Both the position numbers and the translations under genes were made by a program. From the NCBI GenBank assembly GCA_036172245.1, contig JAYWIR010000045.1, positions 124,001 through 188,000 of the forward strand: 64,000 nucleotides of DNA, written 5' to 3'. Under the pieces are notes generated by a model that saw only the letters and a program-made list of their open reading frames with translations, ran no database searches and was not told the DNA's origin. This document shows, piece by piece, positions 1-64,000 of the stretch (position 1 is the stretch's first letter; every line of letters starts with the position of its first letter). This DNA is from Raillietiella orientalis. Taxonomy: Eukaryota.

Positions 1-1085
1 GTTCATGGGTGGATTGACTGCTTCATATACGGATGACCAGTGGCACACGAGCTCGAAGTTGACATCGCGCTGTCGGACCGCGCAACCAGGCGAGCAAGAA
101 CTTGTGGCATCCCGTTTTGTTTTGACAACGGCTTCCGGTAGCGCTCACATAGCCGGGACGGGAGAGGGATTCAGGAGGGCAGCAAGATGATCCGCTTCAT
201 CCGTGTCGATTCGCGCGTTTTCAAAAAACGCTTCCTCCCTCGGATGCCGTGAGACCTTGCACGACAGCCACCCAATCACTCTGGAGCTCTCGATGCACGA
301 AGACAACGCTGAGAACCAAAATTCCCTGCCTTTGCGCCTGCGCGGTTCCATCCTCTGTAGAAACGAGTAGAGAGCGGGCAAACGTCGGCAGACTTTCGTC
401 TTCTGACTGTCTCTGTAAGGTGAGGTGCTGTGAGCTCCTGCAGCCTCATATCGTTCCCCGGAGAAGACAGTGGTGGACGGGATAAGCGGGTCGCTGGCTG
501 CCCACGTGCCCTCGTTTCTCACGTCAAAGACATCAAGGACCTGTGTCTTGATCTGGCATCACGTCTCCGGGGGCCTGCATCCCCGGACTGTGCCATCCTT
601 GAAGTCGTACCGGCTTTTGAACTACGGATTCCTCCAGGAACTGTGGCGGAGGGCCATCATGTTTCAGCACTCCTGCGCCAGGAGGACACCTTCCGTGACC
701 TGCCGCAGCGATTCTTCGAGAGTGGCGAGATCCCGACAGGCGCCGGGGTTACATGTTGTATCCACGTTACCGTCATGGTCCTCCACGTTCTGCAGACTTC
801 GGACGCAACGGAGGGGGGTCACCCGCACGGCACTACGTGAGGACGGCTGCGAGGTGGCCTCGCCTGGAAGAAGAAGCCAAAGAGGAGATCGATGCTCCAC
901 CGAGCGCCGGTTTCAAGAAGGAGAAACGGCAGAAAGCAGTGACCCCTGCCCTCACGCTCTCCCCTCCACTTGTTTATTCGTTGTCCCTTCCCTTCTGTTC
1001 CGGACTTTTCCCGGTTGTCCGCGAAGGAACGGAACACGAAGCCAAAGAAGTGCCTTCTGGTTCCTTTTTTTATTTTTGTTCATCA
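1..1085 (+). mobile_element. Decayed 3' portion of an L1/Tx1-like non-LTR retrotransposon
   Basis: Ends in 'gcagtgacccct' followed by a pyrimidine/T-rich tract (940-1080), the same stop-plus-3'UTR layout ('cagtgatccc' + T-rich) seen in the better preserved LINE copies at 5985, 50628 and 55255. The coding frame is broken. Confidence 0.45.
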
Positions 1086-1099
1086 TCCCCGCCTACCCA

Positions 1100-2900
1100 T
1101 CGTTCCGGACTTCCTGGAGTGACCGACCTGCGTGTCGGCGCATCCGCCCGGAACGCGTTTTCGTTTTCCATAGGGAACCGCATCCTCCGGCCCAGTTTCC
1201 TCGCCAAGCGAACGGCCCGGCGTGACCAGGTGGCAACGCTCCTGCGGTCTCGCCACTGTGCTCCTCTCCACCCGATGTGCAGATGCGGGGTCGAGTCGAT
1301 TCCTGGGTCCCCCGCGCGTTTCAGCGGGATCCTCAAGAAGAGAGGATCAGGTGCGTAGATCAGCGCGTCCTCTACTGGGGCGAACCGCAACGCGTTTCCC
1401 CCGTTCCCCTCCCGGAGGGGAGGGTTCCGTCACCAGCTCGCCGGCGAGCCCAAACCCTCCGCCCGCTTCGCTCCGTGGGAGCGGAAGCGAGGCGAGCCGC
1501 AGCGGCTACGGATCGGCCGCGTTCCCCGAAGCTGCAGTGGCCCGTCCGGCGCCATGCTCCCGCGGCAGCTCGTCTTCGTCCCCCTCCCCCTCTCTCCTCC
1601 GTGGAGGCTCCCTTGCGGGGCCGCGGAGCGGAGGCAGCTTATCTTCCCATCTCGGATAAGCCATCTGTTGCGGAGGATAAAGTCGAGTCCGGCAGGCTCA
1701 TGGGAACGTCCTTAATTGATCTCTCTTTTCCTTCCGTTCCTGCCGGGAAACCGGACTCCTCCGCCATGCCGGCTCGCATCGCGCCTTCGATCCCGCTGCC
1801 GTCGCTCCCCAGCCTCCCTGCTCCATCGTTGCTTATTCGTAAGTATTATCTATCATCAGCAGACGTGCGAACCTATCCTCTTCAAGTCTCTCACCCTCCT
1901 CCAGCATCAGCAACCGTTGAAATATTCATCGGATTTTCATGGCTCTGTGGAATCCCTTATTGTGAGTTATGGCTAGCCGAAGTCCATCCCTATTTTCGCG
2001 GCTGGAAAACTTATCCTACTCCAGCTTCCGCCACGATTCCCAGCGGATTGTTCCTGCCTATTCAGAAAGCTTCATGTTCGACAGCCACCTCTCCCTTCCT
2101 GCCGGCAGTTCCAGGTTTCAGAGGTTCCTGGAAGAGCCGCGCTTTCTTCACAGAGCAAGCGCAGAGCCGGGTCGGTAGCCACTCTGATCGCTGGTCAACG
2201 GGCGCCGCTGGTGCATACGAGGACGCAGGAGGAGTGGGCACCGAGGGGAATCCAGGAGGTTGGGACGGACCATCTTTGCCAAGGAGACTCGTGAAGCGAA
2301 CGCTGGCTGTTCTCCGTCTGCCCTTCCCCCGGTCCAATGCCAGCCGGCGTGCCCATTCCAGACTGGTTTTTCCATCTCCTCGGGCAGGAGTGTCTTCGCC
2401 CGCGAGATCCGAGCGGGGCGCGTCAAGATGACTCTTGGAGGTCGTGGGCGGAGATCAGGTCTGCCACCTTGCCATCCTGCTATCCCGGCACGACCGTTCT
2501 CCCTCCTTCCCCTTCTAGGAGCAGGGGCTTCACCACGCCTCCGCAGAGAGGATCCCCAAGGGGCGCACCCGCCGCAGCACCGCGGCCACCCGCCTGCGCG
2601 CACTCCCCGAAGCTCTAAAGCCCGCAGCGGACCGCGGACGCGCACTTCGATCCCTCCGGCGGCGGCATCCCAGGGGATCGATCCCATCACCCACTCGTCC
2701 GAACGGGGTGGTCGCTTCTCCAGACCCACGTCGCGGGCGACCCTCGGCCTCGTGCGAACCGAGCGGCGACCGCCGCTCGGCGACGGCGGTCGCCGCCGAG
2801 CAACGAGAGCGCCTGCCGGCGAGCCGTCCGCAACCCCCCGTCCCCCCTTGGAGGGATCCAGGACCCGGGATGTGAGATGCAAGAGCCCTCGTTTCCCTTA
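1100..2900 (+). mobile_element. Decayed N-terminal region of a NeSL/Utopia-like element (zinc-finger relics, possible Ulp1-like protease)
   Basis: Frame-broken motifs: 'SWVPRAFQRD...VLYWG' (zinc-finger-like), 'SWL..ESLIVSY' (~1937-1970, cf. Ulp1 WLxDxxIxxY), 'LVNGRRWC' (~2192, cf. HW motif) and 'CPFQTG' (~2350, cf. PxQxxxxDCG). All are degenerate. Confidence 0.35.
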
Positions 2901-3199
2901 CCGCGCTCGGAAACCGTGCTCCTCCTATGTATCCACGTGTTGGCCCTTCCCTGGTTCCTCCTGTCCCCAGTGGAGGGTCAGCGTCTTCTCGTCTCTGGCC
3001 GGCATCTGTCTCTCCCGCTCTTATCGTAAAATTCCCATTTATTCAAGGTAAAACCTCGAATAAATGGCCTGATCGGCGTGACGTCATCCATGCCGGATTA
3101 CTGGGCAGCGCAGATGAGGTTTCGTGATTCTGCATTGCAGACACATAGAATCATCAGGATCGATGCCGACTAACTACCATCAGGCCATGTATGATGGGG

Positions 3200-3860
3200 A
3201 TGTTCTTCGCAAATGATGAATCATTTTGCAGCAGCGGAGCATGCGGTTCTCAGCGATCTGATCCCAATCGCTCCCTTCGCGGATCTTCCCGAAAGGAAGT
3301 GAAACAACCGGCGCACCCAGACTCCCACTTTGACACGACAGATCGGGCTCACATGAGAACGCGGGTGAAAGGGCTGAGCCCTTTTGTTGTCACCGGAAGT
3401 CATACGTGGTTGCCTCCTTGTGCACATGCTGACTGCGGAAGGTGACACGTTTCACACACGCATAGGACTAGGTGGGCCGCACACAACGGATGCAGTCATG
3501 TTCAAAACTAAACAGTATCAACTCACCCATATGTGCAGAGGTGGTGTTCCCCTCGTAGGGCAGTGCTTCTGGCGTTTCGTTTTGGAAGAGCGGATCTCCT
3601 TGCCTTAATGCACTTTCCTTCTTCGGACGGCTGTCCAAGCTGAGACGCCATTTGCACCGAAAGGTACTCGCTTGTCGAGGAGGTGGTTCTCATCTTCCGA
3701 GATGCACCAGAACACCGGAAAGCACACGAGCAACCTATCGACGCACGCCCTACCCTATTTTGTTTGGAGTTGGATTAACTCCAAATAAAATATGCAGCAT
3801 GGCTCGTATGAGTCTTGCTCTTATCGGGAAAATTAGCCGAACATCTGCCAATACTTGCTA
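3200..3860 (+). pseudogene. Decayed C2H2 zinc-finger array
   Basis: Translations in mixed frames give 'AHMRT...EPFCC', 'LLVHMLTAEG', 'FKTKQYQLTHM', 'QCFWRF' and 'FGRLSKLRRHL' (exact F-x5-L-x2-H spacing, ~3622-3655), with stops and frameshifts. Confidence 0.5.
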
Positions 3861-4639
3861 ATTATTCTGCTTGGCTTCCTCCTCGGTCATAACGTGCTTG
3901 AAAGTTCGACAGCCGACGCATTCAGCGCCTTGATTCCTGATCGCTCCTCACCTACAAAATAAACTCCTGCTTACGCTACAGATGACTTAAAAGGTTGCCT
4001 TTCCTGTTGGGCTGTGACTTTCTGCTTCTGCTTGCAACAGGAGGGAAACTCAGGAATTCTTATTACCAGCATCTTTCACATCAGGTGCGTCGATAACTGG
4101 CTGCCAGGAAAAGGACAGCGAAACACATTCAGCAGTAATAACTATCCTGCTAAGAATAGGCATTATCGCTGCATTTTTTTTGTTGCATCCTGGAAGAAAT
4201 CACTCGTGCTACTAAATCAACAAGTAAAACGTAAACAGGATGACAGGCAACGAATAACGAACGCTGGGGATTTGTGGACCCGACCGTGGGGAGAGTACGA
4301 ACAGAAAAAAGGCGAGCTCCATCTTGACGTGATTACTTCGTTAGAGCATCTCTTCAGAGCAGAGTGGCGAAATTTGTATTACTTCGAATGGTTCTTCACA
4401 CGATTGCTGCATCATGCACATAGCCAAATGACGTAAAACCTTGCTCTCCGAAGAGCTCGACACATTTCTCCCTTCAGAGAGAATATCAGTGAGTTCGCAA
4501 ATTGAAGGGCAAACAAGAAGCAAAAGCAAACAACTATATCTCCCTTTCAAGGAGGGGAGCATAATGCAGTTTGGCTACGAGTGAATAAAAGGCTTCAAAC
4601 CATGTTTGCAGTAGCAACAAGGTGAGAAGAATTATCTCC

Positions 4640-6224
4640 GCCTAGTGAGTTGATGGCAGATGCTTAGGAACAAGACTCTCTCCCGGTCTACGTTCATACC
4701 CGCAAGGCATGTCGACGTGGTTCCGACCAGCTGCGTGTCACACCATCCACTGTGTGTGACCACGGCCGTGCGACACGCTCGTCGAGGTGCTCGCGTCCTG
4801 GGTGAGTGGAAGACGGGCCAGCTCACCAACGCTGCGATCCCGAGTACACCACCCCATGGACCTTGAGCTGGGACGAGCTGCTGGATGTTCCTTTGGAACA
4901 ACTGAAGTGGTCCCCGGTGCTCATGGACACCCTCATCCTCCCCTTGAAGTAGCAGGAGTCGGCTCTGTTTTGACACCCGGGTGCGCCGGGGCGTTTAATA
5001 AACAAAGAAACATGTGTAGGGCCATAGGCCCTACAACGTCCGGAAGAGTTCGGAACTTGCCGAGGCACCGGCACGCAGGCCGGCGAGGTTTGACTGGGCA
5101 GGGGGGGGGGGAGGCAAACAAAAATAAAAATAAAGAAAAACGCTATTTACAAAAACAAGGAGGGCTGGGGAAGGGATCATTTTCCACTGCAGACCGTCCT
5201 CTACATCCTTTCCAGGATGCCGGCAAGTTCTATCTCTATGCGTCCCAGATGGGGTCATCTTGCTGCCGTCCTCAGGAAGCCCAGGGCGAAGCAGATGGCG
5301 TCCCTATGTTGCTGTCCACCAGTGGCGTTGATCCAGACCGCCACAATCCCACGTAGGCAGCAAAGGGCTGCAAGGGCTGCGGCAGGCGAAAGGGCATTGC
5401 GCACAAAGAGGCGCTTGAACACGGCTCTAATAGCGTTCGTGGGTGCATCAATGGCCGTTGCGAAACGCAACCACAGGAGCCGGAGGGCAACACAGTCAAG
5501 AAGCAGGTGCGGCAGGGATTCCCGTACCCTTCCGGAACAATTATCGACGCTGTTGCTGTTGCACTGGGGTCTCCCGTGCAACACCCGCCGTCATCACTGG
5601 CCGCGGGTGTGTGTGGACCTCAACTGTGTCAGGTGCGTGAAGCGCGAATCCCTCCATCGCCTGTTAGTGGACTGTGTTGCCCCCGGCCCCTCTGGGAATG
5701 CTTTGCCGTGGTCCTGGGAGCCTCCGGAAGCAAATTCAGGGACGCCCTGAAACCCCTCTTCGTTCGCGAAACCCTTCGGCCAGCGGTCTCGCTGGCCACC
5801 CGGTGCTGCCTACACTGGATCGTCGCTGCTTGGGGCAAGGCAACAGGAGGATCCAGCGATAGGAATGCCGTCTACTTCGCAGTCCTTTTCATCAGGATGG
5901 CGACGCGATCGCTCCACCTGGACAGGACTATCCAGCAAGACCTTGCCGGTGTCCTACAGAAGATGGACAGGACTGCCACCAGGAGACAGTGATCCCATCC
6001 CGTACCTCCCAAAGTATATCTATTTTTTTGCTTTTGTTTTTCTTTTTGTTTGTCCCCTCCCCTCTGCTGCTGTGGTGGACCGCTCAGGTCTGGAACCGGT
6101 GCCTCGGCAAGTCTCCATTAAATTATGCGTGGTTGGACCAACCACATAATTTAACCTGGTCCAACCACAGTTCTCGTTATATGTTTATTTTTGAATAAAC
6201 GCCCCGGGAGCACCCGTGTGAAAA
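4640..6224 (+). mobile_element. L1/Tx1-like LINE family A, 3' part, interrupted by a nested inverted copy
   Basis: ORF2 C-terminal knuckle 'LNCVRCVKRESLHRLLVDC' (~5620-5675), stop at 5990-5992, T-rich 3'UTR, AATAAA 6194-6199, hairpin and AAAA at 6221-6224. Clearly homologous to copies at 51766-53190, 54600-55420 and 61771-63460. Confidence 0.85.
4970..5547 (-). mobile_element. 5'-truncated family A copy inserted antisense into another family A copy
   Basis: Minus-strand 'VDNCSGRVRESLPHLLLDCVALRLLW', T-rich UTR, ATTAAA, hairpin and A tail. The host sequence resumes on both sides. Imperfect TSD ctctgtt (4963-4969) / cgctgtt (5548-5554). Confidence 0.8.
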
Positions 6225-6299
6225 TCGAAGTGCTCGCGTCTGGTGAACTGCGCCTCTCGAAGACTGGTTCTCTGAAGAACAGCAATCTTCCCACTGCCG

Positions 6300-9200
6300 C
6301 CGATGGAGCATTACCAAGATGCAGCCAAAGATATAGAGATACTTTTAGAAGGCACGTAATTGGGAACTTCCTATGCGACCCCTTTTTCTTCGCATAGCTT
6401 TTGGAGCCAAACATTCAGACTCTCCTCAAACCACCCATCGAAGTTTCCTACTTTTCCGAACCGAAATTTCTCTGCTACGCCATTTGGTTCCGTCGGTAAA
6501 GCGCAGCCTCTGCAAATTTTTTCCTCCATGTGTTTCATGTTCTCCTTCTTATAAGCTGTCCTGTGAAGCTTTTTGTACTCTGCTTTTGCTCGAGATGATA
6601 ATATACCTTTAGTTTTTTTTTTTCTCCTTCTCACGCTTAACATCTCCCTCAGTTTTTCAGCATTTTTTTACATTTTTAATACTACCATTCGGACGCGGTT
6701 GTGCTGCTGGTGTCCCAGTGCCTAGCATCCTCACTCACTTCCCAAGTTTGCATTGACCGGGCTGAATATCTTTTGTTATTGTGCTCCTCTGCATAGAAGG
6801 GGCTTCAAAAGCTTTTTACTATGCAAGTTATTCATGAGCGCCGAGGCGGATGCAGTATTCAATATTTTAAGGCTGTCCGATTTAAGACAGACGATTCTGT
6901 CTTCTCCTTGCGTGTCCAGGGGAGACTTATTATGCCCATGACATTTAATATTTCAAGTAACAAATATATCTGTGTGCGGCATGTCCGATTGGTTAGATTA
7001 AATTTGAGTGCTTTTCTTAGTTTATTCACGCCTATCACCGGATGCATCATAAGCGTATAGTTTTTGAAATGAACGAGATAAGAGTCCTCAGCAAGCACGT
7101 CTTAGACACTCTCATCATAGCAAGGATATTTCTTTGTGCATGCGATGCACATGCACTCAGGCGCGCTTTTCTGCGTGGGAGGCAGCACGAATGCGCACAT
7201 GAAGGAACAGCCTTGCCCATGTGGGCAATTATACTGTGGCTGTGCACAGAGGTAATATACGAGTGTACTCAGGGGGGGAAATATGTTCCATACACAGAGG
7301 CACAGCAAATCACAACAGGACTGAATATGAAGTTTGTACGCCTCTCGTAGGTCCCCCGCACAGGTTACATTACGATTTCTATAATGTGTAGTTTTATTAC
7401 TTTCTCGTATCCAGTTCATCAGTTTGTGACGCCTCCACCATAAAGAGGCTCGTGATATTTGGTCCATATATTATTCAGCGTAGTCAGTCATCATGGCACC
7501 AGCTGCATGGAGGGCAACAAGGAAAGACGGCATGCAGGCGATGTTCCCAGAATAATTTGCTGGCGGCTTCCTCAAAAGCAAATTTTCAGGTCAAGAAATG
7601 GGAAGCGGGTCTCGAAGATAAAAAGCAATCCAATGCAGCTCATCCTAAAATAATCCGCATGAGCTCAGATCCTTGAAACGAGATCAAGTGGTGCATCTAA
7701 CCCGAGACTGCTGATGGATCTGCAGCTGCGATCATGCCAACAGCCTTAGCTGACGTGCACCGAGTTCTGCGAAAGGACGGATCGGCGACGGGAAACGAGA
7801 AAGTGCAAGTTTCCATGATGTCCAAGATGCAGCTCACACGACGACGACGACGGCACACGGAAAGTTTCCTTCCGATCTACGGAACGGCACCTTCTGAATG
7901 GATGATGACGGAGACTATTCGTACCGCAAGTTCGGTCCGCAGTCGATCTGTCCGCAAGTTGGGAGCAGTGTTGAAAATCTGCTGAAAATCCGACAATGTA
8001 ACTAACTGTGTGAGATCAAGAGACCCGCCCCCCCCCCCCCCCCCAAAAAAGGAAGATGCCAAAGTGCATTTAATAAATCTATCCTATCAGCTAACTAATC
8101 AATGTCCTCAAAAGCACCAGCAGGGAGATCCGTTGTCCCAGTGGTTTAATCATACACGATTTTGTTAATAGCGTCTGATCTCAGCCACTCGGATTATGGC
8201 CCTAGCAAAGTAGTTGGATGCTGTCATCACTTGTGCAATAAATTTACTGTTTGGTGCTGAGCGGTTCATGTTCAACAAAACTTCAGGGAACTTTGCCACG
8301 AGATAATTTCATAGCGAGAGGAAACCGATCGGAAATCTCTGAGTTTCCCGAACAGGACCACAAATTGGGTTAGCTAATGAAATGCCATGCCAAGTGTAAC
8401 CCAAATAAATTCTTATTCAGAAAGATGTGTGCGATGTCCAGGTCCAGGAAATTTCAATATCCTGTGATCCTACCTGCCAATCACCAGCACGCCAGAAGTC
8501 GTCAAAGGCTGCTGCAACGAAGACTTGCAAAAAAGGGAAGCGCACCGCATCTTCGGGATCGGCTTGGAAAAGAAGCTCCTCCAAGTGCATCGGAACGACG
8601 GCCATCAAGTTGCAAATGGCAGATAAATGGTCTTCAAGTAGACTTGGCCGTGATACAGTTTTTCTGGATGATCGTCATTCCAACTTGGGATCAATCTCCC
8701 ATTTGAAGCCCAATGCGGGCAGAGATGTGTCAAGCGTTGCGTGCTCCGATATTTCCCTTCATTGAATTGCTCCGGCTCTCATCCCTGCGAGGAGAAAAAA
8801 AAAAACAAAAAAAAACAAAATGCTTCCCCTAAGCCAGCAAACAGCATCCTCACGGGAGCGGGCGTGTTTTCCAGGGATCGAAAAATCTGCGGGTGGCAAA
8901 CTTAGACTTCGGGAACAATCGATGGGATTTGAATAGATGTTGCACTTCCGCTAATTAGCCGGTAAACACGTCCCGAGCATGGGAGATCATGTGCAAAATT
9001 TATCTACTTACTTATTTATTAGGCTGTTGAGGTAGAAAATGGCTGTCTGTGTTCCCAGCACAGTCCGTGTGCTCAAGCCATCAAATCCTTCCCCTCCACA
9101 TTTGCAGTCGTTTTGGGAGCGCTAGCCGGGAACACTAACTTAATGACAGTATCAACGTTTGCGTCTAAGTATCAAAGGGAGCATATGAGACTTGCAAAAG

Positions 9201-12100
9201 TTTCTCAGGAATGCTCAGGAGACTTCGAGAAGCAAGCAATAATAACGAGTATTGAGTGAGAAGATGTGCTGATAAATAGATTCCACGAATGAGCGTAATG
9301 AACCTTTTGGAAAACGAATTACTCTACTTATAGTGTTACTGACGCCATATTCGTGCTTTTCGTTTTCAAGACCATTCTATCCCTTTTCTGCGACACACAA
9401 AAAGATGTTCGAGGATGTTTCCGCCCGTAGAAAAGCACAGTCTCTACTAATTAGAGTTCCGCAAGTTCTGCTCTACCCAAAGGAGATTTCATACAAAAAC
9501 GAGATCTTCCTAGGAAGGAGGAGCAGGATTATCTTCCCGGAAAGAAAATCATGGAACCAAAAATAGAATTACTCTTGATTCATTTTCCATCTCCCTTGAT
9601 TTGGGAGCTGAAGCATGGATGCTCGAAAAGGGCAAGATGCCATAAGCACTCTATTCATTTTTTGAGTGTGGTCAGGTGAGGATTTTTTTAGCTTTCAGAA
9701 AGAAGTAGGGTCTTCATTAACATACTGCTCATGTTTGGGGCAAACTTAATCTGTGCACTACTTGTCTCGGATTTCTCGTGTGCATCTGAACCTGAAAACA
9801 AAGGAGAGAGATCTTTCATGTGTGCTTTCGAAAGCCCCATCATGTGAATAATCTCCTCGTCTCAAAGAGAAAGAGAATTCGCTGCTCCAGGAAGGCAAAT
9901 GCGGATCAGACGGCGGTCACACAGCCACGATTTGCAATATTGGTTTTCGTCACCAGGGATTCGCATGCCACTGAACCCTTGAAGCATCTGGACTTGCGAT
10001 GAAAAGTGTCATTTATTCGTACTCAAGCGCAACTCATCAGACAAATGGCTCACTATAATTGCTGCACCCTCAGATGTTTGGTTCTTTGCCATGTGCCGGT
10101 GTCGTTGGCGTTTCTCTTGAAGCACGGCTCCCGAAGAGTGCTTCTCGCACCATTAATAGAATTCACGATGATTCCCATATTATTATGCGATTCGCCGATC
10201 TCGAGGAAGACTTTCTTGCTGGCTGCTTCGCTCCACGTTCTGCAGAATAATGTGGATGTGGTCCAGATCTGGATCCATTCCACCTCAGGTTCGAACTCAA
10301 CATGGTTCCCATGCCGGTCAGTGAAACAAAACGTCCCCTTTTCCTCCTCCGCACAAATCCTTGCTCTTGGAGTACCTATGTAGCTCTCGCATGCAAGCCC
10401 GAAAAGAAAAAACAAAACAAAACAAAACAAGCAAACACAAAATGTCGCTTTCGTGCTTCCATTACGTCTGACAAGATGAAGCTTGTGGCCTGGAGTGCAC
10501 GAACACACTTCAACATTGTATGTGCAAGAGGGTATTGAAGTGAAGCTGATTTATTTCCGACGTTGTTTGTCGCAAGAAATCCGCGTGTTTGATCGCACGA
10601 GTAAGCACTGGGGTCTTTCATTCCTGCTGCAGCTACTTCAATTAAGACTTAAGGTCTCTGTGGGTTCGTCCCCATGTGTTTGTGCAAAAACTTGGCATTG
10701 CATCTTGAGTAGCGCGAAAAGTGCATAATTGCAATTTCCCTTATGGATGCTTTCTTTGTTCCGGTCAACTTTCACTGTAGTTGGCTTCAATTTCCTCGTG
10801 TCAGCAAGCCCTTTTCATTAACATAGATCATTTAATCATCCAGTTTTATGCTTAATCCACTTTCTCTTTCTGGCGAGCAGCTCACAGTCTTAGAGTAGGG
10901 TGGTTTTTGTGGTTTCATACTTTTTTCGCCACACTGTGATTTGATCAGCACGCGACTCACTGCGCTCGTGCGTGTTTAGCTCTTGTGACTTTGTCACCAG
11001 CCATCTGCATGTGGAGCAGTCGTTGTCTGTGGGTGTGAGTAGCCGACTCACTGGGAAAGGAAGTCAGCAAGCAAGGTCAACGTCTGACTTGCACAGTTGT
11101 AAGCTTTATTCGTGTTAAAAAGTAGCTTTTCTCGTAATGGAGTGAAGATAATGTCTGAGTTGATGGTTATGGCCAAATGGGATTTTGGTGAGTAGCATCA
11201 CTTTGGCGGGCAGCAGTTTGTTTGCGCATCGGTGAGCATCAGTGCTACAGTGACAGTGCACACTTTCCGATAGGAACAGCAAAAGTCATTGCTCCAGCGA
11301 GAGCTGTTTTTTCTTTCTTTCTCTCTCTTTTTTTTAGCCCTCTTTAATCTGTATATGTCTCGTCAAGTAATAAAAGTAGGCTTTTAGATACCGTAGCATT
11401 CCCGTTGCTTGATTAGTACCGTTCCCTGGGGAGGCATTTTCATAATTTTCGGCAAACAGCTGAAAGGGCCTGACAAATCGCGGAGGTATCCACAAAGTCA
11501 GCTGAAAAGAAACACGTAAGCTGGCACCGGAGATGAGTACTTTCATTAAGATCAATTATTGCACTCATACGGCAACTCCGGTTCCTTTTTTATCCTTTAA
11601 AGAATCATGTTGCATGTTTGATGCAGTGAAACTTTATGAAAGTGAAGGAGTGCGGTCCCAGTACACAATCAGGACTTTCATCCCTGCTTCGCATTCTGAA
11701 CCAACATACGGCATTTGGTTACCATGGAGATGACAGCCGCTAGTTAGTCGGAAGCTGTTCGTATAGAACCGTTTTGCAGCTTTATTGGTCGATTGTGCAC
11801 ACATCACTCAACTGTCCCATAGACTTGGACAGATGTGGGCTAACCGGAAACAGTTCAGTGGAGGAAGAGAAGGCCTGTCTCCAAGGCAGTTCTCTGCAAA
11901 AGAGCGGACTCCGAATGACAAGGGAAGTGCTCCAAGGAGGAAGTAAAGGATCAAAAACCTTCCTGAAAGTTTTGAAAATTTGGGTGTATCCAACAAAAAG
12001 TTCCAGACACAGGGCAGACACAACTTGGAAAAAACTTGGTTTGGGTGATTTTCCCATTCATAGAAGAGATTGCATTTATGATCTCGAGAAATCAATCTGT
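6300..12100 (+). pseudogene. Extended tract of heavily decayed C2H2 zinc-finger-like coding relics
   Basis: Scattered same-strand motifs: 'RCSQRYRDTFRRHV' (~6317), 'QHECAHEG' and 'YECTQGGKY' (7183-7285), 'HQLHGGQQGKTACRRC' (~7497), 'CAMSRSRKFQYPVILPANHQH' and 'RPSSCKW' (8428-8620), 'QAQLIRQM' (~10024) and 'CTHTATP' (~11557). No open multi-finger ORF remains. Confidence 0.4.
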
Positions 12101-12499
12101 AGACGCGTCGAGATTACCAGATGTGTGTGGCAGCCTCCTTAACTTACGCGGGGCGTGCACAAAAAGAACGAGGGTATTTTTCCATGGCTCGGAACCTGGA
12201 AACGCAAGAAGGATATTTTGAGGCAATGCGTGTACAGAGTTAAAGTTGAATGGAACCTCGTTCTGAGTTTCCTACTTGAAATTTCGTTTCCTCCCTTTCC
12301 TTCCCTCCTCCCTCTCTCCTCTCCTTCTGCTCTCACAGAAAAGAAGTAGGGGGCTCCAAAAAGAAGGAACGGACTCACTGAAGAAAGCGCAGGATATTCG
12401 TGCTAAAACTTGAGGGGTTCAAAAGTCCAGGGAAGCACTTCCAGTTTATCCATCTCCTCAATTCATTACAGTTCACGTCCGGTTCCTTGAGTTCTCAAA

Positions 12500-12890
12500 T
12501 ATTTCCTATGAAGTAGGGAGCTTGGAAGCCACCCACGGAGCCATCGAGCTTCGTCCAGGTGAGATTATCTCCTCCCTATTCCTTGTCCTATTCCACAGCA
12601 AGAGCGACGGGCCTGATTTTGCTTCTACGAACTCAGAAGCCAGAGAAGTTCCTCTTACCTGCGCCTCCCTCTTACAGCCTGAAATCCTGCAGGTCATCCG
12701 CTTGTCTGTTCTCGTCCACATGGACTCACCTGAGGAAGCCTCCGCCCCTTCCAGAAAAAAGACTCTTGCAAGCGGGAGCAAGAAAGATGAGCTCCTCAGA
12801 ACAGCATCACTCTCTTCCCAGGAAGTGCGCCGCGTTCGATTTACAGAATCATCTTCGATCCCGGCGACGGGCATCAGGAAGGGAAGTTTT
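12500..12890 (-). mobile_element. Fragment of a NeSL/Utopia-like element (post-RT region), paralogous to 13855-13975
   Basis: 12712-12870 is nucleotide-similar to 13855-13975 ('ctcttgcaa/ggcgggagcaagaaagatgagctc'). Minus-frame 'GRGGGFLR...DFRL' and 'SLLLWNRTRN' resemble the GGxG...SLWxRxR region of RLE-type elements. Confidence 0.6.
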
Positions 12891-12949
12891 ATCGCTTAGA
12901 TTTACAATCTAACATCGCGTTACAGGAGGGCTCTTCACATCCTTCCGAA

Positions 12950-15900
12950 ATTCTTCATCTGTCCATCTGGGGCGCTCGTCGTCGTTCAGTCTATTGCTGC
13001 TTCCTCAGCATCTTGTCCTCCGTCTCGAGAGAGCTGATCGCTGGGTACCCCTGCTGCATTTGTTTTTCGGTCCTTCGTGTGACGTGGACCGCATAGACGT
13101 TCCTGGAGTACCGGATAAACGAAGTTACCATCCGGCGCCTCATCCTCTCCGAGTGTTTTTTAGGAACTCCAAGATCCTGAAGAACTTCCTCGTTACGTGG
13201 ATCCCAGGATCGCAGTGAGCCAACGATGAGAGTATGCACCTTGTATTGTTTCCTCTCTCTGCCTAGATGGAGGGCTAATTCCTTATAGTTTCCCAGTTTG
13301 TTCCTTCTAGCTGTGCTGAACGCCCCTTTTCCACCCTTGAACGGGCGACAGATGTCCAGCACTGTTGTTGGATTTCCCTTCTTCAGCTAGCAGGTCTGGT
13401 CACAAGAGGGATTCCGTTCCTGGAGCTCTTTTTTGATTGGTACACAGTAGGGTCCACTTTGCCCCATCCACCGCAGCCATGCTCATCATTTCTTGGATCG
13501 CGTGATGTCGTGCAGAGGGCAGATGAAAGTGCTTCCTGCATCGGTTTAACATATGAGGCGTTTTTTCGTCCGGCAGCGCCGGCATGAGCGATCCTCCGGT
13601 GTTATCCTGATTGGCAGAACGGATTGGTGGATGAATCTGTAATCCTGGAACCTCAGTTACTCTCAATCGCGATTCTCCGCCTGGAAAAAGAGATTTCCGG
13701 AAGAATGTGAAGAGTGAGCAATAGAACTTCCCTGCCTGGCGAGAAAGATTTCCAGCATTTCCAGATTTCCAGCGTGAAAGATTTCCTGAATACGTCTACG
13801 GGAGTGACGCTACAGTTCTTGAGACCGGATCCCGCACGCCATCCGCTTCTCTGTTCTCGCCCACATTGACTCATCTGAGAAAGCCTCCTCCTTTTCCATC
13901 ACAGAAGCTCTTGCAGGCGGGAGCAAGAAAGATGAGCTCGGCAGAACAGCATCATCTTCGATTCCGGCGGCGGGAGCCATCAAATGATCACGTTCTTTCG
14001 CGAGTGCCTTTCAAACGGAAATGTGCACATGCTGGTTTATTTGGTTTATGAGACCTCAGAGTTCCGAGTCACTTGGAATGGAGGAGACAAGAGTGCACGC
14101 TTCTCACGGAACAGCCTAAGGTCCAACACGAGTAGAGCCTATCCGGACGGGAGCTCAGGGATGACTCGATGGACGACCATCGAAAGCCGATGTCAGGAAG
14201 CACACGTGATGCTAATCAGAGCTGGAGAAGATGATCCTGGCAACCATGATGGTATCGTGCTGCTTCTTCCGGAGTAACGCCTTTTCGGGAGGTGACATCC
14301 TCGTTATGTCATCCTTTCCAAATCCTTTCGAGGAAGATCAGATGCGCAGCCTCCGGGTGCAAACAGCTATGAGTGACGGAAAGTGCCCGAGTCCCTTGCA
14401 GCTAGACCAAGGACAGCATCCTCCACGGAGACTGGGCATTTTACAAAAATCGTCTCAGAAGTTTCATTTCTCAGTCCTCTCATTCTTCCCCAGGACCACT
14501 CTCGTTTACTGTAATACGATGAGGGCTGGGTACCAATGACTGCTGGACCGCCGCTTCACCTAGATGATTCCATTATGAGCCGTGACACCGGAAACTCAGT
14601 TCAATTCATACTCCCGGTCAACGAGTGCTTGTCGCCGACCTCTGCTCTCCGCAGGAAATGACCGCCGTGTTCCTGGGCGCGCCAATCCGCCAGCTGGTAC
14701 TACTCTCGCATTCCCGAGAGGAATTCTCGTTCTCGGATCCACTGGAGCACGTTTCCGAAGGGAAGTCTTCGACCGCAGGGAGACTTCCCTTCGGATGCTG
14801 GCATCGTTTTTCGGATCGGCTGCCCGCAGAGCGCCCCAGCACCCGCGAAGATGCGTCTAGAATTCAGTTCAGGATCCGGGATGGTTTGCAGGAACATCCG
14901 TTCACCCGATCGCGGAAGACTTGACTCTTCAGCCCCACGTGCCACAGAATTTCTCCAAAAGGCACCCGCGGAAGGTGGTGAATTTGTCAAGGATCGACGC
15001 TTCGGGAGCTTTCCTCGGTTTCCATGGAAAAGAAGGGAATGAAGCGGATGCTTCGCGGCTCAGGCGAGGACGCCGAGCGCGAAAAGATCGTTACCGCATC
15101 GGAGATGCAGGCGATCCAGGAAAACACGAAGAGGCTCAGGAGATGTGACGAGCAGCACCTCACAAAGAAGCGATGGGCGCTGATGCCGCATCTGCAGAGT
15201 CTGGAAGCCCAGGACTAACTTCCGATCTCAGAGTTGAGAGCTCTGATTCGCCGCCGCCGGTGGCGAGAGCCGGAGAAGGGATCACGCATCAGCTCTGCTG
15301 ATCTTTCTTGCGCTCGCCGATGATCTGGAGGGAGAAGACGGAAGAAGCTGGTCGGAAGCAGACTTCGCCTCCCGCAACTGCGCTAGTCCCCGGACTTCCA
15401 GAAGACCCCCGACGGTTCAGGAAGAGAGGTCCATAGATACCGAGCGAGCCTTAAATAGAGCTGACTTAGCCGCAGAGCCGACCAACCCATCACCACCACC
15501 ACCACCCATGGTCAACTTCCTTCCGAAGAAACCAGTCAGTTCGGAGATGGCTGACACGGCCCTCCACCCTTCGCCGGGATGGTCCGATTCGAGAGATCGT
15601 TCACTGTTCCGCACGGCCTGCGGCGGTAGGATGTATCATGGAGGACCCCGCAGTGGTTGGTCTTGGAGTGCTCCGCCAGCCCAGGAGTAGCCGGGAAGCT
15701 TCCAAGCTCGCGGCGGAGCCGCAGGTGCTCCTTGTCGCTCCCTCCCTCAGCGGCCTCCTCTGCGTCGGATGACCAGCTCCGAAGGGGACCACCGAGTTTG
15801 GCTCCTGCGTCCCTCTCCCGTTTCCGGATCGCCTCCAGCTAGCTACAGCGAAGGCAGGCGTTCCAGGGAGACTCGGGGGCAGTCGTCGAGGCGCTCTTGG

Positions 15901-17900
15901 AGGAAGTGCGAGGAGGAGAAGGAGAGAAAGGAATGAGAGTATGCACCTTCTCCCCGGTACTCCCGGGAGTGGCAGCACCCTAGATCCCCGGGGAGCGGAT
16001 CGATTTTTGGCTGGCGAACGGGAAGAAGGCCCTTTTTCCTGGACGTCGAGAGTGGACGAATGCGAGCGGCACCTGGGACCGCCCCGACCTGCCAGGGATG
16101 GTTTCTTTCCCTCTCTCCCGCCTTACTCCCATCCTACTCCGCTCTCCGTCTCGGTAGTCCTCGAGGGGTCGCATTGGGAGTCACGCTCTGCTGCTGCCGC
16201 TGGCCTTGGGGTGGATCGCCCACGGGAGGTCCCCTTTAACGAATCAGGGGCTTTCCCGTGACGCCCCGGTCCTTCCGAACTCGCCCTCCGGCCAGACCGG
16301 GTTTCTTCCCAGTTCATCCTGGCACCTCTCTTTCCTCTCTCCAGGGAAGCCGCCCTTCCTCTTCCGGCGTTGCGATCTTCCCCGCTCTCCTCACAAGCGG
16401 CGAGCAACATCTGGAACATCCCGAGCCCCGGCGACTGGTTTCCAGAGCCGAAGGGGAGAGATTTCTGCCGACCTGGAATTTTCTGGAAGTTTTTCCGGTT
16501 CGGCAGGAAGGGCCTCTCCTCGGCAGCGGGAGCTCCGGAACTCGTTAGAACGGGAAGTTCCCCTTCTCTCCCTCCTCGCCCTCCTCCCGGGAACGTGACG
16601 ATATTTTTCTCCCACCTTCCCAGGCGAGACGTCTGGAGCGAAGAGCATCCCCTTCACTCCAGACTGAGCCGAACATCTGACAGCTGAGATGTGAAGGGAG
16701 GAGGTGATCGGGGAGGAGCTGGGCCGCTGGGGGGGAGCAGCGATTCACAGTTCTTGGGCCAGGAAGGCGGGTGAGCCCGCGGGAGCTTCCGTTCTCTCCA
16801 GGTGCCGGCACCGCGGCCCCTCAGAGATGTCCCGGCATAGCCTGAAGGCGTCCTGACCCTCTGAGGAGCTCAGCCGCCTTCGTGTCTGGGGTGTCCGGAC
16901 GGCACTCTGCAGCGGAGGGGAGCACGTGTCCTCTCCCGAAGGCTGTGCAGGAGTGCCTCCCTTCTCTTCCCGCCCACAGGTGAAGGAGGAACCGGCGTTT
17001 CCTCTCTCCACAGGGAATGTGCGTGCTGCAAACGAGAACTGCGATCTCGGAGTCCAGCACGCTCACCTTCCACCCCCCCCAGAGCATCTCCGGAGCACCT
17101 CCAGAGCTGCATTCCCTTGGATGGACCGAAGCGAAGTGTCGGCCACGCGCTTCCTTGCCGGGAGTCGACGCTCCGCTCTCCAGGAAGCTGCCGGACGCTT
17201 CGTCCGAGATGCAGCACTGTTCCTTCCGCTCCCGGTGCCGACTGATGCGAATCATCTCCTCCTCCTCATCTCTTCCTCTCCTTTCTGATTACGGAACGTC
17301 ACGCCTTCCTACCTTCTCGCAGTTCCTCCCCACCGGATTCCTCGCCACGTGACTTGGCGACCGGGGTCTGCAGCGGCACCTTCCAGGATTCCGCAGCTGC
17401 TGTCTGACCCCATGACCGCGCTTCCTCGGGCACCAACCTCTCTCGCCTCCTCTTCCTCCTGGAGCACTCTCCGGTTCCCTCCTGCTGGATCCCTGTCGTG
17501 CTAACTGTCCATGATGACGCGGTTCCTCCCTCACTCGGGGTAGGGGCTTCCTCCTTTCCTTGGTCCGAGACTCACATTGCAGAGGAAAGAGGTAAGGGGC
17601 GGCAGTCCCATTGCTGTCGGCGCTCCGCCCTCTCTCGCCCGTCATGGCTAGGAGGAGCTGGAACGGGAGGGGAGAGCAGATCTGAGGAGGAACGAGGGAG
17701 CGAGACCCCCTGTTGGCGCCCCACAGTGGTAGCTTCCGGCCCCTCTTGGTGCGCCGTTCTCCAGGAGCGAGGCTCTCAGGGAGCGTTCTCCGGGGTCCAA
17801 AGGCTTCGCCCTCTATGACCGTGGACCGTGTGGACGGAGCCCGCCGCAGAGTCTTCAGAAAACCTCGCGGGCAGGGAAGGTCATCCGAGTCCTTGGTCAC
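12950..17900 (-). mobile_element. Near full-length decayed RLE-type non-LTR retrotransposon (NeSL/Utopia/R2 group)
   Basis: Read C-terminal to N-terminal: restriction-like endonuclease 'PDLL...LDICRPF...AFSTARRNKLGNYKEL...IVGSLRSWDPRN...SRNVYAVH' (12991-13400), CCHC knuckle 'DRSCRRC..EKTPHMLNRC...RHHAI' (13490-13595), RT relic 'LTSAFD.VHRVI' (~14160-14200) and N-terminal zinc-finger relics 'RHFASVH..QLWRCS' (~17100-17150). Confidence 0.8.
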
Positions 17901-17949
17901 GAGAGAAATGTCCCGACCTCTCCGGAGTTGTCCTCATGGGAAGGGATGC

Positions 17950-19270
17950 CCTGTGCGCATTGTGGAATGAGCGAACCTCCTGCCACCCCCAAAATGATCA
18001 GTCTTCATCCTGGGGGCTCGGCGCGCTCTCTCGAGCGGGTGTTTCCCCTCTCCTCTTCACGTTGAGTGTCCATATGCGGACGCCTTCCCTCAGGCGGTTC
18101 CGGAAGCGGCAGCCCACCCGCTACCATCCCTACCGCGGGTCCCACCGTCGTTCTGTCCCTGCCTCCGGGCAATGCCGCCGTCCGCCTCCACTCCCTGCTC
18201 GAACGGCACTGGCAGCGGCGGGGGTGGTTCTCACCGTGCCTAGGAGGTGCCAAGAGTCGGGTCTTGAATCCTCCGAGATCCCAGAGCAGAGACGCTCGGC
18301 TCGGTATGGACCCTCTGCGCCGGAAGCTCTCTTAGTGCTCCGCCTGCGGGAGGATCGGGCCGCACCGACGGGCAAGTGTGCTCTCCGAGTGGTGGGAAGG
18401 TTGTCCCAGGAGATCGATGGACGGGTCGCAGCTCGCTGGGACTTCCGGACCGCTCCGGCTCAGCGGCCCTCCTTCGGGGGCACGGGAGGAATGTCGCTGC
18501 TGATGCTGCGTTGCCGCGTCTACGCCTTCATCTGGAATTATCTGGAGCAGCTCCGTCCTCTTGAGGCGCGCGCGCCGCATCGGGAGGTCACGATCTGATG
18601 TTTTGGCTCATCCCACAGCCAAAAGTGAGTCCTCCGAGCGCGCTGACAGACCCGAACTTCAGCGTTCAAGCACACTGGACTTCGAGAATAGGTCTAGCCA
18701 TTCTGCCCTCCCCCAGTCCTTTGCTTCACCGGACGTGGCTCTCTGTCCTCAATCCTTTTAAGTCGTCGGGTGCAGGCTATCCTGAGGCAAAATCCGGAGG
18801 GAACCTGCTGTTAAGTGGTTCGATTCGTCTCCCCCTCCTCCCTACGATCCCTTTGCACGTTGGGATAGCCGGAGAGAACCTCCTCCGGAACCTTGCCCGG
18901 CTTCTCCCTGGCTAGCCAGAGGTTACCGTCCAGCGCACGCTACAGGGGCGTCCCGTTGAGAGCGCTCGCTGGCGGATCTTCCCAGCTTGTCTCATGGTCA
19001 GACACCCGCGACCCCCGTCACTTCCCTTCACGAACCCCATGGATGCGGACGCGCCAGAGATTTCCGACCGCCGCCTTCTCCCGCGCGCACTCACCCCTCC
19101 CACAGCCCGACGCACCGCCCTTACGGCGCAGCCTGTGCACCTCGTGCCGTGCAGTTAACGCACGGCACGAGGTGCACGGCTGTGCAAAAGACATCGCAGC
19201 AGGCACTCGAGGAGGAAAAAAGGCCCAGTCCTAGAAGGGCGCTAAGTTCCACCATCACCGTCTTCTGACA
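17950..19270 (+). mobile_element. Decayed N-terminus of a NeSL-like element with probable Ulp1-like protease, head-to-head with the previous element
   Basis: 'LLERHWQR' zinc-finger relic (~18195), 'YAFIWNYLEQL' (~18520, cf. WLxDxxIxxYL) and 'QAHWTS' (~18667, catalytic His-Trp), in mixed frames. Confidence 0.35.
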
Positions 19271-22200
19271 GGAGGACTACCGAGCAGGGTTCCCAACAGA
19301 AGTTAATGGAATCCCGCTAGATGGCCTTAGAAAACCCGCGATTTTCCAAAAAAAAAAATTCCCAGATTTGAATGCCTAGGAATTTATTATTAGTATTATG
19401 AAATCATTCAATGCCATTGAATCTTCAGATTCAAGAGTACAAAGACAAAGTGCAAACTAACAACTAATTACGTGACATTTGGATGCTGGAGCCACGTGCT
19501 CGATACGTTTGTAAAGAGAGCGCCGCACTGCCAGCCTTACCATCTGTAGTGAAAAGAAAGCGTTAGGACAGTCTGCAGATTGTCTGCAAACTCCACATCC
19601 ACTGAAATCGAAACCAGGGTAATAAGGCATCCGGAATTTTATTTAAGATTATTTATAACGTCGCTAATTGAAAATTTCCCTTGCAACCATAAAAAACGCG
19701 CAAACTTCGGCGGCCAGAGATTTAAAAACCCCTAGAACTCTCCTTCGGCGGGATACATATTTTTCTACATGGGTTTCCCCCCAGACGCTAGATGTAGCGG
19801 GAAAACCTTTGAATTGGCAACCCTGCTACCGAGTTCCTGGTCGGCTGCTCGCCGAAACTGCAGCGGAGATGGAGGGGAGGAGACAACGATGCTGCCACGA
19901 CTGCAGGGTAGGGAGGGGCACCTCTCCGAAGATGAGGGCGAGCTGCTTTCTCAGCCTGCTCTCTCGCAGGTTGGGCGGCCTCGAAGCTCTTCTGGTTGCG
20001 ACGAGAAGACACGCCGGCATCCCGATGCCAGCCTGCATGGACGGCTTCTCTGCGTTGCCGCGCACGCACCGTCTGGATGTGTGAGCAGCCAACACGACCC
20101 AGATGCGACCCTCAGATAACAGCTCCAGCGGACCCTGGCATCGGGATGCCTGCCTGCTCGGCGATGATTCCCGCGGTGCGTCTTTCGGGTGCTGGACGGT
20201 CGTCGCCGATGGTGCTGCTGCCCAAAGGCGTGGGTCGATTCAGCCTCCCCGCACCAGGTGCCGATTGGGAGGAGGTTTTTCCCGTCTCCCAGTGGCTGCA
20301 GCAGGCATAGCGAGAAAAGGTCTGACGCAGCAGCGAGGTGGCCGCATGCTACCACCTCGGAGGAAGCTCTGCGCCGTCCATGCAGGCTGGCACGCCAGCA
20401 CCTCTCCTAAAAGGGATTCTTCAAAACGGTAGACCGGCGGGGCAGCCCTTGGGAACGAGTCCCCGGGGTGGCCGCATCTGCGACCGGTTGTGCCATGTGT
20501 GACGCTCGATGGGAATGCGGGCGCTCTCGACAGTGCTCCTCTCCCTGTGCTTGCAGCTGGGCACGTGCATGGCCGGCAGTCTTCCTGGAGTGCCCTGGAA
20601 GCTGTTCTAGCGGCTTGTTCTGAGAGCGTGGAAGGATCGCAGAGGGGTCGGTAGTTTCGTTCCTTCCTTCCCGTCCCCTTCTTGGAAAGCGGGAACAGGA
20701 GAGGCAGGCGACGACCTCCGCTCCTCTTCCTGGCCTGAGCGAGCCCTTGGCGGAGTGCGTCGGTCGGCATAAGAAAAGGCAACGGCAGGCCGCGGCCTCC
20801 TCTGGTTCCATGGCCCCCTTTCCTCCTCTTCCGGAGCAGTGCGGAAAGCAAAAGGGGAAGGGGAGAAGTTAAGGAAACCGGGCACACTCGTCAGGTGTGC
20901 TTGCAAAATCAAGTCCGCGTCGCGTCCGCACGGAATGCGAAGAAGCGCGCGGCTGAAACATTGAAAAAATTACCAGCGCGAGCCGCCGCTAAGGACGCGA
21001 CTACCTTGCCCAAGGAGAAGGCCAGCTCCGACAGGAGTTTTCAAGGTGATGTTCCGGATGAGAGAGCCGGCGGCTAACCTCCTCGCACCCATTTTGAGTC
21101 CCTGACTGAGTCGTCCGGAAGGCGTCACTTCTGGCCTCTACCGCACCACTTTGATCTCATGAGGGGTCACGAAGCTGACCTCACGAGACGGCGGAACTGA
21201 AGAAGGAGATGAGCATCCACCCCCTCCTCCCCTCCATTTTTGGCAGAGAGATCGATTTTCCCCTCGGGAAACCCTCTTCCTCCTCCATCTCATGCTCCCT
21301 TGCATCCCCTCTCCTTCCCTCCTTTTTAGCGCTCGTCTCTCCGAAAGGCTTGGGATGAAACAGAAGCAGGGAAGAGGGAAGAGCAGGTCATGCCTGCCTT
21401 GTCGAACTTCCCTTTCCTCCTACCCGACGAACTCGTCGCCAAGGAGCCTCCTGACAAGGAAGGACCCGGAAGGGAAAACACCTAGGAGGGCTTCGATTTC
21501 CGCCTCATCCTCCGCTTTATCGGAGATCCACACGATACTCAATTGCTGAACTACCTCCGGCCCTGTTCATTCAGAGTCTCTGGCTGAGCAGGCTCCCTCG
21601 TCCCAGCCGCAGGGTTCTCTCAGCGATCCCGGAAGGTGGCGCAATGCTCCAGGTGAGACGTCAACAGTGAGTCCCTCGTTCCCCCCCCCCCCTCCCTCCC
21701 CTCGCACGTGTTCGCCACACCGCACACTCCTAGCCGAGATGGTCCGAGAGCACGTTTCCGAAATCATCTCGGTTTCTCTCGGATTCCCGTTTCCCTTGGT
21801 CCGTTCCCTCGGATGCGCGCCTCGCGCGGGGGAAAGGCGGCCGCGGCGGCGCAGCATCCCTTCCGTCCTGCGCGCCTGCGCGCCGTCCTGAGAGAGCTCC
21901 AGGGCCGGCAATTCGAAGGAGAAAAAAAAAATGCATATCGCGGGTCGTGCGAGACGAGGCGGGTGGATTGTTGCGTCACCGTGTCTCGGGCAGCTGTGCG
22001 GCTTGCCCGAGAGGCGCCACCGCCGCTACGAGTCCGATTCCTATCAGGCGAAAGTTTTCCCGTGGTCCTCGCTCACGGAGGGCGACCGTTTCTTGTCGCT
22101 CGGTTTGGTTTGCCCTTCTCCCCTCCGTTCTGCTTTGCTCCCCCTTCCTCCTCGGCATCACCTTCTGTGAGAATCCTCCCCCCTCCTCCTCCTCTTCCTC

Positions 22201-23255
22201 CCTTCCCCGGCTTGCACACACGCGCTGCCGGTAACGGGCAAGTGGCTTCCCCCTTCCGTTCGATTCCCGGCCTTCTGGCCGGCCGTCCCGAGCACGTACT
22301 GCCCCACCTTTTCCTTCCGTGGTAGTGCTGAACCCAGAAGAGTCACGCACGCGGATTGACCTGACCCGTGAGTACCGGTTTTTTGTGTGTTGATGGCACG
22401 CTCTCTCTCTGGCGCGCGCGCCGCATTCGCGAGGCAACAGCAACGCATTCGTGTTGTTCCGTGAGCCGTGGTCTTCCGCGAATCCCGGCAGCTGAGGTCT
22501 CTCTTCTGTTCGGAGCATCCCTTTCAAAACGCATTCTAGCAGGGCCACGGGCCACGAGGTTCGACCACTGTGTTGGAAGGAAGGGAGGGCTTGCAGCAAG
22601 CTGTGCCTCCGACCAGTTGAGATCACGTAGCAGGCATCATTGGGAAACCCTTCCGGTGCTCGGACCTTCCCATCCGCTAAGCTCCCCCTGTTGTAAAGTC
22701 CCCTCTCCCCCCCCCCCCCAAAAAAAAAAAAAAAAACGAAAACAAAAACAAAAGACAAAGATGGAAAGAAAACGGAAAAAAACTCGTTCGGTTGCGTGCC
22801 GTGGTAGGGTGGCATTTGCAGGTAGCAGCAGTCCCGTCTTCCGTCAGCTCTGCTTAACACCAAGAGGAACTTGCTTACCACCTGCTCGCCGCCCAATCTG
22901 CAGAAAGAAGGACAAACTTCATCTTCTTGAGCGCGGTCCTTTCGGCTTCCCCGGAAACTGGAGGATAATTATTCACAGATGGATTCTCCAATAGTATTTA
23001 CTTATTTTGTCATAAGCGCACTGCGGACTTCGGTCAAATCACTCAACAAGTTTATTTTGTTTTCGGTTGATTGAATTAGCATGAAGAGAACGACTGACGG
23101 CGAATCTAATCATCCTTATTAGTTTGATTCTGGATTGGATTTCGGCCAGATGAATTTTCCTCTGATAAACCCGCGTGTTTGGCTTTCATCGACCGTTTTT
23201 TTTATACGTGTTGCACCTGGAAATCAAATTTCTCAGGATTGAAGGGGAGGGGGTA

Positions 23256-23256
<1 letters not shown>

Positions 23257-23312
<56 letters not shown>
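23257..23312. repeat. (AC)28 microsatellite
   Basis: Perfect AC dinucleotide run seen directly. Confidence 0.97.
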
Positions 23313-23315
<3 letters not shown>

Positions 23316-23599
23316 GCTCTTTTCGAATCACCTCCACCTTCCCTCCCATTTTCTATTGCTATGCTCTCCTGCTCTCCTGTTTCCCTTTTCCGGTGTAGTC
23401 AAGTGTGTTCCCCCCCAATAGGCTCGCGCACGTTTTCTCGGTTTTCCAAATCTAATCGAAGAGGAGCACGGGAGCTGGCACGATGAGCTCTTGCGGTGGT
23501 CACGCAGCTTCCAGAGCATTCAGGTTTGGGGAGGGCATCGATGCTCCCCATTCTCAAATTGGGCGGCTTACCGAAAACCTCCGACTCCTTTGCCACCTT

Positions 23600-24025
23600 C
23601 GAGAAATTTCCGGCGGAGGATGGAGAGCGGAAGCGTTCCTCGCTGTGGGATGCTGTACGAGACTCTGGTGTTTGGAACTTCAAGAGCAAACCAGCGTCCA
23701 TCTAGGTTCCCTTGAGGTTTGAAAGCAAGAAGGCCGAGACTGCCTGCAAGCAGCTGGGATTTGCCGAACCTGGGGCCATAGTCGTCCGCAAACCCCTTCG
23801 GGGCATTCCCTTCCTGAGTTTTTTTTTTTTACCGTCGCGGTTGCATGTTACGCCACACGCCACGGTTGTGTCCACGTGGATCCCTCGAATTCGAATTCAT
23901 GAGTCCCTTTGGAGTACCCCAGCTCCGCGGAACTCCACAATGAGTTCTTGTGCCTCTCAAGAGTCTTTCAGCAGTGCAGCACTATAAATTCATTAGGCCA
24001 AACTGCGGAGAACACTGCCACTTTC
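23600..24025 (+). pseudogene. SRCR-domain relic
   Basis: In order but in shifting frames: 'LWDAVRD' (cf. WGxVCD), 'FESKKAETACKQLGF' (cf. FxxxxAxVxCxQLGF), 'CASQES', 'QQC' and 'HYKFIRPNC' (cf. CxGxExxLxxC.H....NC). Confidence 0.5.
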
Positions 24026-24641
24026 GTCCGGTGTTAGCACAGAGTTGGCACAGTGGTGCACAAACGTGCACCGTTCCAGCGACGGCATTCAGAAGTGAAA
24101 CTTCTGTCACGGTCTGTTGCTATGTGCGTCGAGATGTTCGAACGCCGCTTCCGATTTCGTCAGAGAACGAATGTTTCTTGTTCAACTTCTCTGTTTCAGA
24201 TCTCGCCCTCAGCTTGCCAGCTGAAATCAGTGTGTAGAAACATCGCCACATCTCCCTTCCTATGACTCCGTTTGAAATAATGCCTTGTCTTCATAATGAG
24301 TGCCCCCTTTCTACCCCTGAACAGAAGTGCCCAAGAGCTCTCCAAAGTGCCTTTCCACCCTTTTACTACAGTGACCAGAAATATGATATTTTCAGACCGC
24401 AACCAAGCACAGATACGAAAAGAAAGTGCGAAAGGGCTAATCGATTGGATATTCTTCGCAGCGGAAAAAGATAGAAAGGATAGACTCATGCTCTCTTGTT
24501 CAATTACTGCTAGACTGCAAGCACAATCAGTGCTTTTTTGTTTTTGCTTTCTGATGGAGGAAGAGGTAGCGATGGATTCCGCAGCATCCAGGCTGTTCAT
24601 TGTTCAACGCAAGTGTGTCCGTTTGTGAAAAGCTGGAACTG

Positions 24642-24897
24642 ATGGAAAACTATGACATAAACGTCACTGTCTCTAACTGGACCAATGAGGAATACCTAGA
24701 AAACGTCCTTGGGGCCAAACATCTTCCATACAACATTCTTATACCCATCACGATTGTTTATGTATTGATCTTTGTCACAGGAATAGTAGGGAACATCATT
24801 GTGTGCGTTATAATTGCCAGACAGTCGAACATGCAAACCGCTACCAATTATTATCTGTGCAGCCTGGCTGTATCAGATCTGGCTCTTCTGCTGTTGG
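24642..24897 (+). CDS. CapaR: Capa/pyrokinin-type neuropeptide GPCR, coding exon 1 (N-terminus, TM1-TM2)
   Basis: MENYDINVTVSNWTNEEYLENVLGAKHLP...IFVTGIVGNIIVC...MQTATNYYLCSLAVSDLALLLLG, containing the TM1 GN, TM2 LAxSD and N-glycosylation sequons. Donor G|GTGAGT at 24898 (phase 1). The frame stays open upstream to a stop at 24567, so an upstream exon or start is possible. Confidence 0.92.
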
Positions 24898-25229
24898 GTG
24901 AGTCAGTTTTTTGATAAGAAATTACTTCTTAAGGGATTGTCGATTGCCTTCTTTTACCTTTTCAACTGCGAATCCAAATTTCTGTTTACGCTGTCGCAAT
25001 CGTTTTGAGAGAAAAGGGGCGCATGCAGTCAGCTTCCTTTATTCTGACTTCTAGAAAACACAGGTACTTAGAATTTTTCATCCGAGATGGATGTAGAAAC
25101 GCGGAAGAACCCTCTCGCTTTCCCATAATCCGATCTTTGTTGGGTTCCACCTCCGGCTCGAAGTCTCTGATGGAGGCAGTTGGGAAGAAAGAAAGAAAGA
25201 ACGTTGGCTTGCATTTTCTCCAGCGGCGC

Positions 25230-26420
25230 ACTCCGGTACGAGAAGCGTTCTTTTCTGTGCACAAGCCATTCGCGTGCTCGCCTCGAATTTCGCTCTCTGA
25301 AACACCATGGGACCAAAGCACGTGGTTTTTCGCCGATTCCATTGGGGCATAAATCGATGGACCGGGGATCCGTGCACCTCCGTGCCCGGCACTCCCAACG
25401 TGCGCTTCTTCGTGAGTCGGAGAACTGTTCCCGGAAGAAATTCCATCGCGCTGAAACCCTGACGGACCAAACCAGATTTGGTGACACTGTTGCTGCGAAG
25501 CAGTATATGCCGACTGCCCTCACGGTTGCATCAAAGGGGGAAACTTTTTCATCAAGAAATCGAGGAGTTCCAGTCTTCTCGACTCTTTCACCATCCCCAA
25601 GGAAGAAAAGTTTGCTTCATCCGCTGCTAGGGTAAGCACAAAGATGTTCTGAAAAGCAGAATGTTTGAGAGACCAAAGTTCTGAGATGGCAGCCCTCTCC
25701 GGACACCAGCTGCACTTTCCAGTGGCCGATGTCCCAAACGGGCTCCCCGACCGTTCCAAATAATCGACGAGGTTTCCAAAAATCTCCTTTCAACACCGGT
25801 GCACCCTTTCCTGCCCGTGGTCTGCTGACAACGATTTCGATTTCTCGCGTGCTCAAAGGATCTCGTTCAAGATCCTGTCGAAAATCAATGCGTTCAACGG
25901 CACCAGCGTTTGGAGCTGAGAAGACACTGTAGATCGGACCAATCATATCTGCATGCTTGGAGTCTGTCGCCCCCAGCATTCACGCTTCTTATCCGAAAAG
26001 CGATTTTAATCGGCCGATTAGTCATGCCGTCATGTCCTGCAAATCAAAGATGTTTGCAGGAGATGAACTTTCCTTTCACCGCCCGACGATCATCTGACTC
26101 TCTCGTCATCGGGGCAGCACGCACAAGAGAAGGAGGTCCTGTGCACATCCAGAACAAGCCTCGCTGCGAATTCCGGGTGCTCAGAGTGGCTTCCGCCAAT
26201 TAGTCAATCGCATGGGTAATCTAATCGGGGAACTCCTCTCCGATGGCCCGCCAGTGGCTGCGGGTCGGATCTCACATGCGGAGAACGTGGTATCCTTGAC
26301 AACACCCTCGACATCCCACAGCTCATCCGATAAGCAAGAATTCCAGATAGATAGTTCCCATCCAGCCCGGACATCCATTCCACTGTGCTTCTTCAAGCAC
26401 CTCTCAGCAGCAAAATTGTA
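25230..26420 (+). pseudogene. Decayed C2H2 zinc-finger array inside GPCR intron 1
   Basis: 'SVHKPFACS', 'VHLRARHS', 'NCSRKKFHRAETLTDQTR', 'GETFSS', 'NTGAPFP' and 'SCRKS' are finger and linker relics on one strand. Confidence 0.5.
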
Positions 26421-26899
26421 AACTGATTTACGAAGATGAACACATATTCTTCGGCACTTTTTGCCTGATGCTGAGTTCCCCCGGAGCAGTCGGCAAGCGG
26501 AGGCAGATGCAATATCTTTCTCCTGCTCTTTGTGAGCTGTGATTTTCCTTTCACTCACTGAATGAAGACAATGTCTCTGAAACTGAGCTGCCTTGAGAAA
26601 TCTTTCCTCCTCACGAACCTTCGTTGTCACCAAGGAAGCACCGCAGCGTTGCCTCAGGACCGACCTTTTCTACTAGTTCCCGTTTGTACTCAGTACCTTT
26701 GGAGTAGGGAAGGTCTTTACAGCTTTCAAGAGAAGCAGAAATCTCGAGCATCTTCCCCTCATTCCAATGCATCAGGAGTTTGGATTTTAGTGCATGTACC
26801 GCCGAAGAATGTACAGGGAGACGACTTTCCAGGAAACTTTTCGTTCCTGCGAGATGAACAGGGTGCTAGCCTCTGCAAATCACCGATTCATTCAAAGTG

Positions 26900-27660
26900 T
26901 TATCCTCGAGGATGAGTCGTTCGTTCCGGAAGCCTTCAAGCTTTAACCGGCCCCTCTTGCTCGTGACTTTTCGATCAAATCCACGGGCCAGGCCATATGG
27001 CCTCGCACTACGGCAACCTGAGAGTTCCTGCGTCCTGCCGAGGTGGTTGCTGGGCAGTCAGCTACCCGGTAGCCAACTCAGGTGTCAGGCAAGAGCTGGA
27101 GTTCGAGATGAGAGGAGGGAGAGAAGGTCACTGCGTATTGCAGCTCCCTCTGAGGACCTCTTGGCGCCTGAGACCTCAGGTGACGATGGTGCGTGTATCC
27201 AAGAGTTGCTTTCCAAAACTTTCCTTTCTTCGTCACGTGCCTTCCTTCCTGGGTCCAGATCTCTACCGATCTTCCAGGCTCTGACCAGCTCCAGGGTTTC
27301 TCCTTGTCTACTCGATGACGCGTCTGAGTTTCCCCTGAAGGCAAAGAGCAATTCCATCGGCCTTGTCTTGTCCTTTTTGTTAACCACCTCCTTGGTTTCC
27401 CGCTTAAAAATCCTCTGCAGATAAGACCGAAGCTTGCAAACTCATGCCGATCTACAGCTCCGAGAATCCCTGCAACGGTCGAGGAATCGCAGGCAACGTC
27501 CTGGATGAGCTTCTGCTCCTTGAGGAGGTTCCGGGCTTCGTCTCTCCCGTACGGCTTTCGAAGTCGCCGACCTCATTCTCAGCGAAGTGAGCGAACCAGC
27601 GAACCGGCGAAGATGTAATAGACTAGCTGGAACTCATCGGCTACATCTTCAGTGGTTCAC
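26900..27660 (-). mobile_element. L1/Tx1-like LINE fragment (APE endonuclease and linker)
   Basis: Minus-strand 'VGDFES' (GDFN motif, ~27560-27575) followed by 'EGAAIRSD' (~27128-27150, the GAxIRS linker motif of L1/Tx1 ORF2). Confidence 0.6.
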
Positions 27661-30600
27661 GAGCTCAAGGGAACGAAAAATTCACTAACCGGGAATTCTC
27701 AAGGAGACTGAGGGAAAAAAGAAGGGGGAGGCGAAAGCACCCCTTTCCCTTTTCCCCCGCGAAAGCACTACCAGTTTCCAGGATCAGGAGAAAGCTGGAT
27801 GCCACATTCGTGTCTGTCGGCTGCTGCATCACGAAGGAATCATTTTCACTAGTGAAGGGAGGAGGAAGGGTGAGAGAAGGGTCATCTTCCTCTGTGCCAC
27901 CGGACCTTTTCTCTTTCATGAGTGCTCCACAAAAGAAGATTTGAGTACAACTTATCCTCTGCAAATGATGCTAGCTCCTGGCATCCCTGGGGTTTTTCCA
28001 AGTTCTGAAAGAGACTCTGACGGTCCAATGGATGCACCAAAGGGATCATTCTGATGGGGGCTGCCCTTAATTTTAGCAAAGCTGTGGGGAAAGGGCGGCA
28101 GAAAGGCAGTGCGTAAACGAGAGAGAGAGCAAAAGAGAAGGAAAGAAAGAGATGGGGCGGATCAGTCATCCTTCCTCTATTGTCGAAAACCAGACATGAA
28201 AGCGTGAAGGTCCTTTTCTTCTAAAAAAAGACGTAGAGAGCATCCTTGTTGCTCCAGTTCTGAAAAAAAAAAAAAAAAAAAACCAAGGTGATGGAAATGG
28301 GAATGTCGAACGAAATTTTTCGATGACCAGAGTTGCAGGGGCACCACCATCTGCCGCGACTGCCGTCTGCCGCAACGTTTCTTGACGTTTCTTTTCTTGA
28401 AGGGAGATGAGCTCCCTTGATCCCACTTCAACCGAAACAGGGAACCATTCCTCCTTCCAAAGGAAACATCGCCAGTTCGGTGCTTTCTGCTTCCCTTTTT
28501 CGGTGTCGTCAGCCCACGAGATCTCGACTCGCGCACGTACCACTTTGCCTTATCCTTGACGGGCTTCTGACCTTCCCACCGCTCTCAGTTCAGTTAACAC
28601 ATCACCCCCGAAGGGATTCTTTGTCTCCGACTGCTTTTTCCTCACCTTCTCGTTGCGGGATTCGAAGAGACTTGCGAGGGACCCCAGGAAGCTGCCGGTC
28701 TTAATGCTTGCACTTGATTTAAGTCACATCTGCTGAAAAACGGTACCAGATTCTAATTTGAAGCAGGGGGACACAGATATCGGGCACGAAACTCAACAAA
28801 GCAGGAGGGTTTCCCAGCGATTCCATGTGGTGGTGGAGCCGGGTGTAGGAACCGTTCTTCAGCAGCAGCCACCAAGATCCCAGCGAAAGTTGACCGTCGC
28901 TAGGGGCTGCTGCGATCGCGGTGAATTTGCTGGTGGTTAAGAGCCGCTTGCTTGTTTGCTCATTCCAGAGAAATGAGCCTCGTCGCATCTTTAGATCCAG
29001 GCATTGCGTTTCTTCCTTGATCTTCGGTTTTATCTTTCGGAGCCGACAGATGCCGATCCCCCTAGCGACCCCACTTCGCCTATGCAGGCGCGCGTGACCT
29101 ATCCATGGAGCGTCGGACTCAAATCTCGATTGCTACCTCCAAATTCGGTCTCGCATCGCTAGGGGCGGTTCTGAGCCAATATGCTAGTCCGTTTGGTTTG
29201 CGCGTCGTCGCTTAGCGTCGAGGATCGATTGCAGAGTGAGTGTTCCTTGGGAATCAAGCTTTGGTCTGGGATTCGCGTGCAGAGCTAATGGGGATCGCCC
29301 CATTCCTAGAAGAGGGCACTAAAGCCCTCATGAAGTGCACTTTCCAATTATGGGACCCTTGGATGGATTCCTCTACCTGCATGTGCTGCGAGTAGAGTAA
29401 TTTTTCGATTATTCGGAGTGCTTAGGAATGTGGAGGAAGGACCGAGTCCTCAGCATTGTTTTCTTCCAGCGAAAAACTGCCTCTCTGGTAGAAGAGCTTA
29501 AAACTTTGCCCCTTATTTCTGGAAGATTAGCGTAGGAAAGGGAGGACGAGAGTTTTCAGATACAAGGACAGGTGATTGATTGGAAGGCCGAAATGTTTTG
29601 CTATTCATCTCACTCGGTTTTCTCTCATGACCAATGATTCCTCTTAAATGAGCAGAGGTTGTTTCCTCTGAGGAAGCTTCCGTTATTTTTCGAGACTTTT
29701 TTGGTTGTCCCAAAAAACACCCTTAAGCCCGACAACTTCCGTCTTGAGATTTCCATCCATCAGCTGTAGACCCGTCCGGAGAGCTCTGCAAATCAGGTCT
29801 TTATCTCTTTTGCAGATTCTCAGCCTGGTTTTCGAAGCCGAAGGCAAGTCGCAGAGAGGATGAAGTCCACTTCATTCTCGCTGCTGTTGCGCGGGACCAC
29901 GAGCAGCACATCTCGTCCTTCGTGTTCCTTTTGTATGGCTAATTTAATGGGGAAAGCTGAGGCAAATCAATGCCTTTGTCCTTTCTCGTTTACCTGCCAC
30001 GCTTTCAAGGGCAGCTTCCTCGTGGTGCTTCCTCCTCTGCGGTATTTTTTGAGACCGAATGCTAACTCGCTACGTAATTCTCCACCGCCATCGAAGAATA
30101 CACAGCTGCTGAAGTTGGTGTGTTCGTGTGCCGCCTATGAAATCTCACATTGTTGGGGTAATTGTGGGCCCGTCTTACGTCCTGCTTGGAACTGGGGCTT
30201 CACGAACCTGGGAAATGTATTCCAAAGCCTCGGTTCAAAGGAACGGAAACTGCAAAAGACAGAATAGTAGATAATCGAGAAAGGTAATCGAAGGTATGAT
30301 GAGGAAGATAGCTAAGATAGAGGAAAAAAGAACGGGACAACCAAGGTGGTAGGAGTCCAAGGAAATGAAAAAGATAAACAAGCAGCGAAAATCAGCACTG
30401 CGATACTGATCACAAAAAGCAGGGCCAAAGGTCACGGAAACAAGTGGGGTCATGGTCATGTACAGATTCTTGGTTCACTTGATAGTCTAGTCACAACGTT
30501 CATTCAAAACGCCTTGCTGATGAGTGCAGAAGTAGAACGCATCTCTAGAGGCGTGTAAGACAATAGGCTCAATTATGAAGGGAACAAGAAGCTACGTGCA

Positions 30601-31839
30601 CGAACTTGAAGCACCGACACTGGAATTCGCGACAGAAGGGAAATTGGCTCTTCATCAAAAAAAAAAAAAAAAAAAAAAAAAATGCTTTTTATGTTACTAT
30701 ATCGTGACAAGGCGTAAAAGCCATTTTCTACATTTCGGGAATGTCGGTGCCAGGAATAGAAAAGTTGCAACTGCCATGCTCCCAACTTTGCACTATGCTG
30801 AAGAATTTTCAAAACTTCCTTTTTTTACATACAAGTTCCTACATGTCGGAGGAATGGCAGTGGGGAAAAAAAAATTCAAGATCATAGAAGTCAACAAAAG
30901 CGATTTGAGTACCTTGGAGGACATCCACCAGGAGATAAAGAATTCTAGGTTGTTGCAATGTGTTTATGATGTATATGGTGCCTTCTGGAAGCAGTGCTCC
31001 GGATCAGCCAAGGAACTCACAAGGAAGGAGGTGAAGTTGGGAAAAGCAGTAACGACTTTCAGGCGACAGCGAATAGTCTGGAAATTTCCACAGACAACTA
31101 CCCGATTCATAGCCGACAGTGTTATACAAAATTGCTTAGCGGGAGAAAAAAAATCTTAATTCGAATTAATGATGGCGTGAGAACGCAACAGATGAAGAAA
31201 GCAGGGCGGCGATAATATCGTTGGTTGTTTCCAGCAACCCAAGTTTGGGTCCTACCAGAGATCAACTCCAAGTCCCGCGAAGTCGATCAGCAGCCTAATC
31301 CAAATGTTCCACTGGTCGTCTTCGGATGTTCGGGAAGAAGCTGCACACAGCTGGGTCTTACTTTATGAGTTCCTCGTGAACTCGAATCTCCAGTGGAGTT
31401 CCGTCAGCTGGAGGATTTTTCTCCGCTGATTTGGAGTTTTCAGCTGAGATTTTGCCCCGACTTCAATCCCAGAGAATAAAACATCGAGTCAACAAGATGC
31501 TTCCACTGAAGCAAGCGGGAAAAAGCAGCATCGTTGAAAGAAGAATATGCGAATGACGAAGTTTGCTGTCTGGTCACCAAATTCGATGAACACCAAGAAT
31601 TGATTGCGATGAACCGAATGCCAGATCACGAATTAAAGCAGTAGAACATCCATTGCGAGTTGGTGTTTCTATAGAGACAGGAGTGCCGAAAGGCATAACT
31701 GATAGATCATGCTGCTACCTGGGATGTTGCAAATGTGCTGAGGTGCAAAAAATTGCCAATCACGCGACTATGTGTAACACATCATCCAGCGTGCATCAAT
31801 TGAATGATCATCCACGCGTTTATCCATAGCATAAATTCA

Positions 31840-32110
31840 GAACACACACGTAAGAACATGTGCTGTGGGGCTCAGAAAGGGACCCAACACAAAGGCGCTA
31901 AATGCAAGAAAATCTCTGCCGAACTCGAAGTTCCACGAAGCCGCCCATCGAGTCTCATGTGTGTCCAATATTACATCCGCCTGAGATACATCCATATGAG
32001 TACACGAGAGCTTGTGGCACGTGAGCATGTATATGCATGTCCAATGTGCATGTGTGTGCATATCCAAAGACATAAAAATATTAAAGGGCAAGTCTTTCCA
32101 ATAAGTATAA
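31840..32110 (+). pseudogene. C2H2 zinc-finger relic
   Basis: 'LRYIHMSTRE...VYACPMCMCVHIQRHK' resembles H-x-x-T-H..Y-x-C-P-x-C...R-H. Confidence 0.4.
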
Positions 32111-32599
32111 ATGGCATGCACTCGATCGGGTGTGATGTCTTCCTCCTTTGATAATTATTTCCAATGTTTGATTTCACATCCATGTGAAATGTTTTTTCCT
32201 TATCTCTGTCTATTGGGAATCCTCAGGATAATGAGCCCCCGATTCACTCGTGATGCCACTATTCGGATGTTTCCTCTCCTTTTTAGTTCTGAACTTCATC
32301 GGGTCCTTCAGGATTTCCTGGTCTGGGTTATCCTAGGACTCCTCACGTCTGCTCGAGTTCGCTCTGTTTTATGGTTGCGGAATCGATTACTTTGCCGCTA
32401 CAAGTTGCTATCCTTTCCCAAAGAGATATTAGCCAACTAGTGGTGCGGAGATTCGTTGCAGAGCACCGCAAGCTCTCAAGCTGTCAGTGCGTTTCTTCTG
32501 TGCCCTCCATTCCAGCATATTCGGCACCCAGTGGAACACACTTTCCGACCCCGCACGTATTCACTCATTCATCCTAGAAAGGAAACGGAAACCATTTGC

Positions 32600-33170
32600 T
32601 TCCTTGGAACCGGATAACCTTGAGCACTGAGGCTCCAGAGTGGGCTTCTCTGTTTGGCAGCTTCGGCCTGAGTTTGAATTTTTCTTCTTCCCATTAAACA
32701 TTGCTTCTCCAAATGGGCCCCAAATGCGCTCGGATTGCTCCGCATGGCGCCTCTCTTGGGCTCTCTTGTGTTTCCTGCAGCTTTTTGGAGTTTTATGTTC
32801 CAAATAAGAGCTTTCCGAAATACAAAAACCACCTTCTAAACCCATCTTGGAAGACCTTGGAGTCTTCTAAACATCTGGGAGCTTATTTAGGATGCGGGGA
32901 GTTCGTTTACTGGAAGTTGTCAATTCAGGAGCCAAAATTACCTGCCGAAGAATTAAGTGATTTTTGATTGCTGAACACTACAGAGCCATTTCAGCAGAAT
33001 GACTAAGAAAGCACTCATTTTGAAAGTGCTTTTATTATTTTTTCTGAAATTACCCATGCCAAGGATTTGCTCGTGGATGCCAGCACATGCCAAGGATGTG
33101 CTGGCGCCTACGAGCAAAACAGTCATTTGAAAGCAGAGGAAAACAGTTTTGAATAAAACCACCTCCATCA
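32600..33170 (+). mobile_element. L1/Tx1-like RT thumb relic
   Basis: 'SKHLGAYLG...VYW' (cf. KxLG) followed by 'MTKKALILKVLL' (cf. SxxGKxxIxKxL). Confidence 0.45.
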
Positions 33171-34769
33171 GAGGCTAAACCAATCGCTGGACCGAAGACA
33201 AATGATGTTGTGGTCCCTTAACGGCAGGTGCGGAAGACCGAAATTTTCGTTTGCCTCTTGTGGTTACAGTAAAAGGCGAAAGAAATAGTCGCACTCGTCG
33301 TTTCTGATCAGAAGCATCCAAAATTATCTTCGAATACAATTCCATCTATCATGTTTTTGCTTACTGTTAAATTCCACATCAGTACTTCACCAGTCCTGGA
33401 TCACTTCTCCGCTTTGTACGCTCTTCTCAAAGCTGCCTCTAAGTAAATGGTAATTTTGTTCTTCCTGGAGGAATAAGGGATATCCATGCTACGTAATGGA
33501 TTAGAAGAATGTCTTCTTATTTTGTCATCATATTCTTTAGGAGCAGTGTTAAGTCAGCTCTTCCGCAAGTGATGCTGTTCACTTCCTTCTGAGACGTTGC
33601 AACATAGCCTCTTGAACAGCGGGTTTTCAACAATCTCTTGGGAGTCTGGACTTTCAGCTTCGAGTTGGAATCTATCCCATCACTTGAGAACCAATACATA
33701 TGTAAATGTATAATCTGTTCTTCAATGCAAGTGGTCACTTGAAATTCTAGGGCATGAAGACTAGTTCTGAAAGCATTTATTTGTATAGGGAGATATGCGT
33801 GAATCTAACCCTGACATGTGCATATTTATTAGGAGGCAATGCATAGTGATCTGTTCGTAATTTGATACTGTCCTATGCATGCGGGTAGGTACACATTAAT
33901 GACGAAAATATCGTTTCTCAGAAGCCACGGAAAACATGTATTCCCGAAATTTGATTATCCAAACAATCACTGGGCGGAAGATTGGGTACCTCCCGACCAC
34001 TGTGCAGTGCGGAGTCGAAAGACGAACGAAAGGAACGCAATTCAATCGAAGATCCTCTGAGCACAGGGTGAACTGGGGGTGATGGGCAGACACCACCCCA
34101 TCTGCCTTCAAACTAGTCCGGGAACTTGGACCGCTGCCTGTTTGTAGCGCAGCACCGGTGTTCCTACCTCCAGAATTTTTCCTCGAGTGCATCAAAATGT
34201 CCATATTATACAAAGTTCACGTTATACAATACAAATTAATAATCTTTCAAAGGGAATAGGCAGTTTCTTTTTGTTTGGAGGAGCGAAGGGAGGGGAAGGG
34301 AAAAGCTAAAAGAGGCATTCGGAATCCCGGAGGATTTCTTCGCTGTGCACATCTCGATGGGCTGATTCGCTATCTTCCGACGCGTCTCACGATTCACGAG
34401 TACTTCTTGAGCGAAGGATCCATCGGTTTGCAGTGCTCTGAGATGCTCTGAGGAGACCTTGGGGGTGCAGGAGCCGTTCCGAGAGGAAGACGAGAATTAA
34501 GGAAAAGCTTCCAACTTGTTTCATGACTTCCGAATTCGGCCGCAACTTTCTTGCCCCTGCTATCATTGCCTCAAGAGTGTAAAACTAATTTAAACTCATC
34601 CGGCTCCTTTGACATCGGTGAGGCAGCGCTGGAAAGGCGGGAAAATATCGGTAGTTCATCAAATGCCAAGGTTTATGGGACCAAAAACTTTGGAGTCTCT
34701 CTGCTAGGCTTGCAGCTGCTCGTCGCTATTGAGCGAAGACATTGGGACCCTCTTTCTAAGTAAAGGGTT

Positions 34770-35040
34770 GGCTGATTGAGTTGCAGTTGGTTTCACTTGA
34801 CGACGGGTCGGCGGCGCCGGCATGATGAAGTATACGACCGAAATCCGCATTTCGCGGTCCGCACTCTGCCAGGGACCTGCCCGCTCAGCTGCAAGCCGGA
34901 GATCTCGGGCAGCAATCAGACTCACCAATCTCTCCCTTCGCTTCTCTCCTTCCGTGTTTCTTCCCGGAACAGACAGAGACTGCTTTTCTGGAAAGCAGTC
35001 TCTGTCTTTCCTTTGGGGAACGGAGCCGTGGAGATGCGAC
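34770..35040 (+). mobile_element. MITE-like element, copy 1 (inverted relative to 35824-36097)
   Basis: About 270 bp that closely match the reverse complement of 35824-36097. Both translate to 'YTTEIRISRSALCQGPARSAASRRSRAAIRLTN'. Starts with the terminal motif ggctgattgagttgca. Confidence 0.75.
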
Positions 35041-35823
35041 GGACCCATAACGCTGGTAACAAACAATTAAAAGGACGATTAAGGGACGACGATTACGACA
35101 GGGATGCTATCATACTGAATGCATTTATGAAGACCTTCCCACATGCGCGGAAGAGTCCAGAGAACTCGCCGGAAGGAACCGTCGCGCCTTCGCTGGACAA
35201 CCGAATCGATTTTGGCGCTCGACTTCTTCCTTTTCCGTAGCCTCAAGTCTCTAGCCTCCAGTTTCCTTGTAATGGGTCTCACACAGGTCATGTAGTTCCT
35301 GGCAACCCGTTATCGGGTCGCCATGCTTTCGCATGTTCCACTCCAGACGCTTCGCATCCCTTTCCCCTCCCTTCACGTGTGCCCAGGGGGGTTTCGAGCT
35401 CCTTCCGGAAAACGAGGCGGCCTCTGGTCAGTGAACCCTCAGGCATTCGAAGATATCAAACGCAAGGGGTGCTCACTCGTCGATGGCTCCTTGACAGCAA
35501 ACGCCCCCGAACTCCAGTCGCGACGGGGTGGTTTTCCCCTGTTCGTCTCCGGTGAAAGGTGAAATTTTCCATCTATCTCGCGACATCCGGGCTTCCTGCT
35601 CCCTGAGCAAGCCCAAGCGAACCTGCTCCGAACGATCACTTCCGCGGCAACAGATGCTAACGAGGAGCTCCACCGCAACGGACCAAGCAACCATCACGGA
35701 CGTTGGTAAATGCGAATCGAGCTTCTCTCGAGGAGAGGTCTTATACTCGCAATGATCAGAGCGAGGAAGTTGGTGGCGACAACTGACTGCAGCGTTGTGA
35801 ATCGAAAATCTCCCGACCGGAGT

Positions 35824-36097
35824 GGTTGATTGAGTTGCATCGCTTCCTTCACGGTTCCGTTCCCCAAAAGAAAGCTTTCCAGAAAGACAGGCTCTGTGTG
35901 TTCCGGGAAGATGCACAGGAGGGGAGAAGCGAAGGAAGCTATTGGTGAGTCTGATTGCTGCCCGAGATCTCCGGCTTGCAGCTGAGCGAGCAGGTCCCTG
36001 GCAGAGTGCGGACCGCGAAATGCGGATTTCGGTCGTATAGTTCATGCCGGCGCCGCCGACCCGTCGTCAAGTGAAACCGATTGCAGCTCGATCAACC
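35824..36097 (-). mobile_element. MITE-like element, copy 2, with its own 16-bp terminal inverted repeats
   Basis: ggttgattgagttgca (35824-35839) versus tgcagctcgatcaacc (36082-36097) is 14/16 complementary. No coding capacity is evident. Confidence 0.75.
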
Positions 36098-37193
36098 CGG
36101 CTCGAGAGACAAACCGCTTCCGTTTACTCAATGTGTGCTGGAGTTGTCATGCGGTGGATAGGCGAAATGGACATCCCGAAAGCTTCCGCGGATTCTCGAA
36201 GCATAGGGTGGCTTCAGGCAGTCGTCTCCCCCCCCCCCTCCCCTTACGCGCCCCAGTGGAAAAATCTCGAAGCAAAGTTTGTGGTTCTACAAAAAAAAAA
36301 AAAAAAAAGGAAAACGAAACAGTGTTAGCTGGAGTTGTCACTTAGCTCTCTCGAGAAAACTATCGGTCTCTCAGGGGGCGTAGTCAGAAGACTTCCTTCT
36401 GAATGGATGGGAAACGGGGCTGCAGATTTGGATCAGGACCGATAAGGACCCTCGAAAGAATGAGTGGGGTCCCACTAGACTTGGACACCGGCGAACAGAA
36501 TCCGAAGTCATTCCACTCAGTTTCGCGGTTTCTTGTGCTGACATGGTCTCTCGTCTTCTCAAAGATTGCTCTGAACAGACTCTAAAATGTGCACCCTCTT
36601 CCCTAAAACCTCCAAGCGGCACTTCAGCGTCGAAGATTGGGACTAAGGAGGCAAGGAAACCTTCTACAGACTGGACCACTTGGTGAACTTTCCTCTTGCC
36701 ATGACCTCGAGCGGTAGCCTCGAACGGGTGGAAGATCGCGTTCACAGCGAGGACTTGACGACCTTTCTGGACCTGAAGTGACTTGTCGCTTCGTGACAGC
36801 CGGATGCCAAAGAGAAGAATTGATACGGCGAGCAGGAGTTTACTGATCATCCGAGGCTTGGATCATCTCCCTGTCCTCCGGCTGCGTCCGCAGAGCACAT
36901 TCGGAAGCGTGAGGAGGCTGGCGACGAGCGACCTCGCCTCTCTGCTGCTGAGAACTCGTGCGGAGGAAGGAACCCTCCATTCTGTCCTCCCTTTGTGCCT
37001 CCCCTCTTCCCACCTGCGAACATCCTCTTTCGACTGGACGGTCGTGCCTCGTAACCTTGTCGACTTTTGACACATGCGACCAACGCAGCCTCCTTCCAGT
37101 TTCTTGTCTTGTGCTGCTGTATGTTGCGACTGACTCGACGATTTTCATCCCAAACATCTTCGGGAACTTGGATGGGCAAAATTGGAATTAGGC

Positions 37194-37198
<5 letters not shown>

Positions 37199-37228
<30 letters not shown>
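37199..37228. repeat. (AG)15 microsatellite
   Basis: Seen directly. Confidence 0.95.
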
Positions 37229-37231
<3 letters not shown>

Positions 37232-38036
37232 GGAAAGGAAGAAAGAATGAAGTAATCATCTTCACAAATGATTCACAGGGTGAATGAGAGAAAAACTGAG
37301 CGCTGCACAGGTGCCCAGCTGTGCAGCGGGCTCGGTCCACGTCACGCCAGACTCCTGGAATTATTAATGCCGCCTCATGACAGTCGCGCGCGGATTCCTA
37401 GATGCATGATGTCGCTGATGTTGGGAAGCAACGCGGGATCGATAGCGTAAGGAACCTAAATGGCATCGAAGTCACCAGGCAGGAGGAGCCGAAGATATTG
37501 GATCGCCAGCTGCTTTCCAGCTGGCGGTCGAACTCCGCGCGCCGTCGAGCTGGCGGCGTCGCTCTGGAGCCTCGCTTTCATCGGCCTCCCGGGCTCCGTC
37601 AGCCCCCAGCGCGGATCCCTCCCCCCTTCCTCAGAGAAACTGCCTCTGGACCTTCTCGGAGGAGCAGCACCTTGTGGAAGAGCGAGTGCCCAGGCACGCT
37701 TCCGTCGCGAAGGGAACCGTTCTAAGCAAACGGTTGGGAATAATCATCTCTCTTATGCTGCCAGCAGTCCGATCGCTGCCGGACGGGAGCAAGAGATGCG
37801 AGCCAGAATCCCAATTTGCTTTTCTACGGGTTTTTGTTTTGCCAAGAAAGGAAAGGTGGAAGGGGCGAGTTCTCTGCTCCGCAGACCCAGTGGCGATACG
37901 GCGCTCGCTGAAGGTCCTCTGCTGACACCAGGAGAACCGGAAGCTTCAGGAATCCATCCCGGAGCCTTCAGAGTGTCGGATCTTTGAGTGTGCCGACTTC
38001 TTGGATGGGTTTAGCAGACGCATCCAACTGACTGAC

Positions 38037-38076
38037 TGACGACGGCGGCGGCAGCAGTCTGCCGCCGCCGTCGTCA
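38037..38076. repeat. Perfect 18-bp inverted repeat with a 4-nt loop
   Basis: tgacgacggcggcggcag-cagt-ctgccgccgccgtcgtca. Confidence 0.95.
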
Positions 38077-39328
38077 TATGCTGGAGCGGGACGCGGGGGA
38101 AGGTCGAATCCCAGCTGCCCCCGGACTCGTAGGATGCTGTGGCGTTGAGGCTTCAGAGGACAGGGACGAGAAGAACGACCACCTAACAGAAGAGATCAGG
38201 CGGGAAGGAGCGAGGAAAAAGGGAGAGAGGTTCCTTTCTTTCGGTTGCTGGCTGAATGGTGGAGTGTCTCCAGGGCAAAAGGAGCGTCTCCCTTCCTGGG
38301 TTCAGCTTTGGGATCGGTTGGGATGTGGGCACGGACGTAGCGAGATGGATGCTTTCCTTCCCTGGCTCTTTCTGGGTTTTCGGTGCCGAGCAAAGCTCTC
38401 CAAACACATTTTCGTGATCCTAGAAAAATTCCTGGAGCTTTCTAGAGCTTTTGCAAGTCCGCCTAGAGCGTTTGGTCAGGGACTTTGCTTCCTCCTCATC
38501 TCTCATCCTTTTCGTCCGGCAGAACTTTCCTAAATCATAGGCACCAGGCTCTCCAGTTTCAATGTTTTACTGCGGAACTTCTCGGAAGGCTTTCCCGAGA
38601 TGCGCCAGACGAGATGCAATTCCTGGCTGGTGGTCACTCCAGCGGAGCCGCGCGCGGTGCGGCTCTGGCAAGCCACGTTCGCTAAAGAGTGTCTTCTGCT
38701 CGTTTTCGGAGCCGGGATGTCGCCGCCCCCAGTTCGTCCGGGAACAGAAAGGGATCTCGTCCAGAACAGGAGCTCTTCCAATCTGCTCTTCTCTCGCGCT
38801 TGTGAATTCTGGAGGACCGGAAGAAGCATTCCGAAGGTGACCTTGAGCAAGTCCTTGGTCATGTCCCACCCGTCGTGGATCGTTCCCTCCTCCTCCCCCC
38901 TTTTCTCTTGCCTAGACACGAGTGTTCTACGCGGGCCTCGCAGCTACGCAACCGACAGCCGTTTCCCCGCACCGGAGTCTCCAGGTTCAACGTGCTGCTC
39001 TTCGGCAAAAACCGACTGCGTCGACGGGGACCCTACGGGGAGGCGCTCCCCTCCCCTCCTCCTCCTCCTTGTTTTCCTGCCTCCTCTTGTGGAGAACTCG
39101 AGCGTTGAGAAGAGCGACGGCGGGTGCTGGGGGCAACCGATTCCGGTTTCTTCTTCCCCCATCCCCTTCCCTCCGAATTGCGAGCCTCCCTTCTGTCCAG
39201 CCTCTGTTACTCTTCCTCTCTGTACCCGCCAATTCAGGCATCTTTCTTGAGATCACTCCACCAATCTACCCATCTCTTGTGATGCGACGATTCTCGAGTC
39301 AGTTTTTTTCCTCTTTCGTCTGTTGCAG

Positions 39329-39419
39329 GAATCCCGAACGACTTAAATTCCTTTTGGAGGCAGTATCCTTGGCTACTTGGCAGGACCGTGTGCAAATTAA
39401 GGGCATTTGTCGCAGAGAT
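39329..39419 (+). CDS. CapaR: Capa/pyrokinin-type GPCR, coding exon 2 (ECL1 and start of TM3); not in the supplied ORF track
   Basis: Acceptor ttgcag| after a polypyrimidine tract. Reads (G)IPNDLNSFWRQYPWLLGRTVCKLRAFVAE(M). Donor AT|GTAAGT. The 91-nt length matches phase 1 in and phase 2 out. Confidence 0.93.
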
Positions 39420-39736
39420 GTAAGTACCTGTGCTTTCCCTCCAGCGCTCCGATTTCCCCCGGCGAGCTGGAAGGACAATGAGGGCGAGGGGCGGAAGTCT
39501 GCGAGGTGTCCGTGTGTCGTTCGTCCCCGAAGCGGACGCAAGGAGTCAGCGAGGAGGTCACGACCTAGCGCTGGCCCGAGTCTCGCAAGGAACGAGACAT
39601 CCGAAAAGAAGCAGAAAGCGCGACGACCGCCTCCTCCTCTTCTTTTCCTCCTCCTCGCCCCCCTCCCCCGGGCCTTCGCTGAGCCGCAGCAGCAGCAGCC
39701 CGGAGCTCCACTGAGCGCCGGCGGCCCTCTTTCTAG

Positions 39737-40185
39737 GACGTCCTACTCCTCCGTCCTCGTGATTGTGGCTTTCTCCGCGGAGCGCTTCCTGGCCACCTGC
39801 TACCCCCTGCAGTCATACACCATGTCGGGACTGAGGAGGGCCCTGAAGATCATCATGGTGATCTGGCTGACATCCAGCCTCTTCTCTTTGCCGTTCGCCA
39901 TCTACACGGAGATCAACTACGTGGACAGGCCGCTGGGAAGCAAGAAGTACCTCCAGGAGTCCAGCTTCTGCGCTCTCCTCGACGAGAACAAGCCGTACTA
40001 CCTGCCCCTCTACGAGATCAGCGCGTTCGTATTCTTCCTGGTCCCCGTGGTCATCATCACTGCGTTCTACATCCGGATAGCCGCGACGGTGAAGCTGAGC
40101 ATCTCCTCGATGAAGGGGGGCTACGAGTATTCCGTCCACGAATCCAAGCTGAACTCGTCGAAGATCGCCATCATCAGGATGCTCG
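39737..40185 (+). CDS. CapaR: Capa/pyrokinin-type GPCR, coding exon 3 (TM3-TM5, ICL3)
   Basis: Acceptor ttctag|G. Reads TSYSSVLVIVAFSAERFLATCYPL...SFCA...FFLVPVVIITAFYIRI...IIRML. Donor G|GTAAT at 40186. 449 nt, phases 2 and 1. Confidence 0.95.
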
Positions 40186-40695
40186 GTAATCGAGAGATTT
40201 TCGTTTCTTCTTCTTCCCTCTCTCTCCTTTCTTCCTACTGCGTTCTGCCGCGGGCGGTTCTCCGTGGTAGGAGGATTGCACTCCTGCGTCTTCTGGGGCT
40301 TCCTCTCCCTCAGCAGCATTTCCTCCGCGATCGACCCTACTCGAGGTTTTTGGGTCCTTCCGATCGGTGGTTCTCTCTCCTCTCAGCCCCTCCCCCTCGT
40401 CCACCTCTTCTCTTCCTCCCCCAGGCAATGGATCGGGAGGAACTTTTCTGACTGTGCAGGCGATCCTCCCCGGCGGGGGCAGGGGATCTGCCAAGCGACG
40501 TCGGCAGCGGATCGTCATCTACGCTGCGGCAATCCACCGCGCGAGGAGGAGGTAGAGGGAGCCGGTCGGCTCCTGGAGCGGAGGGTGTGCGTCCTTCCTT
40601 CCGAATCCTCCCCAAGATCGGTCTACCTGGAAGAGGAGGAAGAGGGAGGACGGAGGAAGCCCTCCCCCCCCTAACGGCCATTCATTTCGTTCCAG

Positions 40696-41066
40696 CGGCC
40701 GTGGTCATCGCGTTCTTCTTGTGCTGGGCTCCTTTCCACGCGCAGAGGCTGATGTACGTGTACGGAAAGAACGCCGCCAACTTCCGCTACATCAACGAGA
40801 AGCTGTTCCTCATCACTGGGGTGTTTTACTACATCTCGGCAACCATCAATCCCATCCTGTACAACCTGATGTCAGCCAAGTACAGAGACGGCTTCCGCAA
40901 GGTCCTCAGATTAGAAAGGATCCACGAAGGATCGCACCACGCTTCCTTCAGCTATCACAGCAGCCAGGGGGTCCAGAGGAAGAGGAATATCGTCACTTAC
41001 AAGCGTTGGAGACCTCAGAGGACCACGGAGCTGTTCCAGAGCTGCGCTGTCGATACGGAAAACTAG
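40696..41066 (+). CDS. CapaR: Capa/pyrokinin-type GPCR, coding exon 4 (TM6-TM7, C-tail)
   Basis: Acceptor ttccag|CG. Reads AVVIAFFLCWAPFHAQRL (PRXamide-receptor signature) and INPILYNLMSAKYRDGF (NPxxY). TAG at 41064-41066. Confidence 0.95.
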
Positions 41067-41179
41067 TTCTCTGCTCCGATGGGGTCGGTCGTTGTCCGTC
41101 GTGCGACCGTAGGTCGCTGCGAAACCGGATGCCGCCTGCATCCTTCGGGATGACGTCGCCTTTGCTTCTTTCTCTCTCT

Positions 41180-41900
41180 TTTTTTTACAGAAAATAAAAA
41201 GGGTCAAGCCGACAACAGGGGCGCATCTTTCCCCGGAGTGTTTTGGATAGCACAGTCTCCTCCCCTTTCCAGAGAGACTGGGAGAGGCTGGAGCGTTCCG
41301 AGCACTTGACCCCGGAGCCGAAGTCCAAACAGCCGGTGCTCCACCAGTAAGAAGGGGAAGGATTCGAGCCTCCTGTGTGGCCTTTTGGTGGTTTGCATGT
41401 GACCGGGAGAGGTCGCGTCTCTCCGGTCGGACCCGGAGGCAAGGACGGCAGAGCCAGTCGACGTCGGTCGACGCGTGCGTGGGCGAAGGAAGCGCGTCGG
41501 TCCCTCCTCGTGAGTGAGGAATCACCTGGAGGCGCGTCGGTGATGGCGGTGCCTCGGGAAGACGAAGGCGGCGAAGTAAGAGGCTGCTCTGAGGGGCAGC
41601 CCGCGCGGTAGAGGACCGTGCCACCTCCGGACCGGAGGGCGGGTCTGCCGTCGCCTGGTACTCTGCCAGCTCTCAGTAGAGTCCGACGTTCCTCGCGCGC
41701 CCTTCGAGAGCGCGAAGAGAGCAGCATAAGCGATAGTTGCTGTCTGGAGTCGTCCGAAAGATGTTTCCCTCTCTATCTCTTCCGATTCTGGGATGCATGC
41801 GCTGAGCTTCCGCGAGCAGCAGCCACCTTCCTCTCCTGGGTTTCGCCGGCAGCATCTTCACCATGGCGTTCCAGAGGGAGGCTTGGGAAAATCCGGGAAC
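41180..41900 (-). mobile_element. Decayed 3' part of a LINE just downstream of the GPCR stop
   Basis: Minus-strand 'WLCRPC...GETRPLPVTC' (CxxC..ETxxH..C-like) followed by a T-rich tract. Confidence 0.4.
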
Positions 41901-42449
41901 TTGAAGCTGCATAACTTGAGGACGCTGCGCAAACATTTGTTCCTATCCTCAGACTATGCCGGACGGCACCTGAGCGAGACGAGGGCGGACGCAGTGAGTG
42001 AGAGCAAACAGGTTCCATTCTTTCCTGAGGCATATGTTCGATCTGCGGATCCTCCAGAGAGTATCCTACGCTTGGCAACGCACGCTGGAGTTGTGTCCCT
42101 CTCATCCAGAACCCGGGAAATCATTGCGGTTTTCCATCGTCCTCCTTTTCTCTGACCTCTTCTTCCCTCGTCGGGAAGCTCCGAAGTCACGTAGAGGAGG
42201 CTGCGGATGACGCGGTCGCCGAGAACCCGGAAAGGGAAGCAATCGAGGCGCTAATAAAAACCGGTCGGGTGAATTTTCTCCGGAAAGGGACACGGCTGTC
42301 GAAAATGGGAGGGGAAGGGAGACGAAAGGATGACAGGAGGGGGGAAGGCTCTCGTGAACTGGGGACGTAGGTCACACGGCGGCACCCAGGAGACGACTTG
42401 TCGTTCTGCCAGAGTGCCTTCACCACCCCTGTCCGTCCTTCCTTTCTCC

Positions 42450-42880
42450 GGTGCGTAATTACTTGTAAGAATGGTCTTCAGCCAGTCCTTCAGCTAGGGA
42501 CATTTGGCACAGAAGGGACAGGCAAATAATACGACTGGGATCTTCCCGCCCTGCAACAATGGCGTGACTGCCGTCATCCTCAGCACGGAGGGTGAGATGC
42601 AATAAGGGAAGTTACTGTTACATGCTCGGGAAAATTCTTCTCACGCAATGATCAATCCATCATCTGGACGCACTTAATCACCAGCATTTACCTTTTTTTT
42701 TTTTTTCTTCCTTCCTCCTCCTTTCTCTTTTTTTTTGAGAATTAATCAGGTTGCCTCGCTGCTGACGGAGCCAAAATATAGGAGCAGGTTGCAGGCTGCA
42801 AGGAGTGTGCCAGAACGGTCGATCCGAATCAGGGGCGAGAAAGGGGACTGGCATGACAGGGTGACACGGATTCATGGGGA
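42450..42880 (+). pseudogene. Possible EGF-repeat relic
   Basis: 'TCKNG', 'PPCNNG..DCR' (followed by a GTGAG donor at ~42593) and 'GVCQNGR' give three CxNG motifs, with frameshifts. Confidence 0.3.
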
Positions 42881-42899
42881 TCCTGTGTCACGTGAACGT

Positions 42900-43430
42900 A
42901 GTTCGGTTTGGGGTGCTGAGAGATTGCGGAAGCCTCTCGGGATGGAACGCCTAGCCTGCCCATCCCCCCTCTCGGAGAAGACGCAGACCACGTACCTCTC
43001 TCGGGCTCGCTCCGCGCATCCCGAGAGAGGCACGCGGACACGGATGACGCAATTGCGCTCCGGAACAGCAAGATGCATTTGTCTTGAAGCAGATTCAAGA
43101 GATGCGATGCACCCATCTCGCGCGATTTCACAATCCGTATCCCGCCAGTTTGATCTCCTGATTAGGGAGTTTTTTTCAGGATGACAAGAGACTGCTCGTG
43201 CCTTGTCCCACGCGGGGGATTCCGAGAGACGTGGCGAGCCGCAACTTCGACGGACGACAACGAAGGGCACTGCTGACGCCCAGAGGTCGCCGTGGCAGAG
43301 ATCGGGAATCTCTGGTGCATCGGCGCGTCGGAAATCATGTAGCCGCGGTCTCCGCGCATGGCACCAAGCGTTGCTGTTTTGAACTCCACCCGGGGAAGGA
43401 TCGACCTTACAGATGGCAGAAGGAAAGCAT
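42900..43430 (-). mobile_element. LINE RT N-terminal relic
   Basis: Minus-strand 'PRVEFK' then 'SNWR..DCEIAR...ASHLLNLL' (cf. NWRPISLLxxDxKI..xRL). Confidence 0.55.
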
Positions 43431-43457
43431 CGACTCCAGAGAAATGATGGTGCAGCG

Positions 43458-44900
43458 TGGGTTCGAGTTCCCTCCGCAAGATGACGCTGGCTGGTCTGTG
43501 AGTTTCGGGCGTGGCACTCGTGAAAGCAGCCGGAAACGCCAGGATACTACCCCGTTGAGCAGCCGAGATTTGGAAGTTGACCCTCCGAGGTCTTTCCAGG
43601 AATCAAGGGGACGGTTTCCTTCGGGGTTCTCCTCCGGTTGTGAAAATAAAGCCGTGTCTCTCCCCCATCTCAAGATGGGACCACCATCTTGTACCACGGA
43701 GCTGGTTGATATCTTCCTCGATGGTTGTCTCTCCAGAGTGTTCAGAAGCACGGCTGCTCCCTTCAGGAAGCGACTCTTTGGTGAAATTTGGAAGAGTGAC
43801 TTCGGGGCTCTCTTCAGAGGAGGGAACAGGAAGCGGTTTCTTTCCAGGAAGTCCATTCGGAGAAGAAATTCCAATTCCAGGAGCGGATCCTTTCGTGGTT
43901 CCCTCTGGAGAGAATAAGAAAGAGGAGGTTCCCTTTGGGGTTTCCTCCCAAGTGCAGAGGGAACGGATGCCTTCCTCCAGAGCCTTCCTAGATTCATAGG
44001 GTGGTCCCCTTCCAGAGCACCCTCTAACTTGAAGAATGAACGCGTCTCTCGTGTGGCGTGGACAGTGTTAAAGAGATTCATGAGTCTTCAGGAGCGCGAT
44101 GGTTTTTAAGGTACTCAGCGAGTCCCCTTCTCCGAAGAAAAACGCAAAAAAAACTCTGAAAAAAAAGCTGGAAGGAAAACAGAGAACACAAAAGTCGGGA
44201 ACTGGCTGAAGACTGGGTAGAGGAGGAACTTTGCGTAAAGAGAGAAGGCATCTGATGCTTGGGCAGCATGTCACCGTGTGCCGTGCCATCACAAGAGACC
44301 CACTGCTGGTGGAAACCACCTTTGCTTCCAAAATGCACCCCATCACCCTCACCGAAGCTGAAACTGCATGCAGCGGATCTTCAGAGCTCGGACGAGATCT
44401 CGGTTCTTCGAAGCGCTTGCTGTCCTTCCTCCTTGCCAACAGTCCATTTCTTGCTGAGAGTCGACGAGGATGGTTACTTCGCCTGGAGGAATCTCCCATC
44501 CCGAGTAGGGGGGAATGAAATTTCGCCGAGAAAGTGCTTTGGAGTAGGACGAAGATGGATGTTTTCCTCCGTCGCTCTTCATGGAGCATGAGCAGAGTTC
44601 GTTTTAGCTCGAAAATTTCATTCGCTGACTGCCACAGAAGAAGCACCTGTCCAGTTGACAAGAACGTTTGCTCTTGCAGGTGAACAGCCACAGTTGTGAA
44701 ATCGAAAATCCCATGGGTTTGGTGTCCAAAGGAATTTTGCTGAAGGTCCCGCTTCCGAACCAAACCATAGCTAAAGATTTGTTTTTGCTCGCCTTCACTG
44801 TCCAAGGAATCTTCTCTGTGCCCAGGGTCCAGAGCATTTTTCGTGGGCGGATGCAAGCGATGAGATAGAGACGGAAGAAGAGGTTAAGAAATGGCATCTT
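43458..44900 (-). mobile_element. LINE family C, 3' part plus ~700-bp downstream module B
   Basis: Knuckle relic 'MARHTVTCCP' (~44260-44290), T-rich tract, then module B (44150 down to 43458), which is homologous to 53195-53800 and 57838-58740 (shared 'ccaggaatcaaggggacggtt'). Confidence 0.7.
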
Positions 44901-44924
44901 ACAGCAACTACGCATACTTACGAG

Positions 44925-45395
44925 ACAAGGAACCCACTCATAAACTCATCTGAACATTTATGAGCAAATGCACTTGATTGTTTCATCCAAAAGAATTATC
45001 CAGAAGAATATTATGACAGCTTTCCCATCCCCACGAAATGGCTCCCATTATCTTCGGAAAGTGCATCTCCTGTTTACCCTCAAGGATAGAAATCAGGGGC
45101 TGTAAAAGTCAGTTGACGTAGGTAGACAAATATCCTGTAGAATTATTCGATCATATGATGCAGCAGCACAATCTTCATCACTTGCGTTGCTGAACACCAT
45201 CCTGCGGAAGATACAGTGATGGCGTTTCTTTTCATTACCGTGGGAATGAAGAACCAACTCAGCAACATTTCGGATTCATAGTTGTGTGGATTGGAGTATT
45301 TATTCGAGTTGTTGATATGTGTTACCACATGGAACTCTTGTGATCGCTCAAATCTTGCAATCTCGAGTGAACCATCCGTCAACAGAAACAAAGAA
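44925..45395 (-). pseudogene. Trypsin-like serine protease pseudogene fragment
   Basis: Minus strand, in order: 'SQEFHVVTHI..NKYSNPHNYES' + 'VAELVL' (DIA region), 'LYLP', 'GAISWGWESC' (GxxSWGxxC) and 'VYEWV'. Frameshifted, and no GDSGGP is visible. Confidence 0.6.
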
Positions 45396-46684
45396 ACATG
45401 TCTGGACTGTGTTTGCAGACTGTCAACACTAACGAAGGCGTTATAAAACTAGCAGGAAGAGAAAAGGAGATCACAATCCAGAGAAAGCAACGTAACATAA
45501 TGAGTAAGAATTTCATGTGACTGTGCTGAAAGCCGTGCCGTAAATACAAACATGTCTGTGTACCATCAGTGCATCTGGAAGCGTACAGACTCGTTTCTGT
45601 CGAATGTCTGACACTTCGCTCTTGTGCCTTTCAAATTACCTTTCGATTTTATTAACTGATTTCCAGAGTGTTTTGAACCGTCAAATGGATTGCTTATTTT
45701 GGTATCAAGTCATCATGAACTCAGCACTAACCATTCATTCCGATCACTGACTTTGAATTTCCTCGACATTCTCATTCCGGAAAAAAGTTTTCGAAAAAAG
45801 TAGTCAGGGATGCTGAGACCACCTTGAACAGTCAGATCCGAAAGCCTTCTGGTTTGCATATCCTTGTCGCCTTCTCGAATCCCCCGAGCAAAGGTCCCGA
45901 ACTTTCAGGTAGCAGGACCCCCAAAGTGCGTTCTAGGAGCCGATGTTGTCTGACCTTGAACCACATACGGGACGGGAAAACTTGTGAATTGATTTGGCTC
46001 ATTAGATAAAATACCAATTTCACGAGGTTCACATGTGGTCCATCGTACTCTGTTCAAGGGACAACTTGCCGTTCCGACTCTATTAAGAAAGACCGCTGAG
46101 AGCAGGACACATCTATCCCGGAAAAAGCCACTCGTTCAGCGGATGACATCGGAAACAATTTTTCGTGTTCTTGAAAAGCCACGCAGCAGCTGAAACTGCA
46201 AGGAAATATTCCTGATGCATGTGTTTGAGAGGATTAAACTCCTGATTTTACAAATGTAAGACCTCGATCTATCGGAGAATATTAGCAGATATCTATAACG
46301 CACACACCATTATATGTCAACTTCTGGAACTATCATGTGATCTGAAAGCCTACGTGACTGAGTTTCTGGCTCATTTGATGAGACAGTAGTTCTCCGAAGA
46401 AGAGTGGAAAATCTGACTGCACGACAGAGTGATTGATTGTCCCGTGTTTGCTTCATCACACTTCATGGAGCATGAGCGGTTCGTTTCATCCGAAACATTT
46501 GGCAAGAGGTGATGGAAATGAGCCCTGCGTCGAAAAGTCTCGAAAGTGAGAGAGGGTGGCAGCTCTGCTTCCGGGTTCACGTCGTGTTGCGAACGTTTAC
46601 CTGCTCGATCCACATCGACCTACCACTGCCATTTACGTTGGCGCCTCATTCGGGCAATCCGAACATTCCTCGCCGAGGGAAACA

Positions 46685-46870
46685 GACATTGTGGCGGCGG
46701 TCGCGAAGGTCCGTGTATGCCTTGGCAGGGAGCTACGAAATTTCGAACTGTGGAATCGTCATCAGTGAAGTCTCAGCCAGGGAGATGGACCAGATGCAAA
46801 TGCCCTTCGTAGTGACTCGTAGTGATTCTTTGTGGTGTGGGTGCGCTCTCGTAGAGGAGTGAAAGAAGCT
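46685..46870 (+). pseudogene. Possible trypsin N-terminal relic
   Basis: 'IV/GGG..EGP.MPWQ' then 'NCGIVISE' and 'LWCGCALV' (cf. IVGG..PWQ..CGGxLI), frameshifted. Confidence 0.3.
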
Positions 46871-47200
46871 GCTCGTTCCCGAAGCCGTCGAGTTTTCGAA
46901 TTCTGGAGAATTGGGTGCAGCGAAGAACCGGAAATGAAAGAAGAACGCTGCTGCGTCGGACTCGTTTCTTACGGCAGGCGGGCACGTGCGGTTCCACGCT
47001 GAACAGCACACTGAAGACAAGTCAACCACTCAGAGATGGAGTCCAGCCGTTGAGAAATTGGCAAACTACAAATGTTCACGTGAGCTGATATGAAAAGCGC
47101 GAATCGTTTCTAGGAAACAAAGGAAAATATTTCACACGACAGTTTGTAAAGTTGGCACGCACAATCGTGAATACTGCAGCCTGAACGACCATTGGATCAT

Positions 47201-48585
47201 TCTCACCCGGTTATGCCGGAGCATTTATTACGTTAAGTAATAAAAATACATATTTGTGGTAGAACCGTTGGTTCTACCACGCGCAATGAACCTGCCGAAG
47301 AGCTTTGTGCAGACCGGTGAGGTCCGCTTCGGCAGTGTGGAGGAAGAGAGAACACACACAAAAAAATAAACAAACGAAACAGGAGAGGGGAAATCACACA
47401 CGGGGAGGAAGGTGGGTGAGAACCGAGGAAGGTACGCTGCCAGACATCCTGTTTAGGATGTTGACAAGTTCTGTTCGGATAGTGCCCAGGTGGAGCCATC
47501 TCGAGGCGGCCCTCAGGAAGACTCACGCCTAGTGGATGGCGTCCCTGCCATTCTGGCCTCTTCCCGCGTACTAGGCTGACACAATTCCGCGTACACAGCA
47601 CAGAACTTATAGGGACGCGTCTGGAGGCAGAGCGGCACCGCTCACGAAGAGGTGTCCCTGGGTTGCCCACCGGGATACCTAGCATTGTCACGTAGTGACC
47701 CCAAAGGGGTCACAAGGAAGCACAGTCCAACAGCAGGTGCGCGAGGGTTTCCTTCTTCCCGCACCTGTCGCACGTCCACGCTCCCCCCCGTTTGCAGTGG
47801 TGAAGACGCGTTTCACACGGGATTCCCCCATGCAGCACCAGCAGCGCCGACTCCTGCCACTTGTGGGGGAGGATGCCACTGTTCCAGCACGCTGAGGGCC
47901 AATTCACCTTCTCCGGAGGGATGCCAAGCAGCTCTTCCCAGCGCAAAATTCCTCGGGATGGAGCACTCGGGGTCACAGCGTCCGTCACTTCCCGAGTTGT
48001 CCACGCCCCCCGTGGTTTCTCCCTTGCTGCTATGCAGAAAGTCCCCTCCCACCTTACCGGGTTTACACTGTTCATTGCGTCCCTTAGGGAAGGCAGCACG
48101 GGTGGAGGAGAGTATACAAGGCTCATCGCATATGCTGTGGGTTGCAGACGATCTCCTCCAACGACATGCGAGTGATGACGCCTCGCTGCAGGCAGGCATA
48201 CCCCGCCTCGCTCGCGCCGTGGATCTTTCCCCAGGCGAAGACCGACTCCTGAGGCCAGGCATTGCAGTTCGCTGGAAGGCAGGAGATCCAGGTGTTTTCC
48301 TCCACCAGGGCAACCATCTGGAGGAGTTGGTATCCTCAGAGCCTTAGCAATCTCTCGCTAGCGACGAGGAGGGATGTGAGTCCTTCGCAACCGGTTGCGC
48401 TCTTCGCGAGGAGCCGTGCTGGTGCGCACCAGGGCGTGGTCCATAGTCTCGCCACGAGGGCGAGTCTTCTAATTGGTCGATGCTCCCCTCTACCCCGGCT
48501 TGTCTGATCAACAAATGGCGCGCGTAGATTGCCGCGCACATCTCGATGACCAGATTGGTGCTTCCGTTCGGCGCACCTGACAGCA
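47201..48585 (-). mobile_element. L1/Tx1-like LINE, 3' part (divergent relative of family A)
   Basis: 'VLHGGIPCETRLHH...WTCDRCGKKETLAHLLLDC', T-rich UTR, 11-bp hairpin, AATAAA and terminal hairpin at 47201-47280. Confidence 0.8.
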
Positions 48586-48588
48586 AAG

Positions 48589-49400
48589 TTTTCCACCCGG
48601 TCATGCCGGGGAGTTTATTTTATAAAAAATAAACCAGAAAGAAAAGAAGAAAAGGAAAGGGTTCACCGGCACACAGGCCGGGATAACAGAGAGTCCGGAA
48701 CGGGGGAGGAACAAGAGAACAAAAATAAACAAAATGGGTGGGAAGGGGCAGAGATCTTTGGTTTCGCTCCATATTCACCGGGATAAAAACGAAAAGCACC
48801 AAGAAAGTAACAGAGCAAATGTAAGTGGGAAATATGAAAAAAAAAATAAAGGGAGAGAGGGGACAAGTATCACCAGGTCTGCCGTCCCAAACCGTCCATC
48901 AAGCGGCGATGGATGCCGGTTCTTTCCTCCTCGATTTCCTCTTCCAGGTGAGGCCAGCTCTCAGCCGTGTTGTTGTAGGTGACTACCAGCCTGGACTACC
49001 ATCCACCTTTGCTGCGTAGTCATTTGAAGCACCTAATGTCGGGCCCCAGCCATGGCATAGATGCAACCCATGGTTGCTATCATCGCACCTGTCGAGAGGC
49101 CTCTTGGCGCAAAGAACCGCCGCAGCATGTCTCGGACGGTGTCCACCCCATGCAGGAGTGTTGTTGCAGCCTCCGCCACAGTTCTTGGAGGGCATCGCAG
49201 TCCAGAAGCAGGTGCGGCGGATCGACTTCGCCGACCCGCACCTTTCACAATTCGGGGGTGCAGGCCCTCCGGCAACTCGGTGCTGTCGCTCATTACACTG
49301 GAATGGCCAGTGGATGAACAGCAGCACGTCCTGTTTCCAAGAAGGGGGAACAACGAGCCAAGAGGAACCACAAGTTCTTCAGAGGCAACATTCAGAAGTC
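48589..49400 (-). mobile_element. L1/Tx1-like LINE, 3' part (another divergent copy, abutting the previous one)
   Basis: 'FQCNERQHR...PNCERCGS...HLLLDC', T-rich UTR, and AATAAA-ctc-cccgg-catga-ccggg-tggaaaa at the end. Confidence 0.8.
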
Positions 49401-50299
49401 CCTAGCTATCAGGTGCGCTCTTCTCACTCACGCTTCGACCAGCTAGTCACGCTTCAGGCCCTCGACGAACGTTGCCCATTCTAAGTCGTCTCGAATGCCG
49501 CTGGGCGCGTACACGTTCGTGGTGATGAGGTCGATCGCGTCGGACTACTTGACCACAAGCTGTCCACCTCAACCATGCAGGGAGCGACTAGCCTCCAGGT
49601 AGACTCCGATCCCCTCGTTGTCCATTCCCTCCTCGGAGTCGGAGCGTGACTTTCTTCAGTCCCGCATTCCCACACTCATGGCTGCGTCGTTTCAGGATGC
49701 CGGCTCTTCCCCTTCTCCAGGGGCATCACACGCCGGGAAGTCTTTGACTTCCGGCGCAGTGCGGCGACAGAGGATAAGCTTTCATCTTCTTGACCGGGGC
49801 CCGAGATTTCGGACCCCTTCCTGGGCCTTATGAATTCCTTATGAATCGAAAAACAAATAAACAAAAAGAAGTTCATCAGGGGAGGACTCGCCGACTCGCA
49901 GGACGGAGAAGAAATTGCCTACAGCATTGCGGGGGTGAGGGGATGGACAAATAAATAAATCTTCGGTGGTCAGAGAAGGAGGCACTGGGATTGCTTCCTG
50001 TTTTCTGAATTGTTCATGCGATGTTGCAGATCTCCCTGATAACTTCCTGTTTCAGATGAGGCAGCCTGCTTGCTTTCTTCAGAAAGACCATAGCAATGCA
50101 AGCAGCCTCTCTCTCTCGCTGATGCAATTCCAGCGAGCATCGGGAGGTGAGGATGCCGCAGATGCAACACAAAGTCGCAATCACAGCGCAGCTGACAACC
50201 CGTCTCGGATAAAGAAACGGCACGGCAGACCATCCGGCGCATCTTCCGGGTGGAGAAGGACCGATGTCAGCCTCTTCCCGAAGGACAGATGACGCCTCA

Positions 50300-50902
50300 G
50301 TTCATCAGCAGGTAGGGGAGCGATTGGATCTCCCTGCGCCTGGGAGACTCCGTAGACGTGGTGTATGAGCTCGTTTCAGGGAAGACCGCAATGCAAGAAC
50401 AGCACAACGTCGTGTTTCTGCCGGAGAGAGCACAGAAGAATCAAACACACGGGAGGGACAGAGAGAGTTGCCTTTAAAAGGCAGAGAGTGCTCTCGACCC
50501 GTTCCAAGGTGGCAAGTTCGTCTTGGACTCTGTGTGGCACCTTCGTCGTCCCCTCTTTTTTGTTTGTCCACCCCCTTACTCGGCCAAGCTCCAGGTGCGA
50601 CGCATGTTCAGGAACCGATCCAGGCGAACAGTGATCCCTTCACTTCCCTCCCTTCCCCTGAAAACATCTCCCCTCCCCCTCTTTTTTTTTTTTTCTTTCC
50701 ATTCTTTCTGTTTATTTTTGTTTTGTCTTTCCATTCCCCTTCGCCGTCGGAGAGGACCTCACCGGTCTGTGTACCGGTTGATGGCAAGTCTCCCGAGCGT
50801 GGTAGCACCAAGTGTTCCACCACGAAAACATTCGGACGACTTTATCATGGAATTTTTGTGTACAAAAATTCTCATAATAAATGGCCCGGCATATCCGGGT
50901 GA
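50300..50902 (+). mobile_element. LINE 3' end
   Basis: 'cagtgatccctt' stop context (~50628), T-rich UTR, AATAAA 50876-50881 and a cccgg-catat-ccggg hairpin. Confidence 0.7.
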
Positions 50903-51765
50903 TGAACTTCCAGCGCGCCACGAGGCTTCGGCTTCCCGCTGAGGCAGTTAGCCTCGCTTCTAAAACCGCATCCGTGGATCTCCTGCCGCCCAACGAACTT
51001 GAACGCGTGGCGGCAGGAGGTGTTATCGTCTTGGGCGACGCAACAGGAAGTGCCGCTTGTGGAACTTCCGTTGCGTTCACCTTTCCCCCTATCTTCCATT
51101 GGAGAATGTGATTCAAGACCAGGAAAAGTGGACTCATCTGGCCTCCACGCCCCTTGTCGCAGTGTCACCTGCCCTAAGGGCAAGCGATGAGAGTTGCATA
51201 TCGGCGAAGTGGAAGGTCGCCTGCACGATCGCAGGAGAAACCGACCCATGGGCGGCTGGAAGACGTGCGAGCTAACAGACGCCGCCACTCCTCGTCATTA
51301 CGCATAGCGACTCCTACGGTGGAGTCAACTCTTGAGTGTGCCTCCCGAAGATCTTGTGATCCCTGCCTGGGCGTGGACACGTCTGTGTTCCTCCTTCGAT
51401 GGGAACAGAACGTGCTTGAGCTGGTGCATTCGGGTTTCCATTGCAATCAGCGCGCAAACCTCTCTTCCTTGGTTGTGGTGTCAGGCATTGCAGTTTATGC
51501 CAACACCGAGTCTCCACAAGCTCTCCCTCACTCACGAATTAAGTGAACACCCACCAGCCGGAAGCGAACAAGCAACACGTCCGTTCCCCTGGGATGATAG
51601 GAATCCTTCTGGGTTCTTCTGTTTTCGCTACTTTCCTTTCAGATTCTTTCTTTTTTCGGGTCTGGAAGATTGCTGAAGAACCATTCGCCTCCTTAGAGAG
51701 ACCTCACGAAGCTCTTTAACACTGTCCACGCCACCTAAGGATGCGTGTAACTCTTCAAATAAGGA

Positions 51766-53190
51766 TTTATCACCCAGACACGCCGGGACGTTTATCATTA
51801 AAAAATAATAAACATACATGTGTAGGACCGTCGGCCCTACACGTCCAAAAATGTTCAGTGTCCTTTCCAGGATGCTGGCAGTTTCCATCCGTGTATGTCC
51901 CAGGTGAGGCCATCCTGCTGACGTCCGCAGGAAGTGTAGGGCAAAGCAGATGGCGTCCCTATCCTGCTGTCCTCCTTTCGCGTATCTCCAGATCGCCACA
52001 ATCCCTCTTAGGCCGTTCCTCGACACGGTTCTACGCCACCCGAGGGTGGATAATTCTTCAAAATAGGTGTTACTCCGGGAGGGCTCCATCCTATGGATCC
52101 AGGAAGGTCTCGGATCCCGTTCCTCTCACGCCTGGAGAGGGATTCCTGGAAATGGAATCACCTCCACCCTGGTTGTCTCCGAAAGGGAATCCAGAAGGAT
52201 CGAGAAGGCAGCAAAGAGCTGCTAGGGATGCGACAGACGAAAGGGCATTGAGCACGAAGAGGAGCTTGAAAACGTCTCTGGGTTGGCCCGTTTGTGCACC
52301 TAGGGCCGTTGCGTAACGCAACCAGAATGACCGGAGGGTAGCACGGTCTACAAGAAGATGCGAGAGAAATTCCCGTTCCCCGCATCTGCAACAGTTGAGG
52401 TCCACAGCCCCCCAGGTCCAGTGAGACCGGCGGGCGTTGCACAGGGGACCGCAGTACAACAGCAGAAGTGCTGACTCCTTCCACTTGAGGGGGAGGACCT
52501 GATTGCTCTTCAGCAACTGGGGGCCACTCGATGTCTTTCTGTGAGATTTCCAGCAGCTCACCCCAGCGCAATAGTCTTTTCGGTGGGGCACTTCGGTTCG
52601 CAACGTCCGTGAACCTGTCCATGGTTCAATCATCTAAGCTCTTCGTGTTCTGACTGATTTCGCAACCGACCTCTCATTTGGCCGGCTGGTTACTGACCAG
52701 GTGCTCCCTGAGGGTAGGCAGTGCCGTGGTCGGAGAGGTTCTTTGCGTCCACGCACACTGGTGGGCTGCATGATGACGTCCTTCAGCGAGCAGTTGTAGA
52801 AGGAGTGCAGCAGTCGCTGCCTCATCTCCAGGTTCTCTTCGTTAATCTTGACCCACGTGCGAACGGTTTCCTGCACCCAGGCACTACCGTTCGCTAGCCG
52901 GCAGAAGATGCGGTTGTTGGTCCTGGTCAGCGTGGCCACTCTCTGGAGCTCCAGTCTGCAGCTGGACACGTTGCGTCTGCGCCGCCGCGCCAGGAACGAA
53001 GACAGTACCGCGTAGCCGGCGGCTGGCTCGACCAGGTATCTTGCAGACTCGCACCGATTCGTGCTCCAAAGCTACGCCAATAGGGCAAGCGTCCTCCACT
53101 GGAGCTCGAAGAAATCTTCGAGCGCCGAGTCTGGAGTCGACATAGGAGCAGCAGCAGAAGATCGTCCGCATACACTGAGACGGCAGGTGT
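51766..53190 (-). mobile_element. Family A LINE copy retaining the RT catalytic motif
   Basis: Minus-strand 'YADDL' (~53158-53172), 'CKIPG' (KILG-like), knuckle 'NCCRCGEREFLSHLLVD', 3'UTR and terminal hairpin. Confidence 0.85.
52015..52205 (+). mobile_element. Module B fragment inserted into the family A copy
   Basis: Matches 53200-53345 ('ccctggttgtctcc'). It interrupts family A sequence that is contiguous at 5335-5365. Confidence 0.7.
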
Positions 53191-54599
53191 GTCTACAACT
53201 TAGGAAGTTATACGGAAAGAAACCACCATGTGGATTCAGGAAGGGCACCAGAGAAAGGAGTCTGTTCCCTTTTCGCTTGGGAGCGAACCCCGAAGGGAAT
53301 ACTCCTTTGCCCTGGTTGTCTCCAAAAGAAATTCCAAAGCGAACCTCTCGCTTGTTCTCTTCAGAGGTATCTATTAGAAGGGGCCACTCTCTCGTTTCTT
53401 CTCTGGAGGGAACCTGAAAGAGAACCGCTCCCTGTCTTCCTCTAAAGAGAATTCCGAGGGGACGCTACCCAATTTCACCGAAGGTTTCTCTCTGAAGGGA
53501 GCACAGCACTTAACACTGTGGAAAGGCAACTCCCGAGGAAGGTATCAACCAGCTCCGTAGCACAAGATGACGGTCCCACATTGAGGTTAGGGGGGGGGGG
53601 GATACAGCTCCATTTGCACAACCGGAGGAGAACCCCTGAGGAAACCGTCCCCTTGATTCCTGGAAGGCCCCTGGAGAGTTGACTTCTGATCCCTTCCTCT
53701 CAACAGGGGCATCCGGCTTCCAGCTTCCATCAGTGCTGCACCGAAAGCCTGTAGGGCAGCCAGCATTATCCGGCAAAAGAGATTCGAAATTCACCATTTC
53801 TCGACGCCGACCCTTCCCCGGCTGGGATTCGAACCCTTAACGCTCGGCAGGTAGAAAAAATGTGAAGGATGCGCGAAATCTTTCCTTCCCTTTGGAATTT
53901 TTTGTACTCCAAGAATTCCCTTTTGTGTGTATTTTCAAAGCTGGACGGAAAAACTTCCAAATGGTTAGGAGGAAAAATCTCGACTTCCTGATTTTCTTGG
54001 ATCCTGTTCGTCTTGGACGATGGCCCGATGGTGCGCCAAATGCATGTCCGTGCCCGTCCTGTATGCTAGCAATCGTTTCACGTGTTCCGCACGCATGCCA
54101 GGAATCTCTTCCAGCATCTTGTCATTCCTCGGATGTTAGGTCTTCAGGAATACGACAACTAGAGCTCTCACAGACCACGGCACACCTTCGGCGGAGCAAG
54201 AGAAACGCCGGTTCCTGATTACTTATGCGCCTTCTATCTTCATGATCCTTCGAGAACCGCTGCCTTGTTCTCGCAGGTCAAGGAACACCGATCTGGATGA
54301 CGTGACCCTATCCATGGGGAACCAGGCTCGATCCAAGTCCTTGGTCAACCCCCCACGCCGATCCACTCCAAGAACGAAACCTGCTACTTCCAGTTTTTCC
54401 ATCAGATCCTGTTCGGGATGCTCCTAAGCATGACGCCTCTCCCCTTAGTACGAAGTGCTGGAAGAAAAGCACTCCTTCAGAAGTTCCCTCGACCGATGAA
54501 GGATCAGTAGAGCTTTCCAAACGGAGGCCACGAACACCCGCGTGTCGCAATTGCTGCTCCTACCTACACATTAATTCCTTTCACTGGCTATACCACTTC

Positions 54600-55420
54600 A
54601 CGATGGACCACGAGGACTCGTGCTACATCGACTGAGCTTTGAGCGTCGAAAACTCAAGGTTTTCGGTCTCTGCACGAGTCATTCATCACCATTGTCATCC
54701 ACATCGTCGTACACATAATCGACATAGCTCCCTTCTCTCTCCAGTTGGTCCAAGGCAAGGCACCATCGAGCATGATGACCCCTCGGTGCTCATGGACACC
54801 CGCACCCTCCCCTTGAAGTTGCAAGAGTTGATGTTGCTGCTGCTGCTCAGGAGTCACTCGTACGCCGCCCGCCGGCATCACTGGACGCAGGAATGTGTGG
54901 ACCCAAACTGTGTCAGGTGCGAGAGCGTGAATCCCTCCCCCACCTGTGGACTGTTGTGCCCTTCGGTCCCTTTGAGGACTCTTTGCTGCGGCCCTTGGAA
55001 CCCCCGGAGGCAACGCTAGAGACATTTTCAAGCGTCTCTTCCTACGAGATGTCCTCACGATGGTCACATCCCTAGCAGCACTACGCGAGATCGTGGCTGC
55101 ATAGAACAAGGCAACAAGGGGACCCAGCGATAGGTGCCATCTATTTCGCTGTTCGCTTCATGAGATGGCAACGCAATGGCCCCACCTGGACAGGATTATC
55201 CAGCAAGACCTTGCCGGCATCCAACAGAGGATGCACAGGACTGCCACCAGCAGACAGTGATCCCTTCCCGTACCTCCCAAAGTATATTTATTTTTATTTT
55301 TGCTTTCTTTTTTTCTTTTTGTATTCCTCCTTCCCTCTGCTGCCGTGGTGGACCGCGCCGGTCTGCGAACCAGTGACCCGGTAGTCCTCCCTTAAATTTT
55401 GCTTGAGTGGATAACGACAG
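54600..55420 (+). mobile_element. Family A LINE 3' part
   Basis: 'LPLKLQE...RRHHWTQECVDPNCVRCES', 'cagacagtgatccc' and a T-rich UTR homologous to 5560-6130. Confidence 0.85.
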
Positions 55421-56339
55421 AGGTGTTTCGCGGTTGCCTCTTCGAGTGCGACTCGGTGTCGCTGACAGCTTCCCTTGCAGCTCCGTGCTGCCTTCGTGAG
55501 ATTGGGGCGGCAAGCCGCGCCGAAAGAGGCCAGTCGAACGGTGAGTTCGTCCCGATCGCCTGCTTCTTCATGAGAAAAGCGACAAGGTGGCCACATCCCT
55601 GCCAACGAGAGGAAGAAGGAGACAGGACCCGAGTTCTCCTGGGGGGTACACACCGAGCAGATCGCTCAACCGAAGGAGTCCCTTTGCTCGGAGATGAGGA
55701 GTGGCGGCGTTCACCAATTCGTTCTCCATGCAGTCGTCAATGAGTTTCTCGACTCCTGCAAAGGAGGAAGTTACCAGCATTTTCCAGAGGATGCTGAGGA
55801 CTCCAAGGAGAGATCTGTGTGATCCCTTTCCTTCCCTCCCCAACACATTTCTAAACGGAACTTTCGTGTTTTTTTTTTTTTTTTGGTTTATCCTTCCCCT
55901 CACTTCTGTGAGAGCCTCGTCGGGGCAGCTGCTTACGAGAAGCAGTGCCTCCGAGGCATTTACCTTCGTAGTGGTCACGTGAAATCTAGAAGAAACGAAG
56001 ATACGAAGAAAGGCATTTCTGTATTGTATATGACTGTTTTCTCCTGTGAGTGTTTTGTACAATAAACGTCCCGGCATGGCTGGGTAAGGATGCTTAATGA
56101 TTCAAGGTGACAATGATAGATCAGACCTTTTGTTTTCTTCTCGCGGTCACGAGCATCGGGACGGGCACATCTGACTCGGCGAGCATGGACCCGGCTCGTC
56201 CTTGCGACGAACAGCAAGTGGTCTACAGCAGAAAAGAAACAGCATCTTTGCGAGAAGCGGCAAAGGGATCAGCAACGCTAAAGTCAGCAACCGCGGCTGC
56301 GAGTTCAGAATCGCAGTCGGCGGGTAGCGCTCTTCTTTG

Positions 56340-57000
56340 AAAACGTCTGGAGCTCCATGCGACTGGAACCATCTTGCTTGTATGCTTCGTCCCGCTTCCC
56401 TTCCGAAAGCTCTCTCCGTGGAATCCATCATGAGGGGAAGATGCGTGGCGATCGTCCAGGAGTTACACGACCTGAGTAAAGAACGCATCCGAGAAGCTGA
56501 AGTGGCTCAAAGTCGCAGAGTGCCCTCAGACGAACTTCAGGTGACGGAGAACAAAAAGCAGCTGGGACGTGGGCGAAGACGAGAGGGAGGAGCCGGGGAA
56601 GAATGCAACGTCTGCGTCACTCCCGCTGCTCTTGCTGCTCGCCGAACGAGATGATGGACTGCCTGAGGAAGATCCCTTGGGCCCAACAAAACCTTCTTGC
56701 TGCAAAGCCCTCTGCCTTGTGGTTCCTGCGAAAAGCCAGGACAGCCGTCAGCTTTCTGGATGGGGAATAAACTGCGAGGCTGCAGGAAGGAAAGAAAGAT
56801 CGGGATGTTGGACGGCTTGTCGGCTGGCTGACGCTTCCACCCCCATCGTCCTCATCTGCAGTCTGATCTTGTGGAAGGTCAGGATGCCTCAGCCGGCATC
56901 CTGGCGAGGCATCACAGAGTCCTTCAGTCGGGACGAGACGGAAGGGACTCCCCTTTCGTCCCGACTGAAGGTCCACTGCTCTATTCGCTTCCTGACATTC
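56340..57000 (+). pseudogene. Possible PHD-finger relic
   Basis: 'APCDWNHLACM' (cf. CxxWxHxxC), 'EECNVC...LLLL', 'INCEA' and 'VLICS' in mixed frames. Confidence 0.3.
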
Positions 57001-57837
57001 CTTATTTCTTTCCATTCTGTGAATAGCAGTCAAACCGCTCCACCTGGGAAGCATGCAGATGGAGCTCGCCAGCATCTTCGGATGGATGCCGAGGACGCTT
57101 CAGAGAAGACAGCGATCCTTTCTCTAAACTACCAAATTTTCTGCATTCATTTCGATCCAATCCTGTTGGTTTCGTTTTTGTTTTCCTATTCGCTTTCTTC
57201 CCCTCCCCTTCACTTCTCCTAGAGGCCGAGGCGACCCTCCCCGGTATGCGCACCGAGACCTTGACAGGTTTCTTGCGTAGATGGGAGTGATAGGACAACG
57301 TGACCTACCACACTAGGTTTGTATGTTTTCCTCAAAGAACGGCCTGACAGCCACTGGCAAACCTGTCCAGTGGCTTCTAGGATAGGGACATCTAAACTGG
57401 AAACCTTCCCGCTTGACCGTAGGCCTGCTGTCGGGACTCCGGCGACGTGGCAAGGGGCAGGAACATCTCCGACGGTGATGCACAAGGACGCAAATGCACT
57501 TGAAAGCGAGGATCCCAAGATCTCACGGCGAGTTTCGCAACTCGCGTGCATCCTCGCATCAGAATTCTTTCTGATGACCTTCCCTTTTCCAAACCGCCGC
57601 ATCACGTCCCGAGCAGAGCCACTCCCAGAGGCTTCCCATGACGATGGACTCATCTCCGAGCAGCGAGGGACAGCGCTTAGCCTCTCCCCGGTCTTTCACA
57701 ACCGTCTCCTGTTTTTTCGCACCTACCCCAGAAACGAGCAGGAGATTTCTGCCAACTCTTCCCTCCTCCTTCCTTCCCCGAAAAGCCTGATGTTCCGATT
57801 CTCGCGCCGGACCAAGTCCGGCGGTTGGCGTGTCGTC

Positions 57838-60150
57838 GGTTTCGAGTTCCCTCCTCAAGATGACGCTGGCTGGTCCATGGAGTTCGGGTGCAGCACTGGT
57901 TTTTCACCCGGGTTCGCCGAAGTGTTTATTTAAGATAAATAAACACAATTTCTGTGGCTGGACCACAGGCCCAACCACGTCTTTTCCGTAGATACCCTGC
58001 CGTGATACCGGTTTGCAGACCGGTGAGGACCACAATGGCAGCAGAGGGTAGGAGCCAAGCAAAAAGAAAAACAAATGAAACAAAAATGAAACAATTTTGG
58101 GGTGTTAGAGAAGGGATCACAGCCTGCTGGGGGCGATCCTCTGCATCCTTGGAGGATGCTGGCAAGGTCACGTTTCTCCACCGAGTGAGGCACTGGTAGA
58201 ATGCCTCCGTTGAGTGGCAGGAATTTGGAAATTGACCCTCTAGGGTCCTTCTAGGAATCAAGGGGACGGTTCCCTTCGTGGTTACCCTCCGCTTGTGAAA
58301 ATGGGGCCGTGACTCTCGTCAGGTTGGGACCGCCATCTCGTGCCATGGAGCTGGTCGATACTACCCTTGGGAAGTTGCCTCTCCAGAGTGTGAAGAAGCG
58401 CTCCGCTCCCTTCGGGGAGAGCCCTTCAGAAAAATTAGGAAGCGTCTTTTCGGGGTTCTCTTCAGAGGAGGAGGAAATAGGGAAAGGGTCCTTTCCAGGT
58501 GGTCCATTCAGGAAAGAAATTCTAGGAGCAGATCCTTTCGTGGTTCCCTTCGGAAAGGAAATAATGGAGCGGTTCTCAACAGGAGGTCCCTTCGGAGAGA
58601 ATACGAAAGACGTTCCCCTTCGGGATTCATTCTCAAGTGCAGAGGAAACAGACTCCTTCCTCCGGATCTTCCTGGATTCATAAGGTGGTCCCCAACCGGG
58701 GTGCCTCTTAACTTGAAGAGTAACACCCACAAGTTCTGTAACCTTTTGCCCCATCCCACGTGGCAGCATGCAGCGCTGGTCTTCCTGCCCTCATGGACTT
58801 TCCCTTGCAGCGAGCGCCACCACCCGCCGGTAGAAGAGAAGACGTGTCCCTGAAGTGGGCCAGGTGCAGAGAAGCAGGAACGTTCCCGTGCCTGTCTGCG
58901 GGCTGCGGTGACCTCCAGCGCGTTTGGGGACGACGCCTGGAGGCTGTCCTGCTTCGTCCTGAAAGCTCCTTGCCCCCTAAAGAGCTGCGCCACGTACGAG
59001 GGACCTTCGCCCGCCTCTTTGCTCGCGCTTCTTGCATCTAGCCAGGAGGAGCCGCTGCACGTGAATGAAACGCCAGCAGTGGACGGTGGGGACCCGGAAC
59101 TTCGCTCCGCTGGCGGAAGGGAGCGTGGCCCAAGCGGCTCACTAAAGACAGGGAGCGAAGGGGGGGAAGCTGCCCCCAGCAACGTGCGCGGTCTGGAGAA
59201 GACCCGACGAGCTCGATCGATGTCCTCTTGCCCCTTTTCCTTTATTTCCTTCCGATCTGCACCACCCACGTCACCCCGCCGTCCCCGTCTTCGAACCCGC
59301 GAGTCCACAGTCCATTCCTCCTTCTCAAGTCTTCGTGCTGCACTGGAGCCAGCTTCCTACACAGGGTGTTCCCTTTTGTTTGGAGGGTGATGTGCACTGG
59401 AGCGGCGTCTGGAAGTCGACGGTCAAGACTCCGCCTCGCGGTCCACGCTGCAAGGAAGAGAGAACTCAGCGCTTTTGTATTCCCTGCGTTACAGGCGCTT
59501 CTCACCTTTAGATCGTTGCATCTCCCAAGCGCTCTTCACGAACAATCTCAGGGGAGGCTGGAAGCCGCTAGGGGATTTTCGTGCATCCGGAGCACCCTCT
59601 CGGGAATGTTCGCTGCACCAAAGTATCAGTTTCCTCTCCGCTAGTATTTCTGCCAGTTCTCGGAGCGTCCTCTTCTTCATCACCGCAGGGCTTATTCTAA
59701 TCCGAAGATGATCCCCTGGATCCCTTGAGCTGACGCGGAGGAATGCGCTGACGTCGGCCAAACCGGGACTACGAGTGAGACGAAGATCCCACGGCGGTCG
59801 CCGATGAGGACGCGGCGACTGTCGAAGCCGGAGGTCTATAGGAGCGCGCTCCTCGGATCTCCTGGACGCTCTACGTGCGCTCAATGCAAACTCGGGAGCA
59901 GCATCCCGAGCCCGGTGCGAAAGGATTCCGAGAGGATGCACTGCCTCTTTCCTCTAGCCACACCAGAGAGCCCGCGTCCTTCGCTGCAAACGCGGCTCTC
60001 TGCTATTTTGAAGAAAGCTGAGACGGGGCTGAAAACCTGCGAGTCCACAGTCCACTCCTTCTCGGAGTCTCTGTGCTGCGTTGGAACCAGCTTCCTACAC
60101 GGGGTGTTCCCTTTTCTTTGGAGGGCGACATGCCCTGGAGAGGGGTCAGA
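57838..60150 (-). mobile_element. LINE family C relic (RT pieces, knuckle) with module B
   Basis: Minus strand: 'ITLQTKGN' RT-start relic (duplicated at 59299-59403 and 60040-60140), 'ALEV...RSCFS..GHVF' knuckle relic (~58830-58925), then module B from 58740 down to 57838. Confidence 0.6.
57901..58189 (-). mobile_element. Severely 5'-truncated family A-like LINE insertion with a perfect TSD
   Basis: Flanked by GCACTGGT at 57893-57900 and 58190-58197. Contains only the ORF end, T-rich UTR, AATAAA, hairpin and A tail. The host module B is contiguous at 43510-43590. Confidence 0.9.
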
Positions 60151-60223
60151 TCACCATCAAGCCGATTCCGTATCGATCCAAGTTATTCCCATACAAAACC
60201 CTTCATTGCTCTCCCACCTCCCC

Positions 60224-60257
<34 letters not shown>

Positions 60258-61770
60258 CTTTTACAGATCAAAGGACGTAATTTATCGGCGGCGCCATCTC
60301 TCTAGCAGACGCAGGCAGCGAGCTGAGCCCTCCCCTCTTTCGAAAATCCAATCGCATCTCTTAATTATCTTAATGCCGGATGCTACTCCCACACATCGGG
60401 CGAATCTATCACGGGTTGAAACCCAGGGGTTCGACAGGATCTGCCACCGACCTCCAGAGCTTTGCATCCGCAGCATACCGCCGCCGTTCTTAGTGGCGCG
60501 CCTCCGTGGCGGGGGGAGTCGGCCGCCTCTATCGGGAAGAGCGTTCCGGAGGCTCTCCGCATCGGGACGCGCCGCCGACACCGCCCTCCCAGTGTGACAG
60601 AATGGCTGCGCGCATTCACCCGATCATGAGATGAGACCTTCCTTCCCCTCTCCCCTCGTTAACTGAGGGAAAAGGAGGGGCAGACGACCTGTGAGCTGAG
60701 TGGGTCTCCTGCCCGAAGGCTCGTAGCAGTCGGTTCGTCTTCTCCTCGGACAGAAAATCTCACCCACCCGCGTGCTGTGTCCGGAGCAAGCGACGCTGGG
60801 GAGACCCCTCGTGGGGAGATGAGAAGAGGTCGCTGGGGAGACCAGATCGGTCCTTGTCGCTCGCGTCTCAACGCCGCGACTTCGGCAGCGAGGACGCCGC
60901 TTCTTCCGAGGCCTCTCCCGCGACCTCGATCGAGGACGCGACGCGGGAGGAGTGGTCCTCTTTGAGGAGTCGCCTTTGCCGGCAAGAGAGCAGACGATCC
61001 TCAGCGACCAAGCACTCAGATTGCCTCCCGAGGAACTCGGAGGAGGAGAGCTCTTCTTCCAGCTGGAGTCCGTCTCCAACGCCAGCTCCACCATCGGGTG
61101 GGTGGGGCAGAAAGACCACCGTCGAGAGCGGTGCACGAGAATGCAAACAGGACGCAAAAGTGGGTCTCTGGGCTGCTTGCCGCGGACCCCCTGTTTCCAT
61201 GGAGACGCCTCTCTCTTCTTAAGGTAGTGAGTTCATGAGGGGACGTCCAAGAGCCGGGAACGCAGTACCGCGGTGGAGAGCCAAGGTCTCTTCCACAGGG
61301 AGCAGCAAAGAATAAGGATGAGGAAGGGAGAAGAACCCTCCTGGGCGGAATGCAGGTGCGTGAATCCACTCCAACTCACTTCATCGCTGTGGCCCGGATG
61401 GATCCCACTCACGATTTCGATCCGGACTCACCGCGCCTCCTCCAGCCCGCAGGTGTCCCGAACTTGGCCCTGGAGGAGTCCCTCGTGGTAGCTGTAGGTT
61501 TCCAGAGGACGGTCGGCTCCCTGCTTCGCTCGCGCACCCGAGTCCCGGCTCCCGCTCGCCCAGTCACCGTCTGCCGGTTCCTTTCCCCCTTTACCCGGGA
61601 CGAGAACACGGAGACCAGAAAATACGGCACGAGAACGCTGGAGAGACACGAGGCTCGAGAGGGGGTAAGGAGGACGACAGAGCAAAAAATCGGCCCTCGG
61701 GGGGGCAGCCTCCACCCCAACACCATCTTGCGGAGGAGCAGGAAGATGCATTCGGAGACGTCCGCTTCGA

Positions 61771-63460
61771 TTTTTACCCTGGTTCTCCGGGTCATTTATT
61801 CCAGAAACAAACAAATAACGAGAACTGTGGTTGGACCATTGGACCAACCACACACAATTCAATGGAGACCTTCCGGGCCACTGGTTTGCAATTAGCGCGA
61901 ACCACCACGGCAGCAAAGGGGAGGGGACAAACAAAAAGAAAAAATAAATTAACAAAAAATAAAAATAAATACACTTTGAGGCTGAGGGAAGGGATCATTG
62001 TCAGCTGGTGGCAGTCCTGTCCATCCTCTTTAGGATGTCGGCAAGGTCTTGCTGCATGCTATTTTCCAGGCAGGACATCGCATTGCTATCCTGATGAAAA
62101 GGACGGCGAAGTGGATGGCATCCCTATCGCTGGATTCTCCCGTTGCTTTGCTTTAAGTAGCGACGATCCCGAGTAGGCAGCCCAGGGCTGCCAGCGAGGC
62201 CTCCGGCGTCGCGAACGAAGAAGGGTTTCAAAGCATCTCTGGAGTTGCCTCCGCGAGTCCCAGGGTCACGTCAAAGCGCTCTCACAGGGACCGGAGGGCA
62301 ACACAGTCCACTAGCAGGTGGGGAAGGATTCATGTTCCCCGCACCTGACACAGTTGGGGTCCACACTCCCCAGCGTCCAGTGATGCCGGTGGGCGTTGCA
62401 CGGGAGATCCCCGAGCAGCACCAACAGGACGCCGACTCCTGCCACTTCAAGGGGAGCGTGCGGATGTCCACGAGCACAGAAGACCACTTCAGATGTTCCA
62501 AAGGAACAGCCAGTAGCTCTCCCTAGCGCAAGAGTCCGTGGATGATGTCCTCGGGGTCGCAGCGTCGGTAAGCTGGCCCGTCTGCCACTCACCAGTCCTT
62601 TCTCCCTTTCGGAGATGTTCCCTTTCACAGCGCTGCGGTGAGGAAAGTTCTTCCTGCCCACGTGCTTTCTGAGATCCTCCAGGATCTCTCGGGCTGTTGC
62701 GCGCGAACAGGAACCGGCTCACCTGTTCCGTACGTTGCTCCTCGCCCGCGAACAGTTTCCTGTAACCAGGCACTACCGTTCGCAGGGCGGTAGGAGATCC
62801 ATCCCTCGTTCTCCCTTGTTAACTTGTCCACTCGCCAAAGCTGCAATCCCAGCGGCAGATGTGACGGCGACGGAGTGCAACAAAGGACGCAAGCCCCACG
62901 TTGCCGGTGGCTTGTTCGACGAGGAGGCGTGCAGGGTCGCATCAGGTGGTGCTCCAGAGCTTCGCCGCAAGGGCAAGTATCCTCAACTAGAGCTGAGGCT
63001 CCAGCCTCTCCAACGTCAGGAAGATGAGGCGGCCATCACGACGCAGAGCGCACAAGTCCTTCAATCGGACTCGGGATCTCCTTTTGCTCCAAAAAGCGAT
63101 CCTCAGGAGGTCCTTGGTCCACTTTTTTATCTACTGGATCGGGGAGCAAACAAAGGGCAGAGGGCGGAAGAAGAGGATGCTTCACACAGCGGCCCGTTCC
63201 TGCAGTTCAAACCTGCCTCCCTGGAACGGGCCTAGAGATGTCCGCTTTGAAGATGAGCTCCTGCAGCTGGACCTCCGGTTTGCTCTTGACGGTTTGCTGG
63301 AGAGGACTTCCCCCGGTCTGGTGCACGAGCAAGGTGCGCTCGTGCACTAGACCAGGAAAAAAGGTGCTTTTCCAGAAGAACTCGGGAAGATTCTCTTGGC
63401 AGTCGCAAGCCCGCATCTCCAACCGCCTCAACACCTACCCCAGAGGGAAGAGTTGAGGGG
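61771..63460 (-). mobile_element. Family A LINE, ~1.7-kb 3' part
   Basis: 'LPEFFWK...LLVHQTGG' (post-RT FxW..GG), 'LPLKWQES', 'VDPNCVRCGEHESF', 3'UTR nearly identical to 5990-6224, AATAAA, hairpin and A5 tail. Confidence 0.85.
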
Positions 63461-64000
63461 ATGACAGGGAAGAGGCTGTCGAAACGCCGGTGTGAAGTCG
63501 CAGCCTCTTCGGTCTAGAAGATGCGAGCAGCCTCGGGACACACTCGCCGATCCCATCCTCTGATTTTGTCTTCTCCTCTTCTGCTCCTGCCTCCTCCCCG
63601 AATGCGTTGAGGAAAAGCTGCGGCGCGAATTCAGGAAGCTTCTCCCACTTGTTCAGAGAGAGCGCCGCTTCTAGAAACTTCCCGTTTTTCCCACCTGGGA
63701 TTCCCTAAATAGAACAGCCACGATGACCGGCTGATGGCTTATAGCATGACCTCTGTGACATCCTCACGCTATCTGGACCTTCCGCGCTAGCTTTCCAGGT
63801 GCCCATCAGTATTAACCTTGTGGGGTCGTAACAACTTTCGAACTTGGACCAGAGAATGGTTCAAACGGAGTCAAGTTCTCTTCCTTGTCATGACCTTTCA
63901 GGGTCCATCAGCCGAGAGTTCACATCAAAACCCCACTCAAAAATGCAGCCCACACACCGCAATCCTACTCATGCCAGAAGGACGTTTCAAAGTCCTCTAG

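Follow-up and report, generated by a model that had tools for sequence, protein, structure and literature searches.

A conserved poly(A) signal and adjoining hairpin at the 3′ ends of a diverged LINE family, and their possible role in a structured RNA tail

The 64-kb window, by which we mean the whole stretch of DNA that was analysed, contains nine sites that are the 3′ ends of 5′-truncated copies of one non-LTR retrotransposon (LINE) family, belonging to several diverged lineages. The copies are 65–77% identical in BLAST alignments, the mean column identity of their last 165 nt is 47%, and their lengths range from 289 nt to >1.4 kb, reflecting variable 5′ truncation. Seven of the element ends cluster inside 15 kb, and several of the insertions are nested; copy e4976 (approximately 4964–5549), for example, lies within e6195. 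Two additional copies extend the sample to 11: a partial copy at 55326–55395 (+), which consists of the ORF2 end, a T-rich tract and the hairpin A region before it is interrupted by copy e56062, and a strongly decayed 3′ UTR copy at 57199–57341 (+), which retains a hairpin B stem with two unpaired cells and has no recognisable hairpin C module. A covariance model of hairpins B, D and C (described below), run over the 64-kb window with filters off, retrieved eight of the nine copies with E ≤1.4e-5 and e56062 with E 0.083, and found no further copy, the remaining matches being antisense readings of B or having E >0.01. The whole analysis thus concerns 9–11 related copies from one 64-kb window. 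This window also holds a rhodopsin-family GPCR gene.

All nine sites share a terminal module, in which a poly(A) hexamer is followed by a spacer, a hairpin that we call C (YYCGG-loop-CYGGG) and the dinucleotide TG (seven copies) or TA (two copies). The module of the focus copy, e47206, occupies 47204–47229 (−), and comprises AATAAA at 47229–47224, the spacer TGC, hairpin C (TCCGG at 47220–47216, loop CATAA, CCGGG at 47210–47206) and TG at 47205–47204. The same arrangement of AATAAA, 3 nt, hairpin C and TG is present in e48596 (48594–48619, −), e50877 (50876–50901, +) and e57907 (57905–57930, −), the last with two U-G pairs in the hairpin, and it ends in TA in e56062 (56061–56086, +) and e61777 (61775–61800, −), the latter with one G.A mismatch. 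The hexamer is ATTAAA in e4976 (4974–4999, −) and GATAAA in e51773 (51771–51796, −), where hairpin C includes one G-U pair; both modules end in TG. Copy e6195 (6194–6219, +) has AATAAA, 3 nt and an altered hairpin C in a shifted register, with the fold CGGG-AGCA-CCCG, and then TG.

An initial annotation of this DNA had described nine such ends, and all nine are confirmed, as is its account of the hexamers: seven are AATAAA, and ATTAAA (4999, −) and GATAAA (51796, −) occur once each. It had also given the lengths of the spacer and of the sequence-variable loop as constant; the spacer is exactly 3 nt in nine of nine copies, whereas the loop is five nucleotides long in eight. The mismatches that it placed in two terminal stems are those of e6195 and e61777. 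With at most one mismatch allowed, the terminal motif occurs eight times, compared with 0.17 expected. With up to two mismatches, the pattern WTAAANNNYYCGGNNNNNCCGRR has 13 matches, compared with 2.57 expected, and none of 100 shuffles reaches 13; the four surplus matches (13093+, 17904+, 27890− and 41883−) have no LINE context. Copy e56062, which is ~690 nt long, has neither hairpin A nor hairpin B, and the rest of its UTR is unrelated to that of the other copies, with which it has in common only the hexamer and hairpin C. The hexamer-plus-C module may be portable between otherwise unrelated 3′ UTRs.

The earlier proposal that these are retrotransposon 3′ ends is supported by 5′ truncation, by target site duplications (TSDs), one of which has a matching empty site, and by a zf-RVT match (see below). 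Copy e6195 (4798–6224) is flanked by TSDs at 4782–4797 (+) and 6225–6240 that are identical at 15 of 16 positions and include an 11-mer core that is exact at 4787–4797 and 6230–6240. Copy e57907 (57901–58189; 289 nt) is flanked by the 8-bp TSD GCACTGGT at 57893–57900 (+), with a second copy at 58190–58197; a different copy of the host repeat retains the uninterrupted empty site, near 43521. For e61777 there is a candidate 13-bp TSD with one mismatch, and a TSD search for e47206, e48596, e50877, e51773, e56062 and e4976 gave nothing convincing. The TSD-mapped element end lies 7 nt past hairpin C in e6195 (GTGAAAA) and 6–7 nt past it in e57907 (TGAAAA(A)), with the hexamer ~20 nt upstream of the element end. 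Hairpin C stands 2 nt ahead of the terminal A run in nine of nine copies, and the A run past TG/TA is ≤5 nt in all nine, consistent with the short A tail noted previously; the two insertions with mapped TSDs have only four or five A residues after the hairpin. Since runs of T13 and T16 are still present within the same copies, we conclude that the short A tails are not decay products. Instead of a pure A run, the e6195/e61777 subfamily may have AAAA(A)TCGAAG at its end.

The sole protein signature of the copies is a zf-RVT zinc knuckle (PF13966; E 1e-7, 33 bits against a cut-off of 27.5) in an ORF2 C-terminal remnant at 47713–48357 (−); other copies show the C..CG..E..HLL.DC motif. No match to RVT_1 was obtained in 26 + 57 + 140 ORFs (E ≤0.01) or in 18 ORFs (E ≤10), and no reverse transcriptase (RT) or endonuclease domain was detectable in the ORFs of the window, as expected because the copies are truncated and decayed; a YADD-like motif upstream of 51773 was seen by eye only. 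The 215-aa remnant had no relatives among 1.8 billion protein representatives and none in a word-indexed search, and a profile of five natural ORF fragments had no matches, including in the PDB. The nearest clusters to the remnant in the ESM Atlas are of zf-RVT type, which we treat as a lead only. The zinc knuckle suggests that the element may belong to the L1 superfamily; the firmer L1/Tx1 assignment of the initial annotation goes beyond one Pfam zinc-knuckle match in ORFs with no detectable RT or endonuclease domain.

Hairpin C folds in nine of nine copies (dG −5.9 to −9.9), with 43 of 45 cells paired. Identity is 0.88 and 0.84 in the two arms, compared with 0.40 in the loop and 0.46 in the spacer. 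The stem is thus far better conserved than the loop; equal conservation of the two had been proposed as evidence against a structured signal. Of the seven stem cells that are not Watson-Crick pairs, five are G-U wobbles in the sense strand. Compensatory changes were found at none of the five pairs, and the conservation of hairpin C could be sequence-specific instead of structural.

A second stem, hairpin B, lies further upstream. It is perfect, as originally described, in e47206 (47256–47280, −; GTGGTAGAACC-AAC-GGTTCTACCAC, 11 bp) and e4976 (5015–5035, −; TGTAGGGCC-TAT-GGCCCTACA, 9 bp), and all 11 bp are likewise perfect in e6195, where the loop carries an 18-nt insertion (6129–6168, +). Other second stems had been named near 51820, 57953, 61826 and 50800. 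The first two hold up with the help of G-U pairs, in e51773 (51820–51842, −; 10 bp including G-U, one bp fewer than the 11-bp form) and e57907 (57954–57978, −; 11 bp, two of them G-U), whereas the stem in e61777 (61827–61851, −) has one T.T mismatch in its 11 positions and that in e50877 (50799–50823, +) is degraded, with three unpaired cells. The second stem had further been ascribed to all nine ends, at ~15–30 nt upstream. It is in fact absent from two of them (48596− and 56062+), and its distance from the hexamer ranges from ~15 to ~53 nt. Since hairpin B is absent in two of the nine copies and degraded in one, we conclude that it is not obligatory.

Across the eight sequences with hairpin B, 93.0% of 86 cells are paired, and both sides have changed at four of the 11 pairs (six cells), in line with the earlier observation that this stem keeps its complementarity while its sequence changes. 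A whole base pair has been deleted in one lineage (e51773), and arm identity is 0.78–0.79, compared with 0.39–0.45 for loop, spacer and flanks. Four measures stand out from shuffled sequences, being reached by 1–9 of 500 shuffles, and a fifth, further pair types, is reached by 122 of 500; this control ignores the relatedness of the copies. Controls in which the stem was slid along the alignment have 28–47% of cells paired and 0–1 pairs changed on both sides, a comparison in which hairpin B has an advantage, as its structure was derived from the same sequences. We conclude that the covariation in hairpin B is genuine.

The initial annotation envisaged two hairpins only, forming a bipartite signal that brackets the hexamer. 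This picture is incomplete: hairpin B is dispensable in two of nine copies, there are also weaker stems A and E, and a further stem, D, pairs the hexamer itself. Hairpin D of e47206 (47224–47244, −; UUUAUUAC / GUAAUAAA) is an 8-bp AU-rich stem that gives the hexamer a pairing probability of 0.95, a value matched by none of 300 shuffles. The probability is ≥0.76 in seven of nine copies, and in six it is reached by ≤2.3% of 300 shuffles; hairpin D is not formed in e4976 (probability 0.29), and e48596, which has no B, has both A and D. Because the 5′ arm of D lies in different registers, there is no column-by-column score for this stem, which was assessed copy by copy against shuffles. Further upstream in e47206, a long-range stem, E (47292–47335, −; CTGCCGAAG / CTTCGGCAG, 9 bp), surrounds the segment from which other copies build hairpin A (ACCGGT-N6-ACCGGT); e47206 itself has lost the 3′ arm of this hairpin. 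Stems A and E are conserved but not covarying, with an unfavourable covariation term (+0.69) and many broken cells, and are weakly supported. RNAalifold, given six of the nine copies and no structure, recovers E with A, B and C.

From the motif with its constant spacing, the way the RNAs fold, the compensatory changes in B, the pattern of conservation in C, the terminal position and the short tails, we infer that the family has a 3′ tail of the stringent type, recognised by RT, that also holds the poly(A) signal; we put the probability of this reading at roughly 0.55. In the sense RNA, the 3′ UTR runs 5′ to 3′ from the weakly supported stem E enclosing A through B (9–11 bp), D and C to UG or UA and a very short A run, with the poly(A) hexamer as the 3′ arm of the AU-rich D and the 5-bp GC hairpin C directly adjoining. 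The hexamer would direct cleavage and polyadenylation ~20 nt downstream, immediately past hairpin C, and the mature RNA would therefore end with C and then the tail. The ORF2 protein would recognise this structured tail, with C providing the constant core and B assisting in a lineage-specific way, and target-primed reverse transcription would begin within the first few A residues, such that new copies would carry only ~4–5 A. A more speculative extension, which we think rather unlikely, is that D and C make up one compact terminal domain, serving both as a ruler for the cleavage site and as a docking site that places the RT active site on the first few A residues. Such a domain would make this L1-like element, from an animal-type genome, a naturally occurring intermediate between stringent template selection, which reads structure, and relaxed selection, which reads poly(A).

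The strongest alternative, though one to which we give only modest odds, is that the hairpins serve 3′-end formation and RNA fate rather than RT recognition. Hairpin C would then stand in for a downstream element or serve as a structured spacer of fixed length, D would modulate how accessible the hexamer is and B would stabilise the RNA, together giving a defined cleavage site to an element that is unable to rely on flanking sequence. Consistent with this, where the hexamer departs from AATAAA it does so in ways usual for poly(A) signals, it is paired in seven of nine copies, the spacing is invariant (3 nt, a 15-nt hairpin and UG, with the end ~20 nt past the hexamer), and the module is retained even where the rest of the UTR has been replaced (e56062). 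However, 3′-end formation alone leaves unexplained the insertions with 4–5 A when longer homopolymers persist nearby, and the lineage-specific covariation in B resembles the cognate-tail specificity described for stringent LINEs (PMC4176376). The two functions are not mutually exclusive.

We consider it improbable that the ends reflect only common descent and the stems only chance palindromes in related sequence. All the copies are indeed related, just 9–11 are sampled, C has no compensatory change and A and E are conserved without covarying; but in both B and C, conservation of the arms is double that of the loop, spacer and flanks, and neither the pairs of B changed on both sides nor its deleted pair would be anticipated from descent alone. 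Moreover, eight of nine terminal 127-nt RNAs fold better than their shuffles (z −2.3 to −4.8; the ninth, +0.25), and wobbles are biased toward the sense strand, with eight G-U cells compared with two A-C cells, both in the most decayed copies. Least probable of all is a signal in the DNA itself, with the palindromes as protein-binding or cruciform sites for, e.g., insertion targeting or silencing: those palindromes that contain CCGG (ACCGGT, CCCGG/CCGGG) have DNA symmetry and the ends are clustered and nested, but a sequence-specific DNA binder would not tolerate the sequence changes through which B keeps its complementarity, the 8-to-2 wobble bias and the fixed position at the transcript end suit RNA, and the motif is absent from the target sites mapped by TSD.

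A stringent-type tail that also carries the poly(A) signal would have several known counterparts. In stringent LINEs the ORF2 protein is reported to bind a 3′ stem-loop (PMC4176376), and in SART1, of the R1 clade, an essential 3′ UTR stem-loop is described as combined with a poly(A) end (PMC3747384). Like the tails of the L2-clade UnaL2 and ZfL2 (PMC4176376) and of SART1 (PMC3747384), as these are presented there, the tail studied here puts a stem-loop at the very terminus of the element RNA, conserves its stem more than its loop, varies from lineage to lineage, and is short and defined at its end. Unlike them, it has no sequence or Rfam similarity to such tails and no TGTAA-type repeat, it places the poly(A) hexamer between two helices and pairs it in one, no partner SINE is seen in the 64-kb window, and its recognition by protein is putative.

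The initial annotation had tied structured tails to L2, CR1 and RTE elements. Limiting them to these groups is an outdated view: hairpin tails with compensatory mutations have also been published from the L1 clade, for a maize/sorghum lineage and for Chlamydomonas L1-1_CR/SINEX-3_CR, where they are read as stringent recognition in a clade usually called relaxed (PMC3472496, PMC3747384). Our family resembles these cases, as far as they are set out in those two sources, in its 3′-terminal hairpin and in its possible membership of the L1 superfamily; compensatory changes, published for the stems of those hairpins, are seen here in B and not in the terminal C. It differs in having several hairpins rather than one, a tail of only 4–5 A, an unproven L1 membership and a host genome of another type, to judge from the GPCR gene. 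A 3′ UTR stem-loop has also been proposed for human L1/Alu (PMC5135761), and a structure of human L1 ORF2p on a template made of a hairpin and poly(A) has been published (PMC10830416). According to that structural account, a C-terminal segment that includes the zinc-knuckle region engages the hairpin stem and may determine where initiation occurs, a long poly(A) tract is required by human L1, with ~15 nt bound as single-stranded A, and the L1 3′ UTR is stated to lack a comparable stem-loop (PMC10830416). As in the human L1/Alu templates, the hairpin here lies upstream of an A tract; unlike in human L1, it is 2 nt from an A run of 4–5 nt.

Whether LINEs choose their templates by structure (stringent) or poly(A) (relaxed) is a live question, and an element that combines a canonical poly(A) signal with insertions of only 4–5 A directly next to a conserved hairpin would be well suited to studying the transition between these modes in nature. 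The family would also help to show how the C-terminal zinc-knuckle segment reads a hairpin. The principle is already known from other LINEs; the present example comes from a lineage without database relatives.

Rfam had no match at the gathering threshold in the whole window, and the best sub-threshold matches in 47150–47400 (E 0.57–3.4) are all to unrelated families. Searches of the 64-kb window for a partner SINE with the same tail, using nhmmer and the covariance model, returned LINE copies only. On inspection alone, we rejected a histone-type 3′ stem-loop, a Pol III terminator and an ENE-type triple-helix clamp, the U-rich internal loop of which is absent. A metagenome scan with AATAAANNNCCCGGNNNNNCCGGGTG yielded 49 loci, none of which has LINE context (T-rich tract, hairpin B) in the upstream 110 nt, and many of which end in T runs that resemble bacterial terminators.

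The 3′ end of element copy e47206, at 47204–47280 on the minus strand, consists of hairpin B (GTGGTAGAACC-AAC-GGTTCTACCAC; 47280–47256), 26 nt of separating sequence, a poly(A) hexamer (AATAAA; 47229–47224), the spacer TGC, hairpin C (TCCGG-CATAA-CCGGG; 47220–47206) and the dinucleotide TG. Searched with a degenerate pattern of the terminal module (hexamer to TG/TA), the window gave 13 matches with up to two mismatches, against 2.57 expected, and none of 100 shuffles reached 13; with up to one mismatch there were 8 matches, against 0.17 expected. All nine LINE ends reported in the initial annotation are among the 13 matches, confirming and extending that observation; no related context was found in the window around the other four. 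We compared the nine modules in a gap-poor alignment. The hexamer is AATAAA in seven, ATTAAA in one and GATAAA in one; the spacer between hexamer and hairpin C is 3 nt in all nine, the hairpin C loop is 5 nt in eight, and hairpin C is followed by TG (7/9) or TA (2/9).

Judged from sequence, the copies have the anatomy of LINE insertions. Copy e6195 (4798–6224) is flanked by a target-site duplication (TSD), TCGA[G/A]GTGCTCGCGTC, at 4782–4797 and 6225–6240, with 15 of 16 positions identical. Because it is collinear with the 61777 copy, we place e4976 (about 4964–5549) inside it. Copy e57907 (57901–58189; 289 nt; TSD GCACTGGT) is inserted in another repeat, of which an unbroken copy near 43521 provides an empty-site control. 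This host is an unclassified repeat with three copies that are 78–88% identical (43459–43981, 57838–58666 and, inverted, 53248–53686), the one at 57.8–58.7 kb carrying the insertion. A candidate TSD of 13 bp, with one mismatch, flanks e61777. Copy e56062, which is separate and about 690 nt long, breaks up another partial copy at 55326–55395. Copy pairs share 65–77% identity by BLAST, and columns in the final 165 nt average 47% identity, so that several diverged lineages are represented.

Among 26 ORFs scanned, the only element-relevant Pfam match was zf-RVT (PF13966; E 1e-7) in the ORF at 47713–48357 (minus strand). No family match was found in 57 further ORFs at E up to 0.01; 140 additional ORFs gave nothing related to retroelements and one weak, unrelated match, and a second scan of 18 ORFs, with E allowed to reach 10, revealed no RT domain. 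Inspection by eye showed the C..CG..E..HLL.DC knuckle in the translated sequence of several copies and, upstream of the 51773 copy, a YADD-like motif. Protein-database, PDB and metagenome searches found no relatives of the element outside the window; thus, the L1/Tx1 label of the initial annotation is a plausible lead drawn from the zinc knuckle, rather than a tested result.

We scored hairpin B in eight sequences, one of them a decayed extra copy, counting each base pair in each copy as a cell. Of 86 cells, 93.0% are paired; four of 11 pairs have changed on both sides (six cells) and five are invariant. The observed values were reached by few of 500 shuffles for percent paired (3), pairs changed on both sides (8), cells changed on both sides (1) and covariation score (9), although further pair types did not stand out (122); these counts are not probabilities, and the sequences come from 9–11 related copies in one window. 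In addition, the sequences scored are the ones from which the hairpin B structure and some of the alignment were built. When the partner column was slid by 1–3 positions, only 28–47% of cells were paired, and 0–1 pairs changed on both sides. The stem occurs in three types, GTGGTAGAACC, GTGGTTGGNCC and (G)TGTAGGGCC, the last having lost one whole base pair. Identity is 0.78–0.79 in the arms, compared with 0.39 in the loop and 0.39–0.45 in the flanks. The 48596 and 56062 copies are without hairpin B, and that of the 50877 copy has three unpaired cells.

Hairpin C is paired in 43 of 45 cells across nine sequences, with five G-U and two unpaired cells, and folds in all nine (ΔG −5.9 to −9.9 kcal/mol), albeit in a shifted register in e6195. 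On covariation, whose absence the initial annotation had named as counting against its reading, the two hairpins differ: it was found in hairpin B, whereas none of the five pairs of hairpin C has changed on both sides. Identity is 0.88 and 0.84 in the arms of hairpin C, 0.40 in its loop, 0.46 in the spacer and 0.93 in the hexamer; hence its loop is far less conserved than its stem, the opposite of the other pattern that the annotation had named as evidence against it.

A further hairpin, D, had been missed: the hexamer and the base that follows it pair with a U-rich tract, usually GUUUAUU. Ensemble pairing probabilities of the hexamer in the nine copies are 0.95, 0.29, 0.94, 1.00, 0.76, 1.00, 0.65, 1.00 and 0.97, against means of 0.23–0.56 when the 45 nt upstream were shuffled with their composition preserved; in six of nine copies, no more than 2.3% of 300 shuffles gave a value as high as that observed. 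In several copies hairpins D and C abut without a gap. Because the register of D varies among copies, we judged it copy by copy against shuffles rather than by columns.

With no structure supplied, RNAalifold on six of the nine copies placed a long-range stem, E (UGCCG/CGGCA), around hairpin A (ACCGGU-N6-ACCGGU), followed by B and C. The covariation term for A and E is unfavourable (+0.69) and several cells are broken; we regard them as conserved sequence with a possible structure. Taken as a whole, the 127-nt ends of eight of the nine copies are more stably folded than shuffles (z −2.30 to −4.78; e56062, +0.25). CCGG-bearing words occur in both A and C (4970–5100, minus strand; 6093–6219, plus strand), and in two copies the minimum-energy fold joins the A and C regions by long-range pairing, closing the whole 3′ UTR in what may be an alternative conformation. 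A small hairpin, GGACC-N5-GGTCT (47315–47327, minus strand; equivalents at 6080–6095 and 55348–55362, plus strand), overlaps the 5′ arm of A, is mutually exclusive with it, and is intact where A is broken.

The two cleanly mapped insertions end directly 3′ of hairpin C, as GTGAAAA (e6195) and TGAAAA(A) (e57907), and the A run beyond TG/TA is at most 5 nt in all nine copies. Given that homopolymers of 13–27 nt survive in the window, including T13 and T16 in the UTRs of e50877 and e56062, the short tails are intrinsic rather than a product of decay. In e6195 and e61777, the closest pair among the copies, the A run is followed by TCGAAG (AAAA(A)TCGAAG; 6218–6230 and, on the minus strand, 61776–61765); this may be a non-A terminus peculiar to their subfamily, or microhomology with the target that served in priming. 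In contrast to the 4–5 A tails of these copies, A runs of 17–27 nt occur elsewhere (22720–22736, 28263–28282, 30657–30682, 36291–36308 and, on the minus strand, 60227–60253); some may be tails left by other retroposons that do end in true poly(A).

We conclude that the element ends in a conserved multi-hairpin sense-strand structure, in which the hexamer lies both between and inside two helices and 2 nt separate the last helix from the terminal A run of 4–5 nt. We infer that cleavage would fall about 20 nt past the hexamer, just 3′ of hairpin C, that the ORF2 protein would recognise C as a constant core assisted by the lineage-specific B, and that reverse transcription would begin within the first few A residues. 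Such a mechanism would fit the stringent-type model, outlined in PMC4176376, of ORF2 protein binding its cognate 3′ stem-loop, and would agree with the description in PMC10830416 of human L1 ORF2p, whose C-terminal segment holds a template hairpin that may set the start of TPRT. Alternatively, the hairpins might act purely in 3′ processing or stability. The shared ends might also reflect descent without function; the structural claims are drawn from 9–11 related copies in one 64-kb window. The initial reading of a bipartite two-hairpin signal is partly supported, by covariation in B and by stem-over-loop conservation in C, but not by covariation in C. A signal working at the DNA level is the least favoured, as B and C together contain eight sense-strand G-U cells versus two A-C cells, both in the most decayed copies, an excess that points to sense RNA rather than DNA or the antisense strand.

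Stem-loop 3′ tails are described as established for L2, CR1, RTE, R1 and R2 elements (PMC5135761, PMC3747384). Within the L1 clade, hairpin tails with compensatory mutations are reported for a monocot lineage, and a tail common to a LINE and a SINE for a green alga (PMC3472496, PMC3747384); SART1 is described as having both a poly(A) end and a stem-loop that is essential (PMC3747384). The principle is therefore not new. The present element is set apart by a paired hexamer built in at invariant spacing, by a very short A tail, and by a hexamer-plus-C module that is apparently portable between UTRs, as in e56062. Keyword searches within an open-access part of the literature did not find this arrangement, which may nevertheless have been published.

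Elsewhere in the window, two adjacent open frames at 38916–41063 (plus strand) each encode one half of a GPCR of the rhodopsin family (7tm_1; E 2e-18 and 5e-9), the gene being either frameshifted or split by an intron; a word-indexed search of 5.8 billion proteins found no relative. A large inverted repeat at 34770–36097, with arms of about 190 nt and 56 nt that are 89–91% complementary and about 870 nt apart, resembles a foldback or TIR-type element. Local direct-repeat pairs at 12684–12809/13829–13954 and 59328–59409/60066–60147 are 84% identical and 0.7–1.1 kb apart.
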